The position numbers and the translations under genes were made by a program. 61,433 nt of DNA from a virus (lineage: Duplodnaviria > Caudoviricetes), in the IMG/VR virus record IMGVR_UViG_3300032307_000254, positions 1 to 61,433 of that record; one strand, 5' to 3'. The notes beneath the pieces were generated by a model. It had not been told where the DNA came from and ran no database searches. It saw only the letters and a program-made list of their open reading frames with translations. Positions within the stretch are counted from its first letter, which is position 1; each line of letters starts with the position of its first letter. Below, piece by piece: positions 1 through 61,433 of this stretch.

Positions 1-1
1 C

Positions 2-301
2 TACCCGCATGAGGGGGCCAAGGCCGAGTGGGAAGCCAAGATCGACGAGGGCGACGACTACCTGCTGGTCAACTATATCCGCGTGAGGTGGTGGCATGGG
101 GCGGACCATCCCAACGACGTGAACGCCGCACTGCGGCGCTTCACCGAGACCTTCGACACCGAGGATGCAGCGGAGCAGGGTGGCGCTCCCGCTGCCTATG
201 ACCTTGTGCGTATAGGCGAGGAGGAGACTGACACCGAGATCGACCGCAGCGGATGGACACACTACCGGCTGGACGTGAGCCGCGAGATTGTTTTCGCCTG
301 A
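2..301 (+). CDS. hypothetical early protein, 5'-truncated at window edge
   Basis: Frame of ORF 83..301 stays open back to base 2 (YPHEGAKAEWEAKIDEGDD...); stop TGA 299-301. Confidence 0.75.
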   Translation, partial: YPHEGAKAEWEAKIDEGDDYLLVNYIRVRWWHGADHPNDVNAALRRFTETFDTEDAAEQGGAPAAYDLVRIGEEETDTEIDRSGWTHYRLDVSREIVFA

Positions 302-317
302 ACGAGGAGCAAACCAC

Positions 318-497
318 ATGGATACACCGATGACCACGAGGGGTAGGACTATGCCGCCACCGCTCGACCCGAATGTCCGCGCTACTGTTAGCGTTCTGGA
401 GGCCCGCGAGGGCGTGTTCACCTACATTGGCGGCAAGCTCCACTGCTACGACGCTAATGGTAAGGCCGTGCCGGTGCTAGAGAAGGGAGCAAACTGA
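318..497 (+). CDS. small hypothetical protein
   Basis: AGGAGCAAAC RBS at 305-314 before ATG 318; TGATG overlap with next gene. Confidence 0.7.
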   Translation: MDTPMTTRGRTMPPPLDPNVRATVSVLEAREGVFTYIGGKLHCYDANGKAVPVLEKGAN

Positions 498-769
498 TGG
501 AGCAGACTGTCGAATGGGGCACGACGCTGGTCGTGGCAACAGCGGGTCACGTCTGGGTGGCCAAGTCCATCACCTACGATGGGCAGTTCTATCACCTGCA
601 TAACGCACGCGCCGTGCGGCGCTGGGGCACGACGGAGGGTCTCAACGAGCTGGTGCGTGGCCCGACCAAAGATACGGTGCTTGACGCCCCTGCGCCCCTG
701 CTGACGGTGGTGCCGGTCGCTATGATCGCGCTCATCCCGTGCAGCGAGGGCTGCTGGCCCGACTGGTGA
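497..769 (+). CDS. conserved phage beta-rich protein (DUF6948-like; possible Sm/SH3-type fold)
   Basis: GGAGCAAAC RBS; pattern V-V-x4-G-x-V...D...L-x-NAR-x-VRRWG typical of small phage proteins found upstream of Gly-rich genes. Confidence 0.6.
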   Translation: MEQTVEWGTTLVVATAGHVWVAKSITYDGQFYHLHNARAVRRWGTTEGLNELVRGPTKDTVLDAPAPLLTVVPVAMIALIPCSEGCWPDW

Positions 770-1008
770 TGGGGGCGTGCGGGGTGGGCAACCACCCCAT
801 CCACCTCTGGGCTCTGCTGGCTGGAAAGGGTGAGTTTTTCACGGGTTACAGCATGGGTGTAGTAGTCAACCATGGCTACGGCGACGGCAACCATGGAAAC
901 GGAGAGGGTAACGGCTGGGGCTCTAGAGGCAAAGACAGCGGTGGCGGTCATAACTACGGTTGGGGTGGAGGACATGGGAATGAACGAGGCGGTGGCCCTG
1001 ACTCATAA
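769..1008 (+). CDS. Gly-rich mini-protein 1 (HPIHLW leader family)
   Basis: TGATG coupling with upstream gene; NHPIHLWALL followed by G-x-G repeats. Confidence 0.7.
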   Translation: MGACGVGNHPIHLWALLAGKGEFFTGYSMGVVVNHGYGDGNHGNGEGNGWGSRGKDSGGGHNYGWGGGHGNERGGGPDS

Positions 1009-1291
1009 TAAGCACCCCATCCACCTCTGGCCCCTGCTGATCGTAGGAAGCGTGCTCCACGACGACTCTCTGTGTGGTGAGAAGGACTACACCAGCAACT
1101 GCGGCGACGGCGACGGCGATGGTGCCGGACATGGTGGCATCAACGGTAACGGCTACGGCTACGGCGACGGCTTGGTGGCAGGAGGTGGCTGGGGTGACAC
1201 TCGCTACGGCGACGGCTGCGGCAACGGCGACGGTAGCGGAGAGGGTGGTTATGACACTGGTGACGGTAGCGGGGATGGCAGCTGTGACTAA
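980..1291 (+). CDS. Gly-rich mini-protein 2 (HPIHLW leader family)
   Basis: GGAGGA at 967-972 before ATG 980; KHPIHLWPLL followed by GDGDG/GYGYG repeats. Confidence 0.75.
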   Translation: MNEAVALTHNKHPIHLWPLLIVGSVLHDDSLCGEKDYTSNCGDGDGDGAGHGGINGNGYGYGDGLVAGGGWGDTRYGDGCGNGDGSGEGGYDTGDGSGDGSCD

Positions 1292-1517
1292 GCACCCCAT
1301 CCACCTCTGGCCCCTGCTGGTCATTGGGTCGGACACTTGGTTTAGCCACAATGGCAGATGGACCGGTGACGGCGGGGGTAATGGCTGCGAATACGACGTA
1401 ATCGGCGGCTGCGGCTGGGGCAAAGGCGATGCAGCTGATGTCTATGGCGGTGGCTGGGGTGACACTACTCGCGGCGACGGCGCTGGAAACGGTTGGGGCG
1501 TTGAAGAATATGACTAA
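1284..1517 (+). CDS. Gly-rich mini-protein 3 (HPIHLW leader family)
   Basis: GTGACTAAG start overlapping previous stop (alternative ATG 1275); KHPIHLWPLL followed by Gly-rich tract. Confidence 0.7.
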   Translation: MTKHPIHLWPLLVIGSDTWFSHNGRWTGDGGGNGCEYDVIGGCGWGKGDAADVYGGGWGDTTRGDGAGNGWGVEEYD

Positions 1518-1740
1518 GCACCCCGTCCACATATGGCCCCTGCTGCTGCATGGGTCCGAGACTTTCGATGCGGGTTTCGCCCTTGGTTACAAGGACTACC
1601 ACAGTATGGTTAGGAAAGGTGATGGCTACGGCTACGGCGCAAGCTACGGCTACGGTGATGGTGACGACGCCAACGGCCACGGTGGAGGCCGGGGCGACGG
1701 CAGTGTCTATGGGATGCAAGATGGCGACGGGCAGGGTTGA
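1510..1740 (+). CDS. Gly-rich mini-protein 4 (HPVHIW leader family)
   Basis: ATGACTAAG start overlapping previous stop; KHPVHIWPLL followed by GDGYGYG tract. Confidence 0.75.
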   Translation: MTKHPVHIWPLLLHGSETFDAGFALGYKDYHSMVRKGDGYGYGASYGYGDGDDANGHGGGRGDGSVYGMQDGDGQG

Positions 1741-1766
1741 TAGCCCATTTGGTAAAGGAGACGAAA

Positions 1767-1919
1767 ATGCACGACCGCAACTACTACCGGATGCTGACCA
1801 ACGCTGAGCTGGTGGAGCAGGTTCGCTACGGACAGGACGTCAACTGGCATGAGCTGGCCATCGTGCTGGCCGAGCGGCTGGAGACGGTGCGCGAGGATAC
1901 CCTCGACGAGCTGAGGTGA
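1767..1919 (+). CDS. small hypothetical protein
   Basis: AAAGGAG RBS before ATG 1767. Confidence 0.65.
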   Translation: MHDRNYYRMLTNAELVEQVRYGQDVNWHELAIVLAERLETVREDTLDELR

Positions 1920-1921
1920 GG

Positions 1922-1952
1922 TTGACAATAGCACTTATCTGTGCTACATAAT
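1922..1952 (+). promoter_or_regulatory. sigma70-type promoter with overlapping inverted repeat TAGCAC-N6-GTGCTA
   Basis: TTGACA 1922-1927, 17 nt, TG-n-TACATA 1942-1950; inverted repeat 1929-1946. Confidence 0.7.
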
Positions 1953-1980
1953 GAGGGCAGGGCGGAAGTGAGACCGCCCC

Positions 1981-2000
1981 TTCCTTACTCGGGTAAGGAA
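1981..2000. promoter_or_regulatory. palindromic operator-like site TTCCTTACTCGGGTAAGGAA
   Basis: Near-perfect 20-bp palindrome between promoter and RBS; core recurs at 3261, 4397, 60222 and 60270. Confidence 0.6.
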
Positions 2001-2031
2001 AGAGTGATGCAACCAATCAGGAGCAAACGAC

Positions 2032-3237
2032 ATGCTTTCCGCTGATCGGAAATTGAAGAAGGCCAAGCTCGACGTGATGCGCTCGACCCTGCCGGGTCTC
2101 CGGCTCTGGGCTGGTGTCATGTCGATAGGGAAAACTTCCCTCTCTGAGACTACGCCTACGGCCTATACCAACGGGCGCGATGAGGTCTACGGCACCGCTT
2201 TCATCGAGCGACTGCCGGTCAAGCAGGTCAGCTTTGTCTGTCTGCATGAGGCTATGCACAAGGGGCTGCGGCACCTGACCGTGTGGCGCAAGCTGTTCGA
2301 GAAGAACGCGAAGCTCGCCAACATGGCTTGTGACTACGTGGTTAACCGCACCATCAAGGCTGCCGACCCGCACGAGAGCGTGGTGCAGATGCCGCGCAAT
2401 CCAGACGGTAGCTTGCTCGGGCTATACGACCCGCGCTTCGACGGCATGTCGGCCAAGCAGGTGTTCGACATACTGGAGAAGGAGCAGGGCTCCGGCGATG
2501 CAGGCGACGGTGGCGGTGGCGAGGGCTTCGATGAGCATGGCTGGGACGACGCGCAGTCTCTCCCTGCCGAGGAGCAACAGGCGCTCCAGAAGGAGATCGA
2601 CATGGCGCTGCGGCGCGGTGAGATCGAGGCTAAGAAGTGCGGTGCTGGCAAGGGCGACATCCCCGCAGAGCTTGGCGAGCTGCTACGCCCGCAGATCAAC
2701 TGGAAGGACGCGCTGCAAGAGTTCATCACGCAGAATTGCACAACCAAGGACGACAGCAGTTACCGGCGCTTGAACCGGCGCTTCCACGCGCTCGACCTTA
2801 TCCTGCCCACGCCCTACGGCGAGAGCATGGGGCATATCGTGGTGGGTGCTGACCTGTCCGGCTCTATGTGGTGCGGCAACCCGTCGGACATGCAGAAGAT
2901 ACTCTCCGAGTTCGTGGGCATCGCCAACATGGTCAACCCCGAGCGGGTCGATCTGATCTACTGGGACAGCCACGTCACCGGTCACGAGGAATACAAGCAG
3001 GGTGACTACGACATGCTGCGGCAGGTGATGAAGCCACGTGGTGGCGGTGGCACCGACCCGTCGTGCGTCCCGCCCTACCTCAAGGAGAAGGACATCAAGC
3101 CCGACTGCATCGTGATGCTGACCGACGGCGAGGTGTTCAACCAGTGGGGCAGCAACTGGCCCGCCCCTGTGCTGTGGGTCATCTGCGGCAACCGCAACGT
3201 GACTGCCGGAACCGGCAAGACCGTCCACATGGACTGA
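2032..3237 (+). CDS. putative metallopeptidase plus VWA-like domain protein (DUF2201-like)
   Basis: HEAMH (HExxH) motif; MIDAS-like DLSGS, GGGGTD and LTDG motifs. Confidence 0.85.
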   Translation: MLSADRKLKKAKLDVMRSTLPGLRLWAGVMSIGKTSLSETTPTAYTNGRDEVYGTAFIERLPVKQVSFVCLHEAMHKGLRHLTVWRKLFEKNAKLANMACDYVVNRTIKAADPHESVVQMPRNPDGSLLGLYDPRFDGMSAKQVFDILEKEQGSGDAGDGGGGEGFDEHGWDDAQSLPAEEQQALQKEIDMALRRGEIEAKKCGAGKGDIPAELGELLRPQINWKDALQEFITQNCTTKDDSSYRRLNRRFHALDLILPTPYGESMGHIVVGADLSGSMWCGNPSDMQKILSEFVGIANMVNPERVDLIYWDSHVTGHEEYKQGDYDMLRQVMKPRGGGGTDPSCVPPYLKEKDIKPDCIVMLTDGEVFNQWGSNWPAPVLWVICGNRNVTAGTGKTVHMD

Positions 3238-3260
3238 GATTTAAGAGAGCGTGTCATTTA

Positions 3261-3274
3261 CCTTACCCGAGTAA
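3261..3274. promoter_or_regulatory. operator-like site CCTTACCCGAGTAA
   Basis: Exact reverse complement of 1985-1998; intergenic, upstream of the AAA ATPase. Confidence 0.55.
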
Positions 3275-3306
3275 CCAACCCACTACTACAATAGGAGCAA
3301 GCAACC

Positions 3307-4383
3307 ATGACTACCATCAACATGAACCCGCGTGTCTCGCTCGTCGAGGCTGCCGACCTCATCGCTGCTGTCGGCGTCAGCAACACTGTCCTGCTCAAGG
3401 GCGAGAAGGGCATCGGCAAGTCGAGCATCATGAAGGTGCTCAAGTCACGACTCGGTGCCGACTATGAGTATGCCTACTTCGATATGGGCAACAAGTCCGA
3501 GGGCGACACCGCCATCCCGTTCCCTGACCGCGAGCGCAAGGTCATGGAGTTCTTCATCAACACCGCGCTCAAGCTGCATACTGGCAAGCCCGTGGTCATC
3601 ATGCTGGACGAGTTCGGCAAGGCTCCGCGCTCCATCCAGAACATGATGCACACGCTGCTGGAGGTGGACAACAAGCGCATCCAAGACACCTTCCTGCCCG
3701 AGGGCAGCATCGTCTTCCTGACCACCAACCTGTCCGAGGAGGGGCTGGGTGACGCGCTGCTCGATCACAGTATCGACCGCCTGACCGTGGTCGAGGTGGC
3801 CAAGCCGACTGCCGATGAGTGGAAGCTCTGGGCTGCCGAGAATGACGTGCATCCTGCGCTCCTCGCGTGGGTCGATCAGACGCCGACCGTGCTGGCATCG
3901 TTCCGCGACTCGGACTTCGACGCTGATAACCCCTACGTCTATAACCCGAGGCGTGTGCAGGGTAAGTTCATCACCCCGCGCTCGCTGGAGCTCGCGTCCA
4001 ACATCGTCTGGAAGCGCAAGGACATCAGCGCCAACACGCTGTTCTGCGCGCTGGTGGGCACCATCGGCACGGTGGGGGCCAACGATCTTGCTGCCTATCT
4101 CTCTTATCAGGACGAGATTCCGACGCGTGACGTTATCCTCAACTCGCCCGGCACTGCGCCTATCCCGACGTCGGTAGGGGCAATCATCACGCTGCTGTTC
4201 AACCTTGAGCGTGCTGTGGACGGTGAGACCATCACGCCGATCATGGAGTATATCGGTCGCCTCGAAGCCGAGCATCAGGCGGTGTTCTGCACCACCCTCG
4301 CACGGTCGCCATCCAAGCAGACCTTCGCCTTCCGCAACAAGGCGTTCACCAACTGGGCTCGGGACAATCAGGATATTCTGTGA
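3307..4383 (+). CDS. AAA+ ATPase (MoxR/CbbQ-like), partner of the VWA protein
   Basis: Walker A GEKGIGKS, Walker B IMLDE, sensor TTN, TPRS motif. Confidence 0.85.
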   Translation: MTTINMNPRVSLVEAADLIAAVGVSNTVLLKGEKGIGKSSIMKVLKSRLGADYEYAYFDMGNKSEGDTAIPFPDRERKVMEFFINTALKLHTGKPVVIMLDEFGKAPRSIQNMMHTLLEVDNKRIQDTFLPEGSIVFLTTNLSEEGLGDALLDHSIDRLTVVEVAKPTADEWKLWAAENDVHPALLAWVDQTPTVLASFRDSDFDADNPYVYNPRRVQGKFITPRSLELASNIVWKRKDISANTLFCALVGTIGTVGANDLAAYLSYQDEIPTRDVILNSPGTAPIPTSVGAIITLLFNLERAVDGETITPIMEYIGRLEAEHQAVFCTTLARSPSKQTFAFRNKAFTNWARDNQDIL

Positions 4384-4396
4384 CCCCGGAGGTTAT

Positions 4397-4410
4397 CTTA
4401 ATCGATTAAG
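4397..4410. promoter_or_regulatory. perfect palindrome CTTAATCGATTAAG, operator-like
   Basis: Same CTTA-N6-TAAG geometry as 1984-1997; directly before the RBS of 4426. Confidence 0.5.
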
Positions 4411-4425
4411 GTAAGGAGCAAACCA

Positions 4426-4596
4426 ATGCCGAGAGCATCCGTTAGGAAAAAAGATGGTGTGGTCAAATACCGCAACATCACCGTCGATTCAGACATCGCC
4501 GACTTGTTGAACGCCAAGGCCGACGACCTCACCGAGATGTTTGGGTTCCGCCCAACCCTGTCGCAGACCCTGCGACACCTCATGAAGAAGGGGTAA
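4426..4596 (+). CDS. 56-aa putative ribbon-helix-helix-like DNA-binding protein (not in ORF track)
   Basis: AAGGAGCAAACCAATG start; MPRASVRKKDGVVKYRNITVDSDIADLLNAKADDLTEMFGFRPTLSQTLRHLMKKG has a strand-helix-helix pattern. Confidence 0.65.
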   Translation: MPRASVRKKDGVVKYRNITVDSDIADLLNAKADDLTEMFGFRPTLSQTLRHLMKKG

Positions 4597-4600
4597 GAGG

Positions 4601-4813
4601 GTGACCCCCTACACCCCGACCGATATGCGCAAGTATAGCTGCATCGTTGTGGGGGACCTGCCTGCATGGGAGGTCTCCTACTACAACTACCGTAACGAAA
4701 GACGCTCTGTCTGTGTCGGCGGTGTGGACGAGCTGGGGGCTTATGTCAGCGCCCTGAAGAGCTTGGACCGACGCAAAGCAAGAGCAGATAAACGAATAGG
4801 AGCAAACCAATGA
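4601..4813 (+). CDS. hypothetical protein
   Basis: Fills the gap between genes; ATGA overlap with next gene. Confidence 0.5.
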   Translation: MTPYTPTDMRKYSCIVVGDLPAWEVSYYNYRNERRSVCVGGVDELGAYVSALKSLDRRKARADKRIGANQ

Positions 4814-5661
4814 CCATCGCATCCTCCGCCATGCTGGTGGAGCTCAACATCTCTGTCTGGACCGCCAACAAGGTGGACAAGGCAGCAAGCCGCAAGGTGG
4901 CTGACGACAACCAAGCTGCCTCTGACGCGGGGCAGTTCCGCAAGAACCTCATGGCTGGTAGCTCGCTGCGTAAGCAGATCGCTGACTATGCTGCGGCGTG
5001 TCGCCTGTGGCACAACACCCGCACGATGCCTTGGGCGGATCGCGGGCCGCGCCTTCTGCCTACGTCGCTATTCTTTGACTACAAGACCGAAGTGGATGGG
5101 CGTCAGGCATATTTCCGCGACCTCGTTAACCGGTTCGAGTCAGAGTATCCCACGTTGCAGCGCACCGCCCAGAATTACCTTGGCGCGCTGTATGACGCGA
5201 CTGACTACCCGAGCGTCGAGGAGATGCGGAGCAAGTTCGGCTTCCGGCTGGTGTTCTCGCCTGTGCCCGAGGCTGGTGACTTCCGCGTAGACCTACCGGC
5301 GCAGGAGCTGATGGAGATGCGCGACCGCTACGAGCAAGCCGCCAACGACCGTGTGAGCCATGCGGTCAAGGAGCAGTGGGGCAAGCTGCATGACATGCTG
5401 TCGCGTATGTCGGAGAAGCTGATCGAGCCGGATGGCGATGACACCCGTCGCTGGCACGACACCTTCCTGACCAACGCGCACGAGATGTGCAGCTTGCTGA
5501 CCCATCTCAACATCACCCGCGACCCCGAGCTGGAGGAGGCACGGCGCAAGCTGGAGCGGGCCATCGCTGGCATCGAGATCGAAGACATCAAGGAAAGCGC
5601 AGGGGTTCGCGTGGACGTGAAGTCCAAGCTGGACGACATCCTGCGGCAGTATAACTGGTAA
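4810..5661 (+). CDS. conserved helical phage protein (DUF3150-like)
   Basis: RBS motif; TMPW-x-D-x-G-x-RLLP and DYPS motifs; sits beside the AAA/VWA pair as such proteins often do. Confidence 0.6.
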   Translation: MTIASSAMLVELNISVWTANKVDKAASRKVADDNQAASDAGQFRKNLMAGSSLRKQIADYAAACRLWHNTRTMPWADRGPRLLPTSLFFDYKTEVDGRQAYFRDLVNRFESEYPTLQRTAQNYLGALYDATDYPSVEEMRSKFGFRLVFSPVPEAGDFRVDLPAQELMEMRDRYEQAANDRVSHAVKEQWGKLHDMLSRMSEKLIEPDGDDTRRWHDTFLTNAHEMCSLLTHLNITRDPELEEARRKLERAIAGIEIEDIKESAGVRVDVKSKLDDILRQYNW

Positions 5662-5673
5662 GGAGCTACCCAC

Positions 5674-6564
5674 ATGTTCATGAACACAACTCGGTGCGAC
5701 TACATCAAGGTCGATGGATACCCGTCAGGTTCTATCATGGTAGAGCGCCCGCATACCATGGCGCAGACAGACCCCGGTCGGTCCGCAAGGCTGAGCGATG
5801 ACCTACGCCCGCTCGTGGACCGGCTCATGAAGGAGCGCCCACGCTGGCGCTTCTTGGCGCATCACGCCTACGGTGGTGGCAATCCCATCATCATCAAAGA
5901 GCTGCACGTCTACGAGGAGGACGAGAAACTGGGTGCCATAGGGGTCGAGCGCCACTGGCGCGACGCCTCATTGCGCTACAACTACACCAGCGCGCGCGGC
6001 GTGGCGGGTAGGGGACGGTATTCATCCAAGCTGCCCGTGGCTACCAAGGGCATCCTCAAGATGTTCTTCCTGCGCACGCCGCTGGAACGCCTCAGTGACG
6101 CAGCCAGCAAGATCAACGGCGTAACGGCCACCACGGTGGGTAAGGTGAACAACCGCGTATACACCACACGCCGGATGATCGAGGGTGCCGCATATGCCCG
6201 CGCCCTGTTGGACTGGCCCACTATGAAGGCCGTGCTTGGTGATGCTGTCGCAGATATAGACCTGCCGTCGCTGGCGCAGGAACAGGCCGACATAACTGTC
6301 CTCTCAAACGCAGTGAGCGACGGCAACGGGCGCATCGTGCGCGTAAACCGCGAGGACAACTACCTCGTGGGCCGTCGGGCGGAGGAGAACTATGCGATGG
6401 TCATCCATGATGACAACACGATGCCCGCCAACCTGAAGGGGAACTTGGGCATACTCAAGATGGTGGAGGACGGGAGCGCCATACCGGGTGTCGGGGTGCG
6501 CGTGGATGCCCAGACCTTCTTCGTGCTGATCGAAGAGGAGGCTGGAGATGGCAACGCTGAGTGA
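5674..6564 (+). CDS. hypothetical protein
   Basis: AAGGAG RBS; 296-aa ORF in the operon. Confidence 0.8.
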   Translation: MFMNTTRCDYIKVDGYPSGSIMVERPHTMAQTDPGRSARLSDDLRPLVDRLMKERPRWRFLAHHAYGGGNPIIIKELHVYEEDEKLGAIGVERHWRDASLRYNYTSARGVAGRGRYSSKLPVATKGILKMFFLRTPLERLSDAASKINGVTATTVGKVNNRVYTTRRMIEGAAYARALLDWPTMKAVLGDAVADIDLPSLAQEQADITVLSNAVSDGNGRIVRVNREDNYLVGRRAEENYAMVIHDDNTMPANLKGNLGILKMVEDGSAIPGVGVRVDAQTFFVLIEEEAGDGNAE

Positions 6565-6772
6565 CATGGAGCGCGCCAAGGCGGTGGACGCTGCCCGCAA
6601 GGCGCTTCACGACAACGGAGTCCACACTGTGTCAGACGCGGCCCTCGCTGCGACCGCGCTGATGCTACACGTCCTCATCGCCTACGTGGAACGTGGTGCG
6701 GCTGAGGAGGACATCGACAACCTATTGGCATGGCTCAAGGCTGAAGCCCTGAGGGAGGGAGGCAACGAATGA
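6548..6772 (+). CDS. hypothetical protein
   Basis: Overlapping, coupled ORF. Confidence 0.65.
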   Translation: MATLSDMERAKAVDAARKALHDNGVHTVSDAALAATALMLHVLIAYVERGAAEEDIDNLLAWLKAEALREGGNE

Positions 6773-7086
6773 CGGACGAGCGGCGCATGATATGCAGCGG
6801 GTGCGGCCATAGGCATGGGGACGAACGTCCCCTGCTGGCCATCTACACTGGCGGCGGGACTTGCGGCTGGTGCGGTGCGGAAGACGTGCCGGTCACCAAC
6901 CCCCGCGACTTCGGCATCCACCCAGAGCCCACGCCTAAAAAGCGTGGGCGGGGACCCGGCAAGAAACCAGCCATGGCGCACGTCACGGTGCGTCTACCTA
7001 AGCATGTGCTGGACCACTACGGTGGCGACACCAAGGCAATGCGCGATGCGTGGGTAGCCTACGTTGAGAGCAAGCAGCAGACTTGA
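6769..7086 (+). CDS. Zn-ribbon plus basic/RHH-like DNA-binding protein
   Basis: CSGC...CGWC; KKRGRGPGKKP; VTVRLPKHVLDHY; GGGAGG RBS. Confidence 0.6.
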   Translation: MTDERRMICSGCGHRHGDERPLLAIYTGGGTCGWCGAEDVPVTNPRDFGIHPEPTPKKRGRGPGKKPAMAHVTVRLPKHVLDHYGGDTKAMRDAWVAYVESKQQT

Positions 7087-7110
7087 CATAGTATGGCTGC
7101 GCAGTATCAC
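7083..7110 (+). promoter_or_regulatory. sigma70-type promoter
   Basis: TTGACA 7083-7088, 16 nt, TATCAC 7105-7110. Confidence 0.55.
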
Positions 7111-7132
7111 TGACACCTGAAGGAGCAACTTC

Positions 7133-7438
7133 ATGGCAAAGACCCCAGAAGGGAAAGTCAAAGATCGAGTAGTCGCCGCTCTCAAAGATGCTGGCGCTTA
7201 CTACTTCTTCCCAGCCACGCACGGCTTTGGCCGGAGCGGGGTTCCCGACGTCGTGGCCTGTATCAACGGGCGCTTCCTCGGCATCGAGTGCAAAGCTGGC
7301 ACCAACAAACCAACGGCGCTGCAAGTGCGGGAGCTTGAACGCATCCGCCTTGCTGGCGGCGTGGCCGTCGTCGTCAACGAAACGAACGTGGATATGCTGC
7401 CCGCCATGCTGGTGCGGCTCAAGTGGGGGGAGGAGTAA
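7133..7438 (+). CDS. VRR-NUC domain nuclease (Holliday-junction resolvase-like)
   Basis: PE-x-KV...GVPD...IECKAG...PTALQ PD-(D/E)xK signature. Confidence 0.85.
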   Translation: MAKTPEGKVKDRVVAALKDAGAYYFFPATHGFGRSGVPDVVACINGRFLGIECKAGTNKPTALQVRELERIRLAGGVAVVVNETNVDMLPAMLVRLKWGEE

Positions 7439-7602
7439 TGCCCTGCCCCTCCCTCGTCACCTTCCTGAAGGTCAACTTCGATTGGGAGTTGGGCGACTGG
7501 AAGGACTGGGAGATACCGTTTTGACAAGGTGCTCTGCAACCTGCGGGTGAGCGCAATTACCAGAGCGATACGCGCTCCGTACAAGATCGGATGAAGTAAG
7601 CA

Positions 7603-9420
7603 ATGCAAACCCTGACCATCGACTTCGAGACCTACTACGACCGGGCCTTCTCGCTCTCCAAGATGACGACCGAGGAGTATATCCGCAACGAGCTGTTTGA
7701 GGTTATCGGAGTAGCGGTAAAGGTAGGCGACGGTGAGACCCGGTGGTTCTCCGGCACCAAGCGGGACACCGAGAAGTGGCTGGACCAGTTCGACTGGGAG
7801 AACAGCATCGCTGTGGCTCACAATGCCATGTTCGACATGGCCATCCTCAGCTGGCACTTCGGCCTCCGCCCCAAGCGGATTGCTGACACGCTGTCCATGC
7901 TGCGCGCACTGGACGGGCCGGACGCTGGCAATAGCCTCGCCAAGGCTGCCGAGCGGTATGGGCTGGGCGTGAAGGGCGACGAGGTAATCAACGCGCTGGG
8001 CAAAGGGCGGCTGGACTTCACGCCGGAAGAGCTAGGCCGATACGCGCAATACTGCATCAACGACGTCGAGCTTACCCATGAGCTGTTCTGTCGGCTGGCG
8101 GCGGGGTTCCCGACCACCGAGCTGCGGCTGATCGACCTGACCATCCGGATGTTTAGTGAACCCGTCCTCGCTCTCGACACCGCTATCCTAACGGACCACC
8201 TGTCCGAGGTGCAGTATAAGAAGGGGCAGCTGCTGGGTAAGGCGCTCATCTCCAAGGACAACCTGATGAGCAATCCGCAACTGGCCGAGACGCTGCGCTC
8301 GCTGGGTGTCGAGCCGCCCATGAAGGTCAGTCCGACCACGGGCAAGGATACCTACGCCTTCGCCAAGAACGACGAGGACTTCAAGGCGCTGCTGGACCAC
8401 GAGAACCCCATCGTGCAAGCCATCGTCGCTGCGCGGCTGGGCGTTAAGTCTACGCTGGAAGAGACAAGGACCGAGCGGTTCATCCAGATCGCTGAGCGGG
8501 GCACCCTGCCCATCCCCCTACGCTATTATGCGGCACACACGGGGCGCTGGGGTGGTGACGATAAGGTCAACATGCAGAACCTGCCGCGCAAGTCGCCACT
8601 GAAGAAGGCGATACGCGCCCCAGAGGGATACTGCTTCATCGACTGCGATAGCAGTCAGATCGAAGCGCGCACCTTGGCGTGGCTGGCTGGGCAGGACGAC
8701 CTCGTGGCTGCGTTCGATGCTGGCGAGGACGTCTATAAGATCATGGCGAGCGCCATCTACGGGGTGTCAGTCGAGGAAGTGACGGACGACCAGCGTTTCG
8801 TGGGCAAGACCACCATCCTCGGCTGTGGCTACGGTATGGGCGCGGAGAAGTTTCAGGCGCAGCTGAAGACGTTCAACGTCGATATGAAGCTGGTCGAGTG
8901 TAAGCGCATCATTCGGGTCTACCGTGAGACCTACTCCAAGATACCCGAGCTGTGGGATGCAGCGGGGGACGCGCTAGACGCTATGATCGTCAACAAGACG
9001 GCCAAGCTGGGTCGGGAGGGGGTGCTGCTAGTGTGCGGTGTAGAGGGCATCAAGCTGCCCAACGGGCTGCGGCTGCAATACCCGAACCTGCGCTGGGTCA
9101 CAGACAAGGGCAAGTCCGAGATGGTCTACGACCAGAAGAAGGGCCGCGCTGTGCTGACCAGCCGCATCTACGGGGGCAAGTGCGTTGAGAACATCTGCCA
9201 AGCCCTAGCCCGCATCGTGATCGGGGAGCAGATGCTGATGGTCGCACGGCAGCTGCGCGTGGTGATGACGGTGCATGACGCCGTGGGTGCCATCGCACCG
9301 GTCGAGAAAGCTGACGAGGCACGGAGCTTCGTCGAGGCGTGTATGCGCATCCGCCCCAAGTGGGCCGCTGGGCTGCCGCTGAACTGTGAGAGCAAGATGG
9401 GAGCAAGCTATGGAGGATAG
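7603..9420 (+). CDS. DNA polymerase family A with 3'-5' exonuclease
   Basis: ExoI DFET, ExoII HNAMFD, ExoIII YCIND; motif A DSSQIEAR, motif B K-x3-LG-x2-YG, motif C VHD. Confidence 0.95.
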   Translation: MQTLTIDFETYYDRAFSLSKMTTEEYIRNELFEVIGVAVKVGDGETRWFSGTKRDTEKWLDQFDWENSIAVAHNAMFDMAILSWHFGLRPKRIADTLSMLRALDGPDAGNSLAKAAERYGLGVKGDEVINALGKGRLDFTPEELGRYAQYCINDVELTHELFCRLAAGFPTTELRLIDLTIRMFSEPVLALDTAILTDHLSEVQYKKGQLLGKALISKDNLMSNPQLAETLRSLGVEPPMKVSPTTGKDTYAFAKNDEDFKALLDHENPIVQAIVAARLGVKSTLEETRTERFIQIAERGTLPIPLRYYAAHTGRWGGDDKVNMQNLPRKSPLKKAIRAPEGYCFIDCDSSQIEARTLAWLAGQDDLVAAFDAGEDVYKIMASAIYGVSVEEVTDDQRFVGKTTILGCGYGMGAEKFQAQLKTFNVDMKLVECKRIIRVYRETYSKIPELWDAAGDALDAMIVNKTAKLGREGVLLVCGVEGIKLPNGLRLQYPNLRWVTDKGKSEMVYDQKKGRAVLTSRIYGGKCVENICQALARIVIGEQMLMVARQLRVVMTVHDAVGAIAPVEKADEARSFVEACMRIRPKWAAGLPLNCESKMGASYGG

Positions 9421-9775
9421 ACCGGACTGGGCGTTCGGGATTTTCACAGCAGAGGCGATTGAAGCCAAGCGGAAATACTACATGAGCCTACGCACCGAGG
9501 AAGAACGCATCGCTGAGCAGAAGTGCCTAGCGCGGGAGGAGGTCATGTTAAACCGACCGAGACCCGTTAGCCCCCATGCGGAGCCCGAACGCAACCAAGC
9601 CATCTGGAAGGAGCGCAAGGAGCAGGGGACAACTTTTCGGGAATTGGGGGAAAAGCACGGGCTATCTCCAGAACGTATACGGCAGATCGTCGTCGGGATG
9701 GATAGGCGCATAGAGCGGCGGGCCTACTTTGCCGAGTTACGCAAGCAGAAGGAAGGGGCAACCCATGACGGATGA
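9410..9775 (+). CDS. sigma70 region-4-like HTH protein
   Basis: GGGAGCAAGC RBS before ATG 9410; TFRELGEKHGLSPERIRQI. Confidence 0.75.
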   Translation: MEDRPDWAFGIFTAEAIEAKRKYYMSLRTEEERIAEQKCLAREEVMLNRPRPVSPHAEPERNQAIWKERKEQGTTFRELGEKHGLSPERIRQIVVGMDRRIERRAYFAELRKQKEGATHDG

Positions 9776-9980
9776 GAATAAACCAGCGTGTCGGACGTGT
9801 GCCTATTCAGCCGAACACTACCGAATCGAGTGCAGGATAAAACCCCCGGCACCCAACTACAAAACCTACGGGCGGATGTTCCCCGTAGTGGAAGCCCACG
9901 ATTGGTGCGCTAGGTATAAGGCCAAAGAGGCGCAGGCAACAGTGAGCAACCCCAACGAAGAGGATTGGACTGATGACTGA
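9765..9980 (+). CDS. small Cys-rich protein
   Basis: CRTC...C...WC pattern; GGAAGGGGCAAC before ATG. Confidence 0.65.
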   Translation: MTDENKPACRTCAYSAEHYRIECRIKPPAPNYKTYGRMFPVVEAHDWCARYKAKEAQATVSNPNEEDWTDD

Positions 9981-10440
9981 AATCCACCCAGCGGTCGAGC
10001 TGTTGCTCGCCCGTATGAAGAGCCACCCCGAGGAGTTCCCCAGAGGTGGGGGCCGGTGGGCTGGCCTCATCCAAAACATGCAGGAGCTACTGTCGGAGGA
10101 GGAAGTAAGCCTCCTCAAGTCCCACATGCGCACCATCCGCTTGGACGAGTTCCACGCGGACATCATGGACGAGCTGCTCAACGGCCCTGAACGCCGTGCA
10201 GAGGCGGAACGTCAGAGAGCCGAAGGATTGGCGCAGCAGCAAGCGCGCAATGCTGCCGCTGCGGCATTGTCGCAGAAGCAACAAGGCGCGCTTAGGCAAG
10301 CACCATGGGAGCAATACCAAAGCGCTCTCAGCAGCAGCCTTTACGCCGACAGCATTTCCACCCCACCCACCATCAGGATCGGCAGTGAAACGCTGGATGA
10401 GGGGATCATCAAAAACATCAAGAAGGCATTGAAACTATGA
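9973..10440 (+). CDS. hypothetical protein
   Basis: GAGGA RBS; coupled ORF. Confidence 0.75.
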   Translation: MTEIHPAVELLLARMKSHPEEFPRGGGRWAGLIQNMQELLSEEEVSLLKSHMRTIRLDEFHADIMDELLNGPERRAEAERQRAEGLAQQQARNAAAAALSQKQQGALRQAPWEQYQSALSSSLYADSISTPPTIRIGSETLDEGIIKNIKKALKL

Positions 10441-11108
10441 GCGATTACCAATTCACCCAAGACTGGTTCCACTGGGCACCGGAGGTGTGGCAGCACCTCA
10501 CCCCCATGCTGCCGGAGCGGAAGTCGTTCCTTGAGATCGGCTCGTTCGAGGGTCGCAGCGCCGTCTGGATTATCGAGAACATGATGAACCCCGGCGACTG
10601 GATTGACTGCGTTGATACGTGGGAAGGCGGCGAGGAGCATGGCGGCGAGGATATGTACGCCGTGGAAGCCCGGTTTGACCACAACATCATCAAGGCGCTC
10701 GACTGCCAGTCCGCGCAGCACCGTAGCCGTGAGGGTAGCTGGGGCCATACTCGGTTCGCTGGCCCCGGCTCGGACTGGGAAAACAACCGCGTCTACAAGT
10801 ACAAGAGTACGTCTACCGAGTTTCTGGGGCGCAAGCTGGCGGACTGGGTTGACGGTAAGAACCTCTACGACTTCATCTACATCGACGGCAGTCATATCGC
10901 CAAGGACGTGCTGACGGATGCTTGCATGGCATGGCCGCTGCTCAAACCGAACGGCATCATGGCGTTCGACGACTACCTGTGGGGGGACGCACGGGACATT
11001 CTGCACCGTCCCAAGCTGGCGGTGGACGCCTTCTCCAGCATCTTTGCCGAGGAGCTAGAGGTAATCCACACCGGCTACCAGTTCATCGTACGAAAGAGGG
11101 GAGAGTAA
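10437..11108 (+). CDS. class I SAM-dependent methyltransferase (Methyltransf_24-like)
   Basis: LEIGSFEGRS, CVDTW, FIYIDGSH and FDDY motifs. Confidence 0.85.
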   Translation: MSDYQFTQDWFHWAPEVWQHLTPMLPERKSFLEIGSFEGRSAVWIIENMMNPGDWIDCVDTWEGGEEHGGEDMYAVEARFDHNIIKALDCQSAQHRSREGSWGHTRFAGPGSDWENNRVYKYKSTSTEFLGRKLADWVDGKNLYDFIYIDGSHIAKDVLTDACMAWPLLKPNGIMAFDDYLWGDARDILHRPKLAVDAFSSIFAEELEVIHTGYQFIVRKRGE

Positions 11109-11109
11109 C

Positions 11110-11298
11110 ATGTACGCAGAAGGTATCGTGTCCGTGCTGGCCATCATCGCTCCGCTAGGGGTGCTTTGGTTCATGCTCTGGGCACTCGGTAAGATTGGCG
11201 ACCTGAAGAAGACCAACCAGAAGCTCAACGACAAGCTGACGGAGCTGACTGACCGCGACGAGCGCGGTCGTTTTAGGGGTGGGAAGGATAGGAAATGA
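11110..11298 (+). CDS. small membrane-anchored coiled-coil protein
   Basis: N-terminal hydrophobic helix followed by a heptad-like region. Confidence 0.65.
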   Translation: MYAEGIVSVLAIIAPLGVLWFMLWALGKIGDLKKTNQKLNDKLTELTDRDERGRFRGGKDRK

Positions 11299-11327
11299 CC
11301 CACGTGATCGAAGGAAGGAGCAACCCA

Positions 11328-11984
11328 ATGGAAACCAAGAAGCGTAGAAAGCGAAGCCAGACCGCGCAGCGTATCTTCACGCTGCTGAAGAACAACCCGG
11401 ACCTCACTACCCACGAAATCATGAAGGCCCTCCCCGAGCTGCCAGCGACATCGGTCCAGACGGCAGTATCGAGGATGTATCTCAACGGGGAATTGGGGAG
11501 CCGGGGTAAGAAGCCGGTCCCCACAATCGGGGGGTATACGATTTCGTATAGGGCCTACCACGTTAAGTACAACATGCGCCCCAGCGGGAACGTCAAGAAG
11601 AAGGCCAAGCCGCAGCCCACTGCCCCCAACAGTGTGCAGAAGCTGCTTTATAACTGGGTGGAAAAGCCAACTACGCCGCCGCCCCCGCCCCCGCCCCCGC
11701 CTGTGGAAGCACCCAAGGTAGTGGCACCTCATCCCATGGCGAACGTAGCGCCAATCAAACCGGAGCTGGAAGGCCCGGTGACCCCCACTGCCGAACGTGA
11801 GGTTCTGGTGCTGCGCCACCTGTCCGACATCTACAAGGCGCTGAACCTGCTGGCCGAGCAGCAAGAGTCGCTGATCGAAGTGCTCAAGGGTACGCTGGCC
11901 GACCTGTCCGAGACGAAGGAAGCGCTTGATCGGGAGCGGCAGCGCCGCAACTGGTGGGACAAGATTAAGGGGCTGTTCTCATGA
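11328..11984 (+). CDS. winged-HTH-like protein with polyproline linker and coiled coil
   Basis: GGAAGGAGCAAC RBS before ATG 11328; LTTHEI...SVQTAVSRM; run of 9 Pro. Confidence 0.65.
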   Translation: METKKRRKRSQTAQRIFTLLKNNPDLTTHEIMKALPELPATSVQTAVSRMYLNGELGSRGKKPVPTIGGYTISYRAYHVKYNMRPSGNVKKKAKPQPTAPNSVQKLLYNWVEKPTTPPPPPPPPPVEAPKVVAPHPMANVAPIKPELEGPVTPTAEREVLVLRHLSDIYKALNLLAEQQESLIEVLKGTLADLSETKEALDRERQRRNWWDKIKGLFS

Positions 11985-12763
11985 CCGATGAGATCAAGGT
12001 GAAGCCCGTGGAGAAGCGCCCGTCGCTGATGATCGCTACTCCCATGTACGGTGGTATGTGCACCGGGCACTATGTGCAGGGGCTGCTGATGACCATGCAG
12101 AAGATGCGTGAGATCGGCGTCAACGTGGCGTGGTGCCAGATCATGAACGAGAGCCTCATCACCCGTGCTCGCAACGAGCTGGTGCGGGTGTTCCTTGAGA
12201 GCGACCACGACTACCTGATGTTCATCGACGCCGACATCGGCTTCGACGGGGAGGCCATCGCGCAACTGATGCTGGCCGACAAGGACATCGCCTGTGGCAT
12301 CTACCCCAAGAAGGAGGTGAACTGGGATAGCGTGGAGCGCGCTGCACAAGGTGGCAAGCTGACCCAGCTGAAGGACCATGCCGGAGCCTTTGTGTTCAAC
12401 ATGGTTGGCAACGGCAACGCCGAGACCGACGAGACCGGCTGCATCGAGGTGCGGCATGGCGGCACGGGTTTCATGCTCATCAAGCGGGGGGTGTTCGAGC
12501 ACCTCAAGCCCCATGTGCCGACCTATCGGGTGTCGTCGTTCCGGGACCCCTCGACGGGTGAGTACCAGAAGCCGCTGACCCACGAGTTCTTCGCTACCAG
12601 TATAGACGCAACCGGCGCGCTGCTGTCGGAGGACTATCATTTCTGTGAGCTGTGGCGCGACCACGGGGGCAAAATCCATGTGCACCCGTTCATCAAGCTG
12701 GAGCACGTCGGCACCTACGTGTTCGGGGGAGACATCCTCAAGAGCGGTGGCAATCTGAAGTAA
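11981..12763 (+). CDS. glycosyltransferase-like protein (GT-A fold)
   Basis: IATPMYGG, SLITRARN, FIDADI (DxD), GTGFMLI, SEDYHFC, LEHVG. Confidence 0.8.
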   Translation: MTDEIKVKPVEKRPSLMIATPMYGGMCTGHYVQGLLMTMQKMREIGVNVAWCQIMNESLITRARNELVRVFLESDHDYLMFIDADIGFDGEAIAQLMLADKDIACGIYPKKEVNWDSVERAAQGGKLTQLKDHAGAFVFNMVGNGNAETDETGCIEVRHGGTGFMLIKRGVFEHLKPHVPTYRVSSFRDPSTGEYQKPLTHEFFATSIDATGALLSEDYHFCELWRDHGGKIHVHPFIKLEHVGTYVFGGDILKSGGNLK

Positions 12764-12774
12764 GGAGCAAACCA

Positions 12775-13242
12775 ATGAAGAAGACCAAAATTATCCCGAG
12801 CGACTACAAGACCAAGGCCGAGGCCGTTCTGGCCATGCTCAACAAGGGCATGACCTCTGCGGAAATCCGGCAGGTTATGGACGTCAGCGATAGCCACATC
12901 CGCCACCTGCGGGCGCAGATGGCACACAAAACCGAGGAAGCGGAGCAGCCGAAGGTGAAGCCGGAGACGGACGACATCACCGAGGTCCTCGAAGAGCGCG
13001 GAAGTCGGTACGGCCCGTTCGTTAGCCATGCGGCGATCACCCAGCGGTTGAAGACTGTGGCTCACCAGTTTGCAAACGAACGGGGTACGAAGCTCGTCGT
13101 CGATCAGGCCGAGGCACTGGACATGATCTTCCACAAGATCGGGCGCATCCTGAACGGTGACCCCAACTACGCCGATAGCTGGGTGGACATCGCCGGGTAT
13201 GCCAAGCTCGTCGCTGATCGTCTCGAAGGGAAGGTGCGGTGA
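12775..13242 (+). CDS. HTH plus DUF6378-like domain protein
   Basis: AAGGAGCAAACCAATG start; LEERGSRYG...KIGRILNGDP...DSWVDIAGYA. Confidence 0.75.
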   Translation: MKKTKIIPSDYKTKAEAVLAMLNKGMTSAEIRQVMDVSDSHIRHLRAQMAHKTEEAEQPKVKPETDDITEVLEERGSRYGPFVSHAAITQRLKTVAHQFANERGTKLVVDQAEALDMIFHKIGRILNGDPNYADSWVDIAGYAKLVADRLEGKVR

Positions 13243-13448
13243 AACTACCCGAGCGGCTACGGGAGGCCCTAGATGCGACGGGCCTCCCATGGGTTATTGA
13301 GTTAGGGGGAAAGCACTATAAGGTGCGGCTGGCGGGGAAGCTCGTCAGCGTATACCCCAAGGGGAAAGGGCACGAGGCCGACAAGCGCGTCCTCCTCAAC
13401 ACAATAACCCAAGTGCGCCGAGCGGCGCGGGAGCTACAATCCACATGA
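13239..13448 (+). CDS. small protein, possibly HicA-like fold
   Basis: Helix, then GGKHYKV beta-hairpin; coupled ORF. Confidence 0.45.
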   Translation: MKLPERLREALDATGLPWVIELGGKHYKVRLAGKLVSVYPKGKGHEADKRVLLNTITQVRRAARELQST

Positions 13449-14116
13449 CCGCGTGGTCCTACAGCAGCATCAAGACCTTCGACCAGTGTCCGAAGAAGTA
13501 CTTCCACCTCAAGGTTGTGAAGGACGTCAAGGACGATCCGGGCGAGGCCGCTGTCTATGGGACCGAGGTCCACGAGGCCGCTGAGCTATTCGTCAAGGAC
13601 GGCACCCCCATCCCTGAGAAGTTCGCCTTCATGCGCCCCATCGTGGAGCCACTGGCAGCCAAGCAGGGTGAGAAGCTGACCGAGATGAAGCTGGGTCTAC
13701 GCAAGACCGAGGATGGCTACGAGGCTTGCGGCTTCTTCGACAAGGACGTCTGGTACCGGGGCATCGTGGACCTTCTGATTCTCGACGGCGACCGGGCTTG
13801 GATGATCGACTACAAGACCGGCAAGAACGCCAAGTATGCGGACATGAAGCAGCTCGACCTTATGGCTGGTGCGATATTCGTAAAGTACCCGGAGCTGAAG
13901 GTCATCAAGTCGGGGCTGGCCTACGTGGTCAGCCACGAGTTCCCGAAGAAAACCCACGAGCGGAAGAAGCTGAAGCAGTACCTGTCGGTGTTCGACGATC
14001 AGCTAGACCGTTTGGACGCAGCCATGGAAAATGGTATATGGAACGCCCAGACCAGCCCGCTGTGCGGGTGGTGCCCGGTCACCTCGTGCGAACACTGGAA
14101 ACCCCGGAGGAAGTGA
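13445..14116 (+). CDS. PD-(D/E)xK Cas4/RecB-like exonuclease
   Basis: SYSSI...CP, GIVD...IDYKTG, Q-x-x-L, C-terminal CGWC-x5-C. Confidence 0.85.
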   Translation: MTAWSYSSIKTFDQCPKKYFHLKVVKDVKDDPGEAAVYGTEVHEAAELFVKDGTPIPEKFAFMRPIVEPLAAKQGEKLTEMKLGLRKTEDGYEACGFFDKDVWYRGIVDLLILDGDRAWMIDYKTGKNAKYADMKQLDLMAGAIFVKYPELKVIKSGLAYVVSHEFPKKTHERKKLKQYLSVFDDQLDRLDAAMENGIWNAQTSPLCGWCPVTSCEHWKPRRK

Positions 14117-14397
14117 TGGCCCGCAATTACCGCGCCGAGTACGACAAGTACCATGCCAGCCCAGAGCAGAAGAGGAACCGGGCGCAGCGCAACGCTGCCC
14201 GGGCCAAGCTGATGAAGGCGGGCAAGGTCAAGAAGGGCGACGGCAAGGACGTGGCCCACGTGCGGGCCTTTGACAAAGGCGGCAGCAACGGGGATGGACT
14301 GCGGGTCGAAAGCCGCTCCGCCAACCGGTCGTTCAAGCGGGACAACAAGGGCAACCTCGTGAGTGAGACGAGCAAGCGTGAGCGGAAAAAGAAGTAA
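14116..14397 (+). CDS. HNH-endonuclease-like small protein
   Basis: GGAGG RBS, TGATG overlap; DGKDVAH...GGSN...ANRS. Confidence 0.75.
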   Translation: MARNYRAEYDKYHASPEQKRNRAQRNAARAKLMKAGKVKKGDGKDVAHVRAFDKGGSNGDGLRVESRSANRSFKRDNKGNLVSETSKRERKKK

Positions 14398-14418
14398 CTA
14401 CGCGGGTAGGAGCAAACG

Positions 14419-15963
14419 GTGAAGGTTATCAACAACAGAGCCCTCCTTCTGGAGGTGCCCGACCCGTCCGTGGTGACGGACAACATCCACAACAGCGCCG
14501 AGGTGAAGGAAGGCGTACTGGTTAAGTGGGGGCAGACCGAGACGGAAATCCTTGCCAAGCTGGGGTTCGAGGCTCCCTCCCCCATGCTCAAGTCCTACGA
14601 GTGGACGGGTAAGCTGACGCCGTTCGAGCACCAGAAGACCACAGCCTCTTTCCTCTCCATCCGCAGACGCGCCTTCTGCTTCAACGAGCAGGGCACCGGC
14701 AAGACCGCCAGCGTCATCTGGGCAGCCGACTACCTCATGAAGCGCGGGCTGGTGAAGCGTGTGCTGGTGCTGTGCCCCCTGTCGATCATGAAGTCCGCGT
14801 GGCAGCAGGACCTGTTCAAGTTCGCCATGCACCGGTCGTGCAGCGTGGCGCATGGGTCAGCCAAGCAGCGGGAGAAGATCATCAACGCCGGGGCCGAGTT
14901 CGTCGTCATCAACTTCGACGGGCTGGCCATCGTGAAGGACCAGATCATCGCGGGTGGGTTCGACCTGATCGTGGTGGACGAGGCCAACGCGTACAAAAAC
15001 GCGCAGACCAATCGGTGGCGGGTGCTCAACCAGATCACGAAGGCAACCGACCCACGCCTGTGGATGCTCACTGGTACGCCCGCTGCGCAGTCGCCGCTGG
15101 ATGCCTACGGTCTCGCCAAGCTGGCCGACGCGCCGAGCTGCCCTAAGTACTACGGCCAGTACCGCGATCAGGTGATGATGAAGGTCACCCAGTTCAAATG
15201 GGTTCCCCGTCCCGGCTCGCAGGACATCGTGCACCGCATCCTGCAACCGGCCATCCGGTTCGAGAAGAAGGACTGCCTCGACCTGCCAGAGGTTACCCAT
15301 ATCGAGCGAGAGGCACCGCTCACCTCCCAGCAGGCGAAGTATTACGCCCAGCTGAAGAACCAGATGCTCATCGAAGCTGATGGGGAAGAGGTCAGCGCGG
15401 TCAACGCAGCAGCCAAGATCAACAAGCTGCTCCAGATCAGCGGGGGCGCGGTCTACACGGATGAAGGCTCGGTGCTGGAGTTCGACATCTCCAACCGCCT
15501 CAACGTCGTGCTGGAGGTCATCGAGGAAGCCAGCAACAAGGTGCTGGTGTTCATCCCCTTCACCCACACCATCGAGCTGCTCCGTGCCAAGCTGGAGAAG
15601 GAAGGCATCTCGTGCGACGTCATCAACGGGAAGGTGCCGGTCAACCGGCGCTCGGAGATCGTCACGCGGTTCCAGACGGAGCGTGACCCGCACGTGCTGC
15701 TCATCCAGCCACAGGCTGCATCGCATGGGCTTACTCTTACGGCGGCAGACACAATCATCTGGTACGCCCCGGTCACCAGCGTGGAGACCTACCTACAGGC
15801 CAACGCCCGCATCAACCGCCCGGGCCAGAAGAACGCTATGACCATCGTGCACATCAAGGGTAGCGAAGTGGAAAGCCGCCTCTACTCCATGCTGCAAAGC
15901 AACATCGACAACCACGAGAGAATCATTGACCTCTACCGCAGGATGGTGGTGGAAGCAGCGTAA
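14419..15963 (+). CDS. SNF2-family (SF2) helicase
   Basis: EQGTGKT, DEAN, LTGTP, HGLTL and QANARINRPGQ motifs. Confidence 0.9.
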   Translation: MKVINNRALLLEVPDPSVVTDNIHNSAEVKEGVLVKWGQTETEILAKLGFEAPSPMLKSYEWTGKLTPFEHQKTTASFLSIRRRAFCFNEQGTGKTASVIWAADYLMKRGLVKRVLVLCPLSIMKSAWQQDLFKFAMHRSCSVAHGSAKQREKIINAGAEFVVINFDGLAIVKDQIIAGGFDLIVVDEANAYKNAQTNRWRVLNQITKATDPRLWMLTGTPAAQSPLDAYGLAKLADAPSCPKYYGQYRDQVMMKVTQFKWVPRPGSQDIVHRILQPAIRFEKKDCLDLPEVTHIEREAPLTSQQAKYYAQLKNQMLIEADGEEVSAVNAAAKINKLLQISGGAVYTDEGSVLEFDISNRLNVVLEVIEEASNKVLVFIPFTHTIELLRAKLEKEGISCDVINGKVPVNRRSEIVTRFQTERDPHVLLIQPQAASHGLTLTAADTIIWYAPVTSVETYLQANARINRPGQKNAMTIVHIKGSEVESRLYSMLQSNIDNHERIIDLYRRMVVEAA

Positions 15964-15986
15964 GGCGAAGAGCGCCCTACCCCCGC

Positions 15987-16015
15987 TTGACAATGTATAA
16001 TGTAATAAATATAGG
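15987..16015 (+). promoter_or_regulatory. sigma70-type promoter
   Basis: TTGACA 15987-15992, 17-nt AT-rich spacer, TATAGG 16010-16015. Confidence 0.7.
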
Positions 16016-16051
16016 GGTATCTGCGGCGCGAGCCGCATGAAGGAGCAAACC

Positions 16052-16456
16052 ATGTCAGATCAACAGTCGATTGCCGACCTCGTGGCTGTGTATCGCAAGC
16101 TGCGGGGTGCCCTCACGGAGGCAGAGGAAGCCTACGAGGCCAAGGTCAAAACCCTCAAGGACCAGCTGGAGCTGGTGTCCGCTGAACTCCTCAACTTCTG
16201 CAACGAGCAGAACCTCGACAGCGTGAAAACGCCAGCAGGAACCATCTCTCGGCGCGTTCAGACCCGGTACTGGACGACCGACTGGGACCAGATGAACAAC
16301 TTCATCATCGAGCACAACGCTCTGCACCTGCTGGAGAAGCGCATCCACAACACCAACATGAAGCAGTTTTTGGAGGATAACCCGGACGCCCTCCCCATCG
16401 GCCTTCAGGTCGATAACAAGTACGTCATCCAAGTCCGCAAACCGAGCGAGAAGTAA
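16052..16456 (+). CDS. conserved phage replication-region protein (coiled coil plus KTPAGT motif)
   Basis: GAAGGAGCAAACCATG start. Confidence 0.75.
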   Translation: MSDQQSIADLVAVYRKLRGALTEAEEAYEAKVKTLKDQLELVSAELLNFCNEQNLDSVKTPAGTISRRVQTRYWTTDWDQMNNFIIEHNALHLLEKRIHNTNMKQFLEDNPDALPIGLQVDNKYVIQVRKPSEK

Positions 16457-16461
16457 GAACC

Positions 16462-17385
16462 ATGAGCAACATCACCATCTTTGAAGAACCCTCCAACCTG
16501 CCCACCGTGCGCCGCGAGTCGCGCCGCATGGACCGTATGTCCACCGGCAGCGGTAGCTCTATGCGCCGCATCCAGCTTAGCAACGGACGTACATTCAAGC
16601 GCATCGTGGGCGGCGAGCAGATCGGTAAGGCTGCCCCCAACCAGCTGGACGTCATCATTGTTGACTGGCTGGCAGAGCCGAGCCGCAAGTTCTACGCTGG
16701 TGCCTACGACCCCAGTGCCAAGGCTACGCTGCCCGACTGCTGGTCGAATGACGGCGTCGCACCGGAAGCGGGTGCCAAGAACAAGCAGCACAGCTCCTGC
16801 GCTGCGTGCCCCAAGAACGTCAAGGGTTCGGCTCCGGGCAACAAGAAGGCTTGCCGCTATGAGCGCCGCATCGCAGTCCTCGTCGTTGGCGACCCCAGCG
16901 GTGACGTCTACCAGATCGCCATCCCGGCTGCGTCGTTGTTCAGCGACAATGATGGGAACGTCTATGGCTTCGAGGGCTACAAGAAGTTCCTCCTCGCCAG
17001 CAACGAAGCGCTGGACACGGTCGTGACCCGCATCATCTACGACGAAGACGCCGACACCATCAAGGTGGGGTTCAAGCCTATCCGCCACCTGACCGAGGTA
17101 GAAGCCGGACTTGTGGACGCCGCGCAGGATGACCCCGAGACCGAGCGGTATACCAAGCTGACCGTGGGGGCCGTGGATGGTGCCAAGGCTCCTGCCGCCC
17201 AGAAGCCGCTGGCCATCGAGGCTGCTCCTGCTGCCGCACCGGCCAACCCGTTCGGTGATGACGATGAGGAAGAGGTGGAAGCCACCCCGGTCAAGCGGGC
17301 CGCTAAGCCCAAGGCGACTGCCGAGGTGAAGCCGGAACTGGCTTCGGTCCTCAGCGAATGGCTTGATAACGAGGATGAGGACTGA
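16462..17385 (+). CDS. putative single-stranded DNA-binding/annealing protein
   Basis: Position in replication module; Cys cluster (PDCWS, CAACP, C); low-complexity linker and acidic tail WLDNEDED. Confidence 0.6.
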   Translation: MSNITIFEEPSNLPTVRRESRRMDRMSTGSGSSMRRIQLSNGRTFKRIVGGEQIGKAAPNQLDVIIVDWLAEPSRKFYAGAYDPSAKATLPDCWSNDGVAPEAGAKNKQHSSCAACPKNVKGSAPGNKKACRYERRIAVLVVGDPSGDVYQIAIPAASLFSDNDGNVYGFEGYKKFLLASNEALDTVVTRIIYDEDADTIKVGFKPIRHLTEVEAGLVDAAQDDPETERYTKLTVGAVDGAKAPAAQKPLAIEAAPAAAPANPFGDDDEEEVEATPVKRAAKPKATAEVKPELASVLSEWLDNEDED

Positions 17386-17387
17386 GT

Positions 17388-17615
17388 ATGCGCGGCTACA
17401 GTATCCGGGTAGCCGAGGCTGTTAAGGGGGCCGACGGTAACCTTCTTGGGGTGCAACTCGGGCGAGCGTGTCTCGCCCGGGACATCCCGGTCTCCAAAAT
17501 CTCGGAGACCTTTGGGGTCACACGTCAAACGGTGTATAGCTGGTTCCTTGGGGTGAGGGAGCCAAGGGGTAAAACCTGCGATGCAATCCGGGCCTACCTG
17601 ACTACCCTCGACTGA
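17388..17615 (+). CDS. XRE/Cro-like HTH regulator
   Basis: VSKISETFGVTRQTVYSWF. Confidence 0.75.
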   Translation: MRGYSIRVAEAVKGADGNLLGVQLGRACLARDIPVSKISETFGVTRQTVYSWFLGVREPRGKTCDAIRAYLTTLD

Positions 17616-17670
17616 GGCTTTCGCAAAAAATAGATAATGAGCGGGGTTTCCCGCATTGGTGAGTGATGTG

Positions 17671-20514
17671 ATGCAACAACCTGACCTCTTGACCCTAGTG
17701 CAGCCAGCGGAAGGCTGGTTCGCCATCACGGGTATCAAGGGTACGGGAAAGAGCGCCGACGTTCGTCAGGAGCTTGTGGCTACGCGAGAAGAGGCAGATG
17801 CCCTCATCGAGCAGTACGTCCGAGCGGGGCGCAACGTGTTCTTCGGGGTGGCGAAGTACAGGACGGGGGATAACCGCAAGAAGGAGAACGTCCTTGGTCT
17901 CAAGGCGTTCTGGCTCGATGTGGACTGCGGCCCGAGCAAGGCCGAACCCAATCCGAAGACTGGCCGACCCGATGGCTACGTGGACCAGAAGGCGGGGCTG
18001 CGCGCCCTGATGACCTTCTGCAAAACCGTCGGTCTCCCTCCCCCTACCCTAGTAAGCTCTGGCGGTGGCATCCATGCCTACTGGCCGTTGGAGCAGGAAG
18101 TCTCCCGGCGCGACTGGGAGGCCGTGGCTGAGCGTTTCAAAGACGTGTGCCGCGCCCAGAACTTCTACGTCGATAACGCTGTGTTCGAAGTGGCGCGCAT
18201 CCTGCGCGTCCCCGGCACGTTCAACTTCAAGGAAGAAGAGCCACGCCCGGTCGAGTTTCTCCATGTTGGGGACGTGACGACCATTGAGGAGATGCGCTCA
18301 GTCCTTGGGGTCAAGAAGCAGTCGTCGATCTTTGACGACAACTTCGAGATGACCCCGCGCCAGAAGGCGATGATGAGCGGGGTGGGCTACAACTTCAAGC
18401 GCATCATGACCCGCACCGCCAAGGGGGACGGCTGTAACCAGCTCCTACACGCGTACACCAACCGGGCCAGCATCAGCTACTACGAGTGGTTCTATGCGCT
18501 CTCGGTGGCTGCCATGTGCGAGGACGCCGACACAGCGGTGCACATGATGTCTAATGGCCATCCGGACTACGACCCGGAGACCGTGGACAAGAAGGTAGCC
18601 ACCATCCGGAAGGCGACTAGCTGCGCCAAGTTCCGCAGCGTGGACCCCAGCCTGTGCGATGGCTGCCCCCACTTCGACAAGATCGTGGGACCCAAGGAGC
18701 TGGGTAAGGTGGTCAAGGAGTCCAGCGAGGACTTCCTCAAGGTCGAGGTCGAGCCGGGTGTGGTCGAGCACATCGACATCCCCAAGTTCCCCTTCCCCTT
18801 CTACCGGGGCGAGGATGGCGGCGTGTGGCGCAAGGGCGCGAAGATGGAGAACGGCGAAGAGGCGGAGCCCATCATGGTCTACGCCAACGACTTCTACATC
18901 GTGAAGCGGATGTACGACCCGAATGACGGGGACTCAGCGTTTATGCGGGTGCATCTACCACAGGATGGCATCCGTGAATTCTCGGTTCCCATGTCGAAGG
19001 TCACCCAGAAGGATGAGCTTCGGAAGCTGCTCTCCGCCAACGGGGTCTACAGCTACGGCAAGAAGTTCGAGATTTTGATGGATTACGTCTTCAAGTCAGC
19101 AGAGCAACTACAGGACAAGCAGAAGGCAGAGATCATGAGACAGCAGTTTGGCTGGGTGGACGGCAACAGCCGGTTCGTCCTTGGCGATCAGGAAATCACC
19201 GTCGAAGGTAACATCTACTCCCCTCCCTCTAAGGCCACCAGCAAGCTGGCCAAATTCATCGGCCCCAAGGGGTCCCTCGACAACTGGAAGGAAGTGTGGA
19301 GCCTGTTCGGGCAAGAGGGCATGGAAGCACAGGCGTTCGCTGCGCTCAGCGCGTTCGGCTCGCCGCTGCTCAAGTTCTTCAACCAGACCGGGGCCATCAT
19401 CAACCTGTTCAACCCGCGCTCCGGCACGGGCAAGACCACCATCCTCAATATGGTCAACAGCGTCTACGGGCACCCGAAGGAGCTGCGCCTCAAAGAGATG
19501 GACACCATGAACGGGCGGCTCCAGTGGGTCGGCGTCTTGAACAATCTGCCCCCCACCATGGACGAGCTCACCAACGCTTCCCCGCAGGAATATTCAGACC
19601 TCCTCTACATCTTGGCCAACGGCAAGGGGAAGGAGCGCATGATGGCGGGCTCCAACGAGCTGCGCGAGAACAACACCACGTGGCAGAGCATCACGGTCTC
19701 GACCTCGAACGCGTCGTTCGCTGAGAAGCTGTCGGTGCTGAAGAACAATCCTGAGGGCGAGCTGATGCGCCTGATCGAGTACCCCATCGGGCTCGTGGAC
19801 GCGATCAATACGGCCCATGCCAAACACCTGTTCGATCAGGTCCTGTTCTCCAACTATGGGCACGCGGGGCCGATCTACATCCGCCACCTGCTCAACCATC
19901 TGGAGTACGCTGAGGCGCAGTGCCTTGCCATGCAAGCCAAGATCGACCGGGAGCTGGACCTTCTACCCAAGGAGCGGTTCTGGTCGGCCACGGTTGCTTC
20001 CAACCTTCAGGGTGGCCTCTTCGCCAAGCAGTGCGAGCTGATTGATTGGGATATGGCGCGCATCTACAACTGGTCGTGCGGGCTGATCGAACGGCTGCGG
20101 GTCGAGACGGAAGCGCCCCTTGATGGTCCGGAGCAGGTCATCGGTGACTACCTCTATCGGCATATGCAGAACATCCTCGTCGTCAATGACGAGGTGGACC
20201 GGCGCACCAACCTGCCTTCGGCTCCTGTGCGCGAACCAAAGGGTGAGTTGCTCATCCGCATCGAGCCGGACACGAAGCTGATGTTCGTGATCGCCAAGCA
20301 GTTCAAGGAGTACTGCGTCAAGTTCCAGATCAACTACGGCCAGACCCTCGACCGGCTGGAGAAGCAGGGGCGTCTGGTGAGGCGCGGGGGCAAGCGTCTC
20401 TCCAAGGGTATGTCGGTCTCGGGGGACAACATCCACTGCCTCTGGTTCAAGCTGGACGAGGATTTCGTGGACGTCGAGAACTACACCAAGGAAGCGCCCG
20501 CCGATGATGCTTGA
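17671..20514 (+). CDS. primase-helicase fusion (N-terminal primase, DUF927-like region, P-loop NTPase); start uncertain (17656-17671)
   Basis: WLDVD and SGGGIHAYW primase motifs, RILRVPGT; Cys cluster; SGTGKTT Walker A, MDE Walker B. Confidence 0.85.
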   Translation: MQQPDLLTLVQPAEGWFAITGIKGTGKSADVRQELVATREEADALIEQYVRAGRNVFFGVAKYRTGDNRKKENVLGLKAFWLDVDCGPSKAEPNPKTGRPDGYVDQKAGLRALMTFCKTVGLPPPTLVSSGGGIHAYWPLEQEVSRRDWEAVAERFKDVCRAQNFYVDNAVFEVARILRVPGTFNFKEEEPRPVEFLHVGDVTTIEEMRSVLGVKKQSSIFDDNFEMTPRQKAMMSGVGYNFKRIMTRTAKGDGCNQLLHAYTNRASISYYEWFYALSVAAMCEDADTAVHMMSNGHPDYDPETVDKKVATIRKATSCAKFRSVDPSLCDGCPHFDKIVGPKELGKVVKESSEDFLKVEVEPGVVEHIDIPKFPFPFYRGEDGGVWRKGAKMENGEEAEPIMVYANDFYIVKRMYDPNDGDSAFMRVHLPQDGIREFSVPMSKVTQKDELRKLLSANGVYSYGKKFEILMDYVFKSAEQLQDKQKAEIMRQQFGWVDGNSRFVLGDQEITVEGNIYSPPSKATSKLAKFIGPKGSLDNWKEVWSLFGQEGMEAQAFAALSAFGSPLLKFFNQTGAIINLFNPRSGTGKTTILNMVNSVYGHPKELRLKEMDTMNGRLQWVGVLNNLPPTMDELTNASPQEYSDLLYILANGKGKERMMAGSNELRENNTTWQSITVSTSNASFAEKLSVLKNNPEGELMRLIEYPIGLVDAINTAHAKHLFDQVLFSNYGHAGPIYIRHLLNHLEYAEAQCLAMQAKIDRELDLLPKERFWSATVASNLQGGLFAKQCELIDWDMARIYNWSCGLIERLRVETEAPLDGPEQVIGDYLYRHMQNILVVNDEVDRRTNLPSAPVREPKGELLIRIEPDTKLMFVIAKQFKEYCVKFQINYGQTLDRLEKQGRLVRRGGKRLSKGMSVSGDNIHCLWFKLDEDFVDVENYTKEAPADDA

Positions 20515-20698
20515 GGGCGTTATCTATGACGTCAACTGGCGGGCCTTCAAAAAGGGCACATCGCTCTTCTTCCCCTGCCTCGATCAGGACCGGGCCAAAA
20601 CACAACTTATGGTGGTTGTGGGGCGGCTGCGCCTCAAGGTCTTGGTCAAATATGTCATAGAAGATGGCATAAGGGGTTTACGGGTCTGGCGAATCTGA
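20504..20698 (+). CDS. small conserved protein, last gene of the early arm
   Basis: Overlaps primase stop; SLFFPC...GLRVWR. Confidence 0.7.
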   Translation: MMLEGVIYDVNWRAFKKGTSLFFPCLDQDRAKTQLMVVVGRLRLKVLVKYVIEDGIRGLRVWRI

Positions 20699-20705
20699 CT
20701 ATACC
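20677..20705 (+). promoter_or_regulatory. putative promoter of the small RNA
   Basis: TTTACG 20677-20682, 17 nt, TATACC 20700-20705. Confidence 0.5.
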
Positions 20706-20710
20706 CGCCC

Positions 20711-20786
20711 CCGGAAGTTTGCTCCTTCCACGATGTGCATCACATCCCTCCCAACCCCCGGCTGCCTCACTCAGCCGGGGGTTTTT
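20711..20786 (+). ncRNA. candidate antisense small RNA complementary to the shared early-gene RBS motif
   Basis: SL1 GGAAG-UUUGCUC-CUUCC (20713-20729), SL2 GAUGUG-CAU-CACAUC (20732-20746), CCUCCC linker, terminator hairpin; 20717-20727 is the reverse complement of AAGGAGCAAAC. Confidence 0.65.
20753..20786 (+). terminator. intrinsic terminator between the convergent arms
   Basis: AACCCCCGGCTG-cctcact-CAGCCGGGGGTT followed by a T-run. Confidence 0.85.
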
Positions 20787-20792
20787 CTATTC

Positions 20793-26936
<6,144 letters not shown>

Positions 26937-26952
26937 GGAGAAGCTCTACCAG

Positions 26953-28347
26953 TTATTCGCGGGGACGTACAGCACCAGCTGGGGGTGTAGGTATACCCAG
27001 ACGTGGGGTGGAGGAAACCCCGAACATGCGACTATAGACAGCACTACGGTTGGCTATGAAGTCATCTACAGTTCCGTTCCGGACCGCAGCCATGTACGGT
27101 AGTTCCTGCGCACCCCCCGGCGCAATTTCTTCGTTTATCAGGCCGATAATGGTGTTTGTTAGCGCCGTACGCTCACGCTCCAACCCGGCGGTCGCGGTGA
27201 TTCTTGCCGATCCCAAAGTGCCCGCAAGGCCCATACGGCCTAGTTCGCGGTCCGTAGCCATTTTCGCCAGCTCAAGCTCGCGCTGCTGCCTGAGAGTAAG
27301 CGACTGGAAGAGTGCGTTGAACGAACGGTCCTTCCGGGCTTCATCAAGGCTGTTGAAACTGTTCAGCATGTCGCGTGCTACAGCAAAGCGCTCTGCCCGC
27401 TCACGGTTGCCCGTGCGCTCTTCACCAAGGATCGACTCCCTCAGTTGGCGCTCTTCCGCACGACGCTCACGCGCAGCTGCGGCGGTGGTTGGTACGGCTT
27501 CACCCAGACCTGCACTAACGGCTTGGAGCAGCGAACCCGGGGTGGACGCCATGCGCGCACCGATCTGGCCCAGCATAGACCACATGTCTTCCTGCTGGCG
27601 TGCGCGCCGCGCCTCGGGGCTGAGCTGCTCTCGGAGAGAAGCGACATACTCTTCCGCCGCTGCCGTGTTGTACGGACTCAACTCATTCATCTGGCGCAGG
27701 TTAGAGCCTGCATCCGAGTAGTAGCCGCCAAGTTCGGTCATGTTCGGGAAATCTATACCCGGCGCAGCGATCACCTTAGGCTCGGGCGGCTCGGATTCGG
27801 CTGCTTTCCGGCCAGCAGCAATGGTGTCCCTGCTGGGGAACCCGGGTGCGGGGGCGGTTATCCCCTCCTCATCATCAACTCCGCCACCTGCCTGAAACGC
27901 AACAATACCACCAGCAGCGTAGCCACCGACATCGGGCTCGTTGAACATATCGTCAGGAAGCGGGAGCGTGGTGAGGCCACCAGCAGCCATACCCGGAACG
28001 CCCATCGGAGGCGCGGGCGGAGGCGGAGGTGCAGGCGGAGCCATCATCGGAGCGCCGCCCGGCATCGGGGGCATAGCTGCGGCTTGCGGAGTAGCACCAA
28101 GACCAGCGGGAGGCATCGCGCCCATCGGAGGCGCGGGCGGAGTAAAGACCTGCTGCGCAACCGTCTGCTGGGGAGCCGCCTCCTGCTGCTGCGCCATGCG
28201 CATCCGGTCGATGAACATACCCGCCATCGTACCCGCAGTCGGGTCGATGATCCCAAGCTGCATCGCCTCGGCAATGCGCTGCTTGTTACCGCCATAGTCC
28301 TTGGCGATCTGCTCCGGGGACTGGAGGCTATAGGGCTTGGTTTCCAT
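26953..28347 (-). CDS. putative internal virion protein
   Basis: Pro/Met-rich N-terminus with MAAGG/YAAGG/FQAGG motifs; helical C-terminus; position in ejection cluster. Confidence 0.6.
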   Translation of the reverse strand: METKPYSLQSPEQIAKDYGGNKQRIAEAMQLGIIDPTAGTMAGMFIDRMRMAQQQEAAPQQTVAQQVFTPPAPPMGAMPPAGLGATPQAAAMPPMPGGAPMMAPPAPPPPPAPPMGVPGMAAGGLTTLPLPDDMFNEPDVGGYAAGGIVAFQAGGGVDDEEGITAPAPGFPSRDTIAAGRKAAESEPPEPKVIAAPGIDFPNMTELGGYYSDAGSNLRQMNELSPYNTAAAEEYVASLREQLSPEARRARQQEDMWSMLGQIGARMASTPGSLLQAVSAGLGEAVPTTAAAARERRAEERQLRESILGEERTGNRERAERFAVARDMLNSFNSLDEARKDRSFNALFQSLTLRQQRELELAKMATDRELGRMGLAGTLGSARITATAGLERERTALTNTIIGLINEEIAPGGAQELPYMAAVRNGTVDDFIANRSAVYSRMFGVSSTPRLGIPTPPAGAVRPRE

Positions 28348-28353
28348 TGTAGC

Positions 28354-30147
28354 TTACCTTCCCCCCATCATATTGTAGATACTGGCGGCACTGAGGCCGC
28401 TACCAAGAAGCTGCTGCGCAATCCCCGGGGTCGGGGCATAGGTCGTCCTCGTCGTGTTCAGTTCGACCGGAACGCCACGAAGTAGGCTGCTGTACTGCTG
28501 GAGCATCTCCAGCGGGTAGTCGCGCTCGCGCAGGAAGTCCTGATACGCCATGTCGAGGAACTGCTGGTTAAGCGCTTGGTTCTGCGCTGCCGTCTGCTGC
28601 TGGAAGCCAAGGCGCGCAAGGTCCTGCTGCTGCCGCACTGCACCAAGATTGGCGAGGGTCTGTGCCGTCTGCCCTGCCTGCCCAAAGCCAGACAACGCCT
28701 GCTGCGCACCAAACTGGCGCGACTGCTCTCGCATACGCTGACGCTCAAGGTCCGCCTGCTGGTTGGCCCGGAGGGCTTCAAGGCCCGTCTGTGCCCCAAG
28801 GCGCTGCGTTTCAAGCGCAGCCTGAAGATTCTGCTGACCCGTGGTGAGCTGCGCCTGCTGGTTGGCCAGAGCTGCGCGCATCGCCTGCTCGGCACTGAGC
28901 CCCTGCGTCTGGAGCCGCGCTGCTAGGTTCTGCACATTGGCCTGCGAGGCGGCGTCGAGGTTTGCCAGAGCCAGCTGAGCGCCGGTCTGTGCCCCAAGCT
29001 GCTGCGCCTGCATACGCGCCTGAAGGTTGGCCTGCCCCCGCGTGACGTCCACACCCTGATTGGCCAAGGCAGCACGCATCGCCTGCTCGGCGTTCATGCC
29101 CTGAGCTTGGAACTGCATCGCTTGGTTGTTGACCCGAGCCTGCTGCTCGTTCGACAGGTTCGCCAGTGCCGACTGGAGACCCGTCTGGGTGCCAAGCTGC
29201 TGCTGCCGAAGCGCAGCTTCGAGGTTCTGCTGACCAGCGGTCATACCCGCTGCGCGGTCGCGTTCGAACTGGGCCTGTGCACTCTCGAAGGCGCTCTGCA
29301 TACCACGCGCCTGAATATCCCCGAGCTGCTGCCCAAGGTTACGCTCACGCTCCATGGAGGCTAGAAGCTGGCGGCTGCCGCCATAAGTCCCCTGCCGTGC
29401 GGCACCAAGGTCTTGGGCTACCTGACCGCGCCGTGCACTGGTGATCGCCTCGCGCATCTGCGGCTCAAGCGCCGCGCTGATAAACGGCGACATGTACTGC
29501 TGGGCTTCACGGACACCGAACTGCTGCGGTGCTGCCATGCGGAACTGCTCAAGCGGCTGCTCGCCATAAGAGGTGCGGGCTGCTTCCATCGTGGGGGCGA
29601 ATACGCCCTGTGCGCCAACGTCTCGGGCACCCTCCATCTGGAAGGCTTGAATGTCGGGGCGGAAGCCGGTCTGGGCAGCACCCATCTGGGGTGCGTCAAA
29701 CTGGCCGACCTGCACAAGCTCTGGACCGCCCATGCCAAGGTCACGAAGCTGCGGCATGCCGATCTGCTGTGCGCGGAACTGACCCGGGTTATATTGGCCA
29801 GCGGAGAGCGCCCCAAGTCCTGCCGTAGTAGCCAGATTCTGAGCAGTGTTAAACTCGCCCGGACCCCGAAGACCAAGAGCCTCACGCTGGACAGTCTGCT
29901 GCTCGGGAGTAAAATCAGCAATACGCTGCGCGCTAACAGGCTGGCCGGTAGTGGGGTCAACCGCCTTCTCAACTACGCCCGTTGTAGGGTTCTGGGTGTA
30001 CCCATAGGGGATATAGGGCTTCGTAAGAGCGCCCTGCGCCCGCTGCATCATCCCTTCGAAATACGGACGTGCGTATTCCGGGATGTTAGACTGGCTAACC
30101 TCAGACCGTTCGACTCTGTTGCCGCCGCCGCCGCCGCCTTTAGCCAT
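28354..30147 (-). CDS. Gln/Ala-rich internal virion (DNA pilot/ejection-like) protein
   Basis: Repeated AEQAMRAALANQ / QNLQA units; YMSPF motif; hydrophobic C-terminus. Confidence 0.65.
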   Translation of the reverse strand: MAKGGGGGGNRVERSEVSQSNIPEYARPYFEGMMQRAQGALTKPYIPYGYTQNPTTGVVEKAVDPTTGQPVSAQRIADFTPEQQTVQREALGLRGPGEFNTAQNLATTAGLGALSAGQYNPGQFRAQQIGMPQLRDLGMGGPELVQVGQFDAPQMGAAQTGFRPDIQAFQMEGARDVGAQGVFAPTMEAARTSYGEQPLEQFRMAAPQQFGVREAQQYMSPFISAALEPQMREAITSARRGQVAQDLGAARQGTYGGSRQLLASMERERNLGQQLGDIQARGMQSAFESAQAQFERDRAAGMTAGQQNLEAALRQQQLGTQTGLQSALANLSNEQQARVNNQAMQFQAQGMNAEQAMRAALANQGVDVTRGQANLQARMQAQQLGAQTGAQLALANLDAASQANVQNLAARLQTQGLSAEQAMRAALANQQAQLTTGQQNLQAALETQRLGAQTGLEALRANQQADLERQRMREQSRQFGAQQALSGFGQAGQTAQTLANLGAVRQQQDLARLGFQQQTAAQNQALNQQFLDMAYQDFLRERDYPLEMLQQYSSLLRGVPVELNTTRTTYAPTPGIAQQLLGSGLSAASIYNMMGGR

Positions 30148-30583
30148 TTTGATCTCCGTCGCCCGCTTCGCCTACGGGAATTTCAAACACCTGCCACAAT
30201 AGCTGGTAGCCGTCATCACGAAAAGCACGCGCAAGGCCCGGACGACCGGAACCTTCAAGCGCATCACAACCCGAGTCACGCGCCCACCTGCGCAGCGTGG
30301 TGAGCATAAGCTCCCTCCACGCAAACCCGTCATCCCCAGCGAGGAACACCATGTCGAGGCACCGCTTGCGTGGGTACTCCCAGAAGCGCGTGACCGTAAT
30401 ACCGCTAATCGCTCCGCTTTCTTCCAGAACCACCCACAGGTGGGCATCGCCGTTAAGGGCTGCCTCTAAGATGTCCTCGGGTTCGTAGCGCCCGAAGGTG
30501 TACTCGGCTGCCTTGGACAGATACGGGAACAGCTGCGGCCACAGACCGTCAATCATATTTGGAGGGACGAGGCTGACTTCCAT
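30140..30583 (-). CDS. GNAT-fold-like virion assembly protein
   Basis: LWVV...YPRKRCL...GCDALEGSGRPG; position between tail and ejection genes as in podoviruses. Confidence 0.55.
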   Translation of the reverse strand: MEVSLVPPNMIDGLWPQLFPYLSKAAEYTFGRYEPEDILEAALNGDAHLWVVLEESGAISGITVTRFWEYPRKRCLDMVFLAGDDGFAWRELMLTTLRRWARDSGCDALEGSGRPGLARAFRDDGYQLLWQVFEIPVGEAGDGDQNG

Positions 30584-32181
30584 TAGGCCAGACCCCGGCG
30601 CACGTTGGTGTTCTTACCACGGGCCGACTTCCGGCGCGCTTTGTGCGCCCGCTCCATGAGGGAGTAGAGCCTTTCGGCCCCGCGCTTCTCGTTGCCGCGC
30701 CCTACGCGCCGGACAGCTTCGGGAGAGAAGACCACTTCATCGCGGGCCACACGAGCGGGCTGGTCACGCCCAATCCGAGCGGGGACAGAGTCGCTCACCC
30801 CATCACCCGGACCCCGGACTGGACGCCCCCCGAGACGACTTAGAATTTCATGCCCAGCGTTGCTGCTGCCGTTGCCCAGCTCGGAGACGGTGCGCGCATC
30901 GACGACAAAGGCCCCATCCGCGAGGTGGACCTCACCGCCCTCAGCGTAGCCCGGCTGCATAGTGGGGTCGAGACCCATATACGGCATCCCCGTGGCCTGC
31001 TCTTCTTCCTCCTGCGGGAGGCCCATGTAGGGGACAACACGCTGGATATACATTGGCTGCCCGCGACGAGCGCGAGGGTTGAGCACGTTCTGGACGATGG
31101 GCGTACCGCGTGGGGTGCTGGAGCCCGGCTGCACAAGTTCGCCGCGCACGTTAAGAACCCCCGGCTGCGAATTCGGGAAATACAGGTGCGCCGAGGAGTC
31201 CCGCGACACGATGGGCGACACGCTCCGGTAAGACGCCGGGCGAGCCTCATAAGTGTACGGACCGGCGTAGGAGTTGTCGATTGCCCCTTGATCACCGGTG
31301 CCCATACCTGACGGAGTAGTAGCTTCGCTTAGTGCGTTCAGGACGCCAAGGCCCGCCACCGTGGGCGCGTGCCTAGAGAGCATCCCCTTGGGGAGACCGG
31401 CCCGCGCAGCCTGACCGAACCTACTAAAGAAACCACCTTGAGTAGCGGTAGTAGCCGCAGGGGCAGCGGCAGTAGCCGAAGCACCCGGAAGGGGCGCGAG
31501 ATTAGCTGGCAGTGCGGGTGGAGGAGCAGCAATAAGCGGAGGCGGCGCAAAGGCAGAAGTCGGGGCACCCGGAAGGGGAGCGAGATTGGCGGGCAGCGCA
31601 GCAGTGGGGGCGGCAGCCGCAGCCCCGGCACCCATGTTGGCACCGAGAATACCCGGCTTGCTGCTCAGCGCCCCAAACGCGTTCTTGGAGAGCGCGCCAC
31701 CCAGACCCGCAGCGCCCGCAAGCGAAGCGCCGCCAAAGGCACCGAGACCGGCCATGAGACCTTTTCGTAGGTTACCGGTGACGGCAGTGGAACCCGCAGC
31801 GACGAGGCCAGCAGCCAGAGGAGCACCGATGCCAGTCGCCGTCAGGGCTGCACCTAGCAGTGTCGGGAGTAGCTTCTTCAGGAAGCCTGCTTCGGGGAGA
31901 CCCGTGTCCGGGTTGATGGTGAGCGAGCCGCCCGCTGCCATAGCCAGCCCCTGAAGGCTGTTGACCTCGTTTGGGGTCATGTGGACGAGCATGGTGTCTT
32001 CGCCGCGCCCCATGCTGCGGAGCTGCTCCGCCATCGGGTTGGCAAGAACGGAAAGGCCCCCCTGTGCCGGGAGGCCACCAGTCGTACCGGGCACCGGAGT
32101 ACCAAGCACAGGAGCGTTGCCACCGGGGGCTTGGGTCGCACCCATAGCCTCAAAGGGGGACGGAGTTGCCTCTACGTTCAT
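30583..32181 (-). CDS. putative internal virion protein
   Basis: GRGEDTMLVHM, TINPDTGLPEA and GPGDGVSDSVPA motifs; hydrophobic Gly/Ala segments. Confidence 0.65.
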   Translation of the reverse strand: MNVEATPSPFEAMGATQAPGGNAPVLGTPVPGTTGGLPAQGGLSVLANPMAEQLRSMGRGEDTMLVHMTPNEVNSLQGLAMAAGGSLTINPDTGLPEAGFLKKLLPTLLGAALTATGIGAPLAAGLVAAGSTAVTGNLRKGLMAGLGAFGGASLAGAAGLGGALSKNAFGALSSKPGILGANMGAGAAAAAPTAALPANLAPLPGAPTSAFAPPPLIAAPPPALPANLAPLPGASATAAAPAATTATQGGFFSRFGQAARAGLPKGMLSRHAPTVAGLGVLNALSEATTPSGMGTGDQGAIDNSYAGPYTYEARPASYRSVSPIVSRDSSAHLYFPNSQPGVLNVRGELVQPGSSTPRGTPIVQNVLNPRARRGQPMYIQRVVPYMGLPQEEEEQATGMPYMGLDPTMQPGYAEGGEVHLADGAFVVDARTVSELGNGSSNAGHEILSRLGGRPVRGPGDGVSDSVPARIGRDQPARVARDEVVFSPEAVRRVGRGNEKRGAERLYSLMERAHKARRKSARGKNTNVRRGLA

Positions 32182-32190
32182 CGGGGATTC

Positions 32191-33135
32191 CTACCTTGTG
32201 ACTACGCTTATAGTACCAATTTCACCAAAACCAAAGACCGGAAGTGGTGCGACTCGGGTTACTGGTGGGAATTGTGCGGAAACGTGGGTGATCCCGATAA
32301 TTGCCGACGGCGTAGCCGGGATCGCAGGGGTTACACCGGGGCTGGCAGCAACGGCTGGGAAGTGCTCAATGGACACGCCTGTGTTCTCGACGCGCCACAT
32401 AATTTCAATGTAACCATTGTCCGCAGGGATATCGACCACGATGGGTGTCACAGCAATAAGGTGCGACGGGTCACCCGCAGATTTACGCGCAGGGATGGTA
32501 AACCGGCTGTTGGAGTTGGCGATGTCGGTCCCATTGTACCGCAGCCAGATGTCGATGTCCTGCTGGTCGTTGGTCGTATTCTTGAACTGGATGCTGTAGG
32601 ACACGTTGTAGATGCCCTGCTGCGCAAAGGTGATGCGCGAGTTGCTGACGATGGAGATGCCGTTAGGAAACTCATCAGTGTTGAGAGTGAGTGCGTAGGC
32701 AACCGCAACGCTAGCAGCAGTCTGGTCTTGGTCGCTCGTCAGCTGATTATAGGGCACGGATACGAACCGCCCGTCCCCGTGAAGGAAGTCGGCGTAGACC
32801 ATATTGGCCATGATCTGGTTGGAAATCTGCGCCCCGTTCCGGTGCGCATAGGTGTTGAGGTAGTCGGCAAAGATGCGGTCGGAGACCTGCGTATCAATGT
32901 CCGCTGCCACCGCGTCGAGTGTGGTTGTGGTGACGCTGGTTGCGTTTACCGACGTGCCGCTGAAGCTGCCCCCAATGAAGCGGTCCGCAGTGTACTGCTC
33001 CGCGTTGTTGGGCGTGCGAGAGTCAAGCTGCGAGAAGTAGTTCTCCAGCACCCGGATGAGCTGCCGGACATATTGCGGGTCGTACTGGGTCGGTGGGTTG
33101 GGTAGCGGGGCAGCGCGGAACTTGTCGAGAGCCAT
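32191..33135 (-). CDS. tail-associated structural protein
   Basis: APLPNPP-x-x-YD N-terminus; beta-rich C-terminal domain (GIYNVSYSIQF). Confidence 0.6.
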   Translation of the reverse strand: MALDKFRAAPLPNPPTQYDPQYVRQLIRVLENYFSQLDSRTPNNAEQYTADRFIGGSFSGTSVNATSVTTTTLDAVAADIDTQVSDRIFADYLNTYAHRNGAQISNQIMANMVYADFLHGDGRFVSVPYNQLTSDQDQTAASVAVAYALTLNTDEFPNGISIVSNSRITFAQQGIYNVSYSIQFKNTTNDQQDIDIWLRYNGTDIANSNSRFTIPARKSAGDPSHLIAVTPIVVDIPADNGYIEIMWRVENTGVSIEHFPAVAASPGVTPAIPATPSAIIGITHVSAQFPPVTRVAPLPVFGFGEIGTISVVTR

Positions 33136-35075
33136 CAGCGCCTCCCGTCGGGGCGCACATCAAGACGCGGGGCACCAAGCTGCCATTGGACGTTGAGGTT
33201 TTCCGACCGGATTTTGAGCGCCATCTGGCGTGCCCGGGCGCGCAGGAAGACCTGATCGGTGTAGGCCCCCACTGGAGTCTCGATAACCCGCTGCGTGTCA
33301 GCCGGGTCAGCACTGAACGCACTGCCGGGGAAGTTGCGCGGGCGCACCTGTAGAGTGACCTCCGGGGCCGTAGCGGTCGATCCAGCGAAGTTGATGTCGG
33401 GCAGTATACGCCGGGTAAGCATGAAGTTGTCGCCGTCGTCGAGGTCGAAGTCCGACGACTGGATATAGCTGTCCATCGGGAGATCGTCGTCGTTGAGGCC
33501 GTTCTCGTGGTTGTAGAGGAACCCGCTCCCGGTCGTGACGGTGTCACCGACTAGCGTAATAGGAGTATTAGCCGCCTGCGGATTCTGCCGCAGCGGGGTG
33601 TCAAGCCACGCCGTCCGGTCGATGGTGCCATAGTACCAGATGCGCTCAAGGTGGTTATACACCACGTAGGCGTTGTTGTAGTCGCTGTCGGCAGTTGGGT
33701 AAAACCACCAGATTTCGTTCCACTGCTCGTTGGTGCCGCAGACGATCTGGTCCGACTGGTTCAGGTTGATGTTGTTGAAGACGTGGTTGCGCAGGGTGCA
33801 CGGCAGCGTCTCCACGCGACCGGTGTAGGCATAGAACTTGTCCTGCCCCATCCAGTAGGTGATGTTGGCCGCTGTGGCCATGGCACGCGGCGAAGCGACC
33901 GAGATATTCTCCGCATACTCCTGAAGCCCGAACACGTCGGTCGTACCGAGGAACTGGAGCGTGTAGAGGTTGGTGTCGGTCCACACGAGGATTTCCTGCC
34001 GGGTCGGCAGGGCGCGCACGATCTTGGAGCCGCGAGACACCCGGAGGTCGCCAGCAGTGTTGGTCTGGGTTGGGGTCCAGTCGCCCGGAGTATCTTGGTC
34101 GGCCCAGCGGATGAGCAGCGGGTCGAAGTCCGCTGTGCTGGTTGACCCGAAGGGTACCGCGCCGAAGGCGATGAGGTGCTTGTCCTGCTGCGATACCAGC
34201 AGCTGCATAATCTCGATGGGTACCGCGTTGGGGTCGTAACCTTCATCGTCGGCATAATCCACAAGACGGATAGCCTTGGTGTTCAAAGCCGTAGCCGGGT
34301 CAGCCGCAGTGCCGCGCACCCACCAGTAGCCCTCGCCGTTGCGGATGTTCATCACGAGGTCGTTGTCGAAGTTGTCGAACCACCAGTCGCGCTGCGGGAG
34401 GAAGATGGGCGAGCCGGTTGCACCGAGACCCCAGCTGCTGCGACCCCACGTACCAGCACCCCAACCAAGACCCGCTACGGTGATGGCGTTGCCGGGTTCG
34501 ATCTCATAGCCAATGATGATGGCTGTGCCGCCCGCGTTGCTGACGGTTGAGGTCGCTGGGGTGTCCACCACGAACGAGAAAGAGTCGGTGTCGATGACCG
34601 TGATCTGGTGGTTGCCGTTGATCTGGCTGACCGGGATGCCCCCGATGGTAGGCCCGGCCACACCGCTGATCTGAACGTAGGAGCCAGTCACCGCACCGTG
34701 CGCGCTGGCAAGGTTGATGGTGATCGTGGTGCTGCCGTTGGTCGTGTTGACGCAGTTGTCCGTCGCTGGCGTGCTCATAGTCGGGTTCGACGAGCGCAGC
34801 GGGGTAATGTCGTAGTAGAAGCCCCCGACCTCGATATAGGCTTTCTCGTTGGTCCCGATGGCGAGGAGATTGTCCGAGAAAGTGGTGATCCAGTTCCACA
34901 TCTGACGGCACACGCCGACGAACGTGTTGGGGGTTGCCTTGACCCAGCCGCCCAGCTTCTCCGGGTAGCCGGAGCGGAACCTGATCTTGTCGCACTCGTA
35001 CCAGCCGCCCTCGTTGGAGTAGTCGGTCTGGTCGCGGTTGACGCCCGGTTTGAACTGGAGCTTGATGAAGGCCAT
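33135..35075 (-). CDS. tail tubular/hub (packaged-DNA stabilisation-like) protein
   Basis: Likely start MAFIKLQFKPG at 35075 (TAATG overlap); Trp-rich beta-propeller-like repeats; C-terminal DGRR. Confidence 0.7.
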   Translation of the reverse strand: MAFIKLQFKPGVNRDQTDYSNEGGWYECDKIRFRSGYPEKLGGWVKATPNTFVGVCRQMWNWITTFSDNLLAIGTNEKAYIEVGGFYYDITPLRSSNPTMSTPATDNCVNTTNGSTTITINLASAHGAVTGSYVQISGVAGPTIGGIPVSQINGNHQITVIDTDSFSFVVDTPATSTVSNAGGTAIIIGYEIEPGNAITVAGLGWGAGTWGRSSWGLGATGSPIFLPQRDWWFDNFDNDLVMNIRNGEGYWWVRGTAADPATALNTKAIRLVDYADDEGYDPNAVPIEIMQLLVSQQDKHLIAFGAVPFGSTSTADFDPLLIRWADQDTPGDWTPTQTNTAGDLRVSRGSKIVRALPTRQEILVWTDTNLYTLQFLGTTDVFGLQEYAENISVASPRAMATAANITYWMGQDKFYAYTGRVETLPCTLRNHVFNNINLNQSDQIVCGTNEQWNEIWWFYPTADSDYNNAYVVYNHLERIWYYGTIDRTAWLDTPLRQNPQAANTPITLVGDTVTTGSGFLYNHENGLNDDDLPMDSYIQSSDFDLDDGDNFMLTRRILPDINFAGSTATAPEVTLQVRPRNFPGSAFSADPADTQRVIETPVGAYTDQVFLRARARQMALKIRSENLNVQWQLGAPRLDVRPDGRR

Positions 35076-35638
35076 TATAGCTGTGCATCCGCTAGGAGTT
35101 CGATGGTTGCGCTGTCGAGCACAGTGGTGGTGCCGGTGCGCCGGATTTCGACGAGAAACTCGCAAAGCTGACTATCATTAATAGCCGCAGTACGCGTCCA
35201 TGTCTGAGTGGTCGATAGGGCCACCCACGTGCCGGTGGTGCCCGAGCTCAGCGAACCAACATTCACAGTCACCCGCGCTTCGTAGTTGCCCGCTTCAGAG
35301 GTCGGCGTGCACCACTGCTCAAGGTTGGTGAAGGTGGTGTTGACCAGCGACTGGACTTGGCCACCAGAAGTCAGGCGGTAGCCTGCGGTTGCACTGCGCG
35401 CACCGCCCGTCGCATCAACGATGTTCTGGTTGGAGATCGAGATGACGACATTGCTGGTGCCGTAGAAGCTGGCAATGCTGATCTGCCCCGAAGAAGGGAC
35501 AGGACCATTCGTACCGCTCGTGCCCGGAGGAACCAGCCCGCCACCCGCATAATACTCGTTGATCGAGATGGGGTTCGTACCGCCAAACTCGGTCTGGATG
35601 TCTGCGAGTGAAAGAGGGCCGGAGGTCGGCAGCGGCAT
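35075..35638 (-). CDS. tail-fibre tip/adhesin-like protein
   Basis: MPLPTSGPLSLADIQTEFGG-x-NPIS-x-x-EYY N-terminus, directly after a chaperone-bearing fibre. Confidence 0.55.
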   Translation of the reverse strand: MPLPTSGPLSLADIQTEFGGTNPISINEYYAGGGLVPPGTSGTNGPVPSSGQISIASFYGTSNVVISISNQNIVDATGGARSATAGYRLTSGGQVQSLVNTTFTNLEQWCTPTSEAGNYEARVTVNVGSLSSGTTGTWVALSTTQTWTRTAAINDSQLCEFLVEIRRTGTTTVLDSATIELLADAQL

Positions 35639-37512
35639 TACTTCACCCCTACAACTTGGGCACGCAGATCAGCAACCTCGGCACGCAGCTCCTTGATAGC
35701 CTCGAAAGCCACAGCGCAGAGCTTCTCGTAGTCCACCGCCAATGTGCCGTCCTCGCGCTCGCGCACGGCCAGCGGGAATGCACCCTGCACATCCTGAGCG
35801 ATGACGCCAAAGTCCTGCTTGCGGATGAAGTAGCCATCCGCACCGCCATGGGCTGCGATGTAGGCATCGGTCCAGTCGAAGGTCTTGCCACCGATGGTGC
35901 AGACCATATCCAGTGCGCCCTTGATGGGGGCGACGTTTTCCTTCAGGCGCGCATCCGACGAGAAATAGGCCGTGACGTTGTTGGTCGCCCGGATTTCACC
36001 AGCAGTGCCGGAGGCAGCAGTGCCAACGCCAAGGCTGTTCACTTGGTAGTTGTTGCTGGTGTTCAGCGCGTTCGCAGTGGTCGCCGTAGTAGCCGTCGTC
36101 GCAGAAGTAGCAGACGTTGCTGACGTAGCCGTAGTTGCCGACGTGGCCGTAGCGGCGTTGCCGCTGATGTTGATACCCCACGTGCCCGTTGCGCCAGAGC
36201 CGTTGGTAGAGGGCACATCCAGAGCCGTGCGCGCATTCGCAGCCGTCGTAGCCCCAGTGCCACCGTTGAGGATGGGAAGCGTGCCCGTAACCTGCGTGGT
36301 CAGGCTGACGCCCGAGAGAGTGCCACCGAGGGTAAGCGAACCCGAAGAGGTCACAGTGCCCGTGAGGGTAATGCCGTTGACCGAGCCAGTGCCCGACACC
36401 GAGATAACCGTGCCGGTACCAGTACCCACCCCGATGGCGGTGCGGAAGTCCGCTGCGCTCAGTGCGCTGACCGTGTTGTCCGCGTTGAAGCGCGGGAAGG
36501 TGATCGCACTGGGGTTGGTGATCGTGAAGATGTTGCCGCCCAAGGTGGTAGCACCAAGAGCCGTGCGGGCACCGCCCGCAGTTGTTGCACCCGTGCCCCC
36601 GTTACCAATCGGGAGTGTGTCGATGACTTGCGTAGCGAGGCTGACGCCCGAGAGCGTACCGCCAAGGGTCAGAGAGCCGGAGGACGTCACGGTACCTGTG
36701 AGCGTAATACCGTTAACCGTCCCGGTACCACCTACTGACGTAACCGAACCATTCCCGGTGCCTGCTCCGAGATTTGCCCGCGCAGTCGCAGCGTCCGTAG
36801 CCCCCGTTCCGCCGTTGGCGACCGCCAGAGCGGTACCCGACCAGTTCGAGTTGTTGATGCTGGAGAGGACAGCGAGCGAGCCAAGGCCAAGGTTGGTGCG
36901 TGCATCCGCAGCCGTCGAAGCCCCCGTGCCGCCATCGGCAATGGCAAGGTCGGTGATGCCGGTGATCGAGCCGCCAGTGATGGCGACAGTGTTTGCGTTC
37001 TGGGTGGACATCGTGCCCAGCCCGAGGTTGGTCCGCGCACCCGAGGCAGTGTTGGAGCCTGTGCCGCCAGAAAGGATCGGGAGCGCCGTGGCGAGCGTCA
37101 GCGACGTCAGATGGGTGGTGACGTCCACCACATCGGTGCCGTTGGAGTAAACCCACATGGTCTTGCCCGCAGGAACGGTGACGCCGTTACCAGCAGCGGT
37201 CTTGACGAGGATCGAGTCCGCGCATTCGTTGATGACGATGTACGGCTTCTCGATGCTGGGGACCACGAGGTTGCGGGTCGAGCCACCGGTCGTACCGATG
37301 CAGCGCAAGCGCATGTTGCGCGCAGTCTGCGTGGTGTTGGTGTCGGTCAGGGTCAGCGTGACGTTGCCGCTGGAAAAGCTGACATCCGCCGAGCCGACAA
37401 TTGCCTCTTCGAGAGCCGTGCCGAGGTTGGTGTTGGTGACGTTGCCCCATGTCGTGGCGTTCTCACCGGTCGCCATGAGCTGGATTTTCAGGTTGCTATA
37501 GGTGCTCGCCAT
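35638..37512 (-). CDS. tail fibre with C-terminal intramolecular chaperone (peptidase S74-like)
   Basis: GGTGA..A..AR..LG repeats; SSDARLKEN...GVIAQDV...VDYEKL...AIKEL. Confidence 0.85.
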   Translation of the reverse strand: MASTYSNLKIQLMATGENATTWGNVTNTNLGTALEEAIVGSADVSFSSGNVTLTLTDTNTTQTARNMRLRCIGTTGGSTRNLVVPSIEKPYIVINECADSILVKTAAGNGVTVPAGKTMWVYSNGTDVVDVTTHLTSLTLATALPILSGGTGSNTASGARTNLGLGTMSTQNANTVAITGGSITGITDLAIADGGTGASTAADARTNLGLGSLAVLSSINNSNWSGTALAVANGGTGATDAATARANLGAGTGNGSVTSVGGTGTVNGITLTGTVTSSGSLTLGGTLSGVSLATQVIDTLPIGNGGTGATTAGGARTALGATTLGGNIFTITNPSAITFPRFNADNTVSALSAADFRTAIGVGTGTGTVISVSGTGSVNGITLTGTVTSSGSLTLGGTLSGVSLTTQVTGTLPILNGGTGATTAANARTALDVPSTNGSGATGTWGINISGNAATATSATTATSATSATSATTATTATTANALNTSNNYQVNSLGVGTAASGTAGEIRATNNVTAYFSSDARLKENVAPIKGALDMVCTIGGKTFDWTDAYIAAHGGADGYFIRKQDFGVIAQDVQGAFPLAVREREDGTLAVDYEKLCAVAFEAIKELRAEVADLRAQVVGVK

Positions 37513-37521
37513 CTCAAGTCC

Positions 37522-38226
37522 TTACGTCGGTATCTGTACCCAGATGACGGTGTTGCCGTCGTTTACCTGCGTCCAGTTGCCTGTCTGCGCGTCGTCCACC
37601 GGTTGCCAGTTCGGAGTCTGGTTGTCGTTGATGACCCCCCAGACGAGTGGCGTGGTAATTCTTCCGACGGCTTGTACACCAACCAAAGTCACATTGGAAC
37701 TGATTACGACGGTAGGCGTAGTGACCGCACCGGTAGCTTCTACCCCGGTAACCGGCACCTCTTCGGAAATGATGATGACGACATCACCAAGGGCAGAGAC
37801 CCCTGAAACGCCAGTGACGACGACGCCCGCGCCGGATGAGGTATCCACCGTACCGAGCGCACCTTGGGCCTCCACGCCATCTACGGTGGTGGTAGCGCCA
37901 GCACTGGCCTCAGCGGTGCCTAGCGAAGCAGTGGCTTCAAGCCCAGTAACGGTGATATTATTGTCGGACCGGACTTCGACCGTGCCAACTGCGCCAGTGG
38001 CCTCGACCCCGGTAAGGGTAAAGTTGTTCGTAGCAGTGATGGTGACGGTGCCGATGGCACCCGTGCCTATGTCCTCGAAAACAGGGATCGAGATGCTGCC
38101 GCCAGCAGAGACGCCTACGCCATCGTTGATGGCTTCGCCGGAGACGCCCGTTACGGTGGTCGCAACGTCGTTGGTCTCAAGGATGTCGGTAAACGCAGTC
38201 GAAGCGAAGGGAGAGAAGCCAAACAT
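37522..38226 (-). CDS. Thr/Val/Gly-rich virion structural protein
   Basis: MFGFSPFA N-terminus; VTGVEATGAVG repeats; Trp-spaced C-terminus. Confidence 0.65.
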   Translation of the reverse strand: MFGFSPFASTAFTDILETNDVATTVTGVSGEAINDGVGVSAGGSISIPVFEDIGTGAIGTVTITATNNFTLTGVEATGAVGTVEVRSDNNITVTGLEATASLGTAEASAGATTTVDGVEAQGALGTVDTSSGAGVVVTGVSGVSALGDVVIIISEEVPVTGVEATGAVTTPTVVISSNVTLVGVQAVGRITTPLVWGVINDNQTPNWQPVDDAQTGNWTQVNDGNTVIWVQIPT

Positions 38227-38278
38227 GTCGAACCCCCTCCTTTCGCTTCGGGTTGCGTGTGGTTAACCTACCAGATCA

Positions 38279-38458
38279 TTAGCCGCCGAGGAACTGCGAC
38301 ATTGCACCTGCGGCAACGGCGATGGCAGCAAAGATACCAGCGACCTTGGCCTTCCAGCCGAGCTTCGGCTTATCGCCGTCCATAGGGGCAATCTTGTCGG
38401 CAGCCTGCTTGAGCAGGGCGTATTTGCCGATGCGGCCAATCATTTTCTTCGGGTCCAT
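38279..38458 (-). CDS. small membrane protein downstream of the endolysin
   Basis: AAGGAGGA RBS before ATG 38458; C-terminal hydrophobic helix. Confidence 0.6.
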   Translation of the reverse strand: MDPKKMIGRIGKYALLKQAADKIAPMDGDKPKLGWKAKVAGIFAAIAVAAGAMSQFLGG

Positions 38459-38468
38459 AAGGTCCTCC

Positions 38469-39080
38469 TTAGAGCCAAGAAGCGTACTTCTTGGTCTTCT
38501 GTTTGCGGTCTTCGAGGCCATGAGTGCCCCCGTTGATCCGCTTAGTCAGCGCGAGGATCGCACTGTCTGTGATGCCCTGATCGCAGATTGACCAGAGCTT
38601 GTTGCGGTCGAAGAACCATAGGGCGCTTTCGATAGCCAGATCGTCAGCCACAAGGTCCGGGTTGTCCATGAGGTCGGGGCGGTTGATGTACTCCGACAGC
38701 GCCTTGTAGTTGTCGTGGCCCGTGAGCTGGAGGAAACCACGCCCACGGAACTTCCACCCGTCGCCGCTGCTCTCAGGACCGTTGCCCATGCGGTTGGCAT
38801 AGACACGGTTGGCGATAGCCTGCGGCTTGCGGGCATACTGCGCAGCCAGCGCATCGGTCGGGAAGTACTTGCGGAAGATGTTTCGCAGCCCTTTGGCGCT
38901 GTAGTTGAGGTTCTCGCTGGTGGCCCGCCACCCCCCACTCTCGTGGGCACACTGGGCGAAGAAGTGGGCACCCCGGTTGCGGTTCAGCTTGAAGTGCGCG
39001 CAGGCGGCTTTGAGCGTGTTGGGGCCGAAAGCCCCATCAGCCGGTACGCCGATCTTCTGCTGTAGTCTTACGAGGCTCAT
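38469..39080 (-). CDS. endolysin, glycoside hydrolase family 19, with N-terminal peptidoglycan-binding motif
   Basis: ADGAFGPNT; FFAQCAHESG, ENLNYS, FRGRGFLQLTG, INGG. Confidence 0.9.
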   Translation of the reverse strand: MSLVRLQQKIGVPADGAFGPNTLKAACAHFKLNRNRGAHFFAQCAHESGGWRATSENLNYSAKGLRNIFRKYFPTDALAAQYARKPQAIANRVYANRMGNGPESSGDGWKFRGRGFLQLTGHDNYKALSEYINRPDLMDNPDLVADDLAIESALWFFDRNKLWSICDQGITDSAILALTKRINGGTHGLEDRKQKTKKYASWL

Positions 39081-39574
39081 TGGTTCGGGTTCCTCCAGTC
39101 AGGAAAATCGTTTTCATCGACCACGCCGTCGTTGTTCGCGTCGTACCGCAGATCGTTGCGGTACTTCTCCCACGGCTCCATGTCGTCATCGTCGTCGTCG
39201 TCCTCGGGGGTATCAACAAAGACGGTGCCGTTCGGGTCGTTATAGGTCTTTGGCGCTTCAGGCTCGACTTCAGGCTCGGCCTCAGGCTCAGGCTCGGGCT
39301 CGACCGGAGCTTCCTTGTCCCGCGCATTGGCGTTGAGGCTCAGACCCCCCAGCAGGCCGACAAAGGCACCGATGATGGTCTGGAAGGCCGGGTCAACCAT
39401 GTTGAGGATAGCCGCGCTGTCCACAACGCTGTTGGGCACAAAGAGGCCGATGACGAGCGCCGCCACCACAACGAGGACCACAGCGGACAGCGTGACGATA
39501 GCCACGCGGATCACGAACTCGATGGTGTCATTGACACCCTCTCGCTTGCTTTCGAACCGATCCCAGAAACTCAC
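39077..39574 (-). CDS. two-TM membrane protein (holin-like) with acidic C-terminus and EF-hand-like loop
   Basis: Two hydrophobic helices; EPEPE and D7 tracts; DANNDGVVDEND. Confidence 0.55.
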   Translation of the reverse strand: MSFWDRFESKREGVNDTIEFVIRVAIVTLSAVVLVVVAALVIGLFVPNSVVDSAAILNMVDPAFQTIIGAFVGLLGGLSLNANARDKEAPVEPEPEPEAEPEVEPEAPKTYNDPNGTVFVDTPEDDDDDDDMEPWEKYRNDLRYDANNDGVVDENDFPDWRNPNQ

Positions 39575-39867
39575 TGTTCTTTCCCTTCTTCCTCGTGCGG
39601 CGGCTTTTTCGGCCTCACGCCGCTACTACCCTGTCCCGCCATTAGTCCGGCCAGCGCGCCGACGATGAACGTTGCAATCGGATTAATCAACTTGAAGAAC
39701 TCCGCGTCGTTGGGCGCTTGCCCATCCATCGGCTGCGACACGAAGATCAACGAGTACAGAACCGTTGCCACGATAAACATAAGCGTCACCGAGAGAACGA
39801 CGCCTACGATAAACCTTAGCAACTCCTCGGGTGTCCATTCATTTGCTGGCTTCATCGGCAGGCTCAC
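39571..39867 (-). CDS. two-TM membrane protein (holin-like)
   Basis: Two hydrophobic helices; in the lysis cassette; second helix resembles that of the neighbouring gene. Confidence 0.55.
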   Translation of the reverse strand: MSLPMKPANEWTPEELLRFIVGVVLSVTLMFIVATVLYSLIFVSQPMDGQAPNDAEFFKLINPIATFIVGALAGLMAGQGSSGVRPKKPPHEEEGKEQ

Positions 39868-40033
39868 TGGTCGTGATGAGGTACTCTGTGCAGTACCCGG
39901 ATGCTATGCACTTGGGCTTCTGGCATTCCGGCACTTCCCAGTTATCGGGGTCTTGGCACTCGTAGCGGTAACGGTCTTTGCATCCCGCCAGCAGCACAGC
40001 AGCGACAACAAGCGCAAGAACCCCTCTAGGCAT
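39839..40033 (-). CDS. small lipoprotein (spanin-like)
   Basis: Signal peptide with LAGC lipobox; Cys-rich. Confidence 0.6.
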   Translation of the reverse strand: MPRGVLALVVAAVLLAGCKDRYRYECQDPDNWEVPECQKPKCIASGYCTEYLITTSEPADEASK

Positions 40034-40364
40034 CGGCAGCAGCCCATGGCAGCGGGGGCGTCACAACCGGTGGGTCGATCTGATCTTGGATTTGCTGGGC
40101 GACGCTGGCTTCGTAGGCCGCAACCTGCTCAGGACCCATCGAGGCGAAGACCCAGCCGAGCACCTGCTCCTGCGTGAGATCAGCATAGGGAGTGAAGGGT
40201 GCGCTGGCGTCGAGAGTGAGCGTCTGCGCGCCATAGACGTAGCCGCTGTACGTCCCGTCTGTCCCGGTCAGGGTCCAGTGAACATTGAAGACCACGTCGG
40301 TCTCGTTGTCGTACTCCGGGTAGCAATCCATCTGGATGACGGCCCAAGTGTTGGTAACGGTCAT
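40026..40364 (-). CDS. conserved small tail-region protein
   Basis: AAGGAA RBS before ATG 40364; FTPYADLT..QVLGW, C-terminal LPW. Confidence 0.65.
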   Translation of the reverse strand: MTVTNTWAVIQMDCYPEYDNETDVVFNVHWTLTGTDGTYSGYVYGAQTLTLDASAPFTPYADLTQEQVLGWVFASMGPEQVAAYEASVAQQIQDQIDPPVVTPPLPWAAADA

Positions 40365-40729
40365 GGGTTGGTTCCTTCTTGCGGCGCGGGGGCTTCGACC
40401 CACGTTACGGTTTCTTCGTCCCAATAATAGGGCTTCCCATCCTGCGGGTATGCCACAGGTGCGCCCCAAAGGCACGTATCTTCGTCGAGCACCCAAGACG
40501 GGTAGGGCTGCGGCGGGATGAAAGCATCGCGCACCGGGTCATAGGTATAGCCAATCCCGGCGAAGTTCTTACGCAGCGGGCGTCCTTCGGGATGCTGGCC
40601 ACCGTGCGTGTTGTACGAGGTCTGCACCCACAGCGTGGAGTCGCCAAAGAGACCGGTGTCGATAACGTCCTGCTCAATGACCAGCACCTCGGTGACGATG
40701 CCGTCGATGACTTTGGCGAAGTGGCTCAT
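40361..40729 (-). CDS. conserved small tail-region protein
   Basis: MSHFAK...QTSYN...RKNFAGIG..YD...DAFIPPQPYPSW. Confidence 0.7.
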   Translation of the reverse strand: MSHFAKVIDGIVTEVLVIEQDVIDTGLFGDSTLWVQTSYNTHGGQHPEGRPLRKNFAGIGYTYDPVRDAFIPPQPYPSWVLDEDTCLWGAPVAYPQDGKPYYWDEETVTWVEAPAPQEGTNP

Positions 40730-41595
40730 GCGGTGTAACTCCCGGATGAGTTGAACTGCATGATGGTGTTGGACCCGCTGGTCGTTACCGTTGGGGAGCC
40801 AGTGGTAGTGCCGGAGTAGCTGGCGGTTGGAACAGAAAGGATCACGACGCCAGAGCCGCCATTACCACCAGTCCTAAGCGTGCCATTGCCTCCAGCGCCG
40901 CCTCCGCCGCCCCCGGTATTAGCAGAACCAGCCGAGCCGTTAGCACTGGCCCCGCCATTACCACCACCGCCAGCGCCGCCCGTACCAGCGGTGCCCGAAG
41001 TGCGCTTACCACCCCCACCGCCGCCAGCGTACGTCACTGACGTACCCGTTATAGAGCTTGCGGAGCCCGCCCCGCCATTGCCAGTTGCACCAGAGGCTCC
41101 GACTGCCCCTGCACCGCCACCGCCACCGCCCCGTTGAGCGTTTGCATCGGTAGTCGAGTTTTGTCCTGCGCCACCCGCGTTACCTTGACCAGATGTGCCA
41201 GATGCGCCGGGAGTAGAACCGGGCGAAATAAACGTACCCGAACCGGCCCCGCCGGAACCGCCGCTTGTCGGGGATATGATCTCAACCCCGTTTCCAACAG
41301 CAGAGCCGCCACCGCCCCCACCTGCGGCTGTCAACCCAAGTGCTACAGAGTCACTACCAATACCACCGGTATCTACTGATCCCGGGGCCGCGCCGCCTCC
41401 GCCAACGGTTATGGAGTATGTAGTGCCGGGGGTAAGGGTCGAGGAGCCGCTGAGAAGACCCCCCGCGCCGCCGCCACCCGTGCCAGTGTTAGTGCTGGCA
41501 GAACCACCCGCGCCGCCACCAGCGACGATAAGGTAACTGGCCGAGTATGGGGCTTTACCGCCCATCCCAGCGAGCGCCGCGAGGACACCGGTCAT
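40726..41595 (-). CDS. glycine-rich tail-associated protein
   Basis: YLIVAGGG...ANTGGGGGG...GGSGVVI repeats; ATGA overlap at 41592-41595. Confidence 0.75.
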   Translation of the reverse strand: MTGVLAALAGMGGKAPYSASYLIVAGGGAGGSASTNTGTGGGGAGGLLSGSSTLTPGTTYSITVGGGGAAPGSVDTGGIGSDSVALGLTAAGGGGGGSAVGNGVEIISPTSGGSGGAGSGTFISPGSTPGASGTSGQGNAGGAGQNSTTDANAQRGGGGGGAGAVGASGATGNGGAGSASSITGTSVTYAGGGGGGKRTSGTAGTGGAGGGGNGGASANGSAGSANTGGGGGGAGGNGTLRTGGNGGSGVVILSVPTASYSGTTTGSPTVTTSGSNTIMQFNSSGSYTA

Positions 41596-44540
41596 GTGAC
41601 GTTCCCGGTCGCCACCCATTCAGTAGCGGCCACCTTGATGCAGGTAGCAAACCCGCGCTGGGCGAGCGTGCGAGCGCCCGTTGTAGCGGTGCCAGCCAGT
41701 CGGAGCGTGTCGGTGGTGATGCTGATCGTCTGGTTCGAACCGCTGTTGTTGTAGATGACCACCGTCGTGCCGATGGGGAAAGCAACAGAGCCGTTAGCCG
41801 GGATCGTCACGCCACCCGTAATTGTGACCATCTTGCCTTGGTCGGCCAGCACCAGCGTGTAGCCGGAGCCTTGAACGTTGGCGGGTAGACCTTTGTAGCC
41901 GACCGCGTCTGCGAGGTCAGAAGAGGTGATGCTGCCCGTGTTCGATATGGAGAAGCGGGTGTTCGCGCCGCCAGTGCGGAAGTTAATCGACCCGCCAGCC
42001 CCAAAGTTGTCGAAGAACAGACTGCCCTGTAGAGTGCGCGCAACCAAGTTTCCAGCTTGGTCCATATCGACCGTGCCGGTGCCCCCGACTGTGGCAAACG
42101 CAAGGCTAGATTGTGTCGCCGCTCCCGTCGTCGTCAGCCGCAGCACAGTGGTGTTTGCGGAGGAAATCTGAAGGTTGGCGTTTGGCGCGCTTGTCCCGAT
42201 CCCGACGTTGCCGCTGGCGTTAACAACCATCCGGTAGGTTGCTGCCGTGTCATCGAATAGGACAAACCCCAGACTTTCCGACCCTATCGTATAGCGACGG
42301 AAGGAACTGGCGCTGAAGTCCATGTATCCGTTTGCCGTACCGGCCACCGAGAGCAGGCGGGTAGGCGAAGCCGTCCCAATCCCAACGTTGCCTGCGCTGG
42401 TGATGCGCATGCGTTCGGCGGTATTGGTGACAAAAACCATGGGTGAAGCGGTAACGGTCTGGAGATAAAAACCTGCCGTTTCCGCAAGGATATTTGCAGT
42501 GCGAGTCCCATTAAACCCAAGGTCAACCCCGCCGTAGGTCGTACCGTTAATCTGCAACATGGTTGTGCCGGAAGAGTTAATCCCAACCGACCGGGTGTAG
42601 AAGCGGCCAAATATATCCGGCGTGGTCGTACCGATCCCGACATCGCCCGCACTGGTGATGCGCATCCGCTCGGTGTTGTTGGTGCCGAAAGACATAAACT
42701 GGTTAGCGCGGTTGTAGAGGTACGTCGCGCTTCCAGAATCTTGGGACAAAACAAATTCTGCGGCTTGGGCGTTTCCGTTCGCACGGATGCTGATTTCAGC
42801 ACCAGCCCCAGCTCCCCGCGCAATCGTAAGCGCAGAATCCGGCGAGGTCGTCCCGATCCCGACGTTGCCGTTGTCTTGGATGGTAACCTGCGACGTGAAC
42901 GTCCCCGACTGGCGCTTACCGATGTTGAACTTCCAGCCAGTGCCGTCCGTGTCGTACCAGAGATTGCCGCGCTCCGGCGAGGAGCTCGTGCCGGTGTTGA
43001 AGCCCACGTTGCCGGTAGCCGAAGCAACAGCCAAGCGCCCCAACGGGTTATTCGTCCCGATCCCGACGTTGCCGCCGCTAGGCTGCAAAAGCAGATTGTA
43101 AACGGCGGTGCTCCCGTCGAACCTCTGCTGTTGGATGTAGCCATTGCCGTCCGAGATTGTGCCGACGAGCATCCCGTAAGCAGTTGCAGGGCCGATGCTG
43201 ACGCCGCCAACACCGCTACCCAATGCGGGTATAGAGACGGGCGGGTTAAAGGACACACTCAACTGGCTGGGTGGCGAAGCCGTACCGACCCCGACGTTGC
43301 CGCCCGCAGGATTTAGGCTGATCGGCCACGGTGTAGACGTGTACCCGGCGTTGTCCTGTTTACCCTGCAACCACAGCGCAAAGCTACCAGACGAATACCC
43401 ACCGATGGCAAGCATCGTGGTGACGTCGAGGCGGAACTCAGCAATCCCTGAAGCAGCGTTAAGCGTTGGGTCCCCAGCAGCGCCGCCGACTGTAAATTTT
43501 ACATTTGTGGCGGTCGTCCCAACCCCGAGGTTGCCGCTACCGCTAAGGCGCATGCGTTCGGTGTTGTTAGTGCCGAACAGGAGTGGTGTGTTCAGCTGGT
43601 TGATGAGGTATGCCGCGCTCGCTGCGGACTGCAAGTAGAGGCCATTCGTACCACTATTTTGCAGCTGGAGGTAGGTATCACTCGTGGAGTTAAGCACGGC
43701 AGTGGCGGCAGATGCGCCCGAGTTGACATCCAGCCTTGCCTGCGGCGCACTGGTCCCAATCCCAACATTGCCGCTGCTGTTAATGCGCATGCGCTCGGGA
43801 GCCGCTGCCGACAGAGCTCCTCGAAAGATGTGGAAATCTGCATCGTAGTAGTTGTCGGAACCGCTGAGGCCGACAATCACCCTTGAGTTCGATGCTTCTA
43901 CTTGCAGCTTCCCTAAGGGCGAAGCCGTCCCGACTCCGACGTCGCCCGCAGCGGTGATGCGCATGCGTTCGGTGTAGTTGGTGTACCAGACGTGGGGGCC
44001 GCTGTTTGCGGAGTAGTTCAAGGAACCCGCGCCGCCGAAGCTGGCGTAGGACGCACCGCCCGCCCAAATCTGCGCTCGCGCCCCCGTGTTGTCAAAGAAC
44101 GACAGGCTCCCAAACCCGGTGGCATCCGTGTTGGTGATGCGCGTCGTAATAGCGCCGCCAGCGGCAGCCCCCCTTACTTCGAGTTTATCACTGGGGCTTG
44201 TGGTGCCGATCCCGACGTTGTTGCTCTCGTCGTAGTTGACCGACTTGTCCGCAGGGTAGGTGACGAAGACGTCCTTGGTGCCAGCGGCAAAGTCCACCAG
44301 CGCGTTAGCGTTACTCGACTCCAGCACCGTGGTGCGGGCGAGCGTCGGACCAGTGGACGAATAGGTACCAATGCCGACTTCCCACTGGGAGCCAGCATTG
44401 ATCGTGTAGTAGGTCGTGTTGCCGTTCCCGATTACCGAGAAGTTCTGGTACCCGGTCGGTGCGGTCCCGCTGAGCGTAACCGTGCCAGTACCAGTCGTAG
44501 TGGTGGTGTCGCGGACACGATCAGCGAGAACAAGGGGCAT
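41592..44540 (-). CDS. long tail fibre with about 10 ERMRI...G(N/D)VG(I/V)GT modules
   Basis: 982 aa; repeated beta modules; N-terminal LADRVRDT...WEVGIGT domain. Confidence 0.8.
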   Translation of the reverse strand: MPLVLADRVRDTTTTTGTGTVTLSGTAPTGYQNFSVIGNGNTTYYTINAGSQWEVGIGTYSSTGPTLARTTVLESSNANALVDFAAGTKDVFVTYPADKSVNYDESNNVGIGTTSPSDKLEVRGAAAGGAITTRITNTDATGFGSLSFFDNTGARAQIWAGGASYASFGGAGSLNYSANSGPHVWYTNYTERMRITAAGDVGVGTASPLGKLQVEASNSRVIVGLSGSDNYYDADFHIFRGALSAAAPERMRINSSGNVGIGTSAPQARLDVNSGASAATAVLNSTSDTYLQLQNSGTNGLYLQSAASAAYLINQLNTPLLFGTNNTERMRLSGSGNLGVGTTATNVKFTVGGAAGDPTLNAASGIAEFRLDVTTMLAIGGYSSGSFALWLQGKQDNAGYTSTPWPISLNPAGGNVGVGTASPPSQLSVSFNPPVSIPALGSGVGGVSIGPATAYGMLVGTISDGNGYIQQQRFDGSTAVYNLLLQPSGGNVGIGTNNPLGRLAVASATGNVGFNTGTSSSPERGNLWYDTDGTGWKFNIGKRQSGTFTSQVTIQDNGNVGIGTTSPDSALTIARGAGAGAEISIRANGNAQAAEFVLSQDSGSATYLYNRANQFMSFGTNNTERMRITSAGDVGIGTTTPDIFGRFYTRSVGINSSGTTMLQINGTTYGGVDLGFNGTRTANILAETAGFYLQTVTASPMVFVTNTAERMRITSAGNVGIGTASPTRLLSVAGTANGYMDFSASSFRRYTIGSESLGFVLFDDTAATYRMVVNASGNVGIGTSAPNANLQISSANTTVLRLTTTGAATQSSLAFATVGGTGTVDMDQAGNLVARTLQGSLFFDNFGAGGSINFRTGGANTRFSISNTGSITSSDLADAVGYKGLPANVQGSGYTLVLADQGKMVTITGGVTIPANGSVAFPIGTTVVIYNNSGSNQTISITTDTLRLAGTATTGARTLAQRGFATCIKVAATEWVATGNVT

Positions 44541-45019
44541 TACGCAATCCTGATGATGGCGGTGGTGTTGGTTGCCGTCGGGAAGATGATGGTGAAGTCA
44601 CCGTTGGTCGAGGTCTTGTCCGACCCGAAGTCCAGCACCGCCACAGCCGCATTGGTCAGCGTGGTGTTGGCGTTCGAGTTAGCCGACGGCGTGTTGTTGT
44701 AGATCAGCGCGCCACGAGCCGTGATCGTCGCGTTGGCGAAGGTCAGGTCCGAGAAGTCGGTGAAGCCGGTGCCGGTCGAAGCGTTGTTGTTCGACGTGAC
44801 GACCCCAAGGCGCGTCAGCGTGCCGCCACCAGCGGTGTAGTTGGTGCCCGAGGACGAGACTTCGTTCGACGTGGTATACGCCGTGGTGTTGGCATCAAGG
44901 TCAGCCGACGAGGTGTACAGCGCGAGCTTGAACGTGTCGCCACCAGTGGCGCGGAAGTCGTGCACGGCGAGCATAAGCTCGGCCTTGAAGCTGGTGCACA
45001 TGGCTTGTGTAATCGGCAT
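44540..45019 (-). CDS. virion structural protein
   Basis: AAGGAGG RBS; FKLALYTSSA, YTAGG, ARGALIYN, LDFGSDK. Confidence 0.7.
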   Translation of the reverse strand: MPITQAMCTSFKAELMLAVHDFRATGGDTFKLALYTSSADLDANTTAYTTSNEVSSSGTNYTAGGGTLTRLGVVTSNNNASTGTGFTDFSDLTFANATITARGALIYNNTPSANSNANTTLTNAAVAVLDFGSDKTSTNGDFTIIFPTATNTTAIIRIA

Positions 45020-45029
45020 TTTGGCCTCC

Positions 45030-45311
45030 TTATGCGTCGAGGATCGGGATCAACTCTGGGTGCCCCGCCTGCTTGAATTTGTTCACCAGAGTCACGTTGT
45101 GCGACCGCACAGCCTCGTGCATGTAGTGGACGAGCACCTGACGGATGTTGTCCTTGAAGGCTTCGGCTTGATCGCGGATAGCCGGATGGGTGCTGCTACC
45201 GACGTAGATGATTTTGTCGAGGGCGCGCTCAGCGATCTCCTCAGGCGTGAACCCACGCCCATCGGTCGCCATGACCATCACGCTGCCGACGTCGCTAAGT
45301 CCGTTGAACAT
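45030..45311 (-). CDS. conserved small late protein
   Basis: RGFTPEE...IRDQAEAF. Confidence 0.7.
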   Translation of the reverse strand: MFNGLSDVGSVMVMATDGRGFTPEEIAERALDKIIYVGSSTHPAIRDQAEAFKDNIRQVLVHYMHEAVRSHNVTLVNKFKQAGHPELIPILDA

Positions 45312-45314
45312 TGG

Positions 45315-45995
45315 TTACCTCACTGGGTAGCGGACTTGGCCGCTACGATACATATCCTGACGGTTCTTGCCTTCGCCCAGCTGCTTCAGCATGGCCATCG
45401 CCTCGTCGTACCGCTTCTGGTACCCGGTGATGACGTCCTGCTCGCCCTTCATGAAGGTATAGGCTTCGAGGAGAGAGCCGTAGAGCAGCACGCTGTCGAA
45501 GTTGTCACCCAGCCACGACGTCCCCGCCTCCACGATGGAGGGCGGGTAGTAGAAGTAGTGCAGCTCGACCACGTAGTCGTCGTCCGGCGTCGGCCCAAGG
45601 ATGTAGGAATTTTCATCGAAGTAGGCGTAGCAGTACGGAAGCCCCTGATCGTTGGGGTTGGGGTACGCCTGCCGGATGAAGTTCACATCCTTGTTGAGCA
45701 GATACTCGTAGTTGCCGTCCCCATCGACCACAGCCAGCGAGAAGTTGGCGAGCCAGTCCGAGGGCACCGAGAGGTACTTGTTCCCAGCGGTGACGTTGCC
45801 GGTCACGTTCTTGCGCAGGTCCAGAAGCTGGACCATGTTGAAGACGCGCTGCTCGGCCTGTTGGATGAACGTGTTGATCTGTTCGGTGGACGTCAACGTC
45901 ACCGAGCTGGAGCCGTCAGAACCGGTCCATGAGGTGTTGGGGAAGTCGTTTTCGACGTACCCCTTGATCGTCTCGAACAGCTCAGCGTAGTTCAT
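45315..45995 (-). CDS. head-tail adaptor (tail tubular A-like)
   Basis: MNYAEL...FIQQAEQR...GPTPD...LLYGSL. Confidence 0.7.
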   Translation of the reverse strand: MNYAELFETIKGYVENDFPNTSWTGSDGSSSVTLTSTEQINTFIQQAEQRVFNMVQLLDLRKNVTGNVTAGNKYLSVPSDWLANFSLAVVDGDGNYEYLLNKDVNFIRQAYPNPNDQGLPYCYAYFDENSYILGPTPDDDYVVELHYFYYPPSIVEAGTSWLGDNFDSVLLYGSLLEAYTFMKGEQDVITGYQKRYDEAMAMLKQLGEGKNRQDMYRSGQVRYPVR

Positions 45996-46141
45996 CAGCC
46001 CATCTTCTTGCTGTGCCCGGTCCCACGGGTGGCTGCGCCGGTCCCACGGGTCTTCTGCGTCTGAGTGTTGGCCACCTTGTTCGGATAGCCGTTGTTACCA
46101 AGGTCAGCCTGCGTGTAGACCTGCGGCATCTTGCTGTGCAT
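45995..46141 (-). CDS. 48-aa small basic protein (not in ORF track)
   Basis: MHSKMPQVYTQADLGNNGYPNKVANTQTQKTRGTGAATRGTGHSKKMG; TGATG overlap with next gene. Confidence 0.6.
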   Translation of the reverse strand: MHSKMPQVYTQADLGNNGYPNKVANTQTQKTRGTGAATRGTGHSKKMG

Positions 46142-46142
46142 C

Positions 46143-46319
46143 TTAAATGCCCTTCTTCGATACGCTACGCACCGACTTCTTCTGGTTGGCGATTTTCGCC
46201 AGATTGCGGCCCATCGCCTTCATCTGAGCGTTGGTCTTGCCGCCCTTGGCCAGCTTGGTCAGCGGCTTGCCGGGGTGCATCTTCTTCTCGTGCTTGTGCA
46301 CAGCAGTCTTAGCGTCCAT
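46143..46319 (-). CDS. 58-aa small basic protein (not in ORF track)
   Basis: MDAKTAVHKHEKKMHPGKPLTKLAKGGKTNAQMKAMGRNLAKIANQKK...; GGAGA RBS. Confidence 0.7.
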   Translation of the reverse strand: MDAKTAVHKHEKKMHPGKPLTKLAKGGKTNAQMKAMGRNLAKIANQKKSVRSVSKKGI

Positions 46320-46320
46320 C

Positions 46321-46758
46321 TCAGTTCTCCGTCTGCACAGTCACTGTGCCTACTTGCCCAGCCCCTAGTAGCGTATTTGGAAGCCCAGATAAACCCAAAG
46401 GATCGTTGAGGCCGACTGGGTTCCAGCCCCACTGGATTACGCGGCTACCGCCCGATGGCGTGCCGAAAGCATCGACGTCTTGGGTCGGAACACCGACCGT
46501 GTCGATCTGGAGGCCGGTGAGGCCACCCTGAATGTAGGTCGTGTCCGGGCGCGGGTTGCGCAGCGCCTGCGGGTCATCAACCGGGTACATGCCGAGCTGG
46601 AGCTGCGGCTGGTCAGGTTCCCAGCAAGACGGGCACACGAGGATGTTGACGTTCTTCGTCTTGATGACGAGACGCCGAAGCTGCTTCAGCTTATAGCGAA
46701 ACCCACAGCGGTCGCATTGGCTGATTGCATATTTACCAGAGGCGAACCGGTTCGGCAC
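46321..46758 (-). CDS. Zn-binding conserved late protein
   Basis: CDRCG...CPSCW...DPQALRNPRPD. Confidence 0.7.
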   Translation of the reverse strand: MPNRFASGKYAISQCDRCGFRYKLKQLRRLVIKTKNVNILVCPSCWEPDQPQLQLGMYPVDDPQALRNPRPDTTYIQGGLTGLQIDTVGVPTQDVDAFGTPSGGSRVIQWGWNPVGLNDPLGLSGLPNTLLGAGQVGTVTVQTEN

Positions 46759-46766
46759 ACCGCCCC

Positions 46767-47477
46767 CTAGTAGAACATCTGACGCGGCGCGATGCGCAGC
46801 GCGGCCTTCTCACGATCTTCGTCTGCTGCCTGCTGCCAGAGCTCCTCATACTCCATCTTGAGCATCTGGGTGCGCTCCAGCGCGCCGGGAATCTTCTTCG
46901 ACAGATGGTAGGCCAGCCCCGCCACCATGCACGGCAGGAAGCGGAAGGGGATGTCCTGCGTCGTGATACCGTTGCCCGCATCTTGGATGCGCCGGAGCCG
47001 CCAGTAGACGAAAGTGTAGTAGTCGCTCTGCTCCGGGGCAGGCCAGACGTTGATCTGGGGATAGGCTATCCCGCTCACCGGCTCGGTCGCACCCGACTGG
47101 CGGTTGATCCACACCTGAATGGGACGACCCTGAGCGTTCTTGTTCGGGATCGTCGAGTAGGTATCGACGCTGATGCGCGAGATGTTGATGTCCGTCTGAC
47201 CCTGACCGGTCTGCGTGCGGATGACGTGGTCGAGGAGATCAATCGTGTCGATGGGCAGGTCGTAGACAATCTGCCCCTGCACCATGGGGATCGAGCCCTG
47301 CTCGATGGTCCACAGGTTGATGCCCCGGTTGGCCCACTCGATGGTCAACAGGTTGAGGCTCCGACGCGCAGTGCGCAGGTCGTAGCCCGTGCGGAGCTCA
47401 GCGCCGCAACGCTCAAATGCCTCCTCAACGAGCTCGTTGAGATTGAGGTTGAAGGATGTAGCGCCGCTGGTGGTCAT
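46767..47477 (-). CDS. virion structural (neck/adaptor-like) protein
   Basis: EEAFERCG...ARRSLN...WANRG...PFRFLP...GLAY...A.DEDR. Confidence 0.7.
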   Translation of the reverse strand: MTTSGATSFNLNLNELVEEAFERCGAELRTGYDLRTARRSLNLLTIEWANRGINLWTIEQGSIPMVQGQIVYDLPIDTIDLLDHVIRTQTGQGQTDINISRISVDTYSTIPNKNAQGRPIQVWINRQSGATEPVSGIAYPQINVWPAPEQSDYYTFVYWRLRRIQDAGNGITTQDIPFRFLPCMVAGLAYHLSKKIPGALERTQMLKMEYEELWQQAADEDREKAALRIAPRQMFY

Positions 47478-47749
47478 TTCTTTCTCCGAGCCGCCTCTAC
47501 GCGCTTGGGTGCCCCCGCAGGTTGCCCGAGCCGCTTCTTCTGCGCGATGCGCGTCTTCTTCTCCGTCGGAGTCATTTCCGAAGCGGTCTTCGGGGTCTTA
47601 TCAGAAACACGCTTGGTCGGTCTACAGTAAGGAGTGCCGCGCTTCTCCCCGGGCTGTCTGCCACAGGCTTTGCCCGTGCGGACATCCTTCCAGTCCTCCT
47701 TGAACCAACGCTTCAGCGCAGCGCCTTTTTCGGTCTTACGAACGGCCAC
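47474..47749 (-). CDS. small basic protein (DUF5872-like)
   Basis: LKRWFKEDW...CGR...PYCRP.KRVS..TP; likely GTG start 47749. Confidence 0.65.
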   Translation of the reverse strand: MAVRKTEKGAALKRWFKEDWKDVRTGKACGRQPGEKRGTPYCRPTKRVSDKTPKTASEMTPTEKKTRIAQKKRLGQPAGAPKRVEAARRKK

Positions 47750-47945
47750 CTTTGCTACCCCAGTTCTTGGCACCGACCTTCCGGCACTTGGCGATAGCAC
47801 CGGAGGCATAGGCGGAAGGGAAGACTTTGTAGCGCGCTTTGACCTTGTTGTAGCACTCGTCCTTGACGGAGCCACCCTTAGCCATACGCTGCAACGTCTT
47901 GCGCTTCCCTGCGGGCAACGCCCGCCCCATGCCTCGGCACTTCAT
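47736..47945 (-). CDS. small basic protein
   Basis: MAKGG; YKVFPSAYASG. Confidence 0.7.
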   Translation of the reverse strand: MKCRGMGRALPAGKRKTLQRMAKGGSVKDECYNKVKARYKVFPSAYASGAIAKCRKVGAKNWGSKGGRS

Positions 47946-48233
47946 CTACTTCTTCCTCAGTCTACCCAGCAGCTGGGCGAACCGCGCCCGCTGCCCGAGT
48001 TTCCCGGGCTTCTTGGCCGCAGCAGCTAGTTTTTTAGCTGGGATTTTCTTTCCCTCAGGAGTGCCAAGCTGCGCACGGAGTGCGCCGGGCTTTTTGATCG
48101 CCTTTTGGATGAAGTTGGCCTTGCCGCCCTTCGCATATACCGCGACATCGTCAGGGTTGTCCTTCCGCTTGATGATCTTCTTGCCCGGCATCTTCGATGC
48201 CCGCATGGCTCCCATGCCACGGCTGGGCCGCAT
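47946..48233 (-). CDS. small Lys-rich protein
   Basis: YAKGG; IQKAIKKPGALR...KIP..KL. Confidence 0.75.
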   Translation of the reverse strand: MRPSRGMGAMRASKMPGKKIIKRKDNPDDVAVYAKGGKANFIQKAIKKPGALRAQLGTPEGKKIPAKKLAAAAKKPGKLGQRARFAQLLGRLRKK

Positions 48234-48601
48234 TACTTGCAGCCCTTCATCTTGCCGCCACGGGCCATCTTCGGCATAGCTTTGCCGCCCTTAGCCATGG
48301 CAATCATCTTGCCCTTGGTCTTGCCCTTGTGGGCAATGCCGTCGGCGCGCTTCGAAGCCGAGCCACCCTTGGCGTAGCCGGTCGGGGCCTTAGCGGTGTC
48401 TGCCGAGTGACCAGCGGAGCCGCGCATCTTCATACGATTCATCATAACCTGTCCTCCTTCTGCACGCGAAACGGACCGCCTATCAGCCGCCTCGAATTCC
48501 TTGCCCACCTTCTGCGACACGCCGACCTTCTTGGCGAACTCGGGGCTGTTAGCCACCGCCCGCATGAATCTGGCCTGCTTGGCGCTCTTACTGGGCATCA
48601 A
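48233..48601 (-). CDS. small Lys/Met-rich protein
   Basis: MPSKSAKQARFM; multiple AxGG motifs; DGIAHKGKTKG. Confidence 0.75.
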   Translation of the reverse strand: MMPSKSAKQARFMRAVANSPEFAKKVGVSQKVGKEFEAADRRSVSRAEGGQVMMNRMKMRGSAGHSADTAKAPTGYAKGGSASKRADGIAHKGKTKGKMIAMAKGGKAMPKMARGGKMKGCK

Positions 48602-48840
48602 CCCTTCCTCAGACCGTCGAGCTTGTCTTCGAGACGCTTGAAGGCGCTGTCGAACCGCTCACCCAGCTTATCGACCGTAAGGTTCATTTCCGCACGGGTC
48701 ACATGGTCCCGGGCGATCTCCTCGCGGGTCTTGTTGAGCAGGATCGTGATCCTGTCCAACTCGTCGAACTTGCCCTTAAACATAAAGCCAAGGACCGCTA
48801 CGACGCCGCTGAGGATGACGTTCCATACCATCATCTCCAT
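48598..48840 (-). CDS. small membrane-anchored coiled-coil protein
   Basis: WNVIL TM segment; LLNKTREE; RLEDKLD. Confidence 0.65.
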   Translation of the reverse strand: MEMMVWNVILSGVVAVLGFMFKGKFDELDRITILLNKTREEIARDHVTRAEMNLTVDKLGERFDSAFKRLEDKLDGLRKG

Positions 48841-48841
48841 G

Positions 48842-49096
48842 TCAGCAATTCCACGCCCGAAGAGACTTGTTGATGCGGCTATTGGGGTCATTGGCAGTCT
48901 TCTTCGACGTGAGCTTCTTCTTCATGCCCTTCATCCGAGCGCAGAAGCTATCCCGGCGTGAGCCGCCTTCTGGCTGCGGGCGCTTGAGCCCCGGCTTGCC
49001 GGGGTTAGCCTTATTGTACGAAGCGCGCCCTTTGGCGTTGAGACCCCCCTTAGGGTTCTTACCCTCTTTGCGCTGCCATGCGGGGGTCTTTGCCAT
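48842..49096 (-). CDS. small basic protein (DUF6321-like)
   Basis: AWQRKEGKNPKGGLN...RRDSFCARM...SRIN.SLRAWNC. Confidence 0.75.
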   Translation of the reverse strand: MAKTPAWQRKEGKNPKGGLNAKGRASYNKANPGKPGLKRPQPEGGSRRDSFCARMKGMKKKLTSKKTANDPNSRINKSLRAWNC

Positions 49097-49485
49097 CAGA
49101 CGAACCTTCCCTTCGTCTTGCCCTTGCGGGCGATGCCGTCGGCGCGCTTTGAAGCTGAAGAGACAGAGCCGCCCTTGGCCATCTTCTTGGCCTTGGCCTT
49201 GACCTTACCACCCTTGCGCATCATCGCCCCTGCGGGGGCTTCTGCAATCAGCATGGCGTCTTCGACCGTCGGGCGACCACGCATACCTGAGCGCCGCTCC
49301 ATTTCGGCTTCCATTACTGCGCGCCGGGCGTTCCTAATCTGCGCCGCCTCAGCCATACGCGGCGCAATACCAGCCATAGGGCCAAGCACTCTATTTGCCG
49401 CGCCCAGACCCTTACCGAACACACCCTTACCGGTAAGCGCACCGGCTAGAGGAGATATAGAACCGAGAATTTTACGGATACCCAT
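49096..49485 (-). CDS. small basic protein
   Basis: GGAGG RBS; MRKGG, MAKGG and DGIARKGKTKG. Confidence 0.7.
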   Translation of the reverse strand: MGIRKILGSISPLAGALTGKGVFGKGLGAANRVLGPMAGIAPRMAEAAQIRNARRAVMEAEMERRSGMRGRPTVEDAMLIAEAPAGAMMRKGGKVKAKAKKMAKGGSVSSASKRADGIARKGKTKGRFV

Positions 49486-50219
49486 CACGCTGCCTCCGAC
49501 TTCGGCACGATCATCGGGTAGAGGACGTCGTTGCCATAGTTGCCCATATATTCCTGCACGCCCATGTGGCCGAGCGAGATCGAGGGATCGACCCAAACCT
49601 CGAAGCCCAGTTCACGAGCGCGGTCGCAGAACAGGTAGTCCTCACCGATGTAGCCTTCCTCGGTGAGCATGAAGTCGAACAGGCACGGGATCATGCGGTC
49701 CGTCTTCTTGTCGTAGTACTTCCACTCCGGGTGCGCCTCGACCATCTGCTCGAAGACTTCCCGGCGGACCAGCATGAAGGCGGTAGCCACGCGCTCAGCA
49801 CGGACCAGACCCATCCCGTTCATGGTCAGCTCGCCGTTGTCGTCGTAGTCGAGGTTGGCGATATAGGTCTTGGTCTCGCTGCGCGTGCGCGGCACGCCAG
49901 CAACGATGCCCTTCTTCGGGTCGGAACCCCACGCCATCAGGCGCAGGATGTCATCGGGCTCGAAGTTGATGTCGCTGTCGATGAACATGAGGTAGTCGCA
50001 CTCGGACTCCAGCATGTCCTGCGCCAGCAGGTTGCGCGCCCGGGAAACCACCGAGCAGCCGCAGATCGACCCGATATTGATGCTGATGCCGTGCTGCGGG
50101 GCAGCCTGCGCGAAGCGGGCGAGCGACACGGCCAACTTCAAGGACACCTTGAAGTCGTAGGCCGGGAGAGCAATGAAGATGCTCTTCCCGGCTAGATCAT
50201 AGCTTTTTTGCGCCTGCAT
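49485..50219 (-). CDS. glycosyltransferase-like protein (GT-A fold), paralogue of 11981..12763
   Basis: IALPAY, SRARN, FIDSDI, ATAFMLV, GEDYLFC, LGHMG. Confidence 0.8.
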   Translation of the reverse strand: MQAQKSYDLAGKSIFIALPAYDFKVSLKLAVSLARFAQAAPQHGISINIGSICGCSVVSRARNLLAQDMLESECDYLMFIDSDINFEPDDILRLMAWGSDPKKGIVAGVPRTRSETKTYIANLDYDDNGELTMNGMGLVRAERVATAFMLVRREVFEQMVEAHPEWKYYDKKTDRMIPCLFDFMLTEEGYIGEDYLFCDRARELGFEVWVDPSISLGHMGVQEYMGNYGNDVLYPMIVPKSEAA

Positions 50220-50222
50220 AGG

Positions 50223-50717
50223 TCACCCGTAGAAAACGGTCAGGCTGGTCTGGTTGGTCATCTGGGCGTAAATCCCATTCTGAGCCAAGATGCCCTGTCC
50301 CGGGATAAGAAGCGTAACAACGTCATCGCTGGCGTTGGTATCGACCGACATCATCCAGCGAGTGTTGTAGTTGCAAGCTGTACCCGGAGCCACCGTGCCC
50401 GCGTTAATGTCGGTCACAGTGAAGGTGTTGGTAGCCGCTGTCTGGATGACGTAGTTACCGTTGGTCGCACCGCCAGCCCCAAAGGTAAGGCCCACGGCCT
50501 GACCGGGCAGCAACCCGTGCCCGTTCTTAGTGACCGTGATGGTGTTCCCCGAACGCCCATAGGTAGCCGAAGTTTGCGCAACGGTGGAGTCCCATAGGTT
50601 AATAGTCCCAGCGACGTTCGTACCCGTGCCGATAACCCCTTTAAGGCGTGCGCGGGTAGGGACCAGTAGCCCAGACTGGTTAGTGTGGGCTGATAGGACG
50701 TCTGTTTGCATGGCCAT
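50223..50717 (-). CDS. beta-rich virion (decoration-like) protein
   Basis: MQTDV N-terminus; IPGQGI; C-terminal TVFYG. Confidence 0.6.
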   Translation of the reverse strand: MAMQTDVLSAHTNQSGLLVPTRARLKGVIGTGTNVAGTINLWDSTVAQTSATYGRSGNTITVTKNGHGLLPGQAVGLTFGAGGATNGNYVIQTAATNTFTVTDINAGTVAPGTACNYNTRWMMSVDTNASDDVVTLLIPGQGILAQNGIYAQMTNQTSLTVFYG

Positions 50718-50737
50718 ATAGCCCTCCTATCGAGCTA

Positions 50738-51103
50738 TTACGACGCGGTGGTAACGGCAATCCAAGTGGTGCCGCCGTCCGACACGTACATGCGAGTCGA
50801 GGCCGAGCTGCCGTCGCTGCGCAGGTAGAGCGAGCCCTTGGCGGCGGTCACGGTCGGAGCACCCGAACCGAAGTAGACGCCCATGCCAGCGGCAGTGTTG
50901 GTGCCGATGAAAGCAGCTGCGCCACCAGCGACGAGCGCCGAAGCACTGCGTGCGGTAACCGTGCCAGTTGCGGCGACAGAGGTCACCGAGGTGGCAGCGC
51001 CGAAGGTGCCCGTGACGGTCACAGCACCGGTGCTGGGGTTGATCGAGATGGTCTGGAAGCCGTTCTCAGAACGAACGGGGCCATTGAACGTGGTATTCGC
51101 CAT
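50738..51103 (-). CDS. small virion protein downstream of the capsid gene
   Basis: MANTTFNGPVRSENGF; GSGAPT...GSLYLR. Confidence 0.7.
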   Translation of the reverse strand: MANTTFNGPVRSENGFQTISINPSTGAVTVTGTFGAATSVTSVAATGTVTARSASALVAGGAAAFIGTNTAAGMGVYFGSGAPTVTAAKGSLYLRSDGSSASTRMYVSDGGTTWIAVTTAS

Positions 51104-51116
51104 GATCTTTCTCCGT

Positions 51117-51183
51117 GTAGCAGCACAACCTCACACCGTCTCTGCTACGTCTGCTAGGCCAGTCGGTGCGAGTAAAACCCTAG
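51117..51183 (-). ncRNA. pseudoknotted RNA element downstream of the gpT-like capsid gene (candidate Mu-gpT-DE-type motif)
   Basis: Three interleaved helices: CUAGG/CCUAG, CUCGCACCG/CGGUGUGAG, GUAGCA/UGCUAC; ends just before the next SD. Confidence 0.55.
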
Positions 51184-51201
51184 TTGCGTATGGATAACAC
51201 C

Positions 51202-51239
51202 AAAAAGAAAAGAGGGGAAGCAGTTTCCCGCTTCCCCTC
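51202..51239 (-). terminator. intrinsic terminator after the major capsid gene
   Basis: GAGGGGAAGC stem (10 bp) followed by UUUUCUUUUU on the - strand. Confidence 0.85.
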
Positions 51240-51250
51240 CCCCTGTTTCC

Positions 51251-52162
51251 TTAGGCAGCGCCTTCGGAACCGTACATGCCCAATGGGTCGGACCAGCCGA
51301 AGCTGTAACGCTCACGGGCCTTGTAGCGAACGTTGCCGGTGTCGAAGTCACCGTCCATGCTGTTCTGCATGGGCGTACGCACGAAGTGCTTGAGGCCGTT
51401 CGGCACGTCGGTGGTCAGGAACCACGCGTCGGTGTCGGTCAGGAAGTGGTTAACGGTGTAACCTTCCGGGATCGAGCCGTTCGACTTCAGAGCGTTGATG
51501 TCGTTGTCGGCGGTCGCCGTGCGGAGTTCAGTCTCCAGCAGGCGGGTCGCAACGAACATCAGGCTCGGCGGCACGACGAGCTTACGCGGCTTCGCCGCGA
51601 TGAGCAGGCCACGTTCATCCGTCCACGCCGCGATCTGAATGACAGCCGCTTCAAGCGACGTTTCGTTCAGGTCAGCCGGGGTGCTGGGGATGTTCGAGTT
51701 GGTGCCACCAGAGACCAGCGGGTGAGCGCTCGAAAACAGCGGCTGACCGTCGCCACCGGGATAATCGGTGTCGAAGCCGTTGTTGAGGACCGCAGCAGCC
51801 TTGGTCTGCTTCGTGTAGGCCATGGCACGAGCCAGAGCCTTGGTGTACCGCGACGACAGCGAGTCGTAGAGGTTGTCTTCGATGGCTTCTTCCGTGAGCG
51901 AGAACCCGAGGGCAATCGTCTCATGGTTGTAGCGAGCCGTGAAGACTTCCTGCGCGTTGTCGTAGGCGATGGCCGAACCTTCGTTCTTCACCGGCGCAGC
52001 CGAGAAGCCCGAGAGCTTGGTTTCTTCTTCGAACGAACGCTCGGAGGTCTCCGTCTCGAAGATTTCCTTGTGCTCTTCGCCGTAGCGGGCATACTCCAGA
52101 CCGAACAAGGCGTTCAGGCCGGGCAGAAGCTCCTTGAGGAGTTGTGCGCGTGAAATTGCCAT
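51251..52162 (-). CDS. major capsid protein (Mu gpT-like, HK97 fold)
   Basis: MAISRAQLLKELLPGLNALFG, KNEG.AI.YD, DGQPLFS..HP, RYKARERYSFG; strong RBS and terminator. Confidence 0.85.
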   Translation of the reverse strand: MAISRAQLLKELLPGLNALFGLEYARYGEEHKEIFETETSERSFEEETKLSGFSAAPVKNEGSAIAYDNAQEVFTARYNHETIALGFSLTEEAIEDNLYDSLSSRYTKALARAMAYTKQTKAAAVLNNGFDTDYPGGDGQPLFSSAHPLVSGGTNSNIPSTPADLNETSLEAAVIQIAAWTDERGLLIAAKPRKLVVPPSLMFVATRLLETELRTATADNDINALKSNGSIPEGYTVNHFLTDTDAWFLTTDVPNGLKHFVRTPMQNSMDGDFDTGNVRYKARERYSFGWSDPLGMYGSEGAA

Positions 52163-52174
52163 TGCTCAGTCTCC

Positions 52175-52792
52175 TTATGCGAGGCCAGTGGGGTTGAGGT
52201 ACTGGTGCATGCCCTGATTCCACTTGACGATGACCTCGGTGTAAGAACCGGGGTTACCCGCCAGAGCGGTAGCAGGAACAACGTCCACCACGCGGATCGG
52301 CCACGTCGAGGTAGTACCTTCGGTCGAGTCAACACCGACCTTCGAGTTACCCGTGATGGTCGAACCGACGTTGTTCGCGCCGTTAGCCAGCTTGACGTTC
52401 GAGCCGACAGCAGCCTGAGTCAGGAAGCTGACGGTGTTCGAGTTGGTGCCAGCGCAGACGGCAACCTTGAACAGGGCATCCGGGTCGTCGAGGACATAAG
52501 CCTGAACGTCGGTGATGTTCGTGGTGCCGGGGTAGTACTGGCGGAAGGTCTTACCAAACACCGGATCGGTGTAGGTGCAACCAAGGAAGACGCCAACCGG
52601 AGTAGCAGCGTCAGTGCCGGTGTCCTTGCCAACCGTACCACCAGCCAGCAGCTTCACGACGTCACCATAGAAGATGGCCGTCGAGGAGTTGGTGGCGATG
52701 GGCAGAAGGCGAGTCGAACCAGCAAACACCTGCCCACCGATCAGGTTGATCGGGATCAGCCCGTAGGGGCTGTCAACAGAAGGATATGCCAT
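52175..52792 (-). CDS. capsid-associated (cement/decoration-like) protein
   Basis: PYGL.P, IFYGD.V, GVFLGC.Y, DDPD..F; directly upstream of the capsid gene. Confidence 0.65.
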   Translation of the reverse strand: MAYPSVDSPYGLIPINLIGGQVFAGSTRLLPIATNSSTAIFYGDVVKLLAGGTVGKDTGTDAATPVGVFLGCTYTDPVFGKTFRQYYPGTTNITDVQAYVLDDPDALFKVAVCAGTNSNTVSFLTQAAVGSNVKLANGANNVGSTITGNSKVGVDSTEGTTSTWPIRVVDVVPATALAGNPGSYTEVIVKWNQGMHQYLNPTGLA

Positions 52793-52806
52793 AGTCTAGC
52801 TCCTAG

Positions 52807-53256
52807 CTATTTGCCTTTGCCAAACGACGTAGTCGAACGCTTCTCCCGGAAGAGCGGCATGCGGCTGTCGTTTTCTCTCATGAAGTTGTTGTCCACCGAT
52901 TCGATCTGGGCACGGTTCTTGTTGGCAAAAAACTGCCGACGCTGATCCATGAACTCAGTCGGAATCTTGCAGAGCAGCAACCCGCCGATTTCGATGTTGT
53001 CCTTAAAGCGACTGTTGGGGTCGGCTAGGAAGCTGAGCTTCGGCTGCTCTTCCACCCGTACCGGTTCCCATCCTTCACGGAACTTGGCTGAGACGTTCTT
53101 GGCGTCTGTCTGCTCCATCGCAGAGGTGCGAATCCACCTGTAGGCGTATCCGGGCTGGCGATCAGGCTCAGGGAGCCCTCCTGCCGGTGCCCACGATTCC
53201 GGGCGGTTCGTACTCGTGCGGCTTTCGTGCTCGCGTGCAACTCTAGTTTCTGCCAT
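52807..53256 (-). CDS. conserved head-module protein
   Basis: GYAYRWIR...REGWEPV...GGLLLCKIP. Confidence 0.7.
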   Translation of the reverse strand: MAETRVAREHESRTSTNRPESWAPAGGLPEPDRQPGYAYRWIRTSAMEQTDAKNVSAKFREGWEPVRVEEQPKLSFLADPNSRFKDNIEIGGLLLCKIPTEFMDQRRQFFANKNRAQIESVDNNFMRENDSRMPLFREKRSTTSFGKGK

Positions 53257-53258
53257 TT

Positions 53259-54203
53259 TCAACGCTCCATCTTCAACATTTCACGAGCATACTGCTCGGG
53301 GGTCAGGCCCAGTTTCTTCGCAATGGCGATCTGGGACTGCTTCAGCACGATCTTCTTGGGGGATGTGCTACGAGAAGCTGGTGCGACTACATTAGCAGGC
53401 TTAGAGGCGCGTTGAGCCTTCGCAGTGCCTTCGGTCGCTTTGTCTTCCCCGAAATACTCAGGGAAGCGACGGCGCATCGTTGTGTCGATGGCGCTCCAGT
53501 ATTCGTCGGAGCCCACGAACTGCGGGCCACGTTCTCGTTCGAGCTTCTGGTGTAGCCCGAGAGCAGATGCCGTCATCTCAGGATCAGTACCCCACCACGT
53601 ATTGCGCTCTTGCCACGCCATGGTCTTGGAGTCAGGCTGAGGAATCTGGACCTGCTGTTGCGGAAGTTGTACCTCGTCCTCTACACCTTGTAAAGTAGGA
53701 CGATAGCTTGCGAGCTGCTGGAGCTTGTACTGCGCCTGCGCCAGTTTCTCCTGCGCCTCAATAACCTTGTCGGTGTCCGCAGCCTCATAGGCGTCACGGT
53801 AGGCCCGACGGGCTTCGGCAAGCTCATACTCAGCGGTCTGCTTGAAGCTACCAACCAGCGTCTGCTCACCCTCGGACAGGGTGGACTTGAGGCGGCGGTT
53901 CTCGTCGAGCAGCCGCTGCGCAGCAGCAAGGGCTTCGGCCTGTTCACGCTGAACGCGCTCTTTCTCGCGCCGCTCGTCGTGCCAGACCTTCTTCATCTGC
54001 TTCAGGCGCAGCTTGACCTTCTCGGAGTATTCTTCGAGCTCGTCAGCTTCGAGTTCGTCAACGATCTCCTTCGGCATGGGCTCACGCCCACGGTCTTCCT
54101 CCGGGGTATCGTCTTCGACGTCGATCTCAGGCTCATTGGAAACAGGGGTGGTCTCGTCCTCGATCTCGAACGAGAAGTCGTCGTCATTCGGCTGGGTAGC
54201 CAT
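53259..54203 (-). CDS. putative capsid scaffolding protein
   Basis: Acidic N-terminus, long coiled coil, C-terminal IAKKLGLTPEQYA. Confidence 0.7.
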   Translation of the reverse strand: MATQPNDDDFSFEIEDETTPVSNEPEIDVEDDTPEEDRGREPMPKEIVDELEADELEEYSEKVKLRLKQMKKVWHDERREKERVQREQAEALAAAQRLLDENRRLKSTLSEGEQTLVGSFKQTAEYELAEARRAYRDAYEAADTDKVIEAQEKLAQAQYKLQQLASYRPTLQGVEDEVQLPQQQVQIPQPDSKTMAWQERNTWWGTDPEMTASALGLHQKLERERGPQFVGSDEYWSAIDTTMRRRFPEYFGEDKATEGTAKAQRASKPANVVAPASRSTSPKKIVLKQSQIAIAKKLGLTPEQYAREMLKMER

Positions 54204-54232
54204 GGTCTTCTCCTTTGTACGGGTTACGCCCG

Positions 54233-54643
54233 TTAAGCGCGGGAAATGCCCCGGGGGTCTTCGACAACAGCCTCAACCGCGTCATCGTTGATGATGCGGA
54301 ACTGGCGTCCATGGATCACGACACGGGTACCGGCGTGCGGGCGGACGAGGATAAAGTCCCCTTCCTTGCACCACGGGCCAGTCGGGAACCGCTTCTCGTC
54401 CTTGTAACAGTCGGGGCCGAGCTTTGCGGCGTACAGCACCGTTGCCAGCAGCTCTTCATGCCGGATGGTTTCATCTGCCTTGATAATGCCGCCGTCAGTC
54501 ACCTTCTCGATGTCCGGGATAGCGCACAGAATGCGATAGCCCGACGGTTCGGGAAGCATCTTGGCCCGTTCTTCTACGGGGAGCTCGGAGGCAGCGCCGA
54601 CCTTTGGGATCGGGCGACCGGCGAGGTCTACGAGATTAGTCAT
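54233..54643 (-). CDS. GroES-like co-chaperonin
   Basis: P.GYRIL...T.GGII...GP.CY...PWCKEGD...RIINDD; GGAGGA RBS before ATG 54643. Confidence 0.8.
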   Translation of the reverse strand: MTNLVDLAGRPIPKVGAASELPVEERAKMLPEPSGYRILCAIPDIEKVTDGGIIKADETIRHEELLATVLYAAKLGPDCYKDEKRFPTGPWCKEGDFILVRPHAGTRVVIHGRQFRIINDDAVEAVVEDPRGISRA

Positions 54644-54830
54644 CGTCTTCCTCCATCCGCTTTGCGGTGTCTGCGAAGAACGCATTTGAGATCATGAGCC
54701 CACGGATGATGCCGCAGGTGTACTTGTACTCGCCATGATCCTTGGCTTTGCCGAGGGCGAGATCGTCGCTAAGCACGGCAATCTCGTCCTGTACCTTCTT
54801 TGTTAGGTACTGGAGTAGGTCGTTGGTCAT
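54636..54830 (-). CDS. small conserved protein after the portal
   Basis: Coupled ORF; EYK..CG.IRGL. Confidence 0.65.
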   Translation of the reverse strand: MTNDLLQYLTKKVQDEIAVLSDDLALGKAKDHGEYKYTCGIIRGLMISNAFFADTAKRMEEDDD

Positions 54831-57313
54831 TCAGGCTCCTCTGGCTGCTGGGTTGGGGAAACAGGGGGTTGCTCTTGCATCTGGAGCTGGTCGCGGGCGA
54901 TCTCGACGCCCATACGAAGTCCCTCCATTTGCTCCTTGGCGGACAGGTTGGCCTGATCCGTTGCCATCTTGGCCCCCACTTGGAGGCCAGCGATTTCTTG
55001 CTGAGAGGCGATGCGCTTCTCTTCGAGTTCGATACGGTCTGCCTTGTCGGCAGCCTCGATCTGGAGCTTCTGTTTCTTGAGTTCGAGCTCGCCTTGTTTG
55101 ATCTGGAGCTCAGCCTGCTGCATCTGCACGATGGGGTCTTGGGCCATCTGCTGCGCCTGCTGCGCCTGCGCCTCGGCTTGGTTCTTCTGGAGCAGCTGCG
55201 CTGCGGCAGCGGCAGCCAGACGCGAAACCGCCAGCTCGGTGCTCTCATCCATCTCGGCATCAGGCGGAGGCAGCGGCACACCGGCCTGCTGCTCGATCTG
55301 ACGGCGATACTCGAACGCCAAGTGCTCAGCGATGTGGGCGTTCATGGCAGCCATCATGGCTTGCGCGTTGGGGTTCTGCCCCATCAGCTCAGCGACCTTC
55401 GGGTCCTGCATGGCCGACATGTGGACCATGATGTGGGCTTCGTGGTCTTGGTAGATGAACGCCTTCACGGGCTTGCCGTTGATGACGTCCATGTTCTCGC
55501 TGACCGGGTCACGCGGCTTCATCTCGTCACCGTCCTTGAGCGGCACGAGCTTCTCGGCGTTCTTGATGCCCAGCACCTCCAGCATCTGCCGGTGCAGGTA
55601 GGGCAGGTCGTACAGCTGCGGCGCACCCTGCGCCAGCTGGATAACCGCCTGATATTGCACGATTTTCTGCGCCATGGTGGCGGCGTTGGGGTCCGACACC
55701 GGGATGACGTTGACCCGGTCGTAGTCGGACTTCTTGGCCTTACGGTCGCCTTCTTCCGGTTCGTAGCTGTACGTATCGGGCGTATAGTCGCGGATGATGG
55801 CCTTGAGGAGGCGGAACTCCTGCTTCATCGAATAGTGGACGCGGGCCTGCACAGCCGACATGATCTTGAGCGTGCGCTCAAGGATGGCCAGCGTCGTACC
55901 CACTGGGGCCTGCGCCGACATGTCGCTGATCTTCATATCCGCAGCCGAGGCGAACCGACGGCCTTCCTCAACGATGGTGTTGAGGAGCGAATAGAGGACT
56001 TGGCTCGGCTCCTTGTAGGGGAGCGGCATGATGTTGTCGCGCATTGTACCCGATGCAACGTCAACATCACGCCACTCGGCGGGCGCGATTGGGGTGTCGT
56101 CGCCCTTCACCCGGAGCCCCTTGGTCTTGAAGCCGCCCGGGAGATTGCTCAGAGTGCCCGCATCGACCAACTGGCGGATGAGGCTGGTGCCCGACTTGGC
56201 GAAGGCACCGATCAGGTGGATGAGGCCGAAGGCATAGAAGCCGAAGCCCGGGATGTAGGCGTAGTGGACGAAGTGGTTGCGCTTCGCCTTCTTCTCGTCA
56301 TCCGGGTTCCAGTTGCGCCGGATGGCCAGCACGGTCTGCGTGGCCTTGTCGATGGTCACCACATAGGGCACCGCGATCTCGGCAGCAGCCTCTTCCTTGG
56401 CCATCTTGTCGTCTGGCAGCACCAGATCGACGTGCATCTCCAGCAGCTTGTACCGGTCGTCACTGGTCGCCCGGAAGCCCATCTTCTCAGCGATGGCCTT
56501 CTCAACCTCATCGAGCGTATCGACTGGCTCAGGAAGATCGACATCGCGGTAGAAGCCCGACGCCTGTAGCTTGTTCAGCTCGTTGACGGTCTTGCGCATG
56601 ACGTGGGTCACGCGACCGGCAGTCTCCAGACTGGATGCGCCATAGGGCACCACGACGTCTTCAGCCGGGATGTACATCGCGGTCTGGCGTTCCAGCGACG
56701 GGTCGTAATACACCTTCTTGAAGGCATTACCCGCGAGGCCCAGACCCCACAGCATCCGCTCGTGCTCGGGCCGATACTCGACCATCACGTCGGTGAGCTG
56801 GTAGTTCATATCGTCTTGGACGCGGGCAGCAGCCTCGCGGGTCTCCGGCGTCTCCCTGCCGATGATCTCTGTCCTGACCGGCCCCTGCGCGGGGAAGGTC
56901 TCCATCATGGTCTCAGCTTGGAACTTAACCAGCGCTTCGGAGAGGAGCGGGTGGTAGACACCGCACGCACCGGGCCACGGCTCGGTCCGGTCCTCGACCT
57001 TCATGCCGAGCAGCTCAAGGCCATCGACGTATGTCTGTATCCAGTCCTTGCGGCTGGAGATGTCGTCCTCAAAGTCCCCGAGCAAGTCCCCGGCCAGCTC
57101 AGTGAGCTGCCCCTCGTCCATGTCTTCGGCCAAGTTCTTGTTGAACTCGTCCTCGTCCACCTCGTCGGGGTCGATCTCGATCTCCATGTCGCCTGCGCGG
57201 ATGGTGACCTCTTCAGGGTCCTCGATCTCGATCTCCAGCGCGGGCTCGTCGTCCATGAAGTCTTCGGGCGAGAAGCCACGCGGGGCTTGGTTCAGGGCCT
57301 TGTCGATGTCCAT
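54827..57313 (-). CDS. portal protein
   Basis: 828 aa after terminase; PWPGA.GV.HP, GFGFY..GLIH, Gln-rich C-terminal barrel-like coil. Confidence 0.85.
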   Translation of the reverse strand: MDIDKALNQAPRGFSPEDFMDDEPALEIEIEDPEEVTIRAGDMEIEIDPDEVDEDEFNKNLAEDMDEGQLTELAGDLLGDFEDDISSRKDWIQTYVDGLELLGMKVEDRTEPWPGACGVYHPLLSEALVKFQAETMMETFPAQGPVRTEIIGRETPETREAAARVQDDMNYQLTDVMVEYRPEHERMLWGLGLAGNAFKKVYYDPSLERQTAMYIPAEDVVVPYGASSLETAGRVTHVMRKTVNELNKLQASGFYRDVDLPEPVDTLDEVEKAIAEKMGFRATSDDRYKLLEMHVDLVLPDDKMAKEEAAAEIAVPYVVTIDKATQTVLAIRRNWNPDDEKKAKRNHFVHYAYIPGFGFYAFGLIHLIGAFAKSGTSLIRQLVDAGTLSNLPGGFKTKGLRVKGDDTPIAPAEWRDVDVASGTMRDNIMPLPYKEPSQVLYSLLNTIVEEGRRFASAADMKISDMSAQAPVGTTLAILERTLKIMSAVQARVHYSMKQEFRLLKAIIRDYTPDTYSYEPEEGDRKAKKSDYDRVNVIPVSDPNAATMAQKIVQYQAVIQLAQGAPQLYDLPYLHRQMLEVLGIKNAEKLVPLKDGDEMKPRDPVSENMDVINGKPVKAFIYQDHEAHIMVHMSAMQDPKVAELMGQNPNAQAMMAAMNAHIAEHLAFEYRRQIEQQAGVPLPPPDAEMDESTELAVSRLAAAAAAQLLQKNQAEAQAQQAQQMAQDPIVQMQQAELQIKQGELELKKQKLQIEAADKADRIELEEKRIASQQEIAGLQVGAKMATDQANLSAKEQMEGLRMGVEIARDQLQMQEQPPVSPTQQPEEPE

Positions 57314-57595
57314 TTACTTGCCCTTCTTCGGCTTCACGGCGCGGGCCACGGTCTTGGCGACGGCGACGACGGGAGCGACGCTTGTGGCTACGCTGGCCAC
57401 GGTAGTGGCGACATCTGCGACGTCCTCGATCACATCGAGCACGTTTTTCTTCTTGGCAGCCTGCGTCTGGTTCGCGCCTTGGATAGCGTCGGCGTACGGG
57501 ACACCTGCTGCACGGGCCTCATTGAAGGCGGTGCGCTGGGTATCGTTCCACTTGCGCCACTGGGTTTTGCCGATGGGGAAAAGCGCCTTGACCAT
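57314..57595 (-). CDS. hypothetical protein between terminase and portal
   Basis: TAATG overlap with terminase; Val/Ala-rich amphipathic C-terminus. Confidence 0.6.
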   Translation of the reverse strand: MVKALFPIGKTQWRKWNDTQRTAFNEARAAGVPYADAIQGANQTQAAKKKNVLDVIEDVADVATTVASVATSVAPVVAVAKTVARAVKPKKGK

Positions 57596-59148
57596 TAGTA
57601 GTACCCCTGATGTCTGTTGGACTTGAAATACACGGGATCATCTTCTGCGTCTAGCGCAGTAGTCACATATCCGCCCTTGCGGAACCTGTGCATCGCCATG
57701 GACACGGTATCGACATAGTCGTCGTGCTCGCCGCCCGGGAAGCTGGCCACCTCGTCGATGACCTCTTCAGCCCAGTGGGTGCCCGGTGCCCAGACGCGCC
57801 CGGAGGCGAAAAGGTCGGAGACCGCGTTGAGACGGCTGATCTTGTCGTTACCCCTCGTCGGGGTGAACTCCTGCACCGGTATGCCCATGGCCCGCATCTC
57901 GTAGATGAGCGGCGCACCCGATGCCTTCTTTTCGATGATAACGCTGTCCGGGTCCCAGTCCCGGTACTCCTCAATGGCCGTGCGCTTCAGCGTCGGGAAC
58001 TCCATGCGGTCCCGGAACGCGTTGAGGAGGATGATATTGGCCTGCTCGATGCCGTTGTCGTCTGGGTGGTAGAACACGCCCCATGTGGTGCACGCCGAAT
58101 AGTCGGCTCGCTGCGTCTTCTCGAAGGCCGTATCCCAGCTCTGGAGGATGAATTCGCACTGTGGCGGGTCGTCACGCTCCCACGTCTTCCACCACTCGCG
58201 CTTCACGATGGCGCTCTGATCCCCGGTCGGGTTCTGCTGGTACTGCGCCATCCACTTCGAGTTGGGCAGTTCTTCCTTGAGGGCCGCAAGCTCCTTGAGG
58301 CTCCAGAACTCGGGCCACAGGGGCTGCCCGGAGGGCAAAAGCGCAGGAAATTCAATGACTTCCCACTCGTCACCACCGCGCTGAGCGGCACTTTTGAGCA
58401 CCTGAGCGGTCAGATCGCGCTTCGACCAGCGCGTCATCACGATGACGATGGCCCCACCCGGCTGGAGACGCTGACGCGGACCCGATGTGTACCACTCGTA
58501 GGTCTTGTCGTAGATGTCCGGGTTGATTTCCGCGAGCGCAGCCTCCTGCTCGCTGTGCGGGTCGTCGATGATGAGCACGTCAGCACCCTTACCGGTCACC
58601 GCACCGCCCACACCGATGGCGAAATAGTCACCACCTTTGGACGTGTTCCAGCGGCCAGCCGCCTTCGAGTCTGCGCTCAGGCTCAGATCGGGGAAAATCT
58701 GGTGGTAGACGTCGGTATCGACGAGGTTACGCACCTTACGCCCAAAGCCCACGGCCAATTCCGCCGTGTGCGACGTCTGGATCACCTTCTTCTGGGGAAA
58801 TTTACCCAGAAACCACGCCGGGAGCAGGTAGGAGGCGAATTCGGACTTGGTATGGCGCGGCGGCATGTTGATGATGAGCCGTTTGAGCTCCCCACGTGCC
58901 ACGCGCTCGAACGCATCAGCCATCTTGGCGTGGTGCCGACCCCCGATGAAGGTCGGCCAGACCTCCTGCACGAACGCCATGAACTTATCGCGGCACGCCT
59001 GCCGCCTCTTGAGGTTCTCCAGCTTCTCCAGCTCGGCCAGCAGCTGCTCCTGCTCCGCTAGAGACAACAGAGGCAGAATCTTCGGAATGTCATCAAGGTC
59101 GATCTCGTCGATCACCTGCATGTTGGGGCGACCCACCTTGGCCATCAC
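57595..59148 (-). CDS. terL: terminase large subunit
   Basis: NMPPRHTKS Walker A, IIDDP Walker B, MTRW, YQQNP; RNase H-like SWDTA...HDDYVD. Confidence 0.95.
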   Translation of the reverse strand: MMAKVGRPNMQVIDEIDLDDIPKILPLLSLAEQEQLLAELEKLENLKRRQACRDKFMAFVQEVWPTFIGGRHHAKMADAFERVARGELKRLIINMPPRHTKSEFASYLLPAWFLGKFPQKKVIQTSHTAELAVGFGRKVRNLVDTDVYHQIFPDLSLSADSKAAGRWNTSKGGDYFAIGVGGAVTGKGADVLIIDDPHSEQEAALAEINPDIYDKTYEWYTSGPRQRLQPGGAIVIVMTRWSKRDLTAQVLKSAAQRGGDEWEVIEFPALLPSGQPLWPEFWSLKELAALKEELPNSKWMAQYQQNPTGDQSAIVKREWWKTWERDDPPQCEFILQSWDTAFEKTQRADYSACTTWGVFYHPDDNGIEQANIILLNAFRDRMEFPTLKRTAIEEYRDWDPDSVIIEKKASGAPLIYEMRAMGIPVQEFTPTRGNDKISRLNAVSDLFASGRVWAPGTHWAEEVIDEVASFPGGEHDDYVDTVSMAMHRFRKGGYVTTALDAEDDPVYFKSNRHQGYY

Positions 59149-59741
59149 TCGTCGCCTTCGGCCTCTTCGGCGTCGATTGGCCGCTCGTACACGCCAAGCT
59201 CGTCATCGAGGTCCATACCCGGTGGGGTTACGTCGATCACCTGCGCATTGAGCAGCCGCTTTACCCGCTCCTTGATCGCCGCTTCGAGGGCATCCGGGCT
59301 GTTGTAGTTGATCGTGATCTCGCTGCGCTCATTGAACAGGGCAATATCGCTGTGCTTGCCCAGCAGCTCCAGCGCCTTCAGCTCATACTTGGTCTGGCCG
59401 CAGTTGGCGATTTCCAGCAGCTTATTGGTCAGCGCGGCGCGCACCTGCCCCACGTCGAAGGCGATGTTCTGCCCATAGGTCTTGAGGAAGCCGCTGGCTG
59501 CCAGCGCGGTCGAGTAGTTCTTCAGGGGAGCCGCCTGCTGGCGCTTCGCCACGGCGTCGATCAGGGCTTTTTCACGGTCGTAGGTGACCGGGTCCACTTC
59601 CAGCGGGGCACCAAGCTCCTCCAGCGCCTCAGCGGTGTTCGCCGCCACGGAGATTTCCTCCATGAAATTCTGGGTTTTGTCTGGCTCGATGCTGAACGGT
59701 ACCGGATATTCCGAACTCGGTTCGACTTTTACTCTGGCCAT
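59145..59741 (-). CDS. putative terminase small subunit
   Basis: Directly upstream of terL; LKALELLGK...LF motif; likely start MARVKVE at 59741. Confidence 0.55.
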   Translation of the reverse strand: MARVKVEPSSEYPVPFSIEPDKTQNFMEEISVAANTAEALEELGAPLEVDPVTYDREKALIDAVAKRQQAAPLKNYSTALAASGFLKTYGQNIAFDVGQVRAALTNKLLEIANCGQTKYELKALELLGKHSDIALFNERSEITINYNSPDALEAAIKERVKRLLNAQVIDVTPPGMDLDDELGVYERPIDAEEAEGDE

Positions 59742-59814
59742 GTGGTGCAGCGTCCGGTTTGAGGGAGCAGTAGCGGCTGTGTAACAGCCTACCGGCGTAG
59801 CTGTAAAGGGGAGA

Positions 59815-59890
59815 TGGTCTGGGTGACTGGACTCGAACCAACAACCTCCTGCTCCCAAGGCAGGCGCTCTACCACTTGAGCTACACCCAG
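59815..59890 (-). tRNA. tRNA-Pro (anticodon UGG), CCA encoded
   Basis: 76-nt cloverleaf: CTGGGTG/CACCCAG acceptor, GCTC/GAGC D-arm, CCTGC-CTTGGGA-GCAGG, TTCGAGT T-loop, ACCA end. Confidence 0.93.
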
Positions 59891-59953
59891 ATGCGGGCGC
59901 AGCAAGCTGCACCCTTAGGTCGTCGGTCGAGGCTTCGGCGTGTTCATGGGACT

Positions 59954-59983
59954 TTTATACTACCCGGGGGCTAAACACGTCAA
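59954..59983 (-). promoter_or_regulatory. sigma70-type promoter for the tRNA/late arm
   Basis: - strand TTGACG (59983-59978), 18 nt, TATAAA (59959-59954). Confidence 0.55.
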
Positions 59984-60209
59984 GGTACCATCGACGGGGG
60001 GTGTTTCCTAAGAGCGCGCCAACCAGATGGTGCCACAAAATAAGAGGGGGAGGGGGGTCGGTTTTCAAAGTGCATCGTCGGATGTGCAAAATAGTATGTA
60101 TGTATAGGCGGCCCCACTTCGCGTGGTTTTGGGGGGTGGCGGGTAGGTAGGGTCAAGGTAGGAACAAAAAGCGAACCCTACCCCCGCCCCCTGTTTTTAC
60201 CGCGCCCCC

Positions 60210-60290
60210 CGCCCCGTTTCATTACCTGAGTAACGAACGCCCGCCCCGATTGCGCCGCGCCCCGTTTCATTACCTGAGTAACGAACGCCC
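60210..60290 (+). repeat. 33-bp perfect direct repeat x2 (period 48 bp) containing TTACCTGAGTAA
   Basis: CGCCCCGTTTCATTACCTGAGTAACGAACGCCC at 60210-60242 and 60258-60290. Confidence 0.95.
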
Positions 60291-60376
60291 CTCTTGCATT
60301 ATGTAGCACAATATGAGACAACAATCGGGCGGGGCGGACTGTCCGCTCGCGCCTAGTAATAGAGGGATTTGATACC

Positions 60377-61180
60377 ATGGCTAACCGTAATGCTGCTGCT
60401 AACCGCGTGACCGCTTCAAACCTTGTCAGCGCGTCGCTGTCATCTGTTGAGGCGGGGCTGTTGTTGCCGCTCGCCGCGCAAACCGCTGTGCAAGGCAAGG
60501 CCAAAATAGACGAGGGCAAGGCCAAGGGAGCCGCCGCGCTTGCTGTGATGATTGCGGGATTTGCCAGCGATGAAATCGCCGCCCGCCCTTGGACGTTTGA
60601 CATCACAGTGAAGGGCGATGTCCATCATCACGTTGAGACTGTCGGCTATGCCGATAAGGGCAATGATGACGCGGCATGGGCGCGCAACGGCGAGGGCGCG
60701 GTCAGCAAGGCGGCGCTTGGGGCGTATAAGACAGCCTTCCAATCCGAATTTTTCAACCTGCCTGAAAATGTCCCTGCCATTTGGACTATGACAGGCAAGG
60801 CGATTGACGCCGCCCGCGCTATCCGCGCTGAGGGGATGACAGCCGCCATTGAGGGCGGCAAGCTGGTGCTGACCGGCGGCACGGGTGAACGCGCTGACGC
60901 AATGCGCGGCGCGACTAGCCTCAACGCGCTGGCAAAGGCTGTCGGCGGCGAGACTGGCACAAACCGCGAGACGCACGGCAATGCCAAGGGCGCGGGCGAG
61001 GGCGAGGGCGCGGGCGATGAACGCCGCGTTGCCACGCCGGAAGAAATCCTGTCGGCGGCGCTTCGGATTGTTGAAGGGGTGAAGCGGGGCGAAGTTGCCC
61101 TAACATCTGCCGCCCTGTCCTATGCCCGCCGCATCGCCGTGCTTGTCGCTGCCGATAATGGCGCAGACTTTGACGATTGA
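60377..61180 (+). CDS. Ala-rich hypothetical protein, probable first early gene
   Basis: GAGGGA RBS, 267 aa, own terminator. Confidence 0.8.
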   Translation: MANRNAAANRVTASNLVSASLSSVEAGLLLPLAAQTAVQGKAKIDEGKAKGAAALAVMIAGFASDEIAARPWTFDITVKGDVHHHVETVGYADKGNDDAAWARNGEGAVSKAALGAYKTAFQSEFFNLPENVPAIWTMTGKAIDAARAIRAEGMTAAIEGGKLVLTGGTGERADAMRGATSLNALAKAVGGETGTNRETHGNAKGAGEGEGAGDERRVATPEEILSAALRIVEGVKRGEVALTSAALSYARRIAVLVAADNGADFDD

Positions 61181-61185
61181 CCCTA

Positions 61186-61252
61186 GCGGGGGGCGCAACG
61201 CCCCCCGCCCCGCCCTGAACCCCGCTAGGCCATGGCCTAGCGGGGTTTTTTT
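61186..61252 (+). terminator. tandem hairpins with intrinsic terminator
   Basis: GCGGGGGGCG-caa-CGCCCCCCGC, then AACCCCGCTAGGCC/GGCCTAGCGGGGTT with T7. Confidence 0.85.
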
Positions 61253-61321
61253 ATGTCCGCAACCCGCGCCGCGTGGCGCGGCCCCGTGATAGTTGATGAT
61301 AGTTAGGGTGGGCGGTCGGCC

Positions 61322-61432
61322 TTAGGTGTCGTCGTCCTCGTCGTCATCAAGCCACGCGGACATATCGAAGCTGGGCGTAGGCTTAGGGGCTACGTTGTTA
61401 TCCGTAACGGGAGGGGGCGCGTCCAATTCGCC
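61322..61432 (-). CDS. C-terminal end of a gene truncated at the window edge
   Basis: Open frame ...GELDAPPPVTDNNVAPKPTPSFDMSAWLDDDEDDDT-stop. Confidence 0.5.
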   Translation of the reverse strand, partial: GELDAPPPVTDNNVAPKPTPSFDMSAWLDDDEDDDT

Positions 61433-61433
61433 A

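What the first reader, a model, noticed from the sequence alone, without database searches (positions are those of the whole stretch)
20677..20790. Candidate phage small RNA antisense to a ribosome-binding motif shared by ~13 early genes
Seen: the short gap where the two arms converge folds into SL1 GGAAG[UUUGCUC]CUUCC, SL2 GAUGUG[CAU]CACAUC, a CCUCCC linker and a terminator. It is preceded by TTTACG-17-TATACC. Bases 20717-20728 (GUUUGCUCCUUC) are the reverse complement of GAAGGAGCAAAC, the extended RBS of many early genes. Pairing is 12 bp with the site at 16039, 11 bp at 4413, 12762 and 11313, and 10 bp at 305, 2019, 4798 and 14408. The seed lies in a U-rich loop. Established: loop-initiated pairing and SD occlusion are standard mechanisms of bacterial antisense and trans-acting sRNAs. 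Inference: one ~75-nt RNA, from its own promoter or released from the 3' end of the early transcript, could silence the early/replication regulon in one step. That would be an RNA-based early-to-late or dormancy switch with a target tag written into each RBS. I do not recognise this as a described system.
Basis: partly seen in the sequence, partly recalled or inferred. Interest (0 to 1): 0.92.

Follow-up and report, generated by a model that had tools for sequence, protein, structure and literature searches.

The report
Phage small RNA pairing early-gene ribosome sites
Between the early and late genes of this uncultured phage lies a short structured RNA whose exposed loop is complementary to the ribosome-binding sites of about ten of the phage's own early genes, and in related phages the loop and those sites have changed together, which suggests a new RNA regulator of phage gene expression.

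Summary
The 94-nt gap 20699-20792 folds, on the + strand, into SL1 (GGAAG[UUUGCUC]CUUCC), SL2 and an intrinsic terminator. Bases 20717-20728 are the exact complement of the tag GAAGGAGCAAAC. Ten of 35 predicted early starts have 10-12 contiguous complementary bases to SL1. None of 45 late starts has 9 or more.

The new evidence is comparative. In 150 related viral and metagenome loci (111 distinct gaps), the RNA encoded after the conserved 64-aa ORF holds 8 or more contiguous bases complementary to the start region of the orthologous 134-aa gene in 71 of 103 cases. A composition-matched decoy gives 3 of 103. The seed and the target site have changed together many times, for example GUUUGCUCC/GGAGCAAAC, AAUCGCUCC/GGAGCGAUU, GUUGCUCC/GGAGCAAC and CCUCUCUC/GAGAGAGG. 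The SL1 stem shows compensatory changes.

My best reading is a new family of phage base-pairing RNAs that occlude the ribosome-binding sites of a subset of the phage's own early genes. Not shown: a discrete transcript, its own promoter, repression, or a role as an early-to-late switch. No RNA data or cultured host exists. The scan's first readers noted the same thing, unchecked, in two other genomes. Rfam has no match. My literature searches found no description.

The parts
20504..20698 (+). Conserved 64-aa ORF, the last gene of the early arm. Its 3' end carries the -35-like box.
   Evidence: ORF list. tblastn orthologs were found in 150 related loci. No Pfam or PHROG family.
20677..20682 (+). 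-35-like hexamer TTTACG, built from codons GGT-TTA-CGG of the 64-aa ORF.
   Evidence: TTA is used in 0 of 407 Leu codons of 13 large early genes, yet it is kept here in 11 of 12 aligned genomes. That indicates a nucleotide-level constraint. Promoter function is inferred, not shown.
20700..20705 (+). -10-like box TATACC, 17 nt after TTTACG, directly after the stop codon and 7 nt before SL1.
   Evidence: An AT-rich TAnnnn/TAnnnT box sits at this place in relatives. The consensus scan does not call it. Its association with a seed is modest (49 of 61 with a box have a seed, against 23 of 42 without; p = 0.008).
20713..20729 (+). SL1: stem GGAAG/CUUCC with the 7-nt loop UUUGCUC. This is the seed hairpin.
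   Evidence: Fold. In 35 distinct sequences, 98.3% of cells are paired, 3 of 5 pairs show compensatory changes, and the loop is invariant apart from one 1-nt deletion.
20717..20728 (+). Seed GUUUGCUCCUUC, the complement of the early RBS tag GAAGGAGCAAAC.
   Evidence: It covaries with target start regions in relatives.
20732..20746 (+). SL2: GAUGUG[CAU]CACAUC. It varies in sequence and length among relatives.
   Evidence: Fold. Alignment shows the region is poorly conserved.
20747..20752 (+). Single-stranded C-rich linker CCUCCC.
   Evidence: UCCCUCCC (20745-20752) is complementary over 8 nt to the start region of gene 6769. The significance is unclear.
20753..20788 (+). Intrinsic terminator: a 12-bp G+C-rich stem, a 7-nt loop and a U run.
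   Evidence: In 91 related terminators, G-U pairs number 80 of 950 in the + fold against 29 of 900 in the - fold. Only 4 of 91 have an A run upstream, so it terminates + strand RNA.
305..314 (+). Target RBS of the 59-aa gene (start 318), 10 nt complementary.
486..495 (+). Target RBS of the 90-aa gene (start 497; weak DUF6948 match), 10 nt.
2019..2028 (+). Target RBS of the 401-aa DUF2201 metallopeptidase/VWA-like gene (start 2032), 10 nt.
4413..4423 (+). Target RBS of the 56-aa gene (start 4426), 11 nt.
4798..4807 (+). Target RBS of the 283-aa gene (start 4810), 10 nt.
7119..7128 (+). Target RBS of the 101-aa ORF (start 7133), 10 nt (GAAGGAGCAA).
11313..11323 (+). Target RBS of the 218-aa gene (start 11328), 11 nt (GGAAGGAGCAA).
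12762..12772 (+). Target RBS of the 155-aa DUF6378 gene (start 12775), 11 nt.
14408..14417 (+). Target RBS of the SNF2-family helicase gene (start 14419), 10 nt. A conserved core target across the lineage.
   Evidence: The ortholog start region is complementary to its own gap RNA over 8 nt or more in 45 of 83 distinct genomes, against 3 of 83 for the decoy.
16039..16050 (+). Target RBS of the 134-aa gene (start 16052; weak Mu Gam-like match below cut-off), 12 nt. The most conserved target.
   Evidence: The ortholog start region is complementary over 8 nt or more in 71 of 103 distinct genomes, against 3 of 103 for the decoy.

Best explanation
The gap encodes the founding member seen here of a new family of phage regulatory RNAs. 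It is made on the + strand, at least as the 3' end of the early transcripts, and possibly also from its own promoter placed in and just after the 64-aa ORF. Its 5' hairpin presents a 7-nt loop. With the 3' arm, this gives 10-12 nt that base-pair with the Shine-Dalgarno sequence plus spacer of about ten early genes of the same phage. Pairing over the Shine-Dalgarno sequence should block 30S binding and lower translation of the tagged genes, and perhaps trigger cleavage. Because the terminator hairpin protects the 3' end, the RNA should accumulate as early transcription proceeds. That would give delayed negative feedback on the tagged early genes.

Shown here: the structure, the strand, the complementarity, its restriction to early start regions, and seed/target co-evolution.

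Inferred: repression, accumulation, action in trans, and timing.
For: (1) Structure. Three hairpins, z = -5.97. The SL1 stem has compensatory changes in 3 of 5 pairs, with 98.3% of cells paired over 35 sequences. 0 of 500 shuffles reach the covariation score, and slid controls give 41-76% paired.

(2) Strand. The terminator is called on the + strand only. G-U pairs number 80 of 950 in the + fold against 29 of 900 in the - fold, and an A run lies upstream in 4 of 91 related terminators.

(3) Specificity in the window. All 8 of 8 early-strand copies of the loop complement are in RBS position. Ten of 35 early starts have 10 nt or more of complement, while 0 of 45 late starts have 9 or more.

(4) Conservation. 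Of 45 primase-anchored viral loci that reach the gap, 43 carry GTTTGCTCC in a hairpin. One (L045) has a 1-nt shorter loop and one (L081) has no gap.

(5) Co-variation between molecules.
- L180: loop AAUCGCUCC against the 134-aa gene's AGGAGCGATTC, 11 nt, with three positions changed on both sides relative to the window.
- L193: UUCGCUCC against GGAGCGAA.
- L166, L197, L202, L204, L205: GUUGCUCC against GGAGCAAC.
- L097/L098: loop ACUCCUCUCUC against the SNF2 site CGAGAGAGGA (10 nt) and the 134-aa gene's GAGAGAGG (8 nt).
- L232/L250: UCCUCUUGGU against ACCAAGAGGA.
- L234, L235, L243, L249, L261 and L212/L214 have further distinct pairs.
- In a matrix of own against foreign pairings, own values are 12, 11, 11 and 8 (10 for SNF2), and foreign values are 8 or less.
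- Overall, 71 of 103 distinct genomes have 8 nt or more and 54 of 103 have 10 nt or more, against 3 of 103 and 0 of 103 for a same-composition decoy. There are 35 distinct matched strings.

(6) The bases 5' of GGAG in the target follow the 3' arm of SL1: CUUCC with GAAGGAG, CUGUC with ACAGGAG (L030), CUUUCC with AAAGGAG (L037/L044), CUCUC with GAGGAG.

(7) Clades with no hairpin have only 4-7 nt of complement and no tag in the early-gene start regions: L081/L093/L095/L096/L110, L172 and L178.

(8) In predicted folds of variant clades the seed lies in a loop or a single-stranded linker, upstream of a terminator.

(9) Possible own promoter: the rare TTA codon is kept inside the -35-like box (0 of 407 Leu codons elsewhere), and TAnnnT boxes follow the stop codon in distant clades.
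Against: There are no RNA data. No RNA run was listed, so neither a discrete transcript nor its ends are known.

The consensus promoter scan does not call TTTACG-17-TATACC. The scan also finds few promoters anywhere in the early arm, so this says little. The association of a -10-like box with a seed is modest and rests on a crude pattern.

A naive duplex-energy scan of the whole SL1 against all sense windows does not rank the RBS sites first. They score -20 to -22 kcal/mol, while G+C-rich sites elsewhere reach -26 kcal/mol. The case therefore rests on contiguous loop-seeded pairing and covariation, not on energy.

There are exceptions to co-variation. L045 lost one U of the loop while its sites stay GGAGCAAAC. 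L213 and L209 keep the standard loop with GGAGCAAC or GGAGCAGC sites. L195 keeps the box and terminator but has no seed.

In 32 of 103 distinct genomes the complement is under 8 nt.

Start codons in relatives were assigned by my own simple rule, not by a gene caller.

If the RNA is made only as the 3' end of the early mRNA, its amount relative to about ten sites per mRNA is unfavourable unless a stable 3' fragment accumulates.
Confidence: 0.78

Rival explanations
1. Same pairing, but purely in cis. The element is only the 3' untranslated end of the long early mRNA and folds back on ribosome-binding sites of that same molecule. There is no separate small RNA and no own promoter.
For: No convincing + strand terminator is predicted inside the early arm 1-20000, so early transcripts probably run to 20788. 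The promoter-like box is not called by the consensus scan. From recall, not checked here: 3'UTR anti-Shine-Dalgarno pairing within one mRNA is described for icaR of Staphylococcus aureus.
Against: The targets lie 4.6 to 20 kb upstream, and there are about ten of them for one seed. Nucleotide-level constraint on the -35-like codons and the TAnnnT boxes directly after the stop codon in distant clades are better explained by a promoter. A stable 3' fragment would act in trans anyway.
Confidence: 0.2
2. The shared motif is a double-stranded DNA site for a phage DNA-binding protein. It is read in either orientation, so sites before early genes and the inverted site in the gap change together when the protein's specificity changes.
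For: Covariation of sites alone cannot separate RNA pairing from a common DNA-binding specificity.
Against: All tagged sites sit on one strand, 1-4 nt before a start codon, and include the Shine-Dalgarno sequence. The gap copy is always the only inverted one. It is always set in a hairpin whose stem keeps pairing through compensatory changes, with a + strand terminator after it. The target's 5' flank follows the stem's 3' arm. In distant clades the seed is in a single-stranded linker of a structured RNA.
Confidence: 0.05
3. The loop targets host 16S rRNA, because GGAGCAAAC is also bases 775-783 of E. coli 16S rRNA. The early RBS tag would then merely resemble that segment.
For: There is an exact 9-nt identity in rrsH of E. 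coli K-12. It is seen in 6 of 200 shuffles of that 2.1-kb stretch.
Against: Variant clades have seeds that match their own start regions but no longer match that motif: AAUCGCUCC, CCUCUCUC, UCCUCUUGGU and others. Pairing with the phage sites is longer, at 10-12 Watson-Crick pairs. From recall: that 16S segment is base-paired inside the ribosome.
Confidence: 0.02
4. The gap holds an ordinary terminator region with protective hairpins. The complementarity to the RBS tag is chance, or a by-product of C/U-rich against purine-rich composition.
For: Any C/U-rich stretch pairs with 4-6 nt of a Shine-Dalgarno sequence. Clades without the element show 4-7 nt of complement.
Against: A decoy of identical composition reaches 8 nt in 3 of 103 genomes and 10 nt in 0 of 103, against 71 and 54 for the true orientation. 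The loop is invariant while flanks vary. The 9-mer occurs once in 61 kb. Many independent seed and target changes match each other.
Confidence: 0.02
5. The functional strand is the minus strand. Late transcripts that run through the gap carry an RBS-like hairpin that serves as a start site for a tiny ORF or as a decoy.
For: On the - strand the gap reads as a copy of the tag in a hairpin loop. No U run follows the hairpin on that strand, so late transcripts may read through.
Against: No start codon follows the motif on the - strand, in the window or in relatives (sequences). G-U pairs and U tails mark the + strand. The -35/-10-like boxes face the + direction. A read-through late RNA could still matter, as an antisense sponge of the small RNA.
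Confidence: 0.03

Closest known systems
c4 antisense RNA of phages P1 and P7
   Same: A phage-encoded small structured RNA whose loops pair with complementary sites around a ribosome-binding site in a transcript of the same phage and block translation (review PMC12197685, passages read). From recall: it is processed from the same transcript that holds its targets.
   Different: c4 controls one operon (ant/icd) and underlies prophage immunity in temperate phages. Here about ten dispersed early genes carry the site, and no integrase or repressor was seen among the 29 proteins scanned. The RNA sits at the 3' end of the early arm with its own terminator. No sequence or Rfam relation exists.
T4 RegB endoribonuclease and RegA translational repressor
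   Same: They give phage-encoded post-transcriptional shut-down of many early genes through a signal in their translation initiation regions. RegB cuts GGAG in early Shine-Dalgarno sequences, and RegA competes with ribosomes on about 30 mRNAs (PMC3014915, passages read).
   Different: Those are proteins that recognise short, loosely defined sites. Here the recogniser is an RNA and the address is a 9-12-nt complement that co-evolves with it.
Multi-target bacterial base-pairing small RNAs with a conserved seed and a Rho-independent terminator, including 3'UTR-derived ones
   Same: A short accessible seed in a 5' hairpin or linker, a terminator hairpin with a U tail, occlusion of Shine-Dalgarno regions of several mRNAs, and a position at the 3' end of an operon (general knowledge, recalled; the structures here are).
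   Different: It is encoded by a probably virulent phage and aimed at the phage's own early genes. The targets share an engineered-looking tag that includes the spacer, rather than imperfect matches. Chaperone dependence is unknown.
PAK_P3 ncRNA1/ncRNA2 and other 3'UTR-derived RNAs of virulent Pseudomonas phages
   Same: Abundant small RNAs from virulent phages that lack their own start site and appear to be processed from 3'UTRs, accumulating late in infection (PMC10914365, passages; PMC4933390, passages).
   Different: Their targets are unknown. The only phage matches reported were single 11-nt matches inside two genes, and sRNA2 shares 11 nt with tRNA T-loops. No shared RBS tag is described.

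Membership tests
Any described RNA family (Rfam 15) | Match to a covariance model at or above the gathering score | tested here: not met
   The whole window at gathering threshold gives only a tRNA at 59818-59890. In 20550-20900 at E up to 10, the best hit scores 18.6 bits against cut-offs of 39-96, and all E values exceed 1.
Trans-acting base-pairing small RNA | Seed complementary to target mRNAs, with conservation or covariation of seed and target | tested here: met
Trans-acting base-pairing small RNA | Seed in an accessible loop or single-stranded stretch of a stable fold | tested here: met
   Predicted folds only. SL1 is supported by covariation.
Trans-acting base-pairing small RNA | Rho-independent terminator with a U tail at the 3' end | tested here: met
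Trans-acting base-pairing small RNA | Discrete stable transcript, from its own promoter or by processing | tested here: inconclusive
   No RNA run was listed. Promoter-like boxes are conserved and a rare codon is kept, but the consensus scan does not call them and the association is modest.
Trans-acting base-pairing small RNA | Seed-dependent change of target translation or stability | not testable with these tools
   Needs reporter assays or toeprinting.
P1/P7 c4-type immunity antisense RNA | Pairs with sites around a ribosome-binding site of a phage transcript | tested here: met
   The feature is as stated in PMC12197685.
P1/P7 c4-type immunity antisense RNA | Belongs to the immunity system of a temperate phage (controls an antirepressor) | tested here: not met
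   No integrase, repressor or antirepressor family was found among the 29 proteins scanned. The targets are a helicase, a Gam-like protein and unknowns. Not all genes were scanned.
Cis-acting 3'UTR anti-Shine-Dalgarno element | Seed and target lie on one and the same mRNA molecule | tested here: inconclusive
   No strong + strand terminator is predicted between the targets and the gap. Transcript maps are lacking.
Intrinsic (Rho-independent) terminator | G+C-rich hairpin followed by a U run on the transcribed strand | tested here: met
   This covers only 20753-20788, not SL1.

The most novel reading that the evidence does not exclude
A large lineage of uncultured phages with about 60-kb genomes runs part of its early programme through one small RNA and an 'address label' written into the ribosome-binding sites of chosen early genes. 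Label and seed co-evolve, with at least ten different label/seed pairs seen. Each sub-lineage would then have its own private code. The RNA would act as a built-in timer that turns translation of the labelled genes down as early transcription proceeds. It could also let a resident phage silence a closely related superinfecting phage that uses the same label.
Probability: 0.4. Interest if true: 0.88.

Novelty: new variant of a known kind. Interest (0 to 1): 0.8.

Why it matters
Regulatory RNAs of virulent phages are mostly known as bands or read pile-ups without targets. Here the target set can be read from the sequence and is backed by repeated co-evolution of seed and site. That gives a directly testable case of RNA-based control of a phage's own early genes. 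It would be the RNA counterpart of T4 RegA and RegB.

It also gives a natural series of orthogonal seed/RBS pairs, which could serve as parts for synthetic translational control. It provides a marker (64-aa ORF, hairpin, terminator) for finding the RNA in metagenomes. And it explains why the Shine-Dalgarno spacer, normally free to vary, is frozen in these genomes.

Tried and rejected
(1) A DNA search of 19500-22000 against 50,697 deposited phage records found no match. A protein search with the primase-helicase found only distant cultured relatives. The best is Pseudomonas phage Rollin at 29% identity. Its converging genes overlap and leave no gap, so no cultured phage carries the element among those searched.

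(2) Sequencing runs: no RNA holder was listed for 18000-23000.

(3) Rfam: nothing, as stated above.

(4) A naive duplex-energy scan of SL1 against all sense windows did not single out the RBS sites. I replaced it with loop-complement and contiguous-match counts.

(5) The 17-mer GGAAGTTTGCTCCTTCC was searched in 596 billion bases of prokaryote genomes. It gave 48 hits in unrelated taxa. My own arithmetic expects about 70 by chance, so this gives no host clue. Two hits in one Gammaproteobacteria MAG share flanks unlike the phage locus.

(6) I recalled that PAK_P3 sRNA2 was an anti-RBS RNA. The paper's passages do not say so, and I dropped the idea.

(7) The 16S rRNA target idea was raised and rejected because of the variant seeds.

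(8) A small minus-strand ORF was rejected because no start codon follows the motif.

No fold was run.

(10) Literature searches listed no paper describing a phage RNA complementary to a shared early-gene RBS. I read passages of PMC10914365, PMC12197685, PMC4933390 and PMC3014915 only. The other papers were seen as listings. Supplements are closed and might hold candidate lists that I could not see. Papers outside the library were not searched.
Full report
CONTEXT. The window is a whole viral record of 61,433 bp, estimated 98% complete, with 60.8% G+C. A + strand arm (1-20698) carries replication-type genes:
- family A DNA polymerase, 7603-9420
- SNF2-family helicase, 14419-15963
- DUF927 primase-helicase, ending at 20514
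- a 64-aa ORF, 20504-20698

A - strand arm begins at 20793 with a 2047-aa protein and carries tail, head and terminase genes. The finding lies in the 94-nt gap where the two arms converge.

Folding 20699-20792 as + strand RNA gives SL1 (GGAAG[UUUGCUC]CUUCC), SL2 (GAUGUG[CAU]CACAUC), a single-stranded CCUCCC linker and a 12-bp terminator stem with a U run. Energy is -35.0 kcal/mol, z = -5.97, and 0 of 200 shuffles fold as well. The terminator is also called by the pattern scan, on the + strand only.

The 12-mer at 20717-20728 is the exact reverse complement of GAAGGAGCAAAC. That motif with up to 2 mismatches occurs 18 times against 4.4 expected. GTTTGCTCC occurs once on the + strand of the whole record. 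The exact complement of the 7-nt loop occurs 8 times on the early sense strand, all 8 followed within a few bases by a start codon. It occurs once on the 39-kb late sense strand and never on the early antisense strand.

With my own simple start-codon assignment, 10 of 35 early starts have 10-12 contiguous Watson-Crick complementary bases to SL1. The lengths are 12 at 16052; 11 at 4426, 11328 and 12775; and 10 at 318, 497, 2032, 4810, 7133 and 14419. None of 45 late starts has 9 or more.

RELATIVES: THE HAIRPIN AND ITS LOOP ARE CONSERVED. The primase-helicase was used as an anchor that is blind to the gap. It brought in 13 and then 77 viral contigs at 45-86% identity. Of the 45 loci that extend 150 nt or more beyond the 64-aa ORF, 43 carry GTTTGCTCC in a hairpin followed by a terminator. 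One (L045) has a loop one U shorter, and one (L081) has no gap at all.

In an alignment of 35 distinct sequences the loop is invariant apart from that deletion, while flanks vary. The five SL1 pairs are formed in 98.3% of cells. Three of the five pairs show changes on both sides (GGAAG/CUUCC, GACAG/CUGUC, GGAAAG/CUUUCC, GAGG/CCUC). 0 of 500 shuffles reach the covariation score, and slid controls give 41-76% pairing. Later clades add GAGAG/CUCUC and GGUAG/CUACC stems with the same loop.

WHICH STRAND. In 91 related terminators, G-U pairs number 80 of 950 pairs in the + strand fold and 29 of 900 in the - strand fold. The + strand is the more stable in 56 and the - strand in 34. Only 4 of 91 have an A run upstream that would give a U tail on the other strand. 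No start codon follows the motif on the - strand. The structured RNA is therefore the + strand, and on that strand the loop is antisense to the early ribosome-binding sites.

THE DECISIVE RESULT: SEED AND TARGET CHANGE TOGETHER. Searching with the primases of the outlying loci L081 and L098 (viral contigs) and of L180 (metagenome contigs) opened more distant clades. For every locus I took two things. The first was the 75 nt after the stop codon of the 64-aa ORF. The second was the 22 nt before the start codons of the orthologs of two window genes: the SNF2 helicase (14419) and the 134-aa gene after it (16052; weak Mu Gam-like match below cut-off).

Where the loop differs, the ribosome-binding site of the orthologous target differs in the complementary way:
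- L180 has loop AAUCGCUCC and site AGGAGCGATTC, 11 nt. Relative to the window, three loop positions and the three positions opposite them have all changed.
- L192 and L196 share L180's loop, and the site read in L192 keeps that pair.
- L193 has UUCGCUCC with GGAGCGAA.
- L166/L167, L197, L202, L204 and L205 have GUUGCUCC with GGAGCAAC, up to 12 nt.
- L097/L098 have a hairpin loop ACUCCUCUCUC. Its complement GAGAGAGG marks the SNF2 site (10 nt) and the 134-aa gene's site (8 nt), and occurs nowhere else in reverse orientation in the locus.
- Still more distant clades have other pairs: UCCUCUUGGU/ACCAAGAGGA (L232, L250), GGCUUCUCCU/AGGAGAAGCC (L249), UUCUCCUUC/GAAGGAGAA (L243), CUCUCUCC (L235), CUCCUAGU (L234), CUCCUUGU (L261) and UUACCUCU (L212, L214).

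In predicted folds these seeds lie in a loop or in a single-stranded linker, upstream of a terminator. Own-against-foreign pairings give 12, 11, 11 and 8 (10 for SNF2) on the diagonal and 8 or less elsewhere.

Over all 150 loci there are 111 distinct gaps, of which 103 have an identified 134-aa start region. The longest contiguous complement is 8 nt or more in 71 of 103 and 10 nt or more in 54. A decoy of identical composition (the complement, not reversed) reaches 8 nt in 3 and 10 nt in none. For the SNF2 site the figures are 45 of 83 against 3 of 83. There are 35 distinct matched strings.

The bases just 5' of GGAG in the target also follow the 3' arm of the SL1 stem: GAAGGAG with CUUCC, ACAGGAG with CUGUC in L030, AAAGGAG with CUUUCC in L037/L044, and GAGGAG with CUCUC. 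This suggests that pairing spreads from the loop into that arm.

Clades whose converging genes abut or whose gap has no such RNA show only 4-7 nt of complement and no tag in their early-gene start regions. These are the L081 group at 41-45% G+C, the L172 group, and L178.

RESULTS THAT DO NOT FIT. L045 lost one loop base while its sites remain GGAGCAAAC. L209 and L213 keep the standard loop with altered 134-aa sites. L195 keeps the AT-rich box and the terminator but has no seed. In 32 of 103 genomes the complement is below 8 nt. A naive duplex-energy scan does not rank the sites first. Start codons in relatives come from my own rule (tblastn anchor plus nearest in-frame start), not from a gene caller.

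OWN PROMOTER OR 3' END? At the least, the RNA is the 3' end of early transcripts, because no convincing + strand terminator is predicted in 1-20000.

Three observations favour an own promoter:
- The -35-like TTTACG is built from codons GGT-TTA-CGG of the 64-aa ORF. TTA is used for 0 of 407 leucines, and AGG for 12 of 277 arginines, in 13 large early genes. Yet ATTAGGGGTTTACG is kept at nucleotide level in 11 of 12 aligned genomes.
- An AT-rich box follows the stop codon at a fixed distance, 5-7 nt before the hairpin. In distant clades it reads TAnnnT, 18 nt after TTGCGN.
- Clades without the RNA lack both boxes.

Three observations weigh against it:
- The window's TATACC lacks the final T, and the consensus scan does not call it.
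- That scan finds fewer promoters in the early arm than in shuffles, so it is uninformative for this host.
- My crude test of box against seed is only modest: 49 of 61 with a box have a seed, against 23 of 42 without, p = 0.008.

I leave this open at about even odds.

MECHANISM. Shown: a conserved + strand structured RNA, a seed complementary to the Shine-Dalgarno sequence plus spacer of a defined subset of early genes, and repeated seed/site co-evolution. From established knowledge of base-pairing RNAs, a duplex over the Shine-Dalgarno sequence prevents 30S binding. I therefore infer translational repression of the tagged genes.

Because the terminator hairpin protects the 3' end, the RNA should outlast the mRNA body and accumulate. 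That would give delayed negative feedback. This step, and any role as an early-to-late switch, is inference.

The many-to-one arrangement explains two odd facts. The loop is frozen over primase identities down to about 56%. The spacer of the sites, normally free to vary, is frozen too.

The polymerase and the primase-helicase are not tagged, so this is not a shut-off of all replication genes. Across the lineage the constant targets are the helicase and the 134-aa gene. The number of further tagged genes differs by clade.

Late transcripts, which have no U tail after the hairpin on their strand, may read through and carry the perfect antisense of the RNA. Whether that matters is unknown.

COMPARISON WITH WHAT IS KNOWN. 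No Rfam family matches. The nearest phage precedent is the c4 RNA of P1 and P7. It pairs around a ribosome-binding site of the ant transcript, but serves prophage immunity and has one target operon (PMC12197685, passages). T4 RegB and RegA do a comparable job with proteins (PMC3014915, passages). 3'UTR-derived RNAs of virulent Pseudomonas phages are known but have no assigned targets (PMC10914365 and PMC4933390, passages).

Four full-text searches listed no description of a phage RNA complementary to a shared early RBS. First readers of this scan noted the same arrangement, unchecked, in two other genomes and noted the RBS tag in this one.

I file it as a new variant of a known kind. The mechanism class, a seed-pairing small RNA that occludes a ribosome-binding site, is known. 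The RNA family, its self-directed multi-gene address label in a probably virulent phage, and the series of co-evolved label/seed pairs are new as far as I could search.

VERDICT. My confidence that this is a functional anti-RBS RNA element is 0.78. Interest is 0.8.

Noticed in passing
window 305-16050 (tag) and L092 1046-1054: The tag GGAGCAAAC is identical to bases 775-783 of E. coli 16S rRNA (rrsH). Seen in 6 of 200 shuffles of that stretch, so probably coincidence, since variant seeds no longer match it.
   Followed up: yes
L049 about 10090-10110 and L084 about 10090-10112: These two relatives carry a second copy of the anti-RBS sequence (GTTTGCTCC, or TTTTTGCTCC) in the loop of the terminator hairpin, in addition to SL1.
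   Followed up: partly
L251, gap RNA after its 64-aa ORF: Besides the SL1 loop, a second single-stranded stretch ACTTGCTCA is complementary over 9 nt to that phage's own SNF2 start region (TGAGCAAGT). This would be a second seed for a diverged site.
   Followed up: no
window 20745-20752 and 6755-6768: The C-rich stretch UCCCUCCC between SL2 and the terminator is complementary over 8 nt to the purine-rich start region (GGGAGGGA) of the gene starting at 6769. C-rich CUCC-type stretches recur in linkers and terminator loops of relatives.
   Followed up: no
window 13 large early genes; 20678-20680: The Leu codon TTA is absent from 407 Leu codons of the large early genes. Its only noted use is inside the -35-like box of the 64-aa ORF.
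   Followed up: partly
window 54934-54940 (- strand): This is the single late-strand copy of the loop complement GAGCAAA (context AAGGAGCAAATGGAG). It lies inside the 828-aa ORF 54827-57313 and is followed directly by ATG. It was not examined as a possible internal start.
   Followed up: no
window 61217-61248 (+): A strong intrinsic terminator (14-bp stem, T run) follows the gene 60377-61180. It may close a separate immediate-early unit upstream of the main early arm.
   Followed up: no
L135 557-573 and L153 4092-4108: Two contigs of one Gammaproteobacteria MAG hold the exact 17-mer of SL1 within about 120 nt of shared flank that is unlike the phage locus. It may be a repeated element of that genome or a chance match.
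   Followed up: partly
No Sm or Hfq family appeared at E up to 0.01.
   Followed up: partly
L190 (Pseudomonas phage Rollin) 11987-13287: This is the nearest cultured relative by primase (29% identity) and has the same genome size and two-arm layout. Its converging genes overlap by 4 nt, so it has no gap RNA.
   Followed up: yes
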